DNA of 64,000 nucleotides, from assembly GCA_977020255.1 (NCBI GenBank), contig CDROCS010001406.1, forward strand, positions 62,001 to 126,000, in the 5' to 3' direction. This document shows, one piece after another, positions 1-64,000 of this stretch. Made by a program: the position numbers and the translations under genes. The notes under the pieces are model-generated. The model had not been told where the DNA came from. It ran no database searches and saw nothing but the letters and a program-made list of their open reading frames with translations. The DNA comes from Obrimoposthia wandeli (lineage: Eukaryota). Position 1 is the stretch's first letter. The number at the start of each line of letters is the position of its first letter.

Positions 1-46
1 GAAAAACAAAATACGAGTTAAAATTATTTTCAAAACATTTATTAAA

Positions 47-1730
47 TCAAACATAAAACACCATATTGGCTTCACTCAAAGTCCAAAAGGGCTGCATTTT
101 TCTGTCATCAGCAAAATATCCATTGAGACGTATTGAGATATTCCATAGTTCTTCATCTAAAATTGGAGCAATCAAATATCCTAGATCATCTCTAAAAGCC
201 AGACTGGGATAAGTTTCAAGCTGGAAATAATTTCCTTCATATACATAATCAAGAATGTAAAATCCCAAAATATTTTTAATTGATCAATATCAGATGTTGT
301 TAAATTTTCGATGAGATATTTATTCTCCACTTTAGATATTTTCACAGGATTCATAACTCGTATAATTTGATGCCTCTTTAATATATTACATAGTTTTCTT
401 TTTGAAATTCTTTCTGGATAATAAAAATTTTCTACATATCTCAGAAGGGAAACTGATTAAAAAGACAATGTTTATAAAAAAATACATAAAAGATAAAAAT
501 ATTATGAAAAATAAAACTGATTATTATTTGCCAAATAAGAAAACCGAATACAATTTATTACATGCAAAATGAGAGAAAAAAGTTAAAACATAGGGATATG
601 AGCACGATCAATTTTCCATATAGGTAACTTTGTTCCAATTTGATCTTTCTCGTAACCATAGAGTCGAATTGTTACAGTTCATTGCTTCTTTTTCTGAAAC
701 GCATCAACATCTATTTCTCTTCCATAGAAATGCTGAATCGGCTCCTCGGATATAAAATTCGTTCTTATTGAAAGTAAAATTTGGAACTGCCTTTTCAACT
801 TTCTGTTTAAGATACTGAAAATCTGGTTTTTGAATATTTGATAGATAATAGCTGAACTTTCTTCTTTCAATTGTCACAGGATTTACTAAACCAATCAGTT
901 GAGGCTTCTTCAAGAATCTGACTTCGTTTTTGAAATATTGTTTCACTTTTTCATACATATCCTTATCCGATTCTTCAAACATTTCTAAATCTTCATCACC
1001 GCTTAATATCCGTTGGCTATCGTCCATCATTGATAATTGTCTTTGATATAAATGCATTTATTGTGATTTGTCCTCCAATAGCGCATTCTTTAGTACTAAT
1101 TTCTAACAAAAACATGAATCCCATTGGTTAATATAACTAAAGCATTGAATTTTATTGGACTAAATCCATATAAAAAATTAAAATTGATTGGAATAAATAT
1201 ATAATCCAATTATAATAGGTTTGCAAGATAATTACAAGAAATATTTATAAAAAAGCAGGTTCAGACATATATAAAGAAGAATATACAGAATACAATTTTA
1301 GTCTAATGAAACTCGTAAATAAAAATTATAAAGGTAGAATAGACGATGATGCTTTTGTACTCACCATTCAATTTCCAGTGGTAAAGTTATGATTTTGGGA
1401 TTGAAAAATTTTGATTACCCAGACATTGTTGATTCGATTTTAGAAAATATATCTTATTACATATTGTTATCTTTTTTCTATAAACAAACCCGTTTAAACC
1501 TATTGTTTCAAATGAATAATACTATAAATACAGACAATGAAGTGAATTGTCTTGTCGACGAAATATTTTCTGGAAAAATAAAGGGTAAACAAATTTTATC
1601 AGAATTAAAAAATAATGATATAACAAGAGATAACATTGAAATATTGGTTAGATCACACGTTATTCGAGAATTTAGAAATCGAATACAAATAAATAAAATT
1701 ATAGCCAAATATTCATTTCATCTACAATAG
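47..1730. other. Degenerate uncharacterised ORF fragments, probably Polinton accessory genes
   Basis: Protein-like ORFs 47-268(-), 704-1057(-) and 1389-1730(+) lie directly upstream of the ATPase. No recognisable motif; assigned by position only. Confidence 0.3.
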
Positions 1731-1804
1731 CTCTAACATTGTACATTTCAATAAGGAAACTTCTATGATAATATAAACAATATTAAAATGAAAGAGTATA
1801 TGTA

Positions 1805-2431
1805 ATGGGGCTAAATAACAATGCTGAATTTCAAATAGTTGGTCCCAGTCGAAGTGGAAAGACATATTTCGTATGTAAATTGTTGCAAAATGAATCTCTT
1901 TTCAAATCTAGTTTCAAAAATATTTATTGGCATCATGGTGGAGGAGGGGAAAGCGGATTAACCAAAACAGAAGTTTGCAAGTTGAAAGGAATATAATTTA
2001 TTGAAGGATTTGATGCAAATTGGTGTGAAAGATTGAAAAAAGAAGATGTAATAATAATTGATGATTTGTATCAGGAAGCTAACAAGGAATCAGACTTTAA
2101 TCATTTATTTACAAAGATTGCAAAACATCATGAAGTATCAGTTGTATTTATCACTCACAATATTTTTCATCAATGAGGTCATCATAGAACAAGAAATGTT
2201 AATATACATTACTTAGTATTATTTAAAAATCCTAGAGATCAAACAGTTGTAGATTTTGTAGCCAGACAGGCATTTCCCCAAAATAAGACCTTTCTAGTTG
2301 ATTCATTCTATGATGCTGCTAAACAAGCACATGGGTATATATTTATTGACTTTACACAAGCTTGCCCAGATGATTTACGTGTTTTAACAGACATATTTAA
2401 TTCTAAGGGAGTAACTGTTTATAAATTATGA
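1805..2431 (+). pseudogene. Polinton/Maverick A32-like DNA packaging ATPase, disrupted
   Basis: Reading on in the 1805 frame through stops at 1994-1996 and ~2174 gives Walker A GPSRSGKT, Walker B VIIIDD, then VFITHNIF, HYLVLFKNPRD and HGYIFIDF, ending at TGA 2429-2431. These motifs are typical of Polinton packaging ATPases. Confidence 0.9.
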
Positions 2432-4802
2432 TTTTAAATAAAATGAATATTATGTTGAGTTTGAACATAAAATTAACTATTTTAAAAGTAGTAATATTTA
2501 TTAAATAATTAAATGCTTCATATATAATTTCAAACTACAAAATAAATATCAAGCATTGATTTTATTAACATAAGATTTATTTATCTGAAAAAGTGGTGCA
2601 CAGACATTTTATTTAAATTACCAAACGAATAAATTACTAATGAAAAATTTACAAACTTTGGGCTGTCATTTTAAGTAAAAAACATTTATACAAAATGTCA
2701 GAAAAAAGGTTAACGTATATGTTAGTATAACCTATATGCATAATTATAGAAAATTCTTCTTTCAAATACAGTTTAGTTTAAAATTTTTAATATTTGATAA
2801 AAATTAAACCTTTTTTTAATATTATAATTTTAATTGGTTATTACATGTATTTAGCAGTATGTCTTATAAATATTTACAACTTATTTAAAATTGATTATTT
2901 TAATATTCAGTGGTGCCTTTTTATGGTTATTCTCTTGTAAAGATAATAAAGAAATGGGAATTTAAAATTGTGGTAAAATTAAAGAGGTGCCCAATATACT
3001 CGGTTACACTACATATTTTAATCCATTTGACTAACAATTATTAAGTGCAGAATTTTAATCTATTGACTACAGAACTAAATATTATAAGTTCCAAATGATT
3101 AGAACGGAATGTCAATTAAATATTCAAATTGATGAATCCAATTTTCTCATTGTGATTACTGTTGTAAAGAGGAGTAATTATTGACTAATAATGACGCTAC
3201 AGATAGATAAATTGTTGATAATGACGGTTAGAATGTTACCATTGCAGTTTTGTTGGTGTCCTCATCCTCTTTTCTACCCGGTTTTCTTTTGGGCCCTTCT
3301 TCTTGTCCAATACATACACAAAGTCCAACTGAAAAGTGCCGTTGTAAAAATCAAGACAGGAAATTTATAATATACGAATAGGACAAAAATAATACATAGT
3401 AAAAAAAAACAACTAATGAAATCAGCATCTAACATAAATCAATTATACTATGAAAATTGTAATTATCTACTACACTTGACTCAACTTAACGATGTATGTC
3501 AACTGAACGATGATATCAGTTGATTATTGTGAATTATTTATGTGCACTTTTATTGGTTTTGTTAATAATTATTAGTGATCTGTATGATCAGAAGTTATGA
3601 AACAATAACAAAATTATTTGTCTATTGGGACTTTTAAGCCTAATATGCCCAATGACGGAAATAAATAAAAACGTAAGGTTACTGTTATTATTATTTAAAA
3701 AGCATCAATTAATCTCCTTAAATATTAAACCATTTTTAATTAAGACACAAACATATGTTCTATAATTCTATTTTATTCTAACAACATATTCAGGAGTATT
3801 GAGTTTAATATCATTTTAAGTTCACGAAACGTAATTTTTTTAAAAAATATGTCAATGTTCATTTCATGTATCCCCATTAGATTAAATTCTTTTTCTTTAA
3901 TAACAAATTCAGGCTACATCACATCAATACTTTGTTTGTGTGTGTCTGTATGCGTTTATATTATTATCACTATTGATTTGAAGTATCATTGTTGATTTTG
4001 TTGGTTTTTTTTAAACTTCTTGCTTAGGATCCTCATATGGGGGCCCCCAGCGTGAGTCATATAGCGGTAAATCTTATTGATGCTCTTGGCTTAACTGATT
4101 TATCTAGTCTGAAGGTGTTTATACTGTGTAGTTCTGCTGTGTACAAACAACTGAAATATCCCTAAAACTATTGTTTTGATGTTGGTTTAAAGGTAAAAGG
4201 TTGGGTCAAAGGTAGTTTATGATTCAAAAAGAGTATGGCTAGGCCTAGACTACGAAATAGTAAGTTAAAAGTTAGACGACTCTAGCTTGACTCCAACCTT
4301 CTGATAACAGTATAGGTTTTCATATAATAGTATATGTATCGTTCTGGTTTGAACTTGTTGTTTTGTATTGGTTTTTGGTACGTACTTAGGCTAGTTTTAT
4401 AGGATGGAACTGACTCTGTTAATATCGGTTTAAAGTTATTCCCAGGTTGAATTTGACAAAAGCATTAGGGAAATGCGGACTCGTTTTTTATCAATAGTAG
4501 CGACACTAACTCTGTTGATTATTACGAATGATTAATAGTTATTTGTATTAAATTGGAGGTTACGAAGAAAATGATTACTATTAGCTCAACAAACAATGAA
4601 TATACATTTATTAATTCGGGTATTATCAACAAAATAGTAGTTATGAACAGTATCTTTATGTTTCTCACTATCTATTATCTTGCTATAATTCTCATTATTT
4701 ATTATATTGTTATGATTCTCATTATTTATTATAAGTAGGGGGATATTTCCGGTCTAATCCCTCTTCACCAGGAGGTACCAATGATCTTTAAAACCATGCA
4801 TG

Positions 4803-5677
4803 TGTTAATAAAGTTATTGTTAAAATTAATCAAATTATTAAGTTGAGTTGATATAATTTATCTTCTGGAAATATATATTAAATTGTATAATTTTCTTGTG
4901 TTTCAATTATTCCAATAGTAATATAACTAATCTTCTTCTGGAAATATATATTAAATTGTATAATTTCAAAAATTCCAATAAGTATATATTTTTATTACAA
5001 TTGTTTTACACTATGAACTTGCTGCTTTAAGTCTGCAGTTTATATATCAAAAAGACACACACAGAGAAGGCAGAATGCATTTACGGAAAATCAGTCGATA
5101 CTGCACCATCTCTATTATCACATTTATGCAGACAGATTTTTCGCACACTATCAATGATTATTATTTGTCCCGTTCTCCATTCTTATCAGCCGAGTTATCC
5201 TTATTGAATCCGGACTGCGAACAACTGCAAATTTCCTGATCACCGTTTCTGCTTCATCTCTACAAGGACACTTTTAAATTTCCATCTAACACTAAGGAGA
5301 GACAGAAAAGGAGAAAACGGCCGCGACATCAGCAACAAGGGAGAGGGAGACAAACATGTAGGTTGATGTGCAGGAGAGAGACGCCAAAAGTCAATTTGGG
5401 GAGAAATCGTCTTGTCAGAAAGGGAACCAACAACACTGGCTGCAGGGGAAAAGGTCACAGCCGCGATGGAGCATGGACTGGCTGAGGACTTAGTACTGGT
5501 TGATCTGCGACCATGAGAGATGGCAGTAGCATGCGAGAGGAGATTGACCACAATATTTACTGGTCCCGCATACACACCCACACACTGCACCTGCGCAAAC
5601 AACATCCGTCTCTACGCCAGCCCTGTGTCTGAGTGCAAACCCAAAATTGCCGCTGTTAAATGCCAAAGTGCATCGCA
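4803..5677 (-). repeat. 3' LTR (LTR-A)
   Basis: On the + strand it runs TGTTAATAAA...AATGCCAAAGTGCATCGCA (TG..CA), with the same terminal motifs as 17777-18786. It is preceded on the - strand by the purine-rich GATTGAGGGAATT (PPT-like), has a TATA-like GATATATAAA, and contains a ~73 bp internal duplication (4861/4934). Confidence 0.65.
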
Positions 5678-5984
5678 AATTCCCTCAATCGCCCCTTAAT
5701 TAAGGGAACAATCAATCTCCCCAAAACAACCCTAACACAATAATCAAACGCTTTCTCATTCCCAACAATCCTATGGGGCAAACAAAGTCAGACCTCTGAC
5801 ATTTTTTAAAACAAGAATAAAAATAATGTCCCGTTTAGCATATAATTGTCCAAAGTGACTTTTACAAAAATAAATTGTTCGAGTCTGTTAATGTAAAGAT
5901 AAAAAATAAAACATTGATTTATACTTTGCATCCACAAGCAATAATACATTTAGTGAATTATGCATAGTAAAATATCTTACTAAT

Positions 5985-7112
5985 CTAAAGGTTGTCCTCA
6001 GAATCAGAGGAGCAAATGTCTACGACTTCAGGCAGGTTATCATTGGCAATGCAGGGGAGAGAGACTGTCAGTCCACATTCTTCTATTAGCTCTTGCTCTT
6101 TATGGAGGAAAATTTTTCGGGTCCATTGTGTGTATATGAGGCTAGAGTGGGTATTCTTTTGTATTTCTTTATTGAAATACCACGAGACCATTCGAGCAAG
6201 TCCAGCTTGTTCTTTACGGTTCATCTCTAATTGAATAGTTCGTGTTGCTCCTAGATCCACCATGTGCGAAAAATCGTTTTTCTGCAGTCCTAAAACTTTG
6301 AGATCGTTGGTTATTCCCGTTCCTACGAAAATGTTGTCTCTTAGCAAGGATTGGACGCGTTCTAACAGTTCGACAGAATCAGGTTGGTTTCTTAACTTTC
6401 GTTCGTTAAGACCCGTTATTCTTGTCACATAATTCCTGATTCTGTCTCTGCTATTGCATTTTGTATCCAAAACGATTTGTCCGCTTCTATTCATTATAGT
6501 AATGCTGGCTAGGGTGGGTTGTTTATTCATTTTTACTACCATTTCACAATCGACAAAAAATATTTGAGGATTGTTGGGGATGATATTCAAATGGCAGACT
6601 TGAATGGGTTTAGGTTGCACATTTTGCTCTATGAATAATATGTTATTTCCACCCGACAAACGAATCATCAAATCGGGAGTTATTTGATGTCTCATCAACC
6701 GGTAAGAGTGGTTTTGCAGGAGAAGGACAGAGAAATGTTTGCTTTTCTTGTGTTTTAAAAATCCACGGCCTTTTGCTACGTGAATCTCAATGTCCGTGCA
6801 TGTAGGTAAGAATTTCATCAACTCAAACAGTCTTTGTTCTGTTGGCTTTTTGCTATTTTTGTTGAGAATTATGCTTTGTCTTGGGGTGTCTCTTAACTTG
6901 ATGCTATTTGGAAGCTGGGTCTGATTGTCAAAAATCTTTATTCGTTAATGGTTATGGAAATACCTTGTTCCAAACTGCCTTATTTTTCCATAAAGGAACT
7001 TAGCCATTTTTGCCATTTCTGGACGTTGTTCTGCTAACTGGACTGACTTCTCTCTCTTACCCTGCGGCACAACCTGCCAGTTCAAATGAGGATTTGTGCT
7101 TGTGGGTTCCAT
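5985..7112 (-). pseudogene. DEDDh 3'-5' exonuclease (REX4/ISG20-like) carried inside the retroelement
   Basis: ORFs 6945-7178 and 5985-6821 are in the same frame, joined by 41 open codons and one TAA (6945-6947). Motifs: ExoI FVDCEMV, TRITGL, ExoII VGTGITNDLKVL, ExoIII THSSLIY (expected Asp is Tyr). The ATG at 7112 directly follows a polypyrimidine tract and CAG. Confidence 0.8.
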
Positions 7113-7546
7113 CTGTAGGGTATACAGATATAGTAAAAAAAAATGTTGATTTTTACATGCAAATATAAAAATTGTCAAATGTCTATCAAATGAAATGTTC
7201 CTGTCAGTTTATTTGTCTCTTTTTGTTAATCAAAAGTCTGTAAATCATTTTAGTCTTTTATGTAACAAGTTCAATCAAACAGGTATATAAATAAGATATA
7301 ATTTTTCATTCTTTAATACATATTCTTATTACTGGTGTTTTCAATATCAATATATACAATGTACATACTTATATAAATATATTCATTTCTATTTATTCTT
7401 AATTTTATTATCACCACTTCAACTAAAGCTAATGAATATTAATACCCATTCATAAACAAATTTCGTCTCCAAAAATATGCCATAAGCCCAAACTCATTCT
7501 CAATTTTCTTTTCTTTTATATTTTAATTTACTCACTGGGGATTTTA

Positions 7547-7855
7547 CTAATTTTCACACCCGGAATCATCACTTTCTCCCGGTTGAAATCCCATCAAACG
7601 ATTAATTACTGATCTCAATGATACAAGAGAGTTTAATGCTTCTCTGAGTCGTCGTACTAATAATTCCTGATTTGTTTGGCTATGTTATAATCTTTCAATT
7701 GCAACGTCAAAAGCATTATTCATTCGCTCACATTCTATTTCCTTGTCTTTCAAATGCGATCTCAGATTTATATTTTCTATCAATAATTTATTTTCCCATT
7801 TCTTCTGTCTCTTATATCTTCTTCTATTATTTTGTACTATTTTCGAATTTCTCAT
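7547..7855 (-). pseudogene. Small basic/coiled-coil accessory ORF (102 codons, one internal stop)
   Basis: Manual translation: MRNSKIVQNNRRRYKRQKKWENKLLIEN...AIERL*HSQTNQELLVRRLREALNSLVSLRSVINRLMGFQPGESDDSGCEN*. The frame stays open across the single TAA at 7685-7687. Confidence 0.45.
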
Positions 7856-8469
7856 TTTCTAAAATGTTAATAAGTCTTAAGCTCATATTTTACTATTTTC
7901 TATTTAAACTAAACACATACGCACTTTCCTTTATCTACATTAAAATTACTTTATTTTATGATTAGTTTTTATTTTAGTATTTCAATTCATGTATTTCTTT
8001 TGACAATTTTATAAAGATTTTTTTCTATTTTCTGTTTATTGTTCTCAATTATTGTATTCATTGATATGTTAGATGAATTTGAAGAGCCAGGTATAATGGA
8101 TGTCATAAATGGGCCAGGTGGTTCACAATATTTAGTCCGATAATGTTTTTTGAAAATTGTGTTATTTTTTTACTTTAATAACCTTCCATGTTATTTTTAT
8201 GATTAACGTAAAGATTTCAATCATTATGATTTTTATAAAAATTTCCATGTTATTTATATTTTTTGAGTATTTTTGTTTACTAAAGTGTATTTTTAGACTT
8301 TCATTGAATGATTTATAGGGTATTGTTTTTGTTGTTTTTAATTGTTTGTTAATTGTTTTATTTTCTGTGATATTACTTTGATTTGTAATTTCATAAGTCT
8401 TTGTTGTGAATGTTGTAGTATGTGGTATTTGTTTTATGGTTGTTTCTTTGATATATTTCCTAATTGTAA

Positions 8470-9260
8470 TTACTGACCATTGGCCACAAAAAATCGTATT
8501 TTATTTTTATTTCCAAAAATCCTTAAGTTTGTTAGATCTTTACAAGTCTCAAATTGTTGTCCCCATTGTCTATACATTATTGGTTTGTTAGTAATTACAC
8601 ATTCTCTATTATCCAAAATTATTTTTTCTGGATATCTTATATTTTTTATAGTGATATTTGTTCTGATTTGTGTTTTTTCTAATTGTTTTTCGGCGTCTTT
8701 CCAAAAATGATCATTATGTCCTCTATATCTAATTCTAATGAGGGTTTTATCAAAATTATCTATTTTAAGTTGAAATTCCCAATTTATCATGATTTGATGT
8801 TTTGTTATATATTTTGCTGACGTTTTTAATATTGAAGCTAAGTATAAGTGAGTTTCTATAATTCTTTCATAGAGTGTTATATTTTTTAAATTCGACTTAA
8901 CTCTTATTTTGTATTGTGTTTCTGTTCTTAAAAATGGTATTATATAATTTTTTGATTCGATTTTGTAAATATTTATTATTTGATTTTTTTCAGATTGTAT
9001 TATTTGAATTCTTCCTAATTTTTTTTTGTAAAGAGTGATATTTTCAACTTTATTGATGTGATTTCAGGTATTATTGTAATAAGTCCAAAATTTTTTATGA
9101 GATGTGTTGATGAGTCGTATCTATTTATTTCGTCTTTTACTATTAATTGATTTTCATTCAGGTTTATAGCGTTTACTTTTATTAGGTTACTTTTTACTGC
9201 AACATATATTACTAATAACATCATTATTTTACATATTTCTTTTATTGATATTTTTATTGT
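8470..9260 (-). pseudogene. Degenerate ORF at the env position, starting with a signal-peptide-like segment fused to the integrase C-terminus
   Basis: The pol ORF continues past the GPY/F motif into [25 protein letters not shown]..., stops next to an A-run at ~9020, and protein-like reading resumes in 8470-8790 and its upstream frame. Confidence 0.45.
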
Positions 9261-12200
9261 ATTTCTGGTTTGATGACTCAAAATAGTTTTGTTTTGTTTT
9301 TGTGAGTTTTTTATTGTCAACATTTGTAGAACTGTATTATCATTAGTTGATCTTAAGTTATATTTGTGACTTTTTACTTTTGTATTCTCCTCAGGTATTT
9401 CTCGACATCTGTTTATATGTGCTCTTATTTCTTTTGATTTTGATTCATTATCTAGTTTAGCTGTTATGTTGGTTCCGTTGGTACTAATGACTGTATATGG
9501 TCCTTTGTATGGTTTTGATAATTTGTGAGACAATCCTACATTAATTTGTGGATTGTGAATCATCACTTTACTTCCACTTTTTATATTTGATGGCTTAGTT
9601 CTTCTATCATAATATTCTTTGTAATTTTCTTGTATGTTTTTTACAAATAATTTAGCTTTTTCAAATGCTAGTTTTATTCTTTCTCTAATTTCTATTTTGT
9701 ATTCAGGTATTTCTAGGTACTGTGTAGTAGGTTGTAGTAATGTTAGATCAATAGGCATTTGAGGATCTCTGAGGAACATAAGGTAAAAAGGTGTTTCTCC
9801 AGTAGATGCATGTACTGATGTTCTATATGCAAAAAGGCATGGAGGTATATGTAAATCCCAATCTATTTGGTTGTTGTTTGTATATGATACCATCATATAT
9901 TCGAGGGTTCTATAAAATCTTTCTACTAATCCATCGGTTTGATGGTGATATGGTGTTGTATTAATCTTTTTTATTTGAAAAATTTCAGCTATTGACGCTA
10001 ATACATTATTTATAAATTCAGGACCTTTGTCGGTTAATAATTTTCGGGGTGCACCGAAAGTAAAAATAATTTTTTCGACTAAAACCTTCGCGATGATTTC
10101 AGCCTTATGATCATGTGTTGGAAAAGCCTCTGGCCATCTTGTAAAATAATCAGAAAATACTATTATATATCGATTTCCTCGGGGTGTTTCAGGTAATGGT
10201 CCCATTACATCCATGGCAACAGTTTCCATGGGGGCTGATGGATAAGGTATTGGCTTTAAAGGTATTTTTGTGGTACGTAAAGTATTTTTCCGTTTAAGAC
10301 ATATTTCACATGTTTTACACCAATTTTTTACATCTTCTTTCATGTCAATCCAATAGTATTTTAAATTTAATCGTGAATGTGTCTTTTTTGATGATAAATG
10401 TCCTCCTAGGGCTCCATTATGATATTGAAGAAGTAATTGACACTGAATTTCTTTAGGAATAACTAGTGAATATAGATTTTTGTCATTTAAATAATATAAT
10501 ATTTCATTACTATATTTGTATCGTGATTCGTGAATTTTTAAATGTTTTCTTAATTTTTCATCTGTTGGTACTTCGTTTGTGCTAATGTATTTAGTTATTT
10601 GCTGAATTTCATTATCTTTGCTTTGAAGTTTAGTTATTACTTTTTCATCATATTTAGCTTGAATTATTGTAAAAAGATTTAATTCGATGTCATTTGCAGT
10701 TATTTCGTTTATTTCTTCTCTTATTCGTGATAGACAATCTGCATTAGCGTTAGATTTTCCTTTTCTATATTTTATTTCAATATCATATTTTTGTAAAATC
10801 AATGCCCATCTCATTAATCTAGATGTTGTATCCTTATGATTTAAAAGCCATTGTAATGGTCTTTGATCTGTGTAAACATAAACCTTTCGACCTAATAAGT
10901 AATGTTTAAAATGTTCCATTGCGAAACAAATAGCTAGGCATTCTCTTTCTATAGTTGAATAATTTATTTCATGTTTTTTAAGACCTCTGCTCGCATATGC
11001 TATCACATGATCTTTTTCGTTATTTTCCTGTTGTCCTAAAACTGCTCCTAACGCATAACCACTGGCGTCAGTCATAACTAAAAATGAGTTATTAAAATTA
11101 GGATATCTAAGTATAGGTTTTTCGATTAGTTTTTGTTTTAAATATTCATAAGATTCTTGTTGTTCTTTTTCCCATTCAAATTTTTCATCTTTTTTAATAA
11201 GTTTATTTAATGGTATTGCTATTTGTGCGAAATTTCTAATAAATCTTCGATAATATCCTGCAAGCCCTAAAAATTCCTGTATATTTTTTACTGTTTTTGG
11301 GATTGGAAAATTTTTAATCTTTTCTACATTACTCTCGTCTGGTTGTATTCCTTTTGCTGATACAGCATGTCCTAAGTAATTTACTTTATCTTTTATCCAT
11401 TCACATTTCTTTGGTTTTAGTTTTAATCCTGCTACCTGTAATCTTAAGAATACGTTTTCTAAATCTTTTAAATGTTCTTCAAAATTTTTTGAAAAAATAA
11501 GAATGTCATCGATATATACCATTACGTGATCTGCATCCATTAAAATATGGCTCATACATCTCTGAAATGTTGCTGGAGCTCCGGTTAATCCAAATGGTAA
11601 GACATTGAATTCATACAATCCTTCTCCTGTTGAGAAAGCTGTTTTATATTTATCTGACTCCTCAATTTCTATTTGCCAGTATCCACTCTGTAAATCCAAA
11701 GTTGTAAATACTTGTGCATTTTTTAGTTTGTCTAATATTTCATCAATTCTTGGCAGTGGATAAGTATCTTTGTGAGTGACTTCGTTTAGTTTTCTGTAAT
11801 CTACGCAAAATCTCAAAGAACCATCTTTCTTTTTACTAAAACAACAGGTGATGTCCATGCAGAAAAACTTCTTCTAACAATTTCATTTTCTAACATTCCT
11901 TTTATTTGTCTTTGAGCCTCATCTCTGTAGGCATATGGAATTCGGTAGGGTCGTTGTTTTATTGCTGTGTTTGTTGTTAACGGAAGATTATGTTTTATCA
12001 AATTTGTTCGACCTAAATCGTATTCATTTTTAGCAAATATTACATCATATTTTTCTGTTAAAGTTTTAAGTTTTGATTTTTCATAATCATTTAATTTAAT
12101 ATCGTTAAAATTTATCGTAGATTTATCTTCTATTTTTTCATTATCTATTAATTCAATATTTTCAATAACACTTATTTTTCCAAGACGTACTCCTTCCTTT

Positions 12201-12860
12201 AGATGAATTTCATTAATGTCTGCATTTAGGATTCTGATTGGTATTGTGTTGTTTTTTATTTTACAAATTATATTTGGCAAAACGTAGTTCAAGGTTTCTT
12301 GTTGATATTTATAAGGTTCAAATAATACATCTTTTTCTGTGATTATGTTAGTTTCTAGTTGTAACATTGTTTCTGTTCTTGGTTGGAGAATGATATCTCC
12401 TTTTATTTCTAACTCGTATTCATCTTTGGCGTTAGGTCTGTAATGTCTTTTATTTGATTTTTTTCAAAATCAAAGTGGAAATTATTTCCTAATCTTCTTA
12501 ATGTATCTATTCCTATGATCATTTGGCAAGGACAATTTTTCATTATTCTTGTAGGTATTTTTATGAATTTATTTCCTATTTTAAAAAAGACAGTCTAATT
12601 TTCCTATTATATCTACGGGTTGACCGTTTGCTGCTGTGACTTGACTATTTTCCTTAAGAAGAAGTAATTTTTGTTGTGTTTTTAAGAAAGATTCGTCTAA
12701 AACTGTTACGCTTGATCCTGTGTCAATTAAAGCTTTAAGTTTATATTCGTTAATTTCTACCTTTACATATGGTCGTTTATCGTTATCTTTTGATTTATTG
12801 TATATATTGTTGGTGCAGTTGATTTTTGTATAGTTGTTTTATCTATATATTTTTCTAAAT
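9015..12860 (-). pseudogene. pol: Gypsy pol (aspartic protease, RT, RNase H, integrase), frameshifted
   Basis: PR ALIDTGSS (DTG at 12716-12724); [39 protein letters not shown]; RNase [26 protein letters not shown]; IN H-H-C-C, MDVMGP, TDKGPEF, GLVER; GPY. Frameshifts near 12590 and 11830. Confidence 0.97.
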
Positions 12861-14841
12861 CAGGATATTGTGAAGATTCCGTTTTTTCTGTTTCTTTTGG
12901 TATTTGTAATTTTTTGTATATTTGTTTCTCGCATTTCATTTGATAATGTATTTACTATGTTTTGATGATGATTAAAAATAAGGAATTTTGCCAAAAATGG
13001 AAAACATCCTAAGATTAATTTCCATGTTAATCCTCCAACTTTATAAATATAATATGTTGATAAAATTTGACTTAGAAGAATCTTAAAGCAAATTAGTAGA
13101 GCATATATTCCAACTAATCCAGAAAATGCTTGTCCAAAAATTAAAATGTTACCCCATATTTTTGACATGGTGTTTTTAGTGGCTTTTATAAAATGATTTG
13201 GAGAAAGTAATAAGTCATAATCGGGACGGCTAATTCCGTCAGGTACTGATCTTTCTATGATTTGTGTTAAAATTCTGGATCTTATTTGTGGAAATAAAAT
13301 TTCTTTTCTTAACTTATCTATATCTTCCTGTATATAAATTCCTTTTGTGTTTAATTCGTTATCTGATTGTATATTGATGTCGTTGCTGAGAGTGGTTAAT
13401 TGTAATTTTTGTGGTTCTGCGACAATATCTCTTCTTGGAAGTGAAATCCAAATATCTTTTGAAATTTGATAATGAGGTGCCATTATGTTTGAGCAGTTTA
13501 TTTCTTTTATGCTAAAAGTGTTAAAAAGTATGATTCTAGTGATTGGTTTTACAAATAATGAATTATTTTTGTAAGAAATTGGTAATTCTTTTGTACATTT
13601 TTGATGATTTCTTATGTTAACTATTACTTTTTTACATTGATAAGTGTAAAACACTTCTCCCATTACTCTTCCAAAAGTACCGTCAGCTAATGGTAATAAT
13701 GGTGTTATTAATTCTGGGTTAGTAGCAATAATTGCCAATTTCGTTTTTAATATCTCCTGATTTAATTTACAATCATTCATTATGGTTTCTCTATATATTG
13801 CTTCTATTGTCATTAGTCCTTTGTGATAAAAATAATCTAATTTATTGTTAAAATAATCATATTTTTAATATCAAATTTAGTTGGTGTCGTTATGTATTTT
13901 TTCATTACTCAAATATATTCCTTTATAATTAGTTGTATAAACAGAGTGTCCACATCGGGATTCCTCTTTCTTTTTAATAAATCGCATTCCTGAACCTTGT
14001 TCAATAGACATTAATATAGTTGGAGTTGGTGTTTTACGTATTTTTCTAGTTCTATATATTTTATGTATGTCCTTTGGAACCTGTTGATCTAGTTCCGGAT
14101 CATCTCTAAATCTTTTTCCTTGAATTATTTGAAAAGTTTCTGATTTTAAATGTATTAATTTACATTGATCGATTTTTACTTTGTAGTAAAGTATTGAAGA
14201 ACCCGTGTTACAGTGACCCATGTTTGCTTCACAAAATGGCATTGTTACCATTGTGTTTGTAGAGGGGTCGAATGTTGCTTTGAAAGTTCTTAGTTCGACT
14301 TCAAAATTTTTAATAACTACCAAACCACTTTGCTTAACTCCCATTACTACATAAGTTCCTGTTGTACATTCTCCATCAGATTTAATCGTACCTACTACTG
14401 ATATCATTTGTTGAATTATTTTATTTTTCGCCGCTCGGACTTTAATTTCTCTATCTATTCTCAATTCTCCTGTTGCGAAAGCATCTTTACAATTTAAAGC
14501 GTCAACTATTATTGGTGTTTTTCCTAATGCTGGTTTTACTATTGAATTGTGACTATGTTGTCCACAATATGTTATAAATGTCTCTACATGTACTCTACAT
14601 TCAAAAACTTCTGCATATATGAAATCTGTTTCCTGATATACTTGATACAACTTAGTATTTTGGATTTTTACCTCATTTGGGTCAGGTCTGCACATTGCTG
14701 TAAATCCATTAAAGAATATTTATTTTGAATTTTATATTTTGAACAATCATATGCTTCTAAAGCATTAATTGGTTTTATCATGTTCATAATTAGACATATT
14801 ATTAATATTATCTGAATAATTTTCCATAATTTTTTCATCAT
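12860..14841 (-). pseudogene. Chuvirus-like (gB-related) envelope glycoprotein, ~660 codons, frameshifted
   Basis: Manual translation from ATG 14841: signal peptide MMKKLWKIIQIILIICLIMNMIKPINA then LEAYDC...SLMDLQQC. A frameshift leads into 13877-14695 (C.V.V...ITYCGQHSHNS, NCKDAFATG) and on into 12860-13813 (YFNNKLDY, C.LNQEILK, GEVFYTYQC, TM FSGLVGIYALL). These motifs match my recollection of Chuviridae glycoproteins. Confidence 0.85.
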
Positions 14842-14914
14842 TTTATTAAGATTATTTGTATTCTTAAAAATTTTAGTTTTTTAATTTTTATTGTTTTACG
14901 ATTTTTCTTGTGTT

Positions 14915-16564
14915 TTACTTTCTTTCTTGTGTTTGAGTAGTTTGGTTTGTTTTTGTGATTGTATATTTATTTTTTTGTAATGTCAAACAACCATCTCTAA
15001 ACATGTCTCCAAATTCGGATTGTAAGTTTGTTCTATCTGTTTGTGGTTCATTGTTATGGCATTGTTGGTGTATTTCTCTGTAGCGATTATCCATTTCTTT
15101 AAGTCGTAATTTTAACAATGCTAATTCGTCTGTGTTTGGAGTTGTTTCTGTATTTTCTATAGTGTGAATAGGGTTTCTTGGGGTATATTGTTGATCTTGA
15201 GTACTGAATTGTACTGTTTTTTGAACTTGTGGTTGTTGTTTTATTGTTGTGTTTCCAAATTGATTCATCATTGTGTTTAATTTTCCACAGTCATCGGTGT
15301 TGTGATTTTTCATATTACAAATCTTACAAAATTTTGTATTATTATTAAAATATCTATTTTGATTATTGTCATAATTATTTGGTTTATTGAAGTTATTATT
15401 CCTTGGTAGTGTATTATTACTCTGTCTATTTATTAATTTTCTACAAGTTTCAATTGTGTGATTGTCTTTTTTGCAAAATCTGCAAAATTTTATGTTACTT
15501 AATTTTCGACAATTTTCTATTGTATGAGTTTTGGAGTCCACAATTTGTGCATTTTTGAAAAAATCTTTGTGTAAATTGTGAGTTTGCAAAATTTTTGTTT
15601 GTCTGGTTTCTATAAAATTATTTCTTGGTGGTCTAAATTGTTGAGGATTTTGAAAATTATATTGAGTGTCTTGGTTAAAATTCCTAGATTGGTTGTAGTT
15701 TGGTGGCGTTTGTGGTCGTTCTATTTTTTCAAAAGATAAAGCTGAAACTTCGGTTTGCTGTATCATATTCAGTCTTGCTTCTACTAGTTGAGCTTTTCCT
15801 ATAGCCTGTTGAAAGTTTTCTACTTCTAGTAAGGCAGGGTGATCTCTAATTTTGTTATTTAATCCATGTAAAAATTGATGTAAAAGTAATCGCTCTCTTT
15901 GTGCTTCTTCTATTTCGGGAAAAGATTTTAATGCTAGTCGTCGTAATTCGACTGCGAATATATTTGTGGGTTCTCCTACATGTTGCTCTCGTTGTCTAAA
16001 TTGATTTAAGTAGTTCTGGTCGGACTGTGCTCCTAAAACCATATTTTGGAAATGCTGGACTAAGTGTTCCCATGTGTCTTTTTGTAGATTTGTTAGTCCT
16101 CTATAAATGGTTAGGGCAGTGCCTTTTAGGTATGCTGGAAAAACTCTAAGTTTTTCTTGGTCTGTCCATTCGAATGCTTGAGCAAAAGAATCATATATAT
16201 TCAAGAATTCTGGTAAAGATGTTTTATCGCCATTAAATGCGTCTAGTGGTATGTTTAATTTATGATTTGCCATTTGAGGTACTTCGTTTATTTGTTCGTT
16301 ATTTATTTCTATGTTAGGTGGTACTGGTTCTGCCACTGTTTCCGATGTTTCTGACGAGTTGTCCGAGTCAGATGTTTGTGGTAAAGATAAACTTTCTGTA
16401 TCTGAATTTGATGTTAGGTTTTGGTTTTCAGAGTCGGTTGAAATTAAGCGATCCGTGTGTTGGTGGACTAACGGAGTTTCAGGGAAAAATTCGTTATTTG
16501 TTCTAAAATTTATCTGGGATTTAGGTCTCTGTGGTAGTGTTTCACTTGTGTTAGTTCTTACCAA
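14915..16564 (-). CDS. gag: Gypsy gag (capsid domain plus CCHC zinc knuckles)
   Basis: FNGD..FL, W...EKL, YLKGTAL, R.Q..GE....FA..LRRLA, HQFL.GL. Knuckles CRFCKKDNHTIETC and CKICNMKNHNTDDC, plus a third (CTNCGLQN-H-TIENC) visible in an offset frame. Confidence 0.92.
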   Translation of the reverse strand: MVRTNTSETLPQRPKSQINFRTNNEFFPETPLVHQHTDRLISTDSENQNLTSNSDTESLSLPQTSDSDNSSETSETVAEPVPPNIEINNEQINEVPQMANHKLNIPLDAFNGDKTSLPEFLNIYDSFAQAFEWTDQEKLRVFPAYLKGTALTIYRGLTNLQKDTWEHLVQHFQNMVLGAQSDQNYLNQFRQREQHVGEPTNIFAVELRRLALKSFPEIEEAQRERLLLHQFLHGLNNKIRDHPALLEVENFQQAIGKAQLVEARLNMIQQTEVSALSFEKIERPQTPPNYNQSRNFNQDTQYNFQNPQQFRPPRNNFIETRQTKILQTHNLHKDFFKNAQIVDSKTHTIENCRKLSNIKFCRFCKKDNHTIETCRKLINRQSNNTLPRNNNFNKPNNYDNNQNRYFNNNTKFCKICNMKNHNTDDCGKLNTMMNQFGNTTIKQQPQVQKTVQFSTQDQQYTPRNPIHTIENTETTPNTDELALLKLRLKEMDNRYREIHQQCHNNEPQTDRTNLQSEFGDMFRDGCLTLQKNKYTITKTNQTTQTQERK

Positions 16565-17759
16565 TCTAGTCTGAATGCGTCTCCAGTGAAGATTAGCACT
16601 ACGTTTAGATTTTGAAATCTTTGTGTATTGTTCACTATTATCCTGCGTACTGGGTCGAAAATTAATTTATGTGTTTATATATTGTTGTCTAGTTTTGTTG
16701 AAAACGATTAAATAAATGTTATATTTTAAATAAATTAATTTTCAAAAACAGTCAGGAATTATTTCTGCTCTGTGATCAAAATACAGCTCGGCCTTATGAT
16801 AATCGATTACCGTGATTTGAGCTGCACTTTCAACCAAAGTAATAGAAAAATTTCTAACTTATTAATATATTTTTAAGTAAAATCTGTTATCACTATTTTT
16901 ATTTTAAAAACCGATATTGAAAATTTGTAAATTTTAATAAACTATTAATATATTTTAAACAAACACAGGATAATTTTGAATCAAAAACTATTGTCTCCAA
17001 ACTATGAAAATTTGTTAATTTGTTAACCCTAGTGTATTTTATTTCTAACTTGAATTAGTAAAAATATTAAAATAAATTTGTGAAAATCCTAAATCTAAAT
17101 AAAGTAATATGTTTGTATTTTAATTCAAAAATAGTCCTAATATTTTATAACTAAATTTCGAATTTCTTATTTTCACTTCTACAGAAAAATGAATTCAAAT
17201 ATGAATTATGTATTTTTATTATTATTGTTTCTATTTTACAAATGTATATATATTGCTCTAAATTTTTATTTTAATAGATCGAGACAATGTAGTTGGGCTT
17301 AAAATAATAATGAATACTCCTTGCAAAACCTCTGGCGGTATGTACCACAAAGTATTTTTACTTTACTTTAATTATTACAACCAAGAAATTATTCTAAAAA
17401 AAATACAGTATAATTTTATTCTAAAAATACAATATAATTTTTATTAAAAATGAATTAAAACGTATATCTAATATTACAAACTATGAGGGACTTTACTCAA
17501 AACACAGTACCTATCAACAAATGCATCAAAAATATTATAGTACGGGTTTTGAAAATAAATTCTATTTAAAATTCCAAAGAAAATATACTTATGTCTACAA
17601 TATAGTATATTTTTTGTGTTTAACACTAATCCAGAAAATAAAAATAAAATACGAATATATTAAACAAGATATATATCTATAATATTACAAATGTATAAGA
17701 AAAATCAACAATGTTAAAAATAAAATTAAAATAAAACTCAAACAAAATTACCGTGCTCG

Positions 17760-17775
17760 TTCTTCGGGCTCACCA
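17760..17775 (-). promoter_or_regulatory. Primer-binding site
   Basis: The - strand reads ...TTAACA T TGGTGAGCCCGAAGA: TGG one base after the LTR's terminal CA. The priming tRNA was not identified. Confidence 0.75.
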
Positions 17776-17831
17776 ATGTTAATAAACGATATTCCAAGGG
17801 TAAAGACGATATCTTCAAACAAACTGCGAAC

Positions 17832-18220
17832 CAGAATAAATATATTTCTTCAAAAAATATTGTCAATGATTAAATCAATTGGTAGCAAAATCAAATGGAT
17901 ATAATTCTTGTTTCTCCTATTATGACTTTTAGGCAAAGTAATATTTCTTGTTGTAAAATTTTTGAATTCAGAATAAATATATTTCTTCAAAAAATATTGT
18001 CAATGATTAAATCAATTGGTAGCAAAATCAAATGGATATAATTCTTGTTTCTCCTATTATGACTTTTAGGAAAAGTAATATTTCTTGTTGTAAAATTTTT
18101 GAATTCAGAATAAATATATTTCTTCAAAAAATATTGTCAATGATTAAATCAATTGGTAGCAAAATCAAATGGATATAATTCTTGTTTCTCCTATTATGAC
18201 TTTTAGGAAAAGTAATATTT
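17832..18220. repeat. 137-bp tandem repeat, ~2.8 near-identical copies
   Basis: Units starting CAGAATAAATATATTTC at 17832, 17969 and 18106. Confidence 0.95.
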
Positions 18221-18699
18221 TAGTTTCTAAAATTAGAAATATCAGTTAAATCAAAATTTATATGCAAATTCCCAAAACTGTCGTCTTATATCTGGCAGCT
18301 GCACAGATTGACTAGGCTGGAAAAGCAGGCAATTCCCGGCTCTACACACACGTACAGATGTGCAGCCGGGAATTATCGTCACCCGATTTCTGTTTCTGGG
18401 CAGGAAGTAAATGGTGCTTTAAAAATATACACACATACACAGCACAAAGAATAGGTGAGAAGGGAGAGTGAGTGAGCAAGGGATTGTGTGAGCGATTGAG
18501 TGAGTAGTGAGAGTGAATGAGTGAGTTGAGTGATGTGTTAATGTTGAGTGAGTGTGTGTGTGTGAATGGTGCACTTGCGCACACTAACACCACATGTCGA
18601 CGATATTCGTCGGCACATGAAAGGGGAATCTTTTCCCTGGCTTTATTATTGTTATCTCTGGCTTCGCGGAATCCACCGCGAAGTTAGAGATAACACGCC

Positions 18700-18751
18700 A
18701 TCTCCCTGATGAGCCCGGCAGGGCGAAACGGGCTTTTTTCCCGTCGGAGAT
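18700..18751 (+). ncRNA. Type I hammerhead ribozyme (HHR1)
   Basis: ATCTCC-CTGATGA-GCCC[GGCA]GGGC-GAAA-CGGG[CTTTTTT]CCCG-TC^-GGAGAT. It has the full catalytic core and perfect stems I, II and III; predicted cleavage is after GUC at 18745. Confidence 0.93.
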
Positions 18752-19313
18752 TGATCACTCTATTGACTAAAATGCCAAAGTGCACAATTCTAAAAATCGG
18801 AACTTTTCCCTAATTAAGGAAAGTTCCCAATTAACTTTTAATTAATTAATTCTCTTTTTTCTTTTATTTCTTTAAAAATTTTATATTTTTATTTTTCTTT
18901 TTTAAAACAATTATTTAATATATTTTCCCAACACATATATACATGTATAAGAATAAATGTAGTACGTGACTTGTTACTATTGATTACATAAATATGCAAG
19001 TATTTGCAAGATAGATGCAGTACGTGACTGTCTTTGTTAGATATATAAACGAACGTTTAAACATATTTATCATATTATATAATACTTTATTTTATAAGTA
19101 GATAGTTTAATTTAATTTAGATTAATTTAGTTTAAACATATTTATCAAATTATATAATACTTTATTTTATAAGTAGATAATTTAGTTAAAATAAATTATA
19201 TAAGCTTGAACACACACACACACACGATATGTCTTTTGGTGAAGACTGCGTGTTAATACCACCTTTAGATAAAAAGATATATAGTTTTAAAGTTTGTGAC
19301 TAAAAATAGAATA

Positions 19314-19630
19314 TGAGTCATCGATGAGTCATTGATGAGTCATCTTCTTGACCTCACAGTGACCTTAAAGTACATTGTCCTCATGACGTCATGACCTTAA
19401 CTTGACCTTAAATGACCTTGACCTCATGAGGTCATAACCTTGACTTGACCTCATGAGGTCATGACCTCAGCGTGACCTTAACTTGTCCTCATGAGGTCAT
19501 GTCCTCATCGTGACCTTAAGCTATGCTCAAGGGGGGAGGGTATGCTCAAAATGTCTTTGTACTGAGCAGGGGGTGTCATGACCTCTTGAGGTCATGACCT
19601 AGATTTTTTGTCTTCAACCTGACCTTAAAA
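19314..19630. repeat. Dense array of TGACCT/AGGTCA, TGAGTCA and TGACGTCA motifs
   Basis: Three tandem TGAGTCA (19314-19342), one TGACGTCA, and ~17 TGACCT/AGGTCA hexamers, many in the palindromes TGACCTCATGAGGTCA and AGGTCATGACCT. Confidence 0.85.
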
Positions 19631-19763
19631 AAAAAGTCGATCAAATTTCAAAAAATTTCAAAAATTTTCGCGCAAATTTCAAAAAGTTTGACATACATTT
19701 AAAAATATTTTGCGCAAATTTCAAAATTTTGACCTACATTTTTGACTTGTCTTAAGGGGGGCT

Positions 19764-20270
19764 TTGTTCCAGAAGTGCTACATCCACCTACTTACGCAAG
19801 CTTTTAATAAGGATCAAATATTTGGTGATGTAAGATTGCCGAAATTAGTTTTAATTTCATTTCAAAAAGCTGTAAAGTTTCTAGGAAATTATACGACAGA
19901 TGTAACACAATTTGACAATATAAATGTGGGTTCAGTGACACTTTCAATAAATAGGATTATCGTGAAACCTATAAAAACGATTTCGAAGGTAAAGCTTATG
20001 CTCTTGCTTATACGCAATCTATTATTCGAAATTTGGGTCAACTAGGTAAAGATATATACAATGGTATTTCTTTCACTGAGTTTAAAAGCAGTTCTTCACA
20101 TTTTTTTTATCACCAGACTTCGATGTAAACCAATGTCAACTACCAAAAGATGAAAATTTACAACTATAAATTAAATTTTATGCAGCTTTAACATATCTTA
20201 CGACGTGCTTATTTACGGAGTATTTGATTCGGAAATATAAATCAATAAAAAAGAACTGTCATATTATAGA
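19764..20270 (+). pseudogene. Polinton major capsid protein, C-terminal remnant
   Basis: QIFGDVRLPKLVLISF...FLGNY....FDNINV..VTL.IN and, in another frame, AYALAYTQSIIRNLG...NGISFTEF resemble the Polinton capsid C-terminus. It sits next to the protease. Confidence 0.65.
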
Positions 20271-20392
20271 ATGAAGTAAGACATTTTTTCTAAAATTTAT
20301 ATTTATTAATTTTTTTATTTAGTTCAGTACAAATACAATAATCAGCAGAGAAGGTAATGGGTGATAAATTCAATTGAGTTTATCTTATTGAC

Positions 20393-20656
20393 ATGATTTT
20401 GATTTTTCAACCTGGAGGTTACATTATCAATACTCATACTTCGAAATTACCAGGAGAACATTGGATAGCTATTTATGTTAAAATGTGGACAATACATGTA
20501 TTTGATCCACTTGCAACGTATTATAAACACAGGCCTGTTTCAACTGTTCAAAAAGGACGAAGAAGAGTATTTTACAACAAGATACAATACCAGGATACAG
20601 TAACGAGAAACTGTGGATATTTATGTATTATATGGTTATTTTTTCAAAACAATTAA
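20393..20656 (+). pseudogene. Polinton adenain-like (C5) cysteine protease remnant
   Basis: YIINTHTSKLPGEHWIAIY, VFDPL and YNKIQYQD...NCGYLC contain the H/D/Q/C catalytic motifs. Confidence 0.85.
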
Positions 20657-22056
20657 TGTGTTATTATAATTAAAATATTTTATTTTGAATTGTTTTTAAC
20701 ACCCTAAAATATATAAATAAAGTAAAATGACAAATAATAAAATACATAAGACTCTTTTTTACATCAACAAAATATCACAAATAAGGAAACCTGTCAGCAA
20801 TGATAAGGCCCAACCCAAAAAAAGGTATCAAAATAACAAAAGTTAGAGTCAAAGTGTCATAGATCTCAAAGATTTTAATAAATATAAACAAATTAAATCA
20901 AATTTAAAAAAAACGTTTAAGTTCGAAAGTGTCCATAAGCCAGGCTAACGTTCTTTTCTACTCAAAGCGATTTTGTTGACTTAAGGGAATACAGTTGATG
21001 GGCTCTTGAAATAAATGTAGTTTGCTCAACGCCTTTAATACACCCAATATCATAAACTTTCCGTTAGGCCTCATGTGTAAGATTGTTTCTTCACATACCC
21101 TTTGGTCCCATTGAACATGTATTATTAAATAAATGTAAACTGTAGCATTTACGGCATAATTAAATACAATAATCAAACGAAACCTGACCTTCACTTTCAT
21201 ACCTAAATTCCACGATAATATCCTTTAAATTTAGAGTGTAGAGGATGATAAACGAGATATTTATGGGTATCAAGTAGTTATCCCTGAACATTGCCGGTAA
21301 TAATGGATTATAATTATTTAAAGTTACATTCCTACATTCTAAAATGAAAGAGTCATTGTCAGTAGGTTTTGATCTTACAATTGAATTCGTGGCGATATTT
21401 CGCTAATTCAATATATTGACGATCGAGACAAATACTCTATTTTTCATAATAACATTGCTACCAAGTCATCTGAAATTGTAAAATTACGCTTGAAGTTATA
21501 CATCCTAGTATATGTTATTAAATTGCGCTCATAATTGCAAAACTGTAGACAAATACTTTCCGCAAGTCCTCTACAGTTTTTCCAAAGAGACTTACTTTTT
21601 AACTTGTAAAATTCCCGATCGAATTTTCTAGTAGCAAAATTACGTTTTCTTGGATTCTTCTCATTACAGTCATTAAACACAATGTTTTGATTAAAGTTTA
21701 TAGCGCGATGATTTTGAGTGACCTTTGCTCCTAACTTTAAGTAGAATTGAAGAAGCCGCCTAAGTACTACCTAATTCAACTTGCCTTCATGAGTTAACAA
21801 AACATTTGAATAAGTTATTGTTGCAAAACGATTAATGTGTTATTATAATAAAAAAATTTAAAATATTTTATTTTGAATTGTTTTTAACACCCTAAAATAT
21901 ATAAATAAAGTAAAATGACAAATAATAAAATACATAAGACTCTTTTTTAATATAAATCAACAAAATATCACAAATAAGGAAACCTGTCAGCAATGATAAG
22001 GCCCAACCCAAAAAAAGGTATCAAAATAACAAAAGTTAAAGTCAAAGTGTCATAGA
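20652..22056 (+). repeat. ~215 bp direct repeat pair (20652-20863 and 21831-22056) bracketing the pPolB fragment
   Basis: Both copies read ATTAATGTGTTATTATAAT...AAGGCCCAACCCAAAAAAAGG...GTGTCATAGA, with two small indels. Confidence 0.95.
20900..21830 (-). pseudogene. Protein-primed family B DNA polymerase (Polinton pPolB) C-terminal remnant
   Basis: Manual translation gives LQFYLKLGAKVTQNHRAINFNQ, FDREFYKLKSKSLW (degenerate KL..NSLYGK), NFK..TISDDLVAM, FRYESEG and LCRKCYS, with many stops and frameshifts. Confidence 0.75.
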
Positions 22057-22249
22057 GACAAGTTGCAAGTAATCTAAAATAATAAATATTAATAAAAATT
22101 AAAAAATAAGGTTTTTACCATATTCATCATTTCAAAAATCTAGGATTGAAATGAAAAAAGTGAGAGCTTATATAATAAAAATTATATATTTTATTTTATT
22201 GAATGAAAATATTTTATTTTAATTATTTTATTCCTCCAATTAAATAATT

Positions 22250-23075
22250 GTTTATCTAGGAAAAATTTCTTGAAAATCGTATTCAAATACAATCAAATTG
22301 AATATGGTTAATTTTTGAAATCAAAATATACTTGAAAATCTTCTGTAATAACTGAAATTGTTATAAGGGAACATTTTCTTGAATATGGGTAATTTCTGAA
22401 ATCAAAATGGACTTGAAGATTTTTAATAAAATCAGATTGAATCAGTTGAAAATTTTTATTTTAGCTTCTATCAATGAACCATATATACAGAAAGTAAATC
22501 AATAGTTAATTTGGGCCACTTTGTTGATACTGAGCCATGGCAAACCAATCAAAATGGTTAAAGAGATAGAGCAGGAGGGAGATAGATGCGATGTAAAGAG
22601 GGACATCTTGGCACAGTTTTTCCAGAGATAGATTGTAGTCGTTGGTTGTGTCAGACGATGGTAGGATGGATGGACAGGCACAAATTGTTTGGGAAGGAAT
22701 AGTGGAAGGGGAATTGTGTTGTTGGGCGGACATCTCCACAGATGAGAGGAGAAGACAAAGTTCATCATCTTCGTCTTCTTCAGTAGGGAACAGTCGTTGT
22801 CGCTGCCCACTCGCTAAATCTGAATGAGAGCCATTCTGCATCTGGCTCCTTTGTCACATGAGGAAGGTAGAATGGAGGATTGGAAGGGGAAGAAGCCTGG
22901 GAGAAACTGAATTTGTGCTGGGCGGAAAATTCCAGCGAGATTAAAGGATTTACTTATCTCCGATCTGCCTATATAAAATTCACTTTTTCTGCCGCCTTCC
23001 TGACGAGCCTGGAAAGGCGAAACGGGTTTTTTACCCCGTCGGAAGCTGATAAATCAATTACCTTGAATGCACTTT
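22250..23075 (-). repeat. Solo or degenerate LTR-like island (LTR-C), related in architecture to LTR-A and LTR-B
   Basis: Same polarity as the other two: AT-rich short repeats, then a GA-rich segment, then a hammerhead, then TGCACTTTGG (inverted form of the LTR-terminal CCAAAGTGCA). Boundaries are uncertain. Confidence 0.45.
22996..23045 (+). ncRNA. Type I hammerhead ribozyme (HHR2)
   Basis: CTTC-CTGACGA-GCCT[GGAA]AGGC-GAAA-CGGG[TTTTTTAC]CCCG-TC^-GGAAG. The core is intact, with predicted cleavage after 23040. Stem I is imperfect, as if one C had been lost. Confidence 0.85.
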
Positions 23076-23329
23076 GGATACTCGTTATAAATGTAAATTT
23101 AAATTGACCTAAACATTTTTAATTAATTTTTAAAAAGCATTCAAACTCAACAATAGTAAGAGAGATTTATACACATTTTATATGCGCAATGTTCACCATG
23201 ATCACGATATGGAAAACAAATATTTCTTGAAATTTTTAATATATGATCACGTGAAATATTAAAAATGTTTAATCTTAATTTTTGATTTTTATTGTCATAT
23301 ACTTTTTACTATTTATTTGATCTTTATTT

Positions 23330-24118
23330 GTCCTATTGCTTTTCGGAGTCCTGTAGGGGATTTGATGGCTGCATTTGCCAGATGTGTCGCTGCGTTGATT
23401 GTACCTTTCTTTCTCGACAGACAGACCCTGGAGAAGTGTCCCGTTTCATGCATTTGTTGCACGTTGCATTTTTTGCTGAATATATGTATTTCTTACATGA
23501 TATTCTTTTCCTCAGATGTAACATTTCCCTCGTTTTTGGACTGCTGCTGCCGTAAGAAATTCTGATATTTCTTCTGATTACGGTAGGTTACGGACCGCGT
23601 ATAAATGTGTTGATCTTCTAACATAAGCGTCTGAGTTCTCCATAGCGGCTTCCAAAGATTGAGCTTGGGAGATTGCTTGAGTTAAACTCAGTTCTTCGTT
23701 TTCTAGAAGTCTTTGCCGAGCTGAGTGCAGTTTAATTCCTGATACGAATGCGTCCCGGATATATTCGTATCGGTGTACTTCTGCCGTGGTAGTTTGTGGC
23801 GAGAACTTGTAGAACAGTCACAAAGTCCTCAACGTTTTCCTCTGCTTTCTGGGACCTGTGCATAAGATGATATCTAGAGAATATCTCATTCTTTTTTGCA
23901 ACGAGGCTTCGGTCCAGGATCTCGATAGCTTCGAAGTATGACTTTGCATTTGCGATTCTTGAGTAAATGTTTGAAGATACGTTACTGATGAGGAGAATAA
24001 GTTTTTCTTCGTCCATCGCTTTGGTCCGATTTGTAGTTAGGTTGAGGATCCGTTTCCAATGTTTATACTCGGTCTCAGACTTACCTTTCAGTTTTGGAAA
24101 AGTAAAGAGTTTCTCCAT
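23330..24118 (-). pseudogene. gag: Gag fragment of a second, unrelated Gypsy (Mag-like) element
   Basis: KHWKR...KLILL.SNVS..IY..I.....EAI.IL...KNEIFSRY.L..R.Q..EE.VEDFV..L..LA, then after a frameshift YIRDAFVSGI, a degenerate zinc knuckle and PTGLRKAIGQI (protease start). Confidence 0.8.
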
Positions 24119-24269
24119 CGATGAGTAAAATTTAGTTGAATAAATTGAAGTGAAATTAATAACAAGTTTTATTCAACTAAATTTGAAAAGTGCTAATATC
24201 TAGAAGACTAGATATAACAACAAAGTTCATCACAGAGACTATTGGAAGATTTTGTAATATTTGTAAGTT

Positions 24270-24420
24270 CAATGTTTGTTATTTTTTGTAATTTTGTTTC
24301 TCAAATTTCGTTTGAAAATGAGTTTACTGTATTTTGAAGTCGATTAAAAATAAGAAATTTGGCTAAAAGTTGGAAACATCCTAAGATTAATTTCCATGTT
24401 AAACCACAAACTTGATATTA
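24270..24420 (-). pseudogene. Fragment of the chuvirus-like glycoprotein C-terminus
   Basis: Encodes GLTWKLILGCFQLLAKFLIFN..QN.VN..SNE, versus GLTWKLILGCFPFLAKFLIFN..QN.VN..SNE at ~12930-13045. The DNA similarity is directly visible. Confidence 0.88.
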
Positions 24421-26346
24421 CTAACTTATGTTGATTAAGTAGAGTTTATAAGCTATTCCACTGCATTATTCTGTTTTGTAAACAAAATATTCTCGTAATT
24501 TCATATAGAATCCATAAATTTAATTTCAGAATCTTTTAGAGGAGGCAAAATTTATTTTATGGAAAGCCATAATTACTAATTTTAAACGCATAAAATTTGT
24601 TTATATAAAAAGCCATCTGAGAAAATATCTAGTTGGTGTTTTCTATTCCCCTTTCTATCCTTTTATATTTGGTCCTAAAGAGATCCAGGATTCGTTCTCA
24701 CTATATTATGTGCTATGTTTTCATATAAACTATGAGGCCAGTTAAAAAGAAGCATAATAATTTATTTTACTTCTCAAGATTCTTGGAGCATCAATAACCT
24801 TAACCGAAAATCTATCCATTGAAGTAAAAGTGAAAATTGATTCATTTAATTATTGATTACAAGTTTTCTTTCTTTGAATATAATAATCTACATACTTGAA
24901 CCTCAAAAGTTCTTTTTATATTGGCGTATTTAAGTATTCGTAAACATAATTTATTTAAAACTTTTTATTTACGAATAGTAGTTAAAAATTTGAATATAAA
25001 ATGTTTTTATACTAGAATTTTCTTAGTTAAAATTTAAACTAATTGGAATTGATAAAATTGCGTATAAACAAAAAAAATAAATTATTGAGTCACAATTTTA
25101 AATATGTTACTAGTATACATGGGGAATTTTCACTTACATTAGCAAATTTTGAATACTTATATTAAATTATATATAATTTTTGAATACAATAAGTTTGTAA
25201 AAGAGCATACAAAAGTCAAATATTACTAAATCTTTTGCTAACTTTATTTAACAAATTCATCAGAATTAAATTTATGAGTTTTTGTACATTTATTGAAGCT
25301 CTAATTCCAGAATTCAATTCGATATCCGATTAATTATCTAAAAATATCAAAAAGCCAAATATTTATGATATTTCCATCTGACTACAGATTAGTTAGAAAT
25401 GCTCAATTAACAAAGGATGGAATAATGGATATAAGGAAATCTTACTGTTGAAAAATCAAGCACCTTTACTATTAATAATATCTACCTTGGAAAGCAGGAA
25501 ACGCTTCTGACCAATAAATAATATTACTGTTAATTTTACAATTTTAGAGATCGACTTATTGTGCATAATATCTTGAACATATTCATATTGTTATCACTTA
25601 TTAAAACTCGATAATGCTCACATAGTCTTATGACATTTCATTACTTCTACCATTATCAGTTTCATAAGGGATTAGGAATTTTAAAAATGGGAAGGTGTTA
25701 AATGAAAAAGTCAAAGTTGATTGATTTAAAAATGTATTGGTTCTGTAGAAAACTTTACAAATTTACAGAAAGTCTCAATAAACGGTTTTGGGATAGCATG
25801 TGAGCTCCAAAGCAGCACCGACACACAATCCGCACTCGGGTCGTACCTCAATCAATCATGTTCCTTCACACTCACATACAGCGGGATATACCACACATTT
25901 ATGCATACATTTCATATTTATAAATAGAGATATATCAATATTAATTACAACAAGAATTATCGAGTAACCAAATCGCAAAAGCAAACTGTTTCCAGTCGTC
26001 AGTGATATGTTTGAGGCAACGATCCCGGTGCAGGGAGCGTGATGCTGTCTGCTGCTTCAGGACACACATTCACTCTTTACTGCTGCTTAAGTTGTTTGAT
26101 GTACACATATACAAACTGTTGCTGCTTCGCGAGAGAAAAATAAAAATAAAATGTTAAAAGAAGAAGTAGTAAATAGGACCCCGAGGAAACACACGTCGTG
26201 AAGAGAAGGATGCAAAGAGGGTCGTGTCTGGTACGAGACCCCGACTACAGATTGTTTCTTTTGGCAGTCAGAGTGGCGTAAATGCTGCGTGACGACGCTC
26301 TCCGCACAAGCGAAAATAGGGTGACAGGAAGGGGTGTCGGTGCACC

Positions 26347-26521
26347 TCACCGCCATACAACAGAGGCATCTGATTGGCCAACTGCGGACCCGGAAGAGGT
26401 GGGAAGGGCAACAGCAGCATGTATGTTTCCATTGGGTGAGGGGACAATGCTGCCATAGCGGTAGTTGGGGCCACTCGAGGCGGGGTTCAGAATGCCACCC
26501 CCGCTCTGGTGCAACTGGATG

Positions 26522-26554
<33 letters not shown>

Positions 26555-29500
26555 ATTTGTTGTTGCTGCTGTTGCGACTTGAGGTGCATGGCCTGCATTG
26601 TGGCCTGCTGTTGCTGCTGCTGCAGTTGCTGCTGTTGGTAGCCCGGCCTTGATAGCAAACTGCCGTTGTTCAGCACCTGCAGTCGGCGAAAAAATTGATT
26701 ATAGTTACTTTCTGAAAAGACAATTAGAGTGGTATTTGAATAATAACAAAATGTATTATATAATATCCTGAAACAGGGCTTTTCACACATTTTTGCACAA
26801 ATTAATAAAAATAAAATAATCATTCGTACTACTAAAGGTTATATGTATACGATAAGAAAACGCATGTTATATTTTATACAAACAACAAAAACATACAAAC
26901 TAAATAACTAATAGCTAGCACAACGTTTTGACTTATTTGGTTAAATATCACTGAGCTTCTTTCGAGAAGATTATTTACACTACATATATATTAACTGTTG
27001 TTATAGTAGTATATTTCTCAGAGAATGTGGTGGAGATTAGAAACGATTCTGACGTACAATAGGGAGCTGAAGACTATAAGAACTATCTAGTTGTTAGTTC
27101 TCTCGGAACTTTCCCTCGGGAAAAATCGTATTTGGAACGTAGTAGTATTTGGTAAAGCAAATAATTAGAAATACTGGGATGTAATGTCCTCAATTCATTC
27201 CTATATTTGTGGCTTTCTTAAATGACGTTGGACGAATTTTGGTAAGCAAAGCTTGCAATAGATGATGATCACAGAAAATAGTGGAAACTATTTCTAACAT
27301 ATTATGTGTTGACATGATTTATTTCTTTGTAATTTCTTTTGAAAAAAAATTTTAAAGTAGAGATTTATTTTGGTATAATCTAAAATCATCTGAAATTGAA
27401 CTATATCTTAATTATTTATTATGAAATCATCTGAAATTGAACTATATCTTAATTATTTATTATTAATTCAATTAAAATATGAAATAATTTATTTAAAAAA
27501 ATGTTATTTTGTAATATATTAATCAAATCTTATGAAAATTCCTAATTCCGTCATCACACTAGGAGTAAGTATATATGATATATTCAGCACACAAAAGTAT
27601 AATTCCAACACAGAGGACCCCGTTTTATAAGTCCATCTCCTTAATATATCCACACTGACTTGGGAATTCAAAAATGGTAGTAGTGTTTTTGTAGCTCCCG
27701 AGAAAAAACGACAAATTGGACAAGATCATTTATTACGCTCAACAATACGAGAAGGAAACCGAAGCGGATGTATAACGTGTTTAAGGCGATGATGAAATCT
27801 CTGGACCTTCAATAGCAATTGAAAAGGGACTTTGCTTTGTTTGGTTAGAGAATGGGATATTAAAAATCTTGGATTTAATGAGATGCAGCTTTTCATTAAT
27901 TTTAGAAAAATATCTTCAGATATACATATGATAAAACTCTCATCTTATCTTACGAAAAGAAGTGCCAACCGAAACAAATTATTATATTTCAATATCTATA
28001 TTCAACAAAAAACTTAGCTGCATCCCACCTGGTGATCCTGACTACCGCTGAGACCACCAACAGAGACCGCATTAGTGGAAATGGTAAATCCAGGCGGCAT
28101 TAACTCCAGTTCCACGAAGAGAGAAAAGTGGTCACTGTTCAGATGCACGTGTGGCGCTCCCACAATTCGCTGGCTGTCAAACCACTGCTCAGGGATCTGT
28201 TGCAGACTTCCCAACATCCGCATGTTGTCTTTGGTGAAGAAGATGTAGTCGATCACACCGCGGAAGTCGTAGCTGCAAGACAATTTCAGATAGCTCAAGA
28301 GAAGGACGAAAAAAATAATATAATATAATCAAATTTCACATGATTTTAAATTGTTTATGAAGATGAACTGATTAAAAAAGACAATTTGATCAAATGTAAA
28401 TATTGTAGTCTCCATATTAGAACAAATATTGCCACCAAGACAACTGAGAGAATTAAAGAAAATGTTATCAGCATATTTCTTTATTATTACTCATTAGTCA
28501 TGAATCAAACTTTCAATCAGAAACTCCTTCAATTTTCATTATTAATCTACAAGTACTATTCGTAGTATTTCTTAAATATTCAACATTGTCTTTATACATA
28601 ATGGGATATTATTATACAAATTTGCAAAATAATATCCAAAAATAGAGTATTTTTGTTTTATTGACCGCTTTTAAAATTAGCTTTAGCAACTCTTCATTTT
28701 TATCAAATCAGTATATCTATTGGCATTTTTAAAAGTATTTATTACTGAAAAATTAAGAGAATTTTAAATTATCTTCTAGCTTTTATCGTTAGCCAATGCA
28801 ATTCTATAAGACATGGTATTATGCTATATCTTTTCGTAGTTGAAATAGTAATCTTGCAGCTTTCTTGGAGGCTATTCGAATATTTATTTAGCAACTTGTA
28901 GATAAGCGAATTTTGAAAATATAATCTTAAACTGGTAACTGAATAACCCTAAAAGTTAATTATCTCGAAAGATACCAAACGACCCTGATACAATGATCTT
29001 ATTATTTATCTGTTGTGACATGGAAATAATTGCATTCAATAAGCAGCCCATACTTTTTATATAATATTTGAAACATATTTTATTAGCTCTTAGGGTTAAA
29101 TAATTTTTCTCATTGCCAAAGTTTTATGCATTCAGTTTTATTCTCATTTAGCTATAAAATTAACTAAAAATAAAATTAATAAAGTCATTAACTCTTCAAT
29201 TGCTTTTTCAAACTTTGTAACAGCTTCTTTTACTTCTTTTGGAGTAAAATGCAAGTATATTTTTTTCATATTTGTCCATTTCACTTGTCCGGGACTCCGG
29301 GACAAAAATCACATTCATCGCGAAATATTTAATTAAAATATTTTAAAAACTGAATGACGAAATATTTCAAATTCTATTTTGAGATGCTTCAACTGTAACT
29401 AAGAACAATGTTGGTGTTTAATCTTCTGACATTTTTGAGCCCTGATGTTTTTATAGCCAGTACCACCAGTAGATCAGAGAGGCGAGTAAGGATATTTCCA

Positions 29501-32500
29501 ACCGAAAACTGGTGCAGCCCTGTTTACCATATATTTTGCCAATGTTGAGATACAGTATGAGGCCTATTAAATCCTCTTACCTTCTCTGTGTTACACGTTG
29601 GAATCGTAAGCTCCAGATTACGTTAACTCAGAGGATGCAGCAGCCATTATTATAGCATTATCGTGGTACATTACACGTCCTCACAAAACGGCACAAAGCG
29701 TTGATCGTATGAGGCTTTGAGCAGTTACAATTTTTAACAAGAATAATAATCTGAGCGAGGGCAAAACAAATACAAACTAATTGTTAAGAAATTGTCATCA
29801 AGTTCTGGCAATATAAAACGGAATGATAATGAATATTTAAGTATTTTGAAGCAAGAAACTGAAAATAAGTTTATTTATTTATCCCTGGATTTCCAGGAAC
29901 GGATCAATTTATAAAATAAAAGGTAAAAATAGATTGACTTCACTTGATCCAGGGAGAGAGACCCTAATCGGCATATATAAGATAATTTATATCAAACTTT
30001 CATCATATGTTTAATCAAACTCGTATATATGGGATCTAATACTGATCCATGTGGTACACGATGGTCTTAAGTTTCTTCTTTTGTTACTGATAATATTTTT
30101 ATAGTAGTTGAATAAGTATATATATGTAAAAAGGAATCCCTTTGGTGTGCGGCGTTGTGTATTTCCTACATTGGAAGCTACCACTTATAACAAATTATAG
30201 TTGAAATAATAAATATTAAAAGCAACCAATAATGCACATTCATTTGCTTGTTAATATTTTTTAAATGTGAACGAAACCAGCAGTTTTACAGCATTTACTC
30301 CACATTTACAATATTTTAAATTTAATATTACGTTATTTTAATGTATCTGAAATTTTGGTCAATGTAATGTTAAAGGGTTTCAAGATAAACATAACTAATG
30401 TTTAATTCAATATCTTGACAGAATTAATAAATGTTATTTGATGTATTGTGTAAATTTAGAATAAAATGAAAAATTATAAATCCGACAAATACATTTTTTA
30501 AAAATATGCCTCACCCTAGTTCATACAAGAAACCCTTTAATTAGTCTTAATCTTTAAATATTTGTAGTAACTTAAGATGACTACCAAGTAGGTGAGTTTA
30601 GTCACGGGATTCATGTACACGTGTACTTGTTTGTCTTTTTTTGGTTACACTGGACTTGTATATAGACTTTAGCACATGACAATATTTACAAAATCATTAC
30701 TCCTAATATTTGAAACAATAATATTGGCTTTTTAAAACTCAGTGTACTTAAATTTGGCCATTATCAAAGACTGACTACTGATCTCTCGGGGAGTCTATGT
30801 GTAGGTCATTTAAATAAAACACATAATCTAAACTTTGCCCTGATTTCTTAACAGTGAACAGCAGGCGTACCTCGACAAGTGCACTTGACTAGGTTCAACC
30901 ACAGGGAAAAGTTGCAAATTAAAGCATTGTAACAACCACCCGTTGTCAAATCACTTATGCATGAAATGAACAATTACAAAGCCGGGCCTTAACAACCTTA
31001 CACAGAAAATCGATACACTTGTCCACAATAACGACAGTGAATTATTTTACACTCAGATGTACTAAATATAATTTTACATTGCACTAGGAGTTTTAAAAGA
31101 AAATTTGCAGTTATATGTGGAAGAGAAATTCAAAATAATTAAGGACAGTTCTTAAACATTGAAAAAATAGATCATCAAAACGTCTTTTATAAGCCATGAA
31201 TGTTTATCAAAAACTTTTTTTGAGATATTTATATGAATTTATATTAGAGTTGGATAATTTAATATTTTTTAAAGTAAATTTTCGTTGAATTACCAAAAAA
31301 GATATCAGAGCGTTTAAATACTTTAGAGTTGTGAAATATTTTTTGATTTCTAAGAACAAACAAAGAAAGGTTATTGATATAAATTTACAGACCGACAAAT
31401 TTATTTTCTAAAGATTCATTTTTAATAGAATACTTTTTGTTTAGATGATAAAATCATTTCAAGTTTGCCGTAAATATTTTTGATGTTGCTCGAACACATA
31501 ACCACAAAATTTACTACGAAACAACGATTCTTTTAGTGGATGGCGTCGGACATTTTTTAAAATACATTTTATCCGAATAAAGAAAGTGCATAATTTAATT
31601 TTCTAATCCTACAGAGACTTCAAATATTATTTTTCAAGTTATCAGAATTTGTCAATAGGGCGCTTTGTGTGGTCGCTTAAAATTTGAACTCACGTGTAAT
31701 TCGACCACTTCAATCCTCCGTCGGCATCGGATTTGTAGGCCCGGTCGAAGTTGAAATGATGTCTCAGTACATCGTCTTCGACGAACTCCTTCTGAATGGC
31801 TGTCCACTCGTCGAAGAGGTACTTGTCTCCGAAATCGCGGAAGTCGACGTGGGATTTGTCCACTTCTCCCTTCATCAGATAACCGATAACACCGGAATTC
31901 GGCAGTGAGTTGAGATCCCCACAGAATATAACGGGCATCTGCAGCAAACAGTTCAGGTCATCGTTGAATTACGCTACATTGCATTTAAAGTAACGTAATG
32001 CGTTTGAAGCTGGTCAATGAAACATTTCATAATATGAACACTTTTGGTATTTATTTTATATATTTATACGTGAAAAAACAAATAAGACACAAGATTGAAT
32101 TTAGTTTACATACTTTGATGACTTTAATTTATTTTCTTGTCTAATGTGAACGTTTGTCTAAATATTGTATTTTATAATTATAATTTTAAAGCAGTTACAG
32201 AAAGTAATTAACCAGGGGATTAATAAGCAATTATGGTGAAATACGTTTCAACTTATCTCCTAAGAATCTGAAATATATTTTTACGTTAATGTAAGGCCTA
32301 GAATGTAGTTTCAAAAATTAATATTACAAATAGTTTTAGAAATGATCAAATAATTGAGGATTACAATGAGAAAATAGATTAATTTGATGATTTATTTAGT
32401 ACCTATGAGAGATACAAAGCTATGAAAAGAATTATGAATATTTAATTCAGAAAATAGTTCAAGAAATGAACAGTAAAAAGGTGAAATGTTGGTGAAACTG

Positions 32501-35500
32501 AAGAAACAAATGGAATAGAACATTCAATTCCATATAATAACGAAGCTGAAGTATGTATAGATCACTTAGGGCCGATGAATACTTGCTGATTAATTAGTCA
32601 GGATTCAAATTGACAATTGAGCCGATGACGAGATTGTAGCACTTTAAAGTTCTTTGTATGCGTGTATGTAGTTGTGTGAAGTGTCTGGCTATATAATAGA
32701 TATAGATGGAGTGAACAGTCAATGTTGTAATTGTGTGATGCTATGAAATGTTAATGTTGACTAAACGAGTAATATGAAAATTAAATTATACGTTTGAAAC
32801 AAGAGCCATAAATTATAATTTAGTACAATTAGATACAATAGATAAGTCAAGGTAAACAGAAAACAAGAAAGAAAATGATTATTTTGTCAATTTTATTTTA
32901 TTTGCTGTTTTCGAAAAAATTCATTTTCTAGTATGCGATATTTTGAAAAATGAAAATATGAATAATGAACGTTGTCTAAAGCGTACACATTTTGGTATGT
33001 ACATGTTACATTTGAGTATATGTAAGCGTTACATTAGACAAATTCAACAGACACTCTCTTTGTATTCTTAGCAGTAACAAGCTAATAGAAACAGTAAAAT
33101 AGAAGCAAAGAAATATCTCATGAGACAAGTTAAACTGAATATAGCACAAGACTGAAGTTTTAAATATTACTACAAAGAAAATTAAAATAAGTTTTAATGA
33201 CCGAAGAAGATCATTTGTTTGCATATAGCCTTATATAATTAACTGTCTGTAATAAACTGATTTGAGGATTTCGATGAGAATCTACGACACAGAAGATTAG
33301 ATTCTTAAATTATTGGAATCCCATACTCAGTTAGTTTACCATGTTGATGCTACGAAATGTTTTAATTTAATCGTGACTATCTAGCACTTTGATATCCCAC
33401 ATGCATAGTAAATTATCAGAATTGTATATAGGCCGAAATATAAGATATACGACTTAAAGTTAGAAAAACAATAAAACCAAAAATTATATTCACCCCAACC
33501 ACGCCTATACTTTAAAATGCTTAAAAATGCTTAAAAATGCTTAATTTAAATATATCTGTAGAAGTGCACTCTGTAATTATTTAATTTTATTAACCATAAA
33601 CCTACAATAATAAAAATATTATAATTGAAAGATCCCTATTTCAGCTAATACGGTAGTTCAATTATGTTTTAGGAAAAGGAAACATTGCATTTAAGGAAAC
33701 ATGAAGTTGTTTAGCATAAAATACACTCTAATAAAGAAGCTATTTTACCCGCCTGAAATATTTGTTTTCATAATTTATATTGATAAACAATTAAATCTCA
33801 GAAGTTGTATTTCAAAATAAAACAAAAAGTAAAATAATAGTTTTATTACGTCATATATTAAAGTGATGCTTTCGGAGGAACAAACACGATTGCTGTTCTT
33901 GTACGAGTGGAAATAAAGTCATCATTATGTGGAAGCAGCCAAAAATAGATTTCACTTTTCCAGAGTTGTAAATGATAGAACCAGTAGACAATGGTTTAAA
34001 GGGTTTGAAGATAAGGAGCAAGATCAGACTGTGTCCGTTCAGACGCCCCGAAGGAATATTTTGAAGCGTATCCACAATCATCAGTTATATCAATTCTATG
34101 GCTTTTGAAGTATCCAAATCAACCATTGACAATGACATTAAAGAGGTTAAGAAGGTAAATAAATGGACAAAAGAGCTCAGGTACTAAGCCTGCTATTATC
34201 TAATGATTCAACACAAAATAGATACATTTCTTAAGCGTTTGTGACAAAAAGCGTAAAAAACTATGATAGAAAGCACTGGAGACAATTATTGGAAAAATAG
34301 CAGCATCCGGAACAATTTTTCCGAAACCAGCACTTTATGAATCGAAGATTGTTCCAGTCGGGTTTTATCCATTAAAAGTATTTGAAAACCGGTTCTACAA
34401 TTCATTTTACATGGGATTTTACATGCCCAAAATTGTATTAATCAATGATTGACAGAAAATGACTTTTATCGCAGCACGCCAATGTCAGACCACATATTCT
34501 TAACAAGAACTGCCTTGCTCAAAGCTGATTGATGTCATTTATGGAGTTATAGCCCAACTTCCCTATTCTCTCAATAAAGATACCTCATTTATTCAGTTAT
34601 CTAGATCACTTTGTCGACGAGAAATTTTTCAAAAATTTCGGAAGCATTAAATCATGTGTTGAGGAATTCTTTGAATCGTCGTCTTGATTTTCATAAATCC
34701 GGAATCAAAACGCGAATAGAAAGATGGGAAGATTCTTCTTTAATTGACAAATATATTTATTTTTTAAATGTTTTGTATAATTGACATAATTAAAAATTTC
34801 AATAAAATATATTTTATGAATAATTATTTTCCAGAAATTGGAAAAGTAGCACTTTTATAGAAATCCGAGTATAAAATTGAGCTTTACAATCTCAGATATT
34901 TGATTTTTTTCTATGGGTTGAAATCAATTTAATGAAGTCTTCTGAAAAGTTCTTCGGAGTATATTAGTAAAGGGATGAAGTGGCAAAAAATATTGATCAT
35001 ATTATAGTTGTATTGATATTCTAAAATTCGTTTATTTGTATCAAAAATTACTATTTCCTTACACTAGCGGTAAAGAAAGGTGAACTTTTATATATATTTA
35101 TGAAGAAATATAATAGATTAACAAATTAATATTTTATAAATCTCTTTAAATCATGTTTGAAAAGATTCTCTTGATTCAAAGCATAACATAATAAGTTGTG
35201 ATAATATATTTTTGAAATGCGATAAATAGATTATAATGATTAGATAGGTAGTAAAAAATAGAACATTAATTGTCACAGAGGAATAATCAAAAGTGCTTAT
35301 GAAAAATGTATGGAAGATTTACTAGAACATAAGCCAGACATAATAGAGATTAGGAATTATTTGTAGACGGAAATGTAGACGGAAAAAACTATCAGAATTC
35401 ATTAGAATTCATTTTATAATCATAACTTTTATTACCATGACATTTAGTGTTACTTTGATGGCTCTTTTTACCGTAAAACAACACCTGTGATGTGATCATA

Positions 35501-38500
35501 AGGCTAAAGAATGTGTATTTTGATTTTCAAATTTATATCGGAAGGGACCATAATTATGGAATTGACGATTGATCTTAGAGATCATAAAATAATAAACCAT
35601 AAAAGTAGGTGAAATATAAAGTTAAACAAAAACACCACTAAAAATAAAGGATGAACCACCAAAAATTGATTCTTTTATTACAACTAAATATTAATAAAAC
35701 AGTAAGTTACAAATAAAGACGTAATTCTATGGATTTTGAAATTGTGAGGTCAAGTACAGGATACAGAACACTCCATATTTTGAGATAACATGCTGAAAGA
35801 AGGTACAAAATTATTGACATACAGATTGCGATTCAAGTGTCAATCTGCCAAATGAAGAACTTCTGTGATAATGTTTTTCATCAGGAAAATTCCAGAATTA
35901 TTTTTCAGAAACTCTTGCTTTTACTAGAATACCACGTTGAAGCTTCAATATGTGTTCATCCAAATCGCATGCGCTCATCGGACTTCGATGGCATAGTTGC
36001 AGGAATTTCAACAGGTGGAAATGGCATCAATTCAACAAGACTGATGGAAGCTGCTTAATGTCTCGAAAGCGCTCTTCTAGTACCTGCTAAAGGTTATGTA
36101 GCTTAAAACAAAATGCATAATATTTGCATTTTCCAAATAGGCCATTTCTTTAAAATTCCTTTTCTAGTCTGCAACTTTGGCTTAAAGGAATTTGACATAT
36201 ATAATAATTGAGAGATTGTTTTATACTTGCACTTAAGTTTGGATTCTAAGCATTGCAATGATCTGAAAGAAAGTTAATTTTATCAATCACGATGTTTCAT
36301 GAAATATGTTTCAATACCACAATGACCATAGCCGTGACAACGGGCCTGTCTACGGCGAGCTTATACTCAAAGATGGGAATGCGGAAACGGAAGTGTGCAA
36401 TTTACCCAATGCGGCTAAAGAGGTCTTAAAATGAAAACACAGTGAACTCTACAAGCATAACTGAATAGCAGAAGTCGCTTGATAGACAGAAAGAGCAATA
36501 GAGCTTCCTCTAGTGTCAGCACCAATGGCCGCTGTTTATGTTTCTCGACACGTGTATTGCTTGCAGCAGTTGCAGAAAACATTAGACTCATATGTTCTTG
36601 CTAAACATCACCCGGTCATTCATAAACAATTACAAAATGCTATATGCATGTTACAACTTTATCTGTTTGTGTACTACAATTATGCAATATTTATTAAACA
36701 ATCTTTTGCGTACATTTTCTATTTTTTTGCTTCATAAATTAATGTATGAAATAAGTGTAGTGTAATCTGCAGTTTTCAAAAAATCAAGGAATGTCAAGAA
36801 ATATATGTGTATTTACAGAATCTATGATATGTTGAGTATCTGGTCTAAATTTTACATTTTATTAAATTCTATAATCAGCAATAAATTACAGTTAATTTGT
36901 TTTCATTTTAATTAAACTTTGAATTAAAATCAATTTTTTAACTGTAACTTAAATATGTTCTACACAGCTTTTGCAATAATTACGGGAATTTCTGTCAGAG
37001 CTAGAACATTTTATATTTTTTCAAAGTATAGTTTTTTAGCTATTATATTTTTTGGTAGAAATAAAGTTGATAATCCAATAATGTATCAGAATGATTAAAT
37101 ACCTCATAAAATTACATTTAATTAAAAATTATGTTCAGATATGAAGGAAGTCTTCCTTCTTAGATCAGTTGATTTGTGGTGAAAGTAGAAATAAGCCTTT
37201 TTCTATCGATGAGTTTGTAGTCATTCTTAATCTTTTCCACAAATATTTGGAAAGAACACATGAGGATTTGTGTAAAACAGATGGAAAATATTCATTAAAT
37301 GAACAACAGGATTATCTAAAACTTTTTATATATTTGAATAGGATTGCAGAATCTTATTATTTTATCATTCTGATTAGCTGAAAAAGGTAAATTGTTTGAT
37401 TTTATCTAATTTGATAAAAGTATAATAACCGTTAGACAAAGTTTAAAAATATAACTTCATATTGCTCTAAATATTATCACCCTTTATTTCCTAAGTACTT
37501 TTATAGTTCGGACCTAAGCTAAGGACAATAAAGTAATTTAATATTTTATTAATACAATAATTTATATTCACAGAAGTTTAAGAACGAGAGTAAAGCTTAG
37601 TTCACCAACCTCTTTAGGATCATCTGAAGGTATATTGTTGTCAGTGTAGAATTTCCGGATATAGTTCCAGAGTTCAGAGGTCCAGAAGAGGGTCTGTATG
37701 AGCTTGACATCGCTGAATTGCGGATCCCAGTGAATGTGACCCGTCGACACGCACAATTTCTTCCCACCCATTTCTTAAGGCAAATTAGAAGACGGGTTAA
37801 AGTACTCATTTTTCATGCACATGAAGTGATTGTGATTAATTCCTAAAAAACATGTTTTGCTGGAAAATTTTGTATTTTATAAGGACATTCATGTTGTATG
37901 GAAAAATGGGTTTAAATAACCTGAAATACAACTTAAACAGTATTATGAGTTATCTGAGGCTTTAAGGATCAGAAAATTTAAACCTAACCTCAGTAACTAA
38001 TCAATGTTTGAAACTCATTCCAGTTTTACAATAACATGTTTGGGTATACACAATATAGAAGTTGCTAGAGCTAGCAGATACAAAGTTCGTATCACCTAAG
38101 CTACATTTCCAGGGGATGGTTTTTAGCCGAAACAAGTTGCATAGATTTATATATTTTACCTGACATTATAAGCTTTTTTTACTCAATACATACATGTTAT
38201 AGACGACTCATTTTCTTATCAAACTTAGATTTTGGATAATTATACACAAGCATAAGATCCAATATATTTCAAGACAGCATTATTGATCAGTCTAGAAAAA
38301 TGTTCTTTAAATGTAAGCTTAAAAGAGTAAAATAAGATAAATATGTCATGAATATTGACCTTATTTCTGACATTGAGCATACAATTGATTGATTAGAGGT
38401 AAATTTTAAATACGAAGTATTGACAGGAGTATGATATATGATCCCATATAATAAAATTTTTTGTTCGTTCTTGTATAAGAAATGAATTATTATTTTTAAA

Positions 38501-41500
38501 CGCAATAGAATTATTTTACTCTAAACCTTACGAATTAATTTTTAGAGTTTCGTTAACAATTCCAATAGCTAAAAGTGCTCTGGGAAAAAACATATGTAAG
38601 CCACTGCTCTAGTATTTTCAAAAACAAACTATACAAAGTTTCATAGTTAAATCGAAGATCACATTTCTTGCAATATCAAACAATACATTTTTGTTGATAC
38701 ATTATTCTTGGAAGTGAAGTTGAAACTTCCTAGGAAGTCAATAATTGAAGTTATAGAATATTTTTGCATCACATCAGAGTTAACCTGAAACTCACTTGGA
38801 TCCTTGACTTCCAGAATAACACTGAGAGCAACATTGTCGCGATTCATGACCCTGTTCAACAACTCTGGAGCGGGGTTCTTGGAAACTCCAAAGCAGGAAA
38901 GCATAAATTCATGCGATATGTGGTCAAGTTTCTGGAAGCTGAGAAAGAACGATACAAGTTAGCAAAAGTCGTATCTCTTTAAGGAAACATACTGGTAATT
39001 TTATAGAGTAAGAATATTCGAAACATTGGGAAAGCACTTCATTTCAGTAAAAAGTAATTAATAAAGGTTCTAAATTAAACGCTACTAACCAGTCAACTTT
39101 CCAGAAAATGGCGCAGCCATCAACACATTTCGAATCACACTCCTGCATAGTTCTCGACCGGCTTTTTGGGATGAAAAGCCCATCATAGTTGCGCTGCTTT
39201 AGTTCCACCTTAAATACACTTTCGTACTGAGATGTTTCCAGTTCCTGAAAAACACAAACAATTATATTATTAAGGATAAAAAACCTTTCACTGATTTTTA
39301 AACATATTTTTGTTTGATTCAAATGAAATGAGACCATTAACTATTTATAATTTGTACACTTAAAGAATATGAGAAATACCCATCCAGCTAACTTTTAAAA
39401 TTCTTTAAAATATACATGTTCGATGACTTCATGGTTAAATAAACATACATCGCCCAATAAATATACGTTCTTTTCTTTATAACACAGAATGAGTTTTCAA
39501 AATAACGCAATCTTGATATAACAGTAGAAAATTATAAACTTTATTACTAATTATCCAGAAGACAAAATAATTTTAGTATTTTATTTTCAATTAATACAAT
39601 ATTAATTTTTACGTTTAATTATTGAAAGTGCATCTCTATAAATTTAACAATTTTTATTTATAATAACATTAAATTTTGGTAGAAATAGCTTTTTCATAAC
39701 TTTTTAATTAAATTATATATTCAATATATTAAAGAAATATTTTACTCAACATCATTTATAATATTTTCTAAAACAAAAAATATTTAATTGAACATTTTTG
39801 TAGCGTTTCAAATGTTACTCAAATGTTTTACAATTCTGATCGTCCATGTTGGAAACCTGCCCTTGTTAGTGCAGAATTTATTATTGACACTTACCGAAAC
39901 AAATAGAAATTAATTTGAAATGAAAAATTAAACAATTTTGAAGCTGATTTTTGAGTCGATTGTCATTGCTACATTGTAGGAAAAAAGAAAAAATCATCCG
40001 GATGTGGGCTGAATTCTGACTTGGGAAAACGGCTGCGAAACCATTCGTTTATTTCTGATTCACATGACATTTGTGAATAATATTAATGATAACAGTAATA
40101 ATAATTATCACAATTATAAAACTCTTAAATTAATCGGAAAGATAGCAGTAGAAAGGGAGAAATGAAATCCTCCTCCACATAATCATCATTGTGGCTAGAA
40201 GGCACCATATGCGCGCCCAGGGGTTGGAAAAGGGCACGACTAGCAACCAAGCAGAAGGCCGGTAACCAAGACACACAGGCAGCAACATAAACAGTTTGGG
40301 AGTAGAATGCCTAGCTACTACACTATCTGAACCAGCACAGGAAAGCCCATTCCAGTTTGAGGCAAGTTTTCGTGAGTCGATTAGCTCAAAGTACATTTGT
40401 GGTCACGACCAAATTATCTAATTTTAATACATAAGTTTGAGTGCATTTCATTTGTAATATTCAGTTTTCGATATTACTATGTTCTATTTATATCTTCATT
40501 TCGATACGGGCTTCTTTGAATATGTGAGCAGTTGTTCTGAAGTTTGAAAACAAATGCTACAATATGTCATATATAGGTCAAAATAACTATTCCAACTTTG
40601 AACTGATATATTTTAAATATAATACAAACTTTGTGAAACTTTATTGAAAATGATCATTTTTACATATTATACCATGATAGGACCTTCAATTTGAGAGGGT
40701 GGGTCCAAAGTCTTGGGAAAGAGGAAAAATTCAACTCTGAAAACACTAATTTATTGGACTACTAATTAAATTCTGAAATTTCAACCAATCCTGTTTTCTC
40801 TATTAAAAGCCGACTATAATAGTAGCACACTCCAATATATGCCCATCTTCAATAGTGCATATGAATTAAGAGGCTAAGAGGCCTTGTATCAGAGCAAATA
40901 CGGTTTACCATTAAGTTAATTTTATTTAAAACTACATTATTAAGTTTAAAAGCGTTTTCCTAGATTGTTGACATATAAAACTTAAGAGAATTTATCAATC
41001 TCAGATTTTTATAATATTCAAAATTTTATTTATCCTAACACAACTTGGTTGACAACATCCTTGCTTCCCATATTCATTAATCTGATAGATAATCGTACAT
41101 TTATACTTATTTATTATTATAACCCCAGTTTTAATTACTTATTACTTATTACTTTTATTCGTATTTTTTGGCCATTATTTAAATCCCAGTAAATTTTAAA
41201 GGTTTATAATTCTTCTTGACATTACGTAGCATCAAAATGACAAACATTACGTAGAATTTAAAATTGGAAAATAATCAACACAAATTATGAAAGTAACATT
41301 TAAACGATCTCTATTGCTGATTTTTTGGAGCTATTATTTTAACTTGAAACTTATTTTTGAGAGTTTTCTGTAAATATGATAAAGATTGGTGATTTCCGCT
41401 TCGATAACTTTATATGGTCAAATAGATATTAGCTAAATGAAAAAAGTTTTTTTCTAATAAATTGATAATTTGTTTTATTTAAATGATAAATAAATGAATC

Positions 41501-44500
41501 TTAACAATATAATCAAATAACAAAGATGATCACAATGCATACTATGGTCATACGATTTTGTATTAGGTGAACAGTTCAAAATATTTTTAAACAATTTCAA
41601 TTACTTTTTTATTTTTTTATTGACAGTTAGTCAATTTTTTGAATTTGATTTGAAAGATTATTTGTTTAACAATCAATTTTAGTGTATGTGTGATAAATAA
41701 TCAAGCAAATAATCACAAATTTAAGCCTTAAATTTTCTTTTAAAATCGTGTCCAGATTAGCGGCAATTTTAGCGTAAAGAGGAAAGAAAAACTGCAACTT
41801 GAATATAACAGTTTTTAAAGACGACCAAAGCACGAAAAGGGCCTTAAGAAGTTTAAACGCTTTTCCGGGCCTTAATTATAATATTGAAGAATTCAGAAGA
41901 CACATCAAGATTTTATGTTTAAAAAATACTGCTGTTAACTACTCAGTTACTTATTTGTAAATGCTTTTTAAAATTCCTCAAAACATTTAATTAAATGAAC
42001 ACTAGTTCGAAATTATCTTTATTCATCTGATTCAATCGAAAAATTATTGGATGATTTTGAATTCAAAATTGCGTTGGCATATTCAGTTTTCAAACGAAAA
42101 AAATTTACTTAATATATGAATTTTATTTGATGGATTAAGAAGATTTAACTTTTACACTAGTTTTAATGATGCATGCAACTGCTTACTAATTCCTGAGAAT
42201 TTCAGCCCTCAATAGGTCGGAAATATAGAAGAATGGTTTGCAAAATTACCACTTCCATTGTAGTGAAGGCAGCTTCTTATTTAGTCTACAAATATATGAG
42301 CAAAAACAGCTGATATTTTCCTAATGTTTGAATTTCTCACAAACTTGTGTATTTGTTTCTGTTCTAGAGTACTTTAGTGGTGAGTGACCTTACTGTGGAC
42401 ATATAAATTATTTGCCAGAAATCATAACTACTACACCTATTAAACCAATCAACGTTCTTCCGAGAGACTGTGAAGAAGCATTTCGAACAGGAAGAATACG
42501 AATAGACTACATACGCACCTGTAGCGAAAGTTGGTTTGGGACGATATGAAACAGTTACGAATAGGAAAACGATGGAATGAAGTATCTTGTAGAGGAGAAA
42601 AAGATATGTACGAGTTGAGGTCGCATCTTTAGTACTACGTCGTGTCACACAGGCAAATCCACAATAATGTATCACGTAGACCCACGATGTTCGTTAATAT
42701 TACTAAAAAAACTCAAATTTAAAAAAATAACAGATTTTCTGTATAATAAAGGAGGTCCTGAATATCATTACATAACAGGACCAATTCCCATCTCCCAGGC
42801 ATTATTAATGGCAAAATCCGCCAAAGAAAGATTAATATTTGTTAAAACATAGGATAAAGCGCGATGTGAAATAAAAGTTAGTACTACAAACTATCCTGAA
42901 ATAGTTCTTTCAAAAGAAACAATAGATATGGCTAAAGTTAAAATAAGTCCCAAAAAAATTCATTTACATACGTATTTTAACAACAAAATAAACTTATATT
43001 ATCACAAAGCATTAAAACAGATAAACAACTGTATCAGATGATGGTAGAGAGATTGCTAGTTAAATAAAAAGATAAGACCAAATTTGGCACAGGCTATTAC
43101 GAATCCAGACATGATAGCATCACTATTACTCTGAGACGAAGGAGTATTTGCTATAACCATGGGAGAAGTACTGTAAACTTGATGTTTCGGTAATATTGAG
43201 AAAGACAGAACACTGTACAAATAAATTATCAGTAACATAAAACAAAAGATCATTTTGTGGAACCAATAACAAGAATGGTACTTCCAAAAGACAGTCCATC
43301 TAAACAAATTAGTTGGTCTAATATAATGACACCTGAATACCAACGAGATATATCGAGAGATTTATGGATAAGATTACTTGACCGTAAACGAACAGCGACT
43401 CCAAAAATTATTTTAAAAATGACAACACTAAAACGTAAGATGTAGTTCGAAGCTGTAAGGAATGTTGAAAATGCAGGTTTATACAATGAGAAAATTTTAA
43501 AAGCGGCCTGGAACGAAATTATATTTTCAGTTAGGGCCAATGTACTCATAGATATGGTATATCGTACATTGCCCACAGGAGTTACATATGCGAATTTTGA
43601 TATGATTTTGTCAGCAAGTCACTTCAAAGAAGCGCACACATTCACTAAGGAAGATGTGGTGAAAATTCCTCATTTTAGGACAATTATTCTCAGGCATAAT
43701 TGGAATTTATGTCATAATTAAATTTTTTTTTAAATAATTATAACACAGATATTATCCACATATACTTTGTACAGGATAACCGGAAACCCCTGGCTACTTA
43801 TAATAGGATGTTTTCCATTTTTAGCGAAATATCTAATGTACCATCATCACGAGAATGAATTACATTTTTGACATTAAATGGATGTCAGTATCTTTTAAAT
43901 ATAATTCGACTTTTCATGTCGGTAAAGTTCATCAACATTGCCGATTTTTATGATTATTTTTCGTTTCCTAATGAATGTAAAAATAAAACCAAGCAGTTGT
44001 ACAATTTGAGAACAATTTGCCTATAATTTAGATGCTGTTTCAACAAAAAAAAGTACAAGTTTTAATGTACACTACATCATTATTCAAAAAATAAAAGTCA
44101 GGACTTCCAAAATTTGAGTTCAACAGTCAAAATCATAAATTAGTCTGTTACTAAATTTATATAGTATAAATTAAAAATAATAATTTAATAGCGCACAGAT
44201 AATAAATTTAACCAAATAAACAAAAAATTATTTGTTACTTATTTGGTAAGAAATTATATGATTATTTCACTATTTAAATTTTACGCCTGCTTTTTCAGAG
44301 TCAGTTACATGAAAATAATTGTGTTTTTTAAATACGCAAAACCCTCTTTTTCTTAAGGATTAATCTAGGAAAAATGTTTTTTATATATAAATATATATTT
44401 AGTTAACATTAAGTAAAGAAGCAGTTTACATGTTTTTAAGTCTACTTTAGATCAATTATGATATGTTACATGTCTAACATTCGTCCTATTTACAAAATTG

Positions 44501-47500
44501 TATAACACGAAAATTCCAAACAAAGCATTATATTTTTAAATTTATTATCAAAGAACAATTTCAGTAAGAACTATATGGAGCAAGTGTTACACATTACAAT
44601 AATTCATTTTTTATACTTTGAGCATCGTTTGACATGAGATAATGCTGATTTATATAAAGCACATACAACCTTCCACATCATATTAGATAATACTAAAATG
44701 AGATTGTATGTTATTATCAAATGAAATTTTCAATAGGAAATTTTCTAGAAATATTTTTCTACGCTAAACTTGATTTTGTTCATGTTATAAATATGTAATG
44801 TCCTTCCTCAAGGGTTTATTTTACATAGATTTTGGAGAAACTGTTAGGTTTCTTACTCGTCTTTAAGATAAACTATAGTTTAACATTATATATCAGATGC
44901 AGGCAACATATGGCCCGCGGGTCGTATGTTGCCTATATATAGATTTCGTACGACCCACCAAGTGTTTCATATGAAATCAATAAATACAACCTCATTTATT
45001 GAACATATTTTTTGTCAATAAATAATATGGAAACTTTAATTAAAAAAGTCTTTGTTAATTTAAAAAAAAAAAAGAAAAGTGAAAACACTGTTAAAGACCC
45101 GTGTTACAATGGTTCCCCACCTTTGTTCTATAAGGTGAGGATCCGAAGTTCGCAAAACTGACTATGTATTTTGCAACTGTTTTCAATTTCGAACGTAAAC
45201 TTTTGTGCTATCTTACTTTCCGACTCTTTGATGATTAAAGCGCAGCAAAAGTTTATCTAAAATAGGAGATTTTGAAAAATCTATTTAAAAATAGTTTTAT
45301 TTAATGATTAATCAACTTTTAAGATAGATTAAGAAAATTTTAGAATTGTGTTGTAAATTCCTTCTTCATTTCTTCGGAGTCTTACCATATAAAACGTCAA
45401 ACAACAGTTTATCTTAAAGACGAGTAATACATTTTGGCAACAGTTTCTCAAAAATATATTTGAAAGACATATTTTATAAGGAGGTTTTATGTATTTTAAA
45501 AAATACACTTTTGAATTTGACTGAAAAACTAAACTTTTTTAAAAATTTTCTGACCACTTGATTGTGTAACGTTTTTCAATCTAGATTAGTTTTCTGAGTA
45601 AAATAAAAGTTGTTTCAGCTGTACTACTAATTGGCGATATAAAGATTTAATAGCATAATTTCACCAATAAAAGAACTTTTTATAGTCATTCTTTCAGTCA
45701 CCAATTGAAAATACAGATTTTCTTGATTGTTACTGTACATTTTTAAAGCGTTCTGTGTAAAACTCTAACCTGAAGACAGATTATGTCTGCATTGTACTTC
45801 CAGATCTCCTCGATGATGCCACGTTTCCTGTACTCCCAGTCGAGCGCGAATGGCGGGCAGTAGGGATACTGATTGGCTGTGGCGTACTTTTGACACAGCA
45901 CGTTGTAGCACATGAGAGTGAACGTTACTGAAACAGGTAAATCGATAGTGGTCAGTGATTAGCACAAGACTTACGGCCTCCCATGGGTTCTTGGATTGTA
46001 TGCCACGTTCTTTCCGGAGGAGCGTTGATCTTATCTGTAAGAGAACTTTGATAAGGATACAAATTCAGTAGTTCTAGACTTGACTATTCGGTTAATCTCT
46101 GTCGTGCGGAATACTCTAATCCGACTCATCTCTATTTTAATACATTTGAAATTTCTTAAATTTTTCGAAATGATAAAAAATTTAAAGAATTGTTTTTCAA
46201 AACGTTTTTATTTTTCATAAATAACATAATTTTTTTTCAATATATTCAAATAATTCTTTTTTTGTCGTTTCACAATTATCTTCAGAAATATGAATCTTAT
46301 ATTTATTTCATTTCATTTTCAACTGTAGTGAAGTCTTTTACAATTGATAAAAAAACATTTAGGTTTCTCAAAATATATGTAATGAGCTTTTCTTTTTCAA
46401 ATCGAATTATGACTTAATTATTAAAAACAAGGAGTTTGATAATTTTAAATAAGTTTATATGGAGAAATTTTCATTTAAACGATAGAATTTTTATCTTTAT
46501 TTTTTAAATGACCTAACAAAACCTTTATGAAGAAAATAAATACATAATATATTTTTATTTAAAAACATCAATTTCAAATTCTGTCACCCTTTTGATAATC
46601 CCTAAGTATATTTCATTCCAATTTATACATAGGTTCTTCCATATTAATCATTCCGCTTTTATGTGATCAAAATACAAAAATGTTATTGTCTTTGAAACTA
46701 TGGTACATCATATACGTTGTCTTTAAGAATTTTCCATATACAATTTCCATAAAAAATTAGGTCAGGCTCCTATTTCACTATTTGTGTGCTCATAAAACAC
46801 ACCAAGTTCTGATCACAATATACGACCTTGCATTATCAAGTTGATATGTTAACGTTGAGCCTAAAGTTTCTCTTATTGTAGGCTAAATATAATCCTATAT
46901 TAACGTATATTTTTGACCATCTAGTCTCATAATTTTGTATACTCACTTGAATTTATATATCCATAAACAAACACTCCTTCTCCATTAAAGCATCTAAGAT
47001 CTCCTGTTTATTTATTTTTTATTCATCAAGTACCCAGCTTTAAAAATGAAAGAACTATCAAGGGAAGAACTTACTTCATCGTTAAATTGAATATTAGAAC
47101 ATTTGATTTATTATACCATTCTTTAACCTTTAAAACTTTGCAATGCTTTTGTTGCTTATTTTATAATTTTCTTTCTTATATTTCCTATAGCAAATTTTCA
47201 GAAAAGTTTGCAGTTAAAACTGTACGTTTTCTGAAATATTCATTCTTTTAGATGCTGTTATTTCCATAATTTTTATCTTGTTTATACTTTTAACTAGTTG
47301 GGGAACTAACGACTTTGATTCTTAAGGCTTCTTACAGTTAAACACCGATAATGCATACAACATATTTTGCGTTCAAATTTCAAAATCCCCTATAAAATAC
47401 ACGCATAGAACATTGTATTATGCGTACACGGATAACGCATAGAATATGAAATTATTTAATGTTAATTACAATGAAGAATGGGTTAATACTTCTTTATAAT

Positions 47501-50500
47501 TTTAATTAGTTTATCACTTTAACTATCGATATTTTAAAGTACATGGGCTTTTGTTTCATATTGTATTTTCCAAGGAGTTTACGAGATATTCGAAGTGGGT
47601 GAAAAATCAGACTTATATATATGAAGAATTCAAATTGTTCAGATCAGCGATGTCTACCATTATGAAGAGAAATGCTGACAAAATCAGAGGCTTACATCAG
47701 CGAATATGGAGAAAAAGTGAATAAAGCTTTCTACATACTCGTTGCTAGAAGACGTACTTTTAAAATCATAATCAGATGCTACAATACAATAATTACTTAT
47801 CGAAGACACGCAAACGAGTCATTGAACCCGAAAAACAGCTCATACATGTATTACAGATTTCTTCAAATGACTTTTTGAGAGCTAACTGATTTCTTTCAAA
47901 ACAATACTTACAAAATGTTTTTGATTTTATTAGTTAAAAAGAGATGAACTAGTCACGATTACCAGAAATGCATTAATTTATAATAATATTATTTTTTTTA
48001 TTATTCGAAGAATGCTACAAATTAGCTACGTTTTCGGGTAATTTCGATTTTTGACTTCAAATGAAATTTTTGTAATCGAATTATTATTTTTATATTCCTT
48101 TAAAATTTTAGTTTTCATATATTCCAGTATTGCTTTAACATTAAATCACTTCATCTAGAATATATTTTTGTATTAATTAATGTTTATTATAGCATAAATT
48201 GTAAGTTTAGAAAAATGTATTCGCTAAATAAAATTTCAAAAAATTACACGTTTTGATACATTTTACTACATACTTTTCAAGTCTTTAGGAATAATTATTT
48301 TACAATTCATTCTTATATGAAAATATGTATATATGAAATATGATGTGTTTTAAACAACTAAATAAAAATTATATAAAAATTTTAATTTGTTCGTCAATAA
48401 TGATTTGTGTTTACATTGTTTAGAAATCACGTGGAAATGTGATACAGAGATGTGATATTTTGTTAATAAACATGCAGATTTTAATCAAGTCATTAGATTG
48501 AATATAATTGCTTAAAGTATCTTCTGAATTGAACCGATACCTGAAAAATTCATCCTGAAACAGCGTATTTTTCTGCAACGTTTGTGCAAACAGCGACAGA
48601 CTTTCCACACGTTTCTGACGTAATTCTATCCCACCAAACTATACAAGAAACATATAAGGAAATTGCCATACAGACACCATTCATGCGTGCCACTAAATGA
48701 TATAACCTTGTCAAACATTGAATATTAAGTGGTCACAATCATAAACCCAACAGAGTATCTAAATTATCATTGAGATCATAAAAATACACTGCAAGTAGAC
48801 CTAAATAGAGAAGGTCTGAAAAGGCACTTTAATGTTTAAAAATGCATGAAGAAAGATATTTATTTTAAATAAAAAATAAAATACAAACCTTAAAATTTAA
48901 TTTCATGCACTCACATGATGTTTGTGATCTTTTTGTTCTTTAAAAAGTTGTGAATGGAAGAATGTGTAAAATCCGTGCCACTCATGCCCGAATTTTAATC
49001 TGTGGCGTTCAAGTAAGACATTCTAATAAAAGAATTACAAGCCCATATCATATGTTTATGGTGTTGAACAGTGCAGATGGTGATTATGTTATCAAAGTTT
49101 TAGAGTTTTTTTACGAAAATCCACCACAAAATCAACATTGCTAAGAGTTCGATTGGTGATATTTTAAAATATATGCTTCAAATAAAGACTTTCGAATTTC
49201 ACATGTGTATCAGCTTTTAGAGGAAGACTTACAAACAAGAACCCTCTTTTGCACTGACATGATGGAAATGTGTTTTCCTAAAGATAATGTAGCTTACAAT
49301 GATTTTATTTCTGAAAGTTCTGGAATAGTCAATATAATTTTTTCCTTTTGTTTTACTGTTTCCTGATAATTTCTCTACTTGAGTTTACGAAATTCCTTAT
49401 TATTTGTTTTTGTATTCACTCATTTATTTCTTATTAACGACATATCTAATGTGTACCAGGTGTCCCACGGCGGCCGTCCGAACCCAAAATTCATAAGAAA
49501 ATAGCATGATAATGATCAGTTATCTACAAAATAATAAATTACTATATAAATAATATAGTTTATTTTCAATCTCACAACAATTTTCTATATCGCCTATCGT
49601 CTATGTATAGCAGGAGATTTCCAGTATCATAATTTCTATTTATTAAACGACATAGGTAAACATATTTCTATGTCGGTTAGGAAACATTCGAAGCCGTCTG
49701 ATGACAAATAGGAGCGCAAAATTAGGTGTTAGGAAATATAATTTTTTCTCGTAACATGTAATTGTTATATTGAAATTAAATTGGAAAATGTCACCTTGCT
49801 TTAACAAATAGGAGTGTTTATTCCAGAAAAGTGTCCTAAAGTACTGCATTCGCGATACGGCAAATTCTAATGCAATTTTCCCGTGTCAAATTTTACAGAG
49901 TATATTTATATAAGAATGTGACACATAAAGAATGTAGGCTGTTAGCGCTGTCATTTTTTATAAATTAGACCCTAAAAACTGAAGAATACTTCAAGTTTGG
50001 TTAGCCAGAAATTTTTCAAGGCATAATTTCCAATCCCATGATTGTTTAAGACATGATTTAATTATTGGTAAGATGCTTCATTCATTGTAAAGAGGTCGTG
50101 CAACTGTTTGCTAGATATTCTTGTAGGTCCAGATGCAAGATCAACTCAAGCGAATACTGAAAACAAAAAAAACAAAAAAACTTAGGGTCGCTAATTGGCA
50201 TGTGTATATAAATTACATTTGACTGCAGATTAGTTTAATAAATGCTCTTAAGTAGCCATCCGTTACGACGATTTTCAGAGAATTGTCACTACAAATAATT
50301 GTATTTATAATATATCACCGAAACAATTAAACTCAAAAATGTAATTTTAGATTTCAACATCATTCTAAAGCATAATTTTTAAGTAACTACGATATTTTAA
50401 AAATGTATTCCAAATAAATATATCAAAAAACTATATATAATAATTGATATGAAAGGTTATTATTAAAGTTTTCAAAATTATATTCATTTTCTTCAATACA

Positions 50501-53500
50501 AAATTGCCATCTTTGTGGATCTCGAAACAATATAATTCAATATATCGGATATATTAAGTTTTTCTAATTCAGTCTCTATTTGCGACTTTAATTCTTACAC
50601 TATAGTGATTGGTGATGGGCTCCATATGTTCCAAATGATAAGATCATCACAACCCCATCAACGATTTGGAAACAATAATTTTCGAACGTTTGAAGTATGA
50701 GCAAATATACATGTTAAGACATAATCAGCAAACAATACTTACAAATTGTTGGTCTTCATTATTTTATAATAAAAGAAAGATAAAAGTCCATTTTATAAAG
50801 CACAGATAAAAATTGTAGAAGGTGCACTAACAGTAGTTAAGAAACTTGTGGGGCACAAGACAAGTCTTGAGCGAGTTGAAGATGTCATTGCTTCTGGGCA
50901 CCTGGATGGGCTGGGCAATGATACAGGCAGCGCGAGTGGTGAGTTCTGTAGATGAAATGGAGCATCTGCAGTGGCAGCAAAGACTGTGAGCCGAGCGACA
51001 AAACAGGCAGCAGCGGCGTAGACAGTCAGGCAGTAGCAGCGGCATAATGGACATGCTATTGTGTGAGTGGTGGTAGCAGCTGCTGCTACTACTGCCAGAA
51101 TACAAGAATCGGGAAGCAGGCGGTTTGTGGCCCGAGTCTTGTGACAGTCGCTTGATCTGAAAGGATACATTGCGGCAGTTGGTGAGATCCACACTGACGG
51201 CACTACTACTGCTTCCGGTATTACCCGCGTTCCCTGACTCAGGACTTGTTGAGACTGCTGTCGTATGGAGAGATTCTTCATCCGAGGATGACATAGTGGC
51301 GCTGACACTCGGAAACTCAAATGTGAAAGAGAGTGCAGTAGTCGCCGAGGCCGGCGGATCCTGTTGTTTGTGCTTCCTTGCTGCTTCCTTGAGCACCACG
51401 ATATCATCTGCAGAACTGGGTGGTCGCTGATGCCGAGTTACTGCCTTGTAATTGCACACTGGACAGTCACCAGAAAACCGCACCTTCTCAAGACCGCGCT
51501 GTACCGAATAATGCAGTAAAGTATGTACTTTAGTTGTCGCTGACGGTTCTGCAGACTCGTACAGATTGGAGATGCTCTCCTTGTCGAGCGCCTTAGCCAA
51601 AGAGTTAACAACCTCACACAAATCAGCAGCTTTGCTTGCTGCCAGTTTCTTTTTACACTTAACATTGGCTCCTAGATCCAGATTGCAGCTGCCACCACTC
51701 CCAACTTCTTCGCCACCACCATTTTCCGGTTCCACGAACTTTTGACCGAATAGGTCAATATGCCGCCACTTGTTGCTAGCTTTCGAGGATCGCTTTGACT
51801 TCTTGTTGCTGCGCATTCTGCTAAGAGTTTGTGTATGACAGTGATTTTGAACTAGTTGATTGATCCAGTCAGTCACGATAGAGACAGTTAAGAATGATCC
51901 AGAGCATTGTCAGGCATGATCAGCGCGATTTTGTGCTCAACGAATGACTAATGCAGCAGTAACAATACCAATGAGCTGCAGTCATGAATCAAATCAACAG
52001 TCACACAAAGCTCAGACAACACACACATTCAGAAACACACTTGCTGTTGAGAAACAAAATCCGGGAAGAATGCAAATTAGGTCGGGACAGAAAATTATAG
52101 GACCGCATACAGACTCATTAAGAAGACAGGCCAATTTCACAACCAATCAATCTGACAGCCAATGAGAGGCAATGAACTTTCCCTTAGTATAACATTATTA
52201 CGGCTATTTTTAGCAGTTAACAAAGACTATTATAGTTGTGTTAGACTTGTTATTGCTCCTTCGAAAGAGGAATTATTCTCACATCTGTTTTTAGAGATTG
52301 TTTAGTGCAAACTATAGCTGTTATATGAGCAATTTAAATTTCTTGAAATGTAACAATAAATTTCACACGCTAATATTCCTTTGTTATAGCGAAATTATCT
52401 GAACATATTTCACGGGAACATTAATTTATATATACAAATTTATTATTTTGTCATGTAATACAAATGTAAACACCATTAAATATATATCACATTTCATGAA
52501 GGAGTTGTAACAAAAAGGAAAAAAGATATAAATAAAGAAACTAATAAAAAACTCAGATTTATACTAATTTATTTAATGTTCTATGTAAAAAATGTCACTG
52601 ATAAAAATAGTTATATACTCTCAAAACATATTCAACTTCAATATATTTCTATACTAAATTTAAAGGTAGATAGTATTTATTTTTAAGCAATGTCAGTAGT
52701 GTCGCCGTTGGTTACATAACACAACTCAATTATTTTGATTTTGGTAATTCTTTTGTGATTGTATCATCTAAAAATTGACGATACTACATTATGGGAAACA
52801 TTCAACATTGGGTATACTGGAACTTTCAACTACAGTTGCCATACATTTTGTGTCGTGTAAAATATAAATCCAATCTTGTGAACTAGGAATTATTTAAACG
52901 CTTCAATTCATTTATCGGAAATACTTAGTGTGTCACATACTCCAATGATGGATTATTGCTAACAAAAAAGTAAATATGCTTCATTCTATCCATAAGACAA
53001 TTACATACTGGAATCAGTAAAAACTCAAATTAAAAAAAAGTTTTTGAAGTGTTGAAGATTACAGAATGCAAATGAAGACAATTAATTTCCACAGGTAGCA
53101 ACAGACGACCATTATGCAAATATAGAAGAATTAGCCGAATCAGCATCACGAATGTTTGGAGTTCCTATTTCAGTAATGATTTTGTGAACATTGAAGCTGA
53201 TGTTGTGTACAGTGGAATATTAGATGGCAGCTGTGAATATCATCAGTTATTCAGATTAATATTTTTATTCACACAACGGATATTTTAGATTCTCCAACTG
53301 GCAGATTTTATTTCGTTGTCAGAAGCAAAAAAAGTAATTTTTTACTCCCGGCCAAATTTTTACGTCTATTTTGCATTTTACTCTCACTGTTAAATTTTTT
53401 GAATATTTCTGCGAAGGAAAGTGTTGTAACTCTTTTTAGATAGTAGTTGATAAAAATTTTGAAAAATAGTTGCTGATCAGCTTCGCATGAAAAGTTCAAA

Positions 53501-56500
53501 AACGTGTTTTCGGAAAGAAATATTAGAAAGAAAATTACAGTCTATTTGTTTTAATTTTTTCACTCACAAAATATTGTATCGAATGTCACATTTTCCCAAA
53601 ACATTGATTGACAATTACTCGACAATTGGCTGTTCATTATTAACGTGAAGCGTGATCCTAGACATGGTCCTGACAGCAGTAACTTCAAATGAAATGAGTA
53701 TCGTAGGATTTTATCAAATCTATTCAGAATACTCATTTCCTACACTACAAATCTCGTGTTAGCAACAGAATATCTAAATTTTCTTCTCAAATAAACTCAA
53801 CACTAGACCTTGTATAAAAATACAAACTCATCAAATACCTGGAATTATTCAACAAAGTTATATACTATGTGTACTTCGCTTAATCCACAATGGTCCCAAG
53901 TAATCAATCAATTTGCAACTAATTTTGATACATAATCAATGCTTTTTCTCTATCGTTTTCCTCGCCGTTCTGGATTAGAGTAGGCAACTTCCAAAATCAG
54001 ATTCTTCACACACGAAATATATAAAATGAATATCTACAAACAAAAATTGTCTCTTAGTAGAATCAGCGAACAATAGTTCGAAACTATAAACAAGTCTTTC
54101 CTACATTTTTCAACACGCTACAGCATTCTAAACACTGGCTTCCAAAATAAACACCCTCCAGTCACATCAACATCGAGGTCATCTTCGTCAACAAAACAAA
54201 ACATGCACACTCCGTCCCTTGACCATTGCCAGTCAAAGTCAAAACCTGCTCGTAAGTGTCAATAAACTCCTCAATCACACTAATTGCCTGTCTTGCCTTT
54301 AAAGGTCTATTTAAAAAGAGCTGCTATTAAAGAACTGTAAAACACAAAAACCATCACAAGTTCAAAATATTTCAAAGCCTCCTAGTTACAAGTCGTTACG
54401 TGGGTTACATCAGATACGCCCGAGAGCACTGTCCACTTGCAATGGTTGGGTATAATTTGTTAAGTCCAGCTGACACCCAGACAAATCGTATGAAAGATAA
54501 TAGAAGTGAAGATGTTCACAGATAATACCAGAGGATCCCAGAACAGATGGCTGCACGTCATGTAAACCTGGCCCATTACTATTGGTAAGCTCCCTTTCCA
54601 TTGTTACCACTGATTGTCAACTGTCAGTAGACTACAGTTTGAAAATTATTTACATCTTTGTAACATGAGAATACAATTTTTCAAAAAACGTTATATTTAA
54701 TACTTGAACTTACCATGCACCGTATTCAGCAAATGCACGATTATAACAGGGGATACCGATCAATCAAGTCAAGGTTAAAGACTGTACTTATATTAAGGTG
54801 GATATGAAAACTCTGTATATACATATTCATCTATAAAAAAACAAAAAAACATATTTTTAATGACATTTTTCTTTTCCTTATTTCTTCCCAAAAACGCGTT
54901 TTTGAACGTTACAGATGAAGCTGTTCAGCAGTCTTTTTTCCAAATTTTTATAAACTACTTTTAAAAAGAGTTATAGTACCTTCCTTGCCATAAATCTATG
55001 ATAACTTAGTAGAGAGTGAAAATACAAACATCAACGTAGATTTTTTGACAGAAAGAGTAAACAACAAAAAACACAGCTTCTGACACATTAAAACAACTTT
55101 TAAGCCAACAAATCTACAAGTAAGATATTTTCAAAACAGGCTAAATTTCCCGCGATACAACAATATCTTGATGATGAAAGAGCTTGATTTAATGACACTT
55201 GAAGTTACGTTTTCCGAGTTGAATCTGAAGAAAAGAACAATTTTCAAAATAGACATATCAGGTTTGACTCATATATGCACGATATTGAAATTTCTTTCCT
55301 CACGAACGTAAAGAATACATTTAAACTACGGACATTTTTGTGATATATGTTGTCTTCTTCTTAGACGTTTGACTATAATTATCTTTGACTGAGGTTTCAT
55401 GAACGTATAGGTCTGAGGCTTAAGTTAGATCTGCTGGTAAATGGATCATTTAGACAAAAATTACCAAAAGATTTGTGCTTATTATAGCTATGAAATCATC
55501 TTTGAAATTTAAGAAAAATGACAAAATAGGCTCGTAGATAATAGAAAATTAAGGTCTACATTTTCCATTAGTGATGAAATCAAAATAATTTATTAATTTT
55601 CGCAACCCTGTTATTGGTTGATCTAAATCATCCATAACATATAATGTACATAATTTGTTAAATTAATTTATAATTTAGCATTCATGTACAGTGAAATTTC
55701 AGATGTGTATCGACTGTATATTATGTCTGAGCTCCAGAATTAGATACTTCAGTTCTCAATTAGCTGCTGTATATCCAGCATCAGATGCACACCAAATATT
55801 CAAGTACCTTCTTTTTGGAGATATAAACGCGTATAATCAAGATGCAATAACTTTCTGAGGCGTGATTAGAATAATAATTACAACGTAATAAAAATGACAA
55901 TTATGAAACTTTTCACTACTTTTGATTAGGTATGGTCGTTTTCATTTTAAAAGCTTTGAAATAAGTATTAGGATAAAAAGAAAGTAGGATACACAATTTA
56001 GTTCAATGCAAATCTTGTAATTATTAAACCGGAGAGATCTATCAGCATTAATAATTAGTAATGAAATCACAATGAAATAAATGATAATTTCAAGACTTGA
56101 ATTATATAATTAATGGCTAATTAGCTGATAAATAAATCATTGAATCGTTTACAAAAGAATTTCGGATAAAGCCGTCGATTTTATCTTCATACTAAGAAAG
56201 AGCAATTTTCACTCCATATTTACCAATACAAGCAAGAGTTCACTTTAAAATATTTCTACTAGTTTAAAATGCATTGTCTATCATATTTAAAGAAATACTA
56301 CATCTAAATCCCTTGAAATACCTTTGGAGAAACGACAATAATTTTAGATAGAGTTCCCAGATTCTCCAATGTTCAAAAACATCTGCTTTTGAAAATATAC
56401 AATGTAAAATTGTACAATGACTGGCCATCATGCATATAAAACTCCCGAAATATTGACACATTCAAACAGAATTTGAAGAAGATCCACCCAAGAAATTCTA

Positions 56501-59500
56501 CGACATTTGAAGAATCCACCAAGCGTCATTATTCAGCCATTATGCCGACCTATGAATTTCCTCCTCGTTTTAATAAGACCATGATACATCAAAATACAAT
56601 CAAAACAGGATTTATCAACGAATGACTTTTAATCGATAGACAAAAGTCGATTCTGAACATCAATAATTCAGGAATAAGGATTAAGAATATGATTCTGAAA
56701 CAGCTATCCATACTACACACTAATACACCTGATATGCTTATACTTTTAATCGTAATATAAAGTAGAATAAGAAATTTTGTGTTTTAAAATACGATTTTTA
56801 TTAGCAATATTTAAATCTGATTGATGAATAAAAAAATAATGTGAAATAAAACAATTTTAAAGCTCTCTCATTCAAATTTTATCAAAACATTTTTAATATA
56901 AACCAAAGCTCTAATTACACCAACTTGTGATGTCACATTAACATGCCATAATTAAATAAATATTTATAAAGGATAGTGAAATCTATTATAAAGAATGAAA
57001 TATTAATATAATTATATAATATTTAGCTCTTTTTGTATATTTAGATTTAGGTATTTTATTCAAAAATTGTTTTAATTATACCGTGTATGCCAAAGACATT
57101 AAATTTATCCCGACATGTTCTGAAGGATCCAATTTTACAGTTGTTCTTTGTGACAGCACATAAAAGAAAGCTCATTCCCATAGTTTTAGAGGAGTTCACG
57201 ATGTGCAATATAGATTTAATAACATTTGGTTTATTGTATCTTTTTTCTTTATATAATGCGTACACTAAAGTCGGAATTTTACTCACTTTGTAAAAATTTT
57301 AAATATACAGTATTTACATGACTGAGATTAAGTTACGTATTCTATTACATAATCATTGCATTGGCTGCTGGTAATAACAGCAATTCAGATTCGCATCAAG
57401 CAATTTCCTGAAGATGGGATTTATATTCCAGAAATAAATGGATTTTTTAAACTAATAAACTGGCTTCTTCAGCTTCAAGTTATTTTTAAGGGATTGTTTG
57501 TACTCACTTTTGCGATAGTAGTTCTCCATGAGGACGCGAACCAGATTCTTGCCCATGGAAGTCGTGTCAAAGTACTGATGGGTAAGACCAACCAGAGGAT
57601 TGTGTCTCAGATCTGATATGAGATATTTAAATGATTAATGCTTGACTTGCATTAAATGTGTGCTTTACAATGAATAAAAATGTAATCATTTTATAATTAA
57701 TAAATTTAATGAGATAATAACTCAAAAGAAATCTTAAAATATATGTTACACTACAACTTCGCTTATCAATCACATGCAGCATTTATTAGATGCTTCATAC
57801 AACTTTAAGATTTGAAATTTCCTGCCTGGTTGGTACAACCAATGTTTACAAATTTGGAAACTGTCGATATTTCTTTCTGCAAAGAACTGACCCAAATTCA
57901 ACAAAATCCGAGTGAGGTTTCTGTGGAAATAAAGGGTTACTTGGTGGGCTATCAAAAAACAAAATATACACAGATGAGCTTCAATACACGAAAATGTATT
58001 ATTCAATTTTTATCTTATTGAAGGTTGCTTCTCAACAATTGCAGATTTATAACCTTAAAAATTTCATTGACTCAATACTTGTTATTGTCATGATTTGATA
58101 GTTATCACTAAATACCTTCAATTCAGACACTTATGAAAAAGTAAAAAGCGAAAGGAAATCACTAAATAAGTATTTATGGTTGACCCCAGAACGTTGAGTA
58201 TCTGTGTATCTTTATAATCGAAGAAATTGACAATATTTAACCTGAAGATAATGAAAACTTTACCTAATCTATTGTACTAATAATGAACGAAAGGAAGCAA
58301 TTTACTGCAGGCTGAATTTGTGTATCACATTTACGCTTATTTATAAACATATTATATAATAGAAAATATTTACTGTACTTCTATTATTTGTTAACCTAAC
58401 ATCTCAAACTATTTTGAAATCTTCTGGAATTATATGTTACTCTAAAACTGTTGAACGAGGAATTGTACATGAGTGTCATTTATGACTTAATCTATCTACA
58501 TTTTTTCGCTGTAGATATATGCTAATTTGCCGCCTTTCTACCGTGAATCTTGAACATTAATGTGACATGAATATTCACATAAATGGACGATAATGCATTC
58601 ATAATGGTCTTCTTAACTATTCGGTGGTTTGTAGAGAGCAAAATTAATTATCAGTAGTTTATGGTAATACTTAATAGATAATATTAAAAAATCATTCAAT
58701 TATTGAAACTACCAATTTAAACATTCTTATTAAAATATATACTACTAAATGCTTATCATTCTCAGAAATTATTTTTAAAACTTTTAAAATAGCTCAATCC
58801 AAAAAAATGTATTTTAACTTTTCGTGACATTTTGTATTCAACATGGAACAGCCATATCAGAAAGAAAATACCTAGCGAACTTGAATAGCAAATAATTTTG
58901 AATATCAAGCCTTGGTGTAATACTTGCTTGCACTAACGTTGTAGTAATTTTGGTAATCTTAGTAATCTTACATGATCTTGGAGTCTTATGCAGTGAGTAT
59001 GTATGTATATTTTAGGAGAAACGATGATCACTACAGATTGCTTAAGATATTTTCAAATAAATTCAAATTGCTTTACATTTCAAGATGTAAATAATAAAAT
59101 ATATTGAATAACACACAAATCTACGACAATTGATTAAACACTACCGATTATGACTATTCAACCCTGATTTCTCCTGTGCCATCGCAGAAGCTTTTAGAAA
59201 AAGTTAGTTGCATATCAAGTTATCTTCAAAAATGCTGTTTGACTTTAGAAACTCTATCAAAAATCCCTTTTTAAAACTAACTAAATAATAAAAACTTGTT
59301 TCTTTTATAATTATGATGTTTTATTATAAAAATTCAACAACATTTTATAATTAAATTGTTTCTATGAACTTAAATTCTAATTTTAGCTACGACTGATAAT
59401 CACATAAATCTGTTTGTTTCGAATCTATTAACCCGTTATATGCATAGTTAAACTATATCAGATATAACGAATAATCTATTAACTCCAGAATATTTTGTAA

Positions 59501-60481
59501 AAAGTACCGATGTTTTATGAATAAATTTCATTATGAATTTGTATTCTCAGTTTTAGCTCTTTTTATTTCAATAAACTATCCTTTTGAATATCTATTTCAA
59601 AAATAAGTTGAAATAATTAAGAAAAATAGTAACTTAAAAATAAAATAATACAAGTTGAAATAGACTATAAAATTTTAATTACACTAAGTGATATAAATAT
59701 TCTTTAATTTAGTTAACACATAGTTTGAAATTTCTTAGGTTTCAATAACCTAAATTAAACTACAATGAATAATAGATAAATCACCTTTAAAAGTATAGAA
59801 ATTATTAATGGATTGCGAGTAAAACAATATAAAAATAGTAAGTTTCATATATAAAATCAATTAAATTATACAATGTATGCAAAAGTCATTTTACTTGTAG
59901 TTTAATAATTTAAAATTAACTGTAAAATCACAAAATCGTTCATATTTACATTTTGTGAGTTAAATGCAAAAGTAACGGGTTTGAAATCAATCGTATATAC
60001 TAAATATGATAGAACTATGAATATTTTTCAAAACTTACCCAAAACCTTTAAATTATGCAAGAACCCAAATGAATGCGGAACTTCCTTTATCTGATTGCTC
60101 GGCAATAATATATTCTTCAGTTCATACATATAACCCATTTGAACAGGTAAATTCATAATTCTATTAGAACTAGCATCTAAATTTTTAAGACATTGTAGTT
60201 GATAAATTTCTGCCGGCAATGACTCCAATAAATTATTTTTCAAAATAAGGGTAGTGATATATGTATAATTACATATTTTAACCGGAAAACTCCTTAAATA
60301 ACCTGAAAATATGAGTCGTCAAAAAACATTAAAAATCAGTACCAGTCAATTGTAACTTGTACCAATCACTGTTCTTGCCACTTTCAATCTCTTCTTTAGA
60401 TAGTACTTTGCTGGTTAAGTTAAATTCATCTGAATCGTGTAAATTCTGTTTAACTTTGTTCAAAATATACTCATTTGACAT
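26347..60481 (-). CDS. CCR4: CCR4/CNOT6 LRR-EEP deadenylase, 11 coding exons, 668 aa predicted
   Basis: GT-AG exons: 60481-60343, 60302-60039, 57612-57508, 46034-45975, 45927-45770, 39244-39090, 38938-38796, 37773-37610, 31938-31694, 28272-28029, 26676-26347. All are phase-compatible and sum to 2007 nt. LRRs plus EEP motifs CYNVL, LQELET, DGCAIF, HIHWDP, GDLNS, VIDY, SDHF. The first ATG and the polyQ last exon are less certain than the core. Confidence 0.93.
34085..34740 (+). mobile_element. Mariner transposase remnant
   Basis: Degenerate equivalents of WEV..(H)PPYSPD..YHLF, then VEEFFES and DFHKSGIKTRIERWE, which match the mariner C-terminus. Confidence 0.75.
42370..43880 (+). pseudogene. 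Highly decayed third copy of the chuvirus-like glycoprotein, in a CCR4 intron
   Basis: Collinear fragments: YCGH, CEEAFRTGRIRID, TTNYPEIVLS, YFNNKINLYYHK, MGEVL, EPITRMV, SNIMTPEYQ, FSGIIGIYVII, IIGCFPFLAKYL. Confidence 0.88.
44800..45485. repeat. Inverted repeat pair (MITE-like) with an internal 34-nt palindrome
   Basis: 44800-44878 is the reverse complement of ~45405-45485 (shared AGTTTATCTTAAAGACGAGTAA). The palindrome AGGCAACATATGGCCCGCGGGTCGTATGTTGCCT lies at ~44900-44935. Confidence 0.65.
50827..51876 (-). CDS. Orphan 349-aa ORF nested in CCR4 intron 3 (Ser-rich, Cys-rich C-terminus)
   Basis: A long open frame in a GC-rich island within an AT-rich intron, with no recognisable domain. 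Confidence 0.5.
   Translation of the reverse strand: MTDWINQLVQNHCHTQTLSRMRSNKKSKRSSKASNKWRHIDLFGQKFVEPENGGGEEVGSGGSCNLDLGANVKCKKKLAASKAADLCEVVNSLAKALDKESISNLYESAEPSATTKVHTLLHYSVQRGLEKVRFSGDCPVCNYKAVTRHQRPPSSADDIVVLKEAARKHKQQDPPASATTALSFTFEFPSVSATMSSSDEESLHTTAVSTSPESGNAGNTGSSSSAVSVDLTNCRNVSFQIKRLSQDSGHKPPASRFLYSGSSSSSCYHHSHNSMSIMPLLLPDCLRRCCLFCRSAHSLCCHCRCSISSTELTTRAACIIAQPIQVPRSNDIFNSLKTCLVPHKFLNYC
52120..52180 (-). promoter_or_regulatory. Cluster of CCAAT boxes upstream of the nested ORF
   Basis: Three CCAAT pentamers within ~40 bp at the edge of the GC-rich island. Confidence 0.45.
53380..55000. repeat. Diverged inverted repeat pair (53380-53520 and 54880-55000) enclosing TE debris
   Basis: The reverse complement of 53380-53520 aligns by eye with 54880-55000 (AAAACRCGTTTTTGAAC...GAAGCTG.TCAGCA...TAAAAAGAGTTA). 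Confidence 0.65.
57800..58021 (+). pseudogene. Isolated LRR-like coding fragment antisense in CCR4 intron 2
   Basis: FPAWL....TNLETVDISFCKELTQI fits an LRR consensus. No further exons were recognised. Confidence 0.35.
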
Positions 60482-63400
60482 TTATTTTGTAAATTATTTA
60501 ATTAGATATGTCTAAATTTCAAAAAATAATCTTAAAAAAATATTTTAGATTCAAGAATCAAATCAAAAACAGTCTATTTAAATAAAAATTGTTGAGAAGC
60601 TGAAAAGAGTTGGCAAATAATAAATGACTAGCAAAAATGTTAACAAATCTTCACAACTTCTTCGATAGAACTTCTAATTTGACCTAAAAATGTTAATTGG
60701 GTCAAACAAAAATAACCCAAAATATTAAAAATTATCAAACAATATCATGTTCTATTAACCCATTATAACCCAGGTTCACAATTTTTTGATTTTTAAAATT
60801 ATTTTTCCAACAATAAAGTTTAAAAGGTGTAGAAACATTTTGTACTAATCAGAATTAATTTACCTCAAAAAATAACCGAGATATGAAGTGATCTCATATG
60901 AAATCACTGGGATAATAAGATACTAAATGTATAGTTAATTCAAACAATTAACCAATTTTTTAAAAATGTATTGGCGAACTATTACATTCTGTGGTACGGT
61001 AAAAAACAATCGACACATAAGATGATATTGAATTTTGAATAATAAATACATTTTATATAATATTTCTAAAATATTTTATCAACAAAAAATGCACATTTAT
61101 TTAAATAATATTTTTAACACTCAGTTAACAACTCACATCCACCTTTACAATTTGTAGAGGAAAAACAAAAAACCTAAAACTGAATTGGTTTATAATGTAT
61201 ATAATCAATATAAATAAATAAATACCTTTGGTTTTGAAATATATGTAGATGATAAAATTTAAAAAATTAACTTCGTACCATATAAAAATCGAAATAATAA
61301 ATTCATTATAATTGGATAACAAAATTTTAAAATTATAGAAGCTGTTTAAAAGCTGCATTAAGGCCTTAACATTAAGATTTATAGAAAAGATTCAATCTAA
61401 ATCTGTAATTAACTTTCAGTAGAAAACAATTTGAATGTTTATTCTCAAATTAATAAAATCTATTAAAAGTTGTAACTATACAATAAAAAATTAAAATATC
61501 ACAAGAAACCGGTACAATATTTAAGAATGCTATTGTCACTTATAGCTTAAACTTTCACAACTCTTTATTGTGAAATCTCCCACAATTTTATCTGAACAAC
61601 TACAGCAATTATGAATAAATAAGAAAATAAAATAAAACTGAAGAACTAGCGATTGAACTATGTTTGCTTGAAAATAAATACTTCCATAAAGCATAAATCT
61701 TTAATTTATTTAAAAAATGATCAGTTTTAAATTCACATCCATATTTGTATGATCATTTATTTCACATTAAATTAATGTGAGAAGAACTGACGAAACTGTA
61801 AAACTATCAAATTAAAAAGCTAAATTGAAACCTCGATATAACGAAATTCAATGGATTGATAAAATGTTTTTTATAGAGTATGTTTTATATTGAGAGTCAT
61901 TATTACGGCGTTTCACTGTGTATCAAAGAAGGAACACAGTATTTTTCGCAATAATTTGTTATTAGAAGTAAAAACACCTAATATGTACAAATTCCGGAAG
62001 CACATTAAAACGTTAATAATCAGAAAATACTACAGCTAATATGTACAAATTCCGGAAACACATTAAAACGTTAATAATCAGAAAATGCTACAGCTTCTAA
62101 TTTACAGATTTGTAAAGAGCTTTTGAATACTAAAAATTAGAGCTATATAACATTTAAATTTTATATTTAGATTGTCAGCCAAATTACTAATTTAAATTCC
62201 ACATTTGATCAGCTTTGTATCAAACATCATTTACATTTATGAAATCACTGTATACTTTGTGTATTGTACATCAACTAATTATCATAAAAAAAACATAAGA
62301 TAGCGATTGTTTCAATTTAACTTGATATAATAACTCATTAGTGATTAAAAAGAATGTGTGTTCTATGCCCACTATAATATCCCTAACTTTTCCAAGTCTA
62401 TCTGGAGTGGAGAAAAGAGCAAGATATACTATATGCCTCAGATATTTTAACACATATTCTAATAATAATTGTACTACATGAAAAGAAGAAAATGTATGTG
62501 CAAAGTAATATTGAGGGAATATTGTATATATTCGTCAATTATATATGCTTCAAATAAAATGTATTCATAACTTTTACTGAAGTTAATATTTTATTGAACT
62601 ACCCACTATTACACAAGCCTGGTGAGAAGTTGAACATTTAAATTTTTAGATGTATTCTCTAATCCTCAATCCACTGGGATATTAAAAAAATCCATATTGC
62701 CTTCGTTTTATCAAAAGTTTTAAAATGTATTTTAGAAAAGTACTTTTATATAGCTATTATAGACAGAATAATAAATTTGCAAAGTGCAATTTATGTTAAA
62801 AATACGTCAATGTTAAAAATGAAATTTTAATAAAATATAATTTAGTCATATGGTATACTAAATTTAATTTAACATTGTCTGTTTGATTATTAAAATTTTA
62901 TCATTGAATTTTTTGGATCAAAATAATTTAAAATTTAAACACAAATATGTATTTTTTAAATTTTTTATTTTATGTTACTACACTTTTTTAATATACAAAA
63001 TATTTTCTAATATGCTTGCAAAACAATTTTTTTAATTTTTTATAATTTAGTAACTATTTTCTTTTAATTTAGTTATTCAATAATGTAAACTGCAATTTCT
63101 GATATACAATCAAATAAAAACAAGTTTATGTAAGTCTAAACTTATATTTCCCATTAATCTATAATTCAAATATTTATTTATTTTCGAATTTTATTTACAG
63201 GAATATTTTATTTAAATCAATTTGATAAATTAAAATATTTTTTATTTATCCAATTGTATTTATGTAACTTTAAACATGACTTCAATAATTTTTGTTATTT
63301 TTTTTGAAATTACTATAACATAATTGGAAAATTATTTAAAAATACTTACACTTACTAATTACTTAATTTATAATTAATTGAATTCATTTAATTTTAGAAG

Positions 63401-64000
63401 TTTAGAACAATACTTATATCCAATGAGTTGTTATATAGAAAGATGATTAATGTTACTGTGATGCTGAACTGTTAATTAAACCAACGTGACAAAAATTAAA
63501 TGAAACGCTAAGTCTAATTTACTAATTTTCAAAGAAACTTATAATAACAACCGGAAAAAGAAGATCATTTGACGGCATGGTTAAATAAAGCACTTAATAA
63601 AATCAAATATTAGTTAATCTGTAGAAACTTAAACATATTTTTAAACTATAAAAAATACAACATATTCCTTATTATTATTTTGTCATGTACCAAGATAAAA
63701 TAAAATAAACAGAGTCACAAAAGTTTTACATTGCTGTGCAAAGAAAACTTATATAAGCAAGAAGGCAATCAATAACCAACTATCTCAACAATTTAAACAG
63801 TTTGCTTAACACTTCATCGCAATCAAACCTAACTATATGGTTAATTTTTTAAATTTTACTTGATTTTTTGTTTTACTGTACCTTTTTGTTATTTTACTAA
63901 AATGTAGAAATTTATAGAAAATATCAAAAATTCGTGTCATTCAGATGTATTCAAATAATTTCAAAGGGATCTATGAGAGACAGTATTAGTAAAGAGCACT

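Follow-up and report, generated by a model that had tools for sequence, protein, structure and literature searches.

We analyzed a 64,000-nucleotide stretch of the Obrimoposthia wandeli genome (contig CDROCS010001406.1, positions 62,001 to 126,000; hereafter the window) and found that a DEDDh exonuclease ORF, present there as a dead copy, belongs to a large Gypsy lineage as a fixed accessory gene, on which purifying selection acts while the elements replicate. Comparisons among copies show that it is carried on a 3' cassette, made of a small ORF and the exonuclease, that recombination swaps between lineages. Our best explanation as a whole, a selected, exchangeable and spliced cargo gene for a nuclease that counters silencing, is tentative, and we would not quite call it probable.

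See Table 1 for the coordinates of all features. The exonuclease ORF of the window has one in-frame stop (6945-6947) and lacks an acidic residue at the last catalytic position (6132-6134); both defects had been noticed in an earlier sequence-only reading of this DNA, and they leave the window copy dead. Pfam RNase_T matches residues 186-325 of the ORF (E = 6e-7), and 26 of the 30 best loci are colinear over 1125 nt, in agreement with the intronless REX4/ISG20-like domain that had been described. That reading placed the ORF between pol and a polypurine tract with the 3' LTR. The location stands, but no purine-rich tract was found upstream of the window 3' LTR, and the ORF does not directly adjoin pol, as a polyprotein tail of ~400 aa and the small ORF (7547-7855) intervene after the integrase. 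Similarly, the N-terminal stretch it called unknown is present but has a predicted double-stranded beta-helix fold. The hairpin and C-rich tract at the expected polypurine-tract site is common to types A, C, and D of the exonuclease-bearing elements, and type B has a different version.

Table 1. Features of the Gypsy element in the window (positions are those of the window)
Feature	Position	Strand	Remarks
3' LTR	4803..5767	minus	different lineage from 5' LTR; without hammerhead core
Hairpin and C-rich tract	5768..5800	minus	at expected polypurine-tract site
DEDDh exonuclease ORF (type A)	5985..7112	minus	ATG 7112, stop 5985, 375 codons
ISG20/REX4-like exonuclease domain	6075..6563	minus	
Exonuclease motif codons	6549-6551, 6543-6545, 6303-6305, 6147-6149, 6132-6134	minus	
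N-terminal double-stranded beta-helix domain (AlkB/cupin-like)	6618..6944	minus	predicted fold; long helix before it
Putative splice acceptor	7113..7143	minus	T-tract ... CAG, abuts ATG
Small accessory ORF	7547..7855	minus	102 codons, one stop in window copy; in exchangeable cassette
Small-ORF TTTAG acceptor-like site	ends at 7859	minus	
Polyprotein tail after integrase	8162..9063	minus	frameshifted in window, continuous in other copies
Gypsy protease, RT, RNase H, integrase	9015..12838	minus	Pfam
Monjiviricetes-type fusion glycoprotein	12860..14719	minus	gag/protease interval; PF24664, E 3e-58 and 2e-22
Gag-like frame	14915..16666	minus	by position and Cys/His motifs; no Pfam match
Putative major splice donor	17750..17751	minus	shortly 3' of PBS
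Primer-binding site (PBS)	17764..17775	minus	begins TGG
5' LTR	17777..18933	minus	lineage normally carrying type-B exonuclease
Hammerhead-like core	18700..18751	plus	antisense to element; 5' LTR only

The element is ~14 kb long and runs in the order LTR, PBS, gag-like frame, glycoprotein, protease, RT, RNase H, integrase, tail, small ORF, exonuclease, LTR, with the fusion glycoprotein in frame with its neighbours in sister copies. The family has the Ty3/Gypsy features of PR-RT-RH-INT order, paired LTRs, PBS, and short target duplication, including paired LTR matches of 95-99% in 3 of 10 element stretches examined and a 4-bp target duplication in two copies. The window copy itself lacks the paired LTRs and the duplication (its flanks give a 3/4 target-duplication match), as it is a chimera with unlike LTRs that do not align to one another. 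Its 5' LTR and integrase match elements carrying another exonuclease type. Its 3' part is 95-98% identical to the C350 element; both LTRs of that element are of the window's 3' kind (98.9% alike), and it is flanked by a 4-bp target duplication. Above position 10000 the identity is only 68-90%, and the switch between the two parental lineages falls within about 9250-10000. Because unlike LTRs are impossible from one reverse transcription, we infer that the junction arose by ectopic recombination after insertion or by mis-assembly.

Several further observations concern the element and its surroundings. The polyprotein tail matches no Pfam family; the post-integrase region (window 8162-9300; L055:1-2484) encodes ~400 aa, including a signal-like hydrophobic stretch, and lineages have exchanged it as well. 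The LTRs are hypervariable, forming 29 clusters among 30 PBS-anchored copies (loci L137-L166; last 700 nt, clustered at 80% identity over 350 nt) and sharing only their ends and short motifs. The glycoprotein region has more distant relatives elsewhere in the window, in pieces at 24240-24438 and 42428-43861 with 67-83% identity. Positions 2177-2431 (plus strand) and 1-2500 hold a repeated stretch with a reading frame that resembles a Polinton packaging ATPase and has no Pfam match.

The hammerhead-like core of the 5' LTR has no Rfam match at the gathering score and a folding z-score of -0.27. Such a core, which folds with stem I open, occurs antisense in 51 of 65 LTR regions and in sense orientation in none of the 65. 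A functional coupling of the nuclease to this antisense ribozyme, as earlier suggested, is not favored, because some LTR lineages without the core keep the catalytic set. The core is also missing in the lineage of the window 3' LTR. DEDDh enzymes need a 3'-OH, and hammerhead cleavage leaves none on the 5' product.

The genome was searched with the window protein, yielding 5521 first-look candidates; all 125 that were scored matched, and the 124 other than the window copy match at 90-96%. A single-copy processed host pseudogene is ruled out by this copy number. We also sampled elements independently of the ORF by taking 20 of 150 integrase matches at spread ranks. A DEDDh ORF lies at the same location in 19 of these 20 (15 of type B, 3 of type C, 1 of type D), and the twentieth ceases to match the element 1.2 kb in. 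There are at least 125 scored matches for type A, at least 110 for type C, and at least 109 for type D. The four types are 34-68% identical among 65 open copies, 63 of which, spanning all four types, retain all five catalytic residues. Of the 26 colinear copies among the best 30 type-A loci, 15 are free of stops; the five residues are retained in 26, 26, 25, 25, and 24 of the 26, respectively. The D-x-E, D, H-x4-D catalytic set is present at the level of the family, and the window copy lacks its last residue. At L168 (G000:C5740:59001-69000), three exonuclease copies with partial LTRs are clustered, and they include a further subtype, ~75% identical to type A and also with CAG before its ATG. 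Outside this genome, a distant homologue lies directly after Gypsy pol in a metagenome locus (L121, the single one of 22 non-window N-domain homologues that was viewed in context); in this relative a second aspartic-protease-like stretch is present, as is a membrane-like tail after the integrase (L121:3550-4776).

The sequence-only reading had made its cargo claim depend on purifying selection among the copies, and such selection is what we found. A codon model of eight real copies, two per type, gave an omega of 0.105 (lnL -4321.3 versus -4509.8 at omega = 1), with 0.12 for the N-domain and 0.086 for the exonuclease; types A and C differ by a pN of 0.20 and a pS of 0.76, and these omega values are rough because synonymous sites are saturated between types. 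The protein showed no sign of positive selection. Among 26 type-A copies, pN/pS is 0.68 for private variants versus 0.17 for variants present in at least four copies (Fisher p = 0.0003), with within-type pN and pN/pS biased low by the ranking of copies on protein score. This contrast is the pattern expected if selection acts in replicating lineages.

The N-domain fold was predicted from an uninterrupted natural sister copy, and AlkB and cupins are tied on score as its best likeness. Columns conserved in 10 or more of the 17 members include a single His and neither HxD nor HxH, so that the HxD...H iron ligands were not found. The exonuclease domain is predicted to adopt a DnaQ fold closest to ISG20, and the closest solved structures are ISG20L2, ISG20, and the small-RNA-degrading nuclease SDN1. 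In phylogenies, the element types form a group separate from the host REXO4-like gene (FastTree 0.999, 33 tips; UFBoot 93, with one outsider). The host gene (L071/L122) groups with P0070 (UFBoot 100), and it has an intron and a lysine-rich N-terminus.

Evidence for exchange of the 3' cassette comes from pairwise comparisons. The integrases of C and D elements differ by a pS of only 0.02 (three pairs, one D copy), and as far as the polyprotein stop these elements remain 96-99% identical; beyond it identity drops to background, with bins of 44-53% (again one D copy). Because polyprotein tails 96% identical are followed by exonuclease types only 34% alike, the 3' cassette must have been exchanged by recombination. 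The tail is common to 224 of 224 C-D pairs at a median of 95.7%, with nothing common nearer the ATG than 724 nt; A-C pairs, in turn, share the small ORF (336 of 352) and not the tail. From these patterns, the tail, small ORF, exonuclease, and LTR are modular in their behavior. The small ORF itself occurs in two unrelated forms, one in types A and C and one with CxxC in types B and D, each with a TTTAG acceptor-like site. Each swapped lineage amplified and retained the nuclease, and the deep diversity of the cassettes together with the hypervariable LTRs (29 clusters in 30 copies) fits a conflict with the host.

The tract abutting the exonuclease ATG had been read as a splice acceptor, and a T-tract and CAG indeed abut it, with the CAG conserved across four types. 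CAG is found at the ATG in 28 of 29 type-A loci having the start; types A, C, and D have it adjoining the ATG and type B has it one base upstream, in flanks that are not alignable. On a crude pyrimidine score the window acceptor comes 5th among the 647 AG sites of the window element, which is not striking alone, and its support is the conservation across types. TTTAG precedes the small-ORF ATG in 15/22, 11/13, 14/16, and 13/14 copies. In 23 of 30 copies and 9 of 16 leader types, the 45 nt that follow the PBS contain a donor-like site, compared with 1.4 on average and at most 6 over 2000 shuffled controls, the pattern having been picked after inspection of five leaders. In addition, when the genome was scanned for an exonuclease ATG with a PBS no more than 38 nt away, one genomic copy was found (control, 0), in which the leader ends at the donor position of related leaders and continues at the ATG. 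This joined copy is single and lies in a rearranged cluster. It may derive from a spliced RNA that was reverse-transcribed, or from a deletion at the 4-6 nt of microhomology present at its joint. Corresponding searches for type B and the small ORF gave no such copy.

On sequence evidence, then, it is likely that the full-length RNA is spliced from the post-PBS donor to acceptors before the accessory ATGs, making the nuclease separate from the polyprotein and able to act in trans, although this donor could instead serve a leader intron. The claim of a spliced subgenomic RNA is supported to that extent, by CAG in four types, a donor in 23 of 30 copies, and one joined copy. Acceptors directly before downstream-ORF ATGs are also typical of spliced-leader trans-splicing, which flatworms, to which the host may belong, have (PMC12582326), and such trans-splicing or an internal promoter would change the expression route only. 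We consider this route improbable given the donor-like site in most leaders and the genomic copy that joins donor to ATG.

As for function, NP of arenaviruses is a DEDDh nuclease that removes dsRNA. In the mechanism that we propose, recombination moves the small ORF and exonuclease cassette among replicating Gypsy lineages, and a spliced RNA would allow the nuclease to be made apart from the gag-glycoprotein-pol polyprotein and to act in trans. The nuclease would be an ISG20/SDN1-like, metal-dependent 3'-5' exoribonuclease that binds RNA or a partner through its metal-free beta-helix domain; it would degrade host small RNAs or antisense element RNA and so blunt RNA silencing of the element. 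This activity and target are a possibility that we put forward with reserve; an anti-RNAi factor was also among the suggestions of the sequence-only reading. Three points favor such a target: the closest structures are those of enzymes acting on single-stranded and small RNA, near-identical pol can carry interchanged forms of the gene, and its neighbors are fast-changing modules. Against it, turnover of cassettes and LTRs could be an escape from sequence-matched small RNAs, whatever the protein does, the protein shows an omega of about 0.1 with no sign of positive selection, and the authors of the rotifer study saw no clear relation of DEDDy ORF3 to copy number (PMC5408684). A bolder version, which we regard as doubtful, is that an ancient two-domain family, a degenerate AlkB-like RNA-reading module joined to an ISG20-like exonuclease, is an enzymatic suppressor of small-RNA silencing in an animal Gypsy lineage, expressed like a complex-retrovirus accessory gene and kept as deeply diverged, shuffled cassettes. 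No such two-domain family was found in the literature searched.

The main competitor is a replication helper, which would trim the 3' ends of element RNA, the plus-strand primer, or cDNA, or would proofread the 14-kb genome. Near-obligate presence (19/20) and steady purifying selection suit such housekeeping, and the family is without a canonical polypurine tract; furthermore, 3'-end processing has been proposed for rotifer ORF3 (PMC5408684) and a fidelity role for the DEDDy genes of closteroviruses (PMC8297929). However, the product of a separate, apparently spliced ORF does not reach particles in the way a polyprotein domain does, and a search for longer (fused) forms found none, which is a weak argument. 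Exonuclease types 34% alike function with near-identical pol, which argues against a tight RT partnership, and the L121 relative keeps the gene despite a purine-rich tract, identified by eye, before a TGTTGG LTR-like start. Primer trimming, an earlier suggestion, is not favored in particular because the PBS starts 1-3 nt beyond the LTR with TGG, which suits an ordinary tRNA primer of full length, and needs no trimming. Overall, we judge a helper role unlikely.

Less likely still is that the nuclease protects the carrier cell, either by acting in an ISG20-like manner against RNA viruses or rival elements or by changing host RNA turnover. In its favor are the fold, which is nearest to that of ISG20, the host-modulating domains of planarian Burro elements (PMC6431247), and the several coexisting types, which would suit incompatibility groups; yet it is the replicating lineages that are under selection and not the inserted copies (private pN/pS 0.68), which makes any benefit one of the element. 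Finally, a neutral passenger or processed host REXO4 pseudogene, suggested by the broken and intronless window copy, has practically no chance of being right and is already refuted by the copy and selection data (thousands of first-look candidates, omega about 0.1), as well as by an element clade apart from the host's intron-containing REXO4-like gene.

The Gypsy ORF and its element can be compared with several known systems. Exonuclease is counted among the known accessory domains of LTR elements (PMC6338049), and the bdelloid rotifer Juno/Vesta LTR retrotransposons and Athena/Terminon elements carry a DEDDy ORF3 (PMC5408684; PMC6431247). Like the Gypsy ORF, the rotifer ORF3 is a predicted DnaQ-fold 3'-5' exonuclease in a separate 3' ORF of an LTR element, here between pol and the 3' LTR, with intact catalytic residues, assumed spliced expression, and a distribution over several element lineages. 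However, ORF3 is RNase D-like DEDDy with a DEED motif, whereas the Gypsy ORF is DEDDh with H-x4-D and matches RNase_T. The Gypsy ORF also differs in its beta-helix domain, its near-obligate presence in a family of thousands, its purifying selection, and the cassette exchange between near-identical pol backbones. The rotifer cargo thus belongs to a different subfamily, and the parts of that report covered include no selection test on that ORF (PMC5408684). DEDDy genes are also carried by closteroviruses (PMC8297929). We found no DEDDh cargo in Gypsy elements in the literature searched.

The planarian Gypsy elements Burro/GYPSM1 resemble the present family in having a mononegavirus-like fusion glycoprotein in frame between gag and pol (gag/protease), accessory ORFs, and thousands of copies (PMC6431247). 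In contrast, Burro is over 30 kb, and the sections of its description covered mention no exonuclease (PMC6431247); its BIR, BCL2, ankyrin, and MATH cargo domains gave no hit in a Pfam scan of the window frames. Cellular ISG20, ISG20L2, REXO4, and SDN1 have the same fold and DEDDh active site at 20-30% identity, but only the element proteins carry the beta-helix domain and group apart from the host REXO4-like gene. AlkB domains occur in plant RNA viruses and orchid Gypsy elements (PMC9289625), a likeness in that a predicted double-stranded beta-helix again rides on a mobile RNA element; unlike those, the N-domain here has no conserved HxD...H, is tied with cupins, and is fused to an exonuclease. 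The most convincing transposon-encoded silencing suppressor described in the source covered is VANC of the VANDAL plant DNA transposons, also a transposon accessory protein with a counter-silencing model; it acts on DNA methylation, and we claim no homology (PMC6719617).

Exonuclease cargo as such is already known from rotifers, and what is new here is the unrecognised second domain and the exchange of cassettes, which shows that Gypsy elements trade accessory genes as modules. The sequence-only reading had mentioned neither the rotifer LTR precedent nor the four exchangeable types nor the fold of the N-terminal domain. In a family filling much of the genome, the gene is near-obligate, under selection, and present as several exchangeable types, and it is also present in a related element elsewhere. 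Such ORFs should not be labelled host REXO4 in annotation. The exonuclease also offers a defined protein for asking whether retrotransposons of animals encode enzymes directed against RNA silencing.

What the first reader, a model, noticed from the sequence alone, without database searches (positions are those of the whole stretch)
18700..18751. Canonical hammerhead ribozyme inside an animal Gypsy LTR, on the antisense strand
Seen: a complete type I hammerhead ~35 nt inside the outer (U3) end of the PBS-adjacent LTR, on the + strand, while PBS, gag and pol are all on the - strand. Stems II and III are 4 bp with real loops, so it should be able to fold as a monomer. Established: hammerheads occur in plant retrozyme LTRs and in Penelope-like elements. 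I am not aware of them being described antisense in autonomous animal Ty3/Gypsy LTRs, but could not check the literature. Inference: the element may cut its own antisense or read-through RNA (limiting dsRNA and small-RNA silencing), or an element with two such LTRs could release a unit-length, circularisable antisense RNA.
Basis: partly seen in the sequence, partly recalled or inferred. Interest (0 to 1): 0.9.

Follow-up and report, generated by a model that had tools for sequence, protein, structure and literature searches.

The report
Backwards hammerhead ribozyme in Gypsy LTRs
A complete self-cutting RNA motif (hammerhead ribozyme) lies on the strand opposite the genes in the terminal repeats of a young, very abundant virus-like jumping gene of this animal. 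This placement is not described in the papers I could search, and neither cutting nor a purpose has been shown.

Summary
The hammerhead at 18700-18751 (+) is real. It has a full catalytic core, stems of 6, 4 and 5 bp, and a cut site between 18745 and 18746. It scores 32.4 bits against Rfam RF00163, just under the cut-off of 34; sister copies reach 38.5.

It is a family feature, not a one-off. An exact hammerhead pattern occurs 3,714 times in this 1.35-Gb genome, against 0 for the reversed control. Three full-length copies carry it in both LTRs. Twenty-five diverged copies keep the fold through compensatory changes.

The repeat is a true LTR of a gag-env-pol-exonuclease Ty3/Gypsy-like element: a PBS sits next to it, and a full-length sister copy has a 4-bp target duplication. 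PBS and all genes lie on the opposite strand.

- The LTR runs 17777-18933, so the ribozyme is 182 nt inside its end, not 35.
- This copy is a chimera whose other LTR (4803-5767) has no hammerhead.
- A hammerhead-free sister family also has a full-length copy, and relatives in two metagenome contigs lack the motif. It is therefore an accessory module.

The most likely role is cutting antisense RNA that crosses the LTR. No RNA data were available. Other windows of this scan noted the same motif in this genome.

The parts
18700..18751 (+). Type I hammerhead ribozyme; predicted cleavage between C18745 and G18746
   Evidence: RF00163 32.4 bits, E 1.4e-6. Own covariance model R1 78.7 bits. The minimum-energy fold is the hammerhead junction.
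17777..18933 (-). 5' LTR of the element (TGTT...AACA ends; 1157 bp). The hammerhead complement is at LTR positions 183-234, upstream of the best sense TATA at position 672, so it is probably in U3. The transcription start is not known.
   Evidence: Alignment to other genomic copies ends at 18933. Flanks differ after CCCAACA. TATA and poly(A) motif scan.
17758..17775 (-). Primer binding site, one base after the LTR end. Its first 12 nt are shared with the PBS of a related element in contig L067, which continues into a tRNA T-loop complement.
   Evidence: Read from the sequence; L067 PBS.
18650..18695 (+). 20-bp hairpin directly upstream of the hammerhead; its arm sequence is conserved across LTR families
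   Evidence: Fold. The arm pattern gives 7,521 genomic matches against 1 for the control. In 2,641 cases it is followed by the 5' half of the hammerhead.
18768..18784 (+). Conserved box AAATGCCAAAGTGCA downstream of the ribozyme. It is also present in the hammerhead-free 3' LTR at 5659-5673.
14915..16564 (-). gag (two CCHC zinc knuckles; no Pfam hit)
   Evidence: 92% identical to the C151 copy.
12860..14695 (-). env between gag and pol (Monjiviricetes-type class III fusion glycoprotein), split into two ORFs in this copy
   Evidence: PF24664, E 7e-56 and 2e-22.
9015..12367 (-). Protease ORF and RT-RNaseH-integrase ORF
   Evidence: Pfam RVT_1, RT_RNaseH, Integrase_H2C2, rve. A single 1666-aa ORF in the C151 copy.
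5985..6821 (-). DEDDh (RNase_T) exonuclease ORF downstream of pol. Only 44-45% identical to that of the family of the 5' half, so this is the chimeric part.
4803..5767 (-). 3' LTR of this copy, from a different family: same TGTTAATAA start, CCCAACA end and conserved box, but no hammerhead and no hairpin
22997..23043 (+). Second, diverged hammerhead in a degenerate LTR-like remnant. It is the only part of the LTR with similarity elsewhere in the window.
   Evidence: BLAST 83% over 48 nt; regex scan; R1 66.6 bits.

Best explanation
Shown:
- 18700-18751 (+) encodes a structurally complete type I hammerhead.
- It is a heritable part of the LTR of a young, highly amplified Ty3/Gypsy-like endogenous retrovirus-like family. 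The gene order is LTR-PBS-gag-env-PR/RT/RH/IN-small ORF-DEDDh exonuclease-LTR, about 14 kb in all.
- It lies on the strand opposite the PBS and all genes, 182 nt from the LTR's outer end, most likely in U3.
- Several diverged LTR subfamilies keep the fold through compensatory changes.

Inferred:
- The ribozyme acts on antisense RNA that crosses the LTR. Such RNA could start at a divergent or antisense LTR promoter, or read in from the flank.
- It cuts after C18745. The capped upstream piece (hairpin cluster plus ribozyme, ending in a 2',3'-cyclic phosphate) is separated from a 5'-OH downstream piece.
- In a 3' LTR the cut falls just before the antisense RNA enters the coding body. In a 5' LTR it falls just before the RNA leaves into host DNA.
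- The likely benefit to the element is less stable antisense RNA, hence less double-stranded RNA and fewer small-RNA precursors, and less read-out into host genes.
- The module is an accessory, not needed for transposition.
For: - Motif and fold.
- Three full-length copies carry the identical hammerhead in both LTRs, same strand, 12,979-13,235 nt apart. Their LTR pairs are 99.2-99.5% identical. The C151 copy has a 4-bp TSD (TAGT) and a PBS next to the 5' LTR.
- Genome-wide, the exact pattern occurs 3,714 times against 0 for the control. Same-strand pairs 12-14 kb apart occur in at least three subfamilies with different helix I and III sequences.
- Covariation on 25 diverged copies: 90.4% of cells paired against 32-50% when partners are slid. 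Nine of 15 pairs change on both sides, 40 compensatory cells, and 0 of 500 shuffles reach the observed score.
- Among the core positions checked, only N7 varies freely; C17 is C or U and never G.
- Every clade protein hit that is assignable to the hammerhead's own element lies antisense to it. The three sense-strand hits sit in flanking or nested elements, or are unresolved.
- The hammerhead strand of full-length copies carries almost no ORFs of 60 aa or more, so the antisense RNA is non-coding.
- A type I topology leaves only 6 nt of ribozyme on the downstream product, as in laboratory 5'-processing ribozymes (established knowledge).
Against: - No RNA evidence at all. Antisense transcription and cleavage are unproven.
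- In its 146-nt context the minimum-energy prediction prefers an alternative pairing over the hammerhead.
- The G.U versus A.C asymmetry in the helices is weak (27 against 18), so the helices alone do not fix the selected strand. The core does.
- The diverged copies were picked with the hammerhead model, which inflates apparent core conservation.
- A hammerhead-free sister LTR family has a same-strand LTR pair 13.7 kb apart. Related elements in contigs L068 and L070 have none. Any benefit is therefore dispensable.
- A cut in the 5' LTR comes after the antisense RNA has already copied the whole body, so it would not prevent double-stranded RNA there.
Confidence: 0.5

Rival explanations
1. Passenger or relic. 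A hammerhead from another ribozyme-bearing element (retrozyme or Penelope-like) was captured once by an ancestral LTR. It is carried along without helping the element.
For: Hammerhead-free LTRs share the same ends and the conserved box, and that family has a full-length copy. Related elements elsewhere lack the motif. Type I hammerheads are common in animal retrozymes and Penelope-like elements (PMC7229834).
Against: A neutral 52-nt insert should decay while LTRs diverge beyond alignability. Instead the fold is kept by compensatory changes in several amplifying subfamilies. It is also the best-conserved LTR segment: identity 0.6-0.79 against about 0.15-0.35 in most of the surrounding LTR (with ascertainment bias). 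Its position relative to the hairpin and the LTR end is constant.
Confidence: 0.2
2. 3'-end maker for a short LTR-derived antisense RNA. The useful product is the upstream fragment, running from an antisense start in the LTR through the hairpin cluster to the ribozyme. The cut gives it a defined 2',3'-cyclic-phosphate end.
For: The 20-bp hairpin directly upstream is conserved with the ribozyme in thousands of LTRs. A type I hammerhead stays attached to the upstream product.
Against: The hairpin arms are conserved in sequence as a DNA palindrome, so it may be a protein-binding site in U3 rather than an RNA element. Group B LTRs have a different, shorter hairpin. No RNA data.
Confidence: 0.13
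3. Retrozyme-like excision. Antisense read-through across both LTRs is cut at both ribozymes, releasing a unit-length RNA of about 13 kb (shorter in deleted derivatives). A host RNA ligase then circularises it.
For: Full-length copies have two same-strand hammerheads 12,979-13,235 nt apart. Hammerhead products have ligatable ends, and plant LTR retrozymes work this way (PMC4918200).
Against: The RNA would be antisense, so its PBS would be in the wrong orientation for tRNA-primed reverse transcription. 13 kb is far larger than known ribozyme circles (170-800 nt). Seven AATAAA/ATTAAA signals lie on the + strand inside the LTR upstream of the ribozyme. The window's own copy has only one hammerhead LTR.
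Confidence: 0.1
4. The conserved feature is really a sense-strand or DNA element, such as a U3 enhancer or an RNA structure of the genomic RNA's 3' end. The hammerhead on the other strand is then incidental.
For: The reverse complement also folds into a three-way junction (-20.9 kcal/mol). Helix covariation is strand-neutral, and the G.U/A.C asymmetry is weak.
Against: The unpaired core positions were invariant or nearly so, with free variation only at N7 and C or U (never G) at position 17. That is the specific signature of hammerhead catalysis. The exact hammerhead pattern has 3,714 hits against 0 for the control.
Confidence: 0.04

Closest known systems
Plant LTR retrozymes (Cervera, Urbina and de la Pena 2016, PMC4918200)
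   Same: A hammerhead inside each LTR of an LTR-type retroelement with PBS, PPT and 4-bp TSD, linked to the Ty3/Gypsy machinery.
   Different: Retrozymes are non-coding and 600-1000 nt long. They carry type III hammerheads on the same strand as the PBS, and they occur in plants. Here the element is autonomous and about 14 kb, the hammerhead is type I and antisense to PBS and genes, and the host is an animal.
Metazoan non-LTR retrozymes and satellite-type type I hammerheads (PMC7229834; bioRxiv 10.64898/2026.07.22.740005)
   Same: A type I hammerhead in an animal genome, in thousands of copies, carried by a retroelement.
   Different: Those are 170-400-nt tandem repeats without LTR, PBS or PPT, and are linked to Penelope-like elements. 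Here the hammerheads are 13 kb apart in true LTRs.
Penelope-like element and Terminon terminal-repeat hammerheads (Cervera and de la Pena 2014; PMC6431247)
   Same: A hammerhead in the terminal repeat of an autonomous retroelement.
   Different: Those elements have a PLE reverse transcriptase with or without GIY-YIG. Their hammerheads are sense-strand, minimal, with a very short helix III, and act as dimers. Here the enzyme is Gypsy RT-RNaseH-integrase, helix III has 5 bp, and the motif is antisense.
GAG-ENV-POL Ty3/Gypsy 'errantiviruses' of Platyhelminthes, Bryozoa and Nematoda (PMC13524379) and planarian Burro elements (PMC6431247)
   Same: A class III fusion glycoprotein gene between gag and pol, LTRs, and a Gypsy pol. 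This is the element family that hosts the ribozyme.
   Different: In PMC13524379 the words 'hammerhead', 'ribozyme' and 'exonuclease' do not occur. In PMC6431247 hammerheads are mentioned only for Terminons and Penelope-like elements, not for Burro.
Antisense transcription from retroviral 3' LTRs (HTLV-1 HBZ, HIV-1 antisense RNA; from my own knowledge)
   Same: Antisense RNA that starts in or near the 3' LTR and runs through U3 into the provirus body. This is the kind of substrate proposed here.
   Different: Those RNAs encode proteins and are not ribozyme-processed. Here the antisense strand is essentially ORF-free.

Membership tests
Hammerhead ribozyme, type I (Rfam RF00163) | Catalytic core C3-U4-G5-A6-N7-G8-A9, G12-A13-A14, A15.1-U16.1 pair, H17 not G | tested here: met
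   All core positions are present at 18706-18712, 18725-18728 and 18744-18745. Across 25 copies only N7 varies freely.
Hammerhead ribozyme, type I (Rfam RF00163) | Three helices around the core, helix I open and helices II and III capped | tested here: met
   Helices of 6, 4 and 5 bp, supported by covariation.
Hammerhead ribozyme, type I (Rfam RF00163) | Score at or above Rfam's gathering threshold (34 bits) | tested here: inconclusive
   This copy scores 32.4 bits, penalised for an 11-nt insert in helix III. Sister copies in the genome reach 35.8-38.5 bits.
Hammerhead ribozyme, type I (Rfam RF00163) | Self-cleavage giving 2',3'-cyclic phosphate and 5'-OH ends | not testable with these tools
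Plant-type LTR retrozyme | Non-autonomous, no protein-coding capacity | tested here: not met
   gag, env, PR-RT-RH-IN and exonuclease ORFs lie between the LTRs.
Plant-type LTR retrozyme | Hammerhead (type III) on the same strand as PBS and PPT | tested here: not met
   The hammerhead is type I and on the opposite strand to the PBS and genes.
Plant-type LTR retrozyme | A hammerhead in each LTR; 4-bp TSD | tested here: met
   Met in full-length sister copies. Not met in the window's own chimeric copy.
Metazoan non-LTR retrozyme | Short tandem repeats (about 170-400 bp) without LTR, PBS or PPT | tested here: not met
   Hammerheads are about 13 kb apart in LTRs with a PBS.
Penelope-like element pseudo-LTR | PLE-type RT (with or without GIY-YIG endonuclease) and sense-strand minimal hammerheads | tested here: not met
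   RVT_1 + RT_RNaseH + Integrase_H2C2 + rve. Helix III has 5 bp, and the motif is antisense.
Ty3/Gypsy env-carrying (GAG-ENV-POL) LTR retroelement | LTR pair with TSD, tRNA PBS, CCHC gag, PR-RT-RH-IN pol, env between gag and pol | tested here: met
   The same gene order occurs in related contig L067.

The most novel reading that the evidence does not exclude
The paired antisense hammerheads form a ribozyme-based counter-silencing device of an animal endogenous retrovirus-like element. They excise the whole antisense copy of the provirus as one RNA with a 5'-OH and a 2',3'-cyclic phosphate end, possibly circularised. That would keep it out of 5'-phosphate-dependent small-RNA biogenesis and decay. 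It would be the first ribozyme used by an autonomous LTR element against host silencing.
Probability: 0.12. Interest if true: 0.9.

Novelty: new variant of a known kind. Interest (0 to 1): 0.62.

Why it matters
Self-cleaving ribozymes are known in retroelement terminal repeats of plant LTR retrozymes, animal non-LTR retrozymes, Penelope-like elements and Terminons. There they always lie on the element's own RNA strand, where they process or circularise it.

Here a catalytically complete hammerhead has been kept on the opposite strand of an autonomous, env-carrying Ty3/Gypsy element. It has persisted through the radiation of several LTR subfamilies and into thousands of young copies.

If it is active, an LTR retroelement has been selected to process RNA made against it. 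That would open a testable link between ribozymes and antisense, small-RNA or read-out control.

The genome also provides a natural comparison: a sister family with homologous LTR ends but no ribozyme. At the least, the finding extends the known genomic habitats of type I hammerheads in animals and gives ribozyme searches a new context to check.

Tried and rejected
- **Rfam gathering scan of the whole window:** no hit, because this copy is 1.6 bits under the threshold. The E-value mode found it.
- **Second copy of the LTR in the window:** BLAST found none. The explanation is a chimeric element with a foreign 3' LTR.
- **RNA evidence:** two run searches found only DNA-like runs of one sample.
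- **Exact-protein look-up of the exonuclease,** to find transcript contigs: not on record.
- **Larger flanks for 28 diverged hammerhead loci:** Orientation was judged from the 3-kb loci already held plus one 7-kb fetch.
- **Apparent sense-strand protein hits near three hammerheads (L049, L050, L058):**
  - L058 is an LTR nested in another element's gag.
  - L050 is a truncated LTR abutting a different Gypsy element.
  - L049 is unresolved.
- **Hammerhead in relatives from other DNA (L067/L070, L068):** none found, even with filters off on L070.
- **Identifying the host from mitochondrial-type COX1:** the best matches were only about 60-65% identical, so the species remains unknown. The gag-env-pol order points to flatworm-, bryozoan- or nematode-type elements (PMC13524379), which is an inference.
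- **Translation role for the cut** (cap-independent translation after self-cleavage, PMC13725137): rejected as unlikely, because the hammerhead strand has almost no ORFs.
- **Extended helix I pairing and loop-loop contacts:** no pattern was consistent across subfamilies on inspection.
- **Promoter assignment on the + strand:** not attempted beyond a motif scan. The genome is AT-rich, and the available promoter tool is bacterial.

Full report
**1. The motif**

The + strand at 18700-18751 reads as a textbook type I hammerhead:
- Helix I is 6 bp (18700-18705 with 18746-18751).
- The core CUGAUGA is at 18706-18712.
- Helix II is 4 bp, capped by GGCA.
- GAAA is at 18725-18728.
- Helix III is 5 bp including A15.1-U16.1, capped by a 7-nt loop.
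- The GUC triplet ends at C18745.

The default Rfam scan of the window was blank. A focused scan gave Hammerhead_1 (RF00163) over exactly these coordinates at 32.4 bits against a gathering score of 34, E 1.4e-6, with the whole model matched. The shortfall comes from the long helix III insert.

The isolated 52-mer folds into the hammerhead junction as its minimum-energy structure. In a 146-nt context the prediction prefers a competing pairing. A structural scan of both strands of the window finds only one more hammerhead, at 22997-23043 on the + strand.

**2. What it sits in**

All coding capacity is on the - strand:
- gag with two CCHC knuckles (14915-16564)
- a Monjiviricetes-type class III fusion glycoprotein, split in two (12860-14695)
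- protease (11813-12367)
- RT-RNaseH-integrase (9015-11858)
- a DEDDh exonuclease ORF (5985-6821)

A PBS follows the repeat at 17758-17775 on the - strand.

The repeat itself is multi-copy. A search of the 1.35-Gb assembly gave 40 scored matches at 94-100% identity out of 3,125 first-look candidates, many in same-strand pairs about 13 kb apart. I fetched three such pairs:
- Their repeats are 99.2-99.5% identical.
- All three end in CCCAACA. In the C151 copy the repeats begin with TGTTAATAA, the PBS complement abuts the inner edge of one repeat, and the element is flanked by a 4-bp duplication (TAGT).

So this is a genuine LTR of a young Ty3/Gypsy-like element of about 14 kb. The order is LTR-PBS-gag-env-pol-small ORF-exonuclease-LTR.

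**3.

- **LTR boundary.** Alignment of the other copies runs to 18933, not 18786. The LTR is therefore 17777-18933, and the ribozyme ends 182 nt inside it. The 'GTGCACA' taken as the terminus is part of a conserved internal box.
- **U3 assignment.** In sense coordinates the hammerhead complement is at LTR positions 183-234. That is upstream of the best sense TATA at position 672. The U3 assignment is therefore likely but unproven.
- **A chimeric copy.** The window's copy matches the family from about 9000 to 17789. Below that it switches to another family: the pol C-terminus is 60-73% identical and the exonuclease 44%. Its 3' LTR (4803-5767) has the same ends and the same box but no hairpin and no hammerhead. 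Retrotransposition regenerates identical LTRs, so this copy was most likely rearranged after insertion (established knowledge of LTR replication).

**4. A family feature under constraint**

My covariance model finds the identical hammerhead in both LTRs of all three full-length copies. The cut sites lie on the same strand, 12,979-13,235 nt apart.

| Exact pattern searched in the genome | Matches | Reversed control |
|---|---|---|
| Upstream hairpin arm | 7,521 | 1 |
| Hairpin arm followed by the 5' half of the hammerhead | 2,641 | 0 |
| Hammerhead-specific pattern | 3,714 | 0 |

The last list shows at least three abundant subfamilies with different helix I and helix III sequences, each with same-strand pairs 12-14 kb apart.

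An Rfam-driven genome scan supplied 30 diverged loci. Many share the upstream hairpin, and 17 of 28 have a CCCAACA-type LTR end 124-228 nt downstream of the core (three further regex matches lay inside the ribozyme and were not counted).

On 25 diverged hammerheads:
- The proposed pairs are formed in 90.4% of cells, against 32-50% when partners are slid.
- Nine of 15 pairs change on both sides, giving 40 compensatory cells.
- None of 500 shuffles reaches the observed covariation.
- Among the core positions checked, only N7 varies freely. C17 is C or U and never G.

Across 13 otherwise barely alignable LTRs the hammerhead is the best-conserved block, at 0.6-0.79 identity against about 0.15-0.35 in most of the surrounding LTR.

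Caveat: these loci were chosen with a hammerhead model, so core conservation is partly circular. The compensatory helix changes and the exact-pattern counts are not.

**5. Strand relation**

Wherever a protein of this clade could be assigned to the hammerhead's own element, it lies on the opposite strand. This holds for the exonuclease in ten 3' LTR copies of the family, and for L045, L047 and L036-L038. A group B LTR (L058/L069) has the PBS complement upstream and the CCCAACA end downstream, as in the window. Two of the three apparent sense-strand hits are neighbouring or nested elements, and the third (L049) is unresolved.

**6. It is dispensable**

The hammerhead-free LTR family has a same-strand pair 13.7 kb apart elsewhere in the genome. 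The closest pol relatives outside this genome are 53-55% identical. One of the two contigs examined (L067/L070) shows the same gag-env-pol order and the same PBS start. Neither contig (L067/L070, L068) has a hammerhead in the parts held, which include a 3' LTR start in L068 and the 5.4 kb upstream of the PBS in L070.

**7. Mechanism**

Shown: a complete, conserved ribozyme motif on the antisense strand.

Inferred: it cuts antisense RNA that crosses the LTR. A type I topology leaves the ribozyme on the upstream fragment and frees a downstream RNA with a 5'-OH.
- In a 3' LTR the cut separates any capped antisense leader from the RNA that goes on to copy the element body.
- In a 5' LTR it severs RNA leaving into host DNA.

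The antisense strand has almost no ORFs. That argues against a translation role of the kind recently shown for RNA viruses (PMC13725137).

I rank a role in limiting antisense or read-out RNA first. After it come a neutral passenger, a 3'-end maker for a short LTR RNA, and retrozyme-like excision of a unit-length RNA.

**8. Comparison with the known**

Full-text searches found hammerheads in four contexts:
- plant LTR retrozymes (type III, sense strand, non-coding)
- animal non-LTR retrozymes
- Penelope-like elements
- Terminons

GAG-ENV-POL Gypsy elements are described in flatworms, bryozoans and nematodes, and in planarian Burro elements, without any ribozyme. No paper found places a hammerhead in the LTR of an autonomous Gypsy element. 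The library does not hold most subscription journals, so absence there is not proof.

I class the finding as a new variant of a known kind. Other windows of this scan noted the same motif in this genome. One earlier follow-up doubted that the repeats are the Gypsy element's own LTRs. The paired, TSD-flanked, PBS-adjacent copies shown here settle that point for this family.

Noticed in passing
window 4803-9000: The element is a chimera. From about 9000 downwards (pol C-terminus, exonuclease ORF, 3' LTR) it belongs to a different family from its 5' part. Its two LTRs are unrelated at the BLAST level. The flanking 4-mers are CATG and CATA, a 3 of 4 match.
   Followed up: partly
window 5985-6821; L062 3027-4196: A DEDDh (RNase_T) exonuclease ORF lies downstream of integrase, on the element's sense strand. 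It is 389 aa in full-length copies and is preceded by a 131-aa ORF. This is unusual cargo for a Gypsy-like element.
   Followed up: partly
window 17832-18242: Three tandem 137-bp repeats sit inside the LTR. Other copies of the same family carry different short repeats (about 48-60 bp) at this place, so it is a hypervariable LTR segment. On the + strand these repeats carry six of the LTR's seven AATAAA/ATTAAA motifs.
   Followed up: partly
window 18650-18695: A 20-bp hairpin lies directly upstream of the ribozyme. It contains two G.U pairs that would be C.A mismatches on the other strand. Its arm sequence occurs 7,521 times in the genome. It may be an RNA element or a palindromic DNA site.
   Followed up: partly
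L043, L044, L059 (contigs C367 239360 and 356054; C1474 164987): A separate hammerhead family in the same genome appears to have an open helix III (type III topology) and a capped helix I. It has a different context, with no hairpin or LTR-end motif.
   Followed up: no
contig C46, 2105-37072: Six same-strand hammerheads of one subfamily are spaced 4.1, 6.7, 13.3, 4.1 and 6.7 kb apart. This looks like a duplicated block or an array of deleted derivatives.
   Followed up: no
whole assembly; contig C1406 12575-13914: The assembly holds dozens of stop-free, apparently bacterial-type COX1 genes, so it probably includes many bacterial contigs. The window's own contig carries COX1 pieces with in-frame TGA and TAA stops (a likely nuclear mitochondrial insert) about 48 kb upstream of the window.
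   Followed up: no
group B LTRs, e.g. L039, L054: In one LTR group the 3' strand of helix I (GGAGGU) can also pair with an ACCUCC about 20 nt downstream, inside a conserved ACCTCCCTGATTGTGGGCATTTCAG box. That alternative hairpin could compete with helix I after cleavage or regulate it.
   Followed up: no
window 24244-24417: A short - strand fragment resembles the env end / pol start of the element family, 1.2 kb from the second hammerhead. It is the remains of another, degenerate element.
   Followed up: partly

Follow-up and report, generated by a model that had tools for sequence, protein, structure and literature searches.

The 64-kb window, i.e. the whole stretch of DNA analysed here, carries two hammerhead ribozyme motifs, HHR1 and HHR2, within islands whose flanks do not resemble each other, which raises the question of what kind of element brought them there and why a ribozyme should be kept in such different surroundings. 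The first-pass annotation had proposed that the ribozyme was selected across different LTR families. Both strands of the window were scanned for CTGANGA...GAAA, giving 11 candidates, and only 2 of them form hammerheads, both on the forward strand, with their cores at 18706 (HHR1) and 23000 (HHR2).

The flagged hammerhead and its surroundings

The features of HHR2, the flagged copy, and of its island are as follows:
22994..23046, forward strand: HHR2, type I hammerhead motif (sequence, structural parse, alignment and pair counts)
22994-22999 with 23041-23046, forward strand: stem I in the catalytic register, with a mismatch at 22996/23044
23000-23006, forward strand: core (structural parse)
23007-23018, forward strand: stem II with GGAA loop (structural parse)
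23019-23021, forward strand: GAA (structural parse)
23022-23039, forward strand: stem III (structural parse)
After C23040, forward strand: predicted cleavage site (structural parse)
22970..22978, forward strand: TATATAAAA, a TATA word private to the HHR2 copy (found in 1 of 85 distinct copies)
22452..23152, reverse strand: HHR2 LTR, solo or truncated, of an old subfamily (72-90% matches to 40 scored genomic copies)
22047..22258, no strand given: dispersed repeat unrelated to the HHR2 LTR, whose far end it interrupts or replaces (separate match family)

HHR2 is a real type I hammerhead motif. In both HHR1 and HHR2 the CUGANGA/GAAA core and the NUH cleavage triplet are intact, and the features that the first-pass annotation had listed as common to the two copies were borne out, namely the type I topology, the CGGG/CCCG stem III, the U-rich loop 3, the GUC site and a GGNA loop 2 (GGCA in HHR1, GGAA in HHR2); the compensatory change of stem II from GCCC/GGGC to GCCT/AGGC is also present in the sequence. 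Its description of stem I did not hold, as the proposed CTTC/GAAG pairing is the register of the predicted misfold and not the catalytic register, in which 5 of 6 pairs form and the lesion is the 22996/23044 mismatch, with no missing C to restore. Folding prediction places the catalytic fold of HHR2 8.2 kcal/mol above the minimum-energy fold, and in the predicted misfold core residues are paired with the cleavage site; the copy is a decayed relic, predicted not to cut. Neither HHR1 nor HHR2 reached the gathering threshold in an Rfam scan of the window, the best score on 22900-23160 being Hammerhead_3 (E=2.5, 14.4 bits).

The flanks of the two copies are unrelated, as had been judged by eye. 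The sole BLAST match between the islands is 75 nt long (18702-18775 against 22996-23070, 76% identity), and the global identity of the two motifs is 0.75 (shuffled 0.49), while the two 100-nt blocks upstream score 0.44 and 0.49 (shuffled 0.51 and 0.50) and the downstream flank 0.60 (shuffled 0.54).

Across the 1.35-Gb genome the 621-nt HHR2 island yielded 1,933 candidate relatives, 40 of which were scored. All 30 relatives that were fetched have a C(C/T)CAACA terminus ~130-160 nt after the motif, as found at 23152 in the window, 106 nt beyond the 3′ end of HHR2. Seven of the 30 share an internal junction beyond this terminus, which in 4 of the seven loci leads on to an opposite-strand exonuclease ORF, and in the relative L023 a primer-binding site (PBS) and gag are present on the other side of the LTR. 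Given the terminus, the exonuclease ORF and the PBS/gag neighbours of its relatives, the island represents the TG end of an LTR in reverse orientation, and we infer that the TG end at 23152 is the U3 side. Homology to other copies begins at 22452, while the far end of the LTR is probably at ~22260, where another repeat interrupts it. Since neither the internal junction nor a PBS adjoins the window copy and its far end is interrupted, the LTR is solo or truncated. Its TSD candidate, ATAG, found after 23152 and at 22052-22055 before the interrupting repeat, is a 4-mer in AT-rich DNA. The first-pass annotation was right that the HHR2 island is an LTR; the variants, however, belong to one Gypsy lineage.

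HHR1 belongs to an element on the reverse strand of the window:
18700..18751, forward strand: HHR1, intact type I hammerhead motif (the minimum-energy fold is the hammerhead junction)
17777..18933, reverse strand: 5′ LTR (TG...CA) with HHR1 antisense within it (94-100% copies, many paired 12.7-13.4 kb apart)
17764..17775, reverse strand: PBS, 12 nt complementary to the 3′ end of host tRNA-Trp plus CCA (ARAGORN)
5985..16666, reverse strand: coding region, in several broken frames in the window copy (Pfam)
4803..5767, reverse strand: 3′ LTR of the HHR1 element, of a ribozyme-less subfamily (subfamily comparison)

The core of HHR1 starts 228 nt from the LTR end. The coding region encodes a gag-like protein, a Monjiviricetes-type fusion glycoprotein (PF24664; 12860-14719, reverse strand, between gag and pol), RT, RNase H, integrase and a DEDDh exonuclease (PF00929). 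The whole element, at 4803-18933, is a chimeric Gypsy element: its part from the 5′ LTR through gag and the glycoprotein to pol is of the HHR1-subfamily type (96-98%), whereas the exonuclease and the 3′ LTR derive from the ribozyme-less subfamily. The 4-mers flanking it differ by one base.

The rest of the window holds other features. The fragments at 19330-22056, with a protease-like ORF (20378-20656), a polymerase-like ORF (21444-21770) and an internal duplication (20635-20863/21814-22056), presumably resemble a Polinton/Maverick element; Pfam gave no match for their ORFs. A retroelement region at 23263-24172 includes, at 23732-24172 on the reverse strand, what we take to be a gag-like fragment of another retroelement, for which Pfam also gave no match, and a 164-nt piece of a glycoprotein gene (81% to 12903-13064) is found at 24275-24438. 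Host exons on the reverse strand at 26347-26838 and 28014-60318 comprise a polyglutamine ORF and exons that presumably resemble a CCR4/CNOT6-type deadenylase, with a weak Exo_endo_phos lead (Atlas).

A Gypsy lineage with antisense hammerheads in its LTRs

The 27-nt core pattern of the HHR2 type has 2,332 exact matches in the genome versus 0 for the reversed pattern, and a generic hammerhead core pattern has 8,645 matches, some of them overlapping calls at one site, versus 22 for its control. Among the 100 matches to the 27-nt pattern that were listed, 26 form 13 same-strand pairs 12.7-13.9 kb apart. Ten of these 13 pairs, together with 3 HHR1-type elements, one of type C and one ribozyme-less element, made up a set of 15 full elements. 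All 15 are 13.5-15.1 kb long, with TG...CA direct LTRs that are 95.6-100% identical and the PBS TGGTGAGC(C/T)CG, and 14 of them have a 4-bp TSD. A host tRNA-Trp gene array ends in the PBS complement (ARAGORN: tRNA-Trp(cca), C5734).

The full elements encode gag, a Monjiviricetes-type fusion glycoprotein, RT-RNase H-integrase (Pfam order RVT_1, RT_RNaseH, Integrase_H2C2, rve) and a DEDDh exonuclease. The lineage that bears the hammerheads is a protein-coding Ty3/Gypsy LTR retrotransposon. Its glycoprotein (PF24664) lies between the gag-like ORF and RT, and in single copies it shares one open frame with gag (C8) or with pol (C2583 and C151). No protease was detected by Pfam in the ORFs scanned. 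None of the 15 elements has a polypurine tract before the 3′ LTR, where a C-rich sequence in all 15 precedes a purine run of only 4-6 nt followed by T (AGGAT / GGAGGAT); thus, plus-strand priming would be non-canonical or would use a very short tract. No relatives were found in viral contigs, either by pattern or by pol, and the closest pol proteins elsewhere are 53-55% identical.

The host tRNA-Trp genes form a tandem array (G000:C5734:143176-151119) with a 207-bp period and at least 36 matches. At three loci (L128, L130 and L132, in G000:C407, C1006 and C1708) ~35 nt of the tRNA-Trp 3′ half plus CCA stand directly before the LTR, and at L132 this piece stands between an LTR end and an LTR start, resembling a two-LTR junction with a retained copy of the primer tRNA.

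Further motif types that were examined (C, D, E and F) have the same LTR terminus or flank words, while a listed match with different stems (C34f) had no established tie to the Gypsy lineage. No full-length paired elements were found among 7 extended loci of HHR2's own subfamily or among 3 of the divergent type D, which is tied to the lineage through the LTR terminus and the antisense exonuclease ORF (3 of 24 loci). Ribozymes that lie close together (C20, C46 and L029) belong to nested LTRs with different flanks and are not unit repeats. Every subfamily, the ribozyme-less one included, has an AT-rich palindrome 50-100 nt from the TG terminus, between the ribozyme position and the LTR end, for example around TTAATTAA or CAATTTAAATTG.

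The ribozyme lies on the strand opposite to the coding and PBS strand of the element, which the first-pass annotation missed. Each of the 14 full elements with a ribozyme has it antisense to every ORF and to the PBS. For gag, env, pol and exo this holds in all 13 paired elements and in C8; in C2583, one of the 13, a core base of the motif is altered and the motif was found by structural parse. The PBS shares the strand of the ORFs in all 15 full elements. A motif independent of the ribozyme matches 1,277 3′-LTR junctions, and the first 30 examined, which represent only the subfamilies sharing that junction, all carry the hammerhead antisense and none sense (24 with an intact core, 5 with a damaged core and 1 with a stem II deletion). 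The core starts 143-230 nt from the 5′ end of the LTR, with TATA-like words at ~530-910, as parsed in 11 of 15 LTRs with the sense TATA and poly(A) signals roughly located; the position upstream of the sense TATA-like words would place the ribozyme in U3. Because of the antisense polarity, genomic (sense) RNA bears only the reverse complement. No antisense ORF of at least 150 aa was found in three full HHR1-type elements, and no antisense TATA is conserved across the LTR copies compared.

Presence of the ribozyme is near-universal but not obligatory. The ribozyme-less subfamily, with 90 exact motif matches, is ~1% as common as the ribozyme-bearing LTRs, and an Rfam scan of its LTR revealed no other ribozyme. 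As its paired element C350 is young (LTRs 98.9% identical, TSD present), the ribozyme is dispensable; this subfamily moves or moved recently.

Selection on the ribozyme and its putative role

In 18 natural copies picked as subfamily representatives, 98.1% of the alignment cells are paired, and both sides change in 10 of 15 pairs (0 of 500 shuffles reach this level, a test inflated by the relatedness of the sequences; slid controls 28-50%). The covariation backs three helices, with stems II and III closed and stem I open as in type I, and 20 of the 64 columns are invariant, among them all core residues except the free N7 (T/C/A). Across 45 pairs of 10 representatives, mean identity is 0.74 for the motif versus 0.51-0.53 for the upstream flanks (shuffled 0.48-0.50) and 0.62 for the downstream flank (shuffled 0.54). 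The ribozyme strand has 104 G-U versus 15 A-C appositions in 83 copies, a count biased by the relatedness of the copies and by a copy filter that took G-U as paired. With short flanks, 44 of the 83 have a catalytic fold no more than 0.5 kcal/mol above the minimum, and with 30-nt flanks misfolding is predicted for many copies. Most types other than D have GCC ahead of stem I and UGA behind it, which may take part in a loop 1-loop 2 tertiary contact. These alignments support selection on the ribozyme while its flanks diverged.

Thus, the part of the earlier claim that the ribozyme was kept as the flanks diverged stood, but the supposed LTR families are in fact U3 variants within a single recombining Gypsy lineage. 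B-type, C-type and ribozyme-less elements have nearly identical RT, whereas the exonuclease and U3 are deeply split and reshuffled among elements, as expected of old U3 variants within one lineage and not of separate families. The RT and exonuclease trees disagree, which indicates module shuffling.

We propose, with a probability of about 0.5, that intact antisense hammerheads cut reverse-strand transcripts before these enter the element body and so lower the antisense RNA available for dsRNA/piRNA silencing. Antisense RNA could come from divergent LTR promoter activity or from host or piRNA-cluster read-through into the 3′ LTR, and the ribozyme site is the last point that an antisense transcript from the 3′ LTR passes before the internal region. 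A ribozyme in U3, ~400-700 nt upstream of the sense TATA-like word, would cleave such RNA ~110-190 nt before the LTR exit; the downstream product, uncapped with a 5′-OH, and the unadenylated upstream product would then decay, while the genomic sense RNA, with its inert reverse complement, would be spared. Antisense polarity means that the ribozyme could act on antisense RNA only. As cleavage alone does not terminate polymerase II, the effect would fall on the stability of the antisense RNA and not on its synthesis. In yeast, hammerhead-cleaved reporter mRNAs degrade fast, and 5′-OH ends are poor Rat1 substrates (PMC3241649); in a human reporter, transcription ran past hammerheads and the downstream fragment was expressed (PMC2702688). 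Against this antisense-destruction reading, RNA that is cleaved without stopping polymerase II is still made and only destabilised, the young ribozyme-less C350 shows that the motif can be dispensed with, many copies are predicted to misfold with 30-nt flanks, and in a type I ribozyme the upstream product retains the ribozyme body and might just as well be a stable functional RNA. A more tentative extension is that the lineage uses its LTR hammerheads as an RNA-only counter-defence, in which backwards host or piRNA-cluster transcripts would be cut both on entry and on exit, so that the element would spoil the precursor of its own silencing; if true, it would be the first ribozyme-based anti-silencing device in a mobile element.

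The main rival, which we consider rather unlikely, is that self-cleavage makes the 3′ end of a stable antisense LTR RNA, a divergent transcript of the LTR promoter that would regulate the promoter or copy number with the ribozyme (plus a hairpin in some subfamilies) as its protective end. The polarity and the signs of selection suit it as well as antisense destruction, stems II and III remain with the upstream product when a type I ribozyme cuts, and HHR1-type copies, as well as some of types C and D, have a strong hairpin directly 5′ of the motif on the ribozyme strand (z ~-4 to -10); the hairpin is, however, absent in the HHR2 subfamily (z near 0 to -2.5 in most), the upstream sequence is unconserved across subfamilies and so is any antisense TATA. 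It seems improbable that an antisense two-LTR transcript is cut to unit length and circularised as in retrozymes, or that the ribozyme is a hitch-hiking LTR parasite. Two identical ribozymes do flank each element, as in plant retrozymes (PMC4918200), but the excised RNA would be 13-14 kb long, non-coding and, having the wrong polarity, without the PBS, and the close ribozymes of C20, C46 and L029 come from nesting; parasitic hammerheads have been proposed in Penelope-like elements (PMC8557442), yet covariation would not keep a passive passenger unless cleavage benefits the element.

It is still harder to see the block as a DNA enhancer or a sense-RNA structure, with the hammerhead look a relic. 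Helices are strand-symmetric, so that covariation alone leaves the strand undecided, and the block does lie in U3, where enhancers sit; but it is precisely the catalytic core that is invariant, while N7 and all three helices change, and G-U exceeds A-C on the antisense strand. Least credible is the small RNA suggested by the first-pass annotation, driven by a TATA on the ribozyme strand and with loop 3 serving as its Pol III terminator. The TATA word TATATAAAA is indeed at 22970-22978, and U6 loops occur in both window copies. Yet in a set of 85 distinct copies, including 2 chance look-alikes, a TATA word within 60 nt upstream of the motif occurs in the HHR2 copy alone, on the wrong strand for the LTR promoter, and a run of at least 5 T in the stem III/loop 3 segment occurs in only 22 and is absent from the youngest high-copy subfamilies. 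Judged by these copies, neither the TATA word nor the T run is conserved. Termination in loop 3 would moreover drop the cleavage site and destroy the selected structure, and the copy survey largely refutes this reading.

Comparison with known systems

Plant LTR retrozymes resemble the lineage in having a hammerhead per LTR, a PBS and a Ty3/Gypsy link (PMC4918200, PMC7761336), as well as a 4-bp TSD (bioRxiv 10.64898/2026.07.22.740005). They are described as non-coding, with 600-1000 bp between ~350-bp LTRs, type III and tRNA-Met primed, and their ribozyme-bearing circle carries the PBS (PMC4918200, PMC7761336). The Gypsy lineage, in contrast, is animal, protein-coding and 13.5-15.1 kb long, with type I motifs, tRNA-Trp and an antisense ribozyme; it shows none of the marks of a plant retrozyme, which is non-coding and ~1-1.7 kb long and has its type III ribozyme on the same strand as the PBS.

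Animal type I hammerheads are known from tandem non-LTR retrozymes and Penelope-like elements (bioRxiv 10.64898/2026.07.22.740005, PMC6765202). With the lineage, non-LTR retrozymes, Penelope-like elements and Terminon share type I, an animal genome, thousands of copies and a retroelement terminal repeat (PMC7229834, PMC4209133, PMC8557442). As described, however, the hammerheads of these elements lie in 170-400 nt tandem repeats or in pseudo-LTRs of RT/GIY-YIG elements, often as minimal motifs, unlike the true TG..CA LTRs, integrase-type TSDs and full 5-7 bp stem III of the lineage, in which neither short tandem units nor pseudo-LTRs devoid of PBS and integrase TSD were seen.

The layout of the lineage is that of the planarian Burro Gypsy, which also has a mononegavirus-like fusion glycoprotein between gag and pol (PMC6431247). 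The likeness is one of layout; the lineage is half the size of Burro (13.5-15.1 kb versus >30 kb), shows none of its extra domains and has a 3′ exonuclease ORF; the Burro section of PMC6431247 makes no mention of a ribozyme in the LTRs.

Prokaryotic-type hammerheads were also compared: 17 metagenome contigs (L187-L203) carry type I motifs that fit the same degenerate core/stem II pattern, with Shine-Dalgarno-like words following several of them. A common origin with these contigs is unsupported, as 0 of the 17 has a gag, env, pol or exo match.

Among titles and abstracts of the open-access literature, we found no report of an LTR hammerhead, in either orientation, in an autonomous LTR retrotransposon. 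The arrangement seen here, a type I hammerhead kept by selection and placed antisense within the LTRs of such a Gypsy element, is real, abundant and apparently undescribed. The retroelement ribozymes of R2, L1Tc, Penelope-like elements and retrozymes are described as processing the RNA of their own transposition (PMC6765202). The ribozyme of this lineage cannot touch the genomic RNA, yet it is kept by covariation across diverged U3 variants, which points to a job on antisense RNA. Its copies amount to thousands of potential RNA-cleavage sites across host introns and UTRs, and the young subfamilies with and without the ribozyme, nearly alike in RT and housed in one genome, offer a natural experiment. 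That autonomous LTR elements can carry LTR hammerheads supplies a missing link for the origin of retrozymes.
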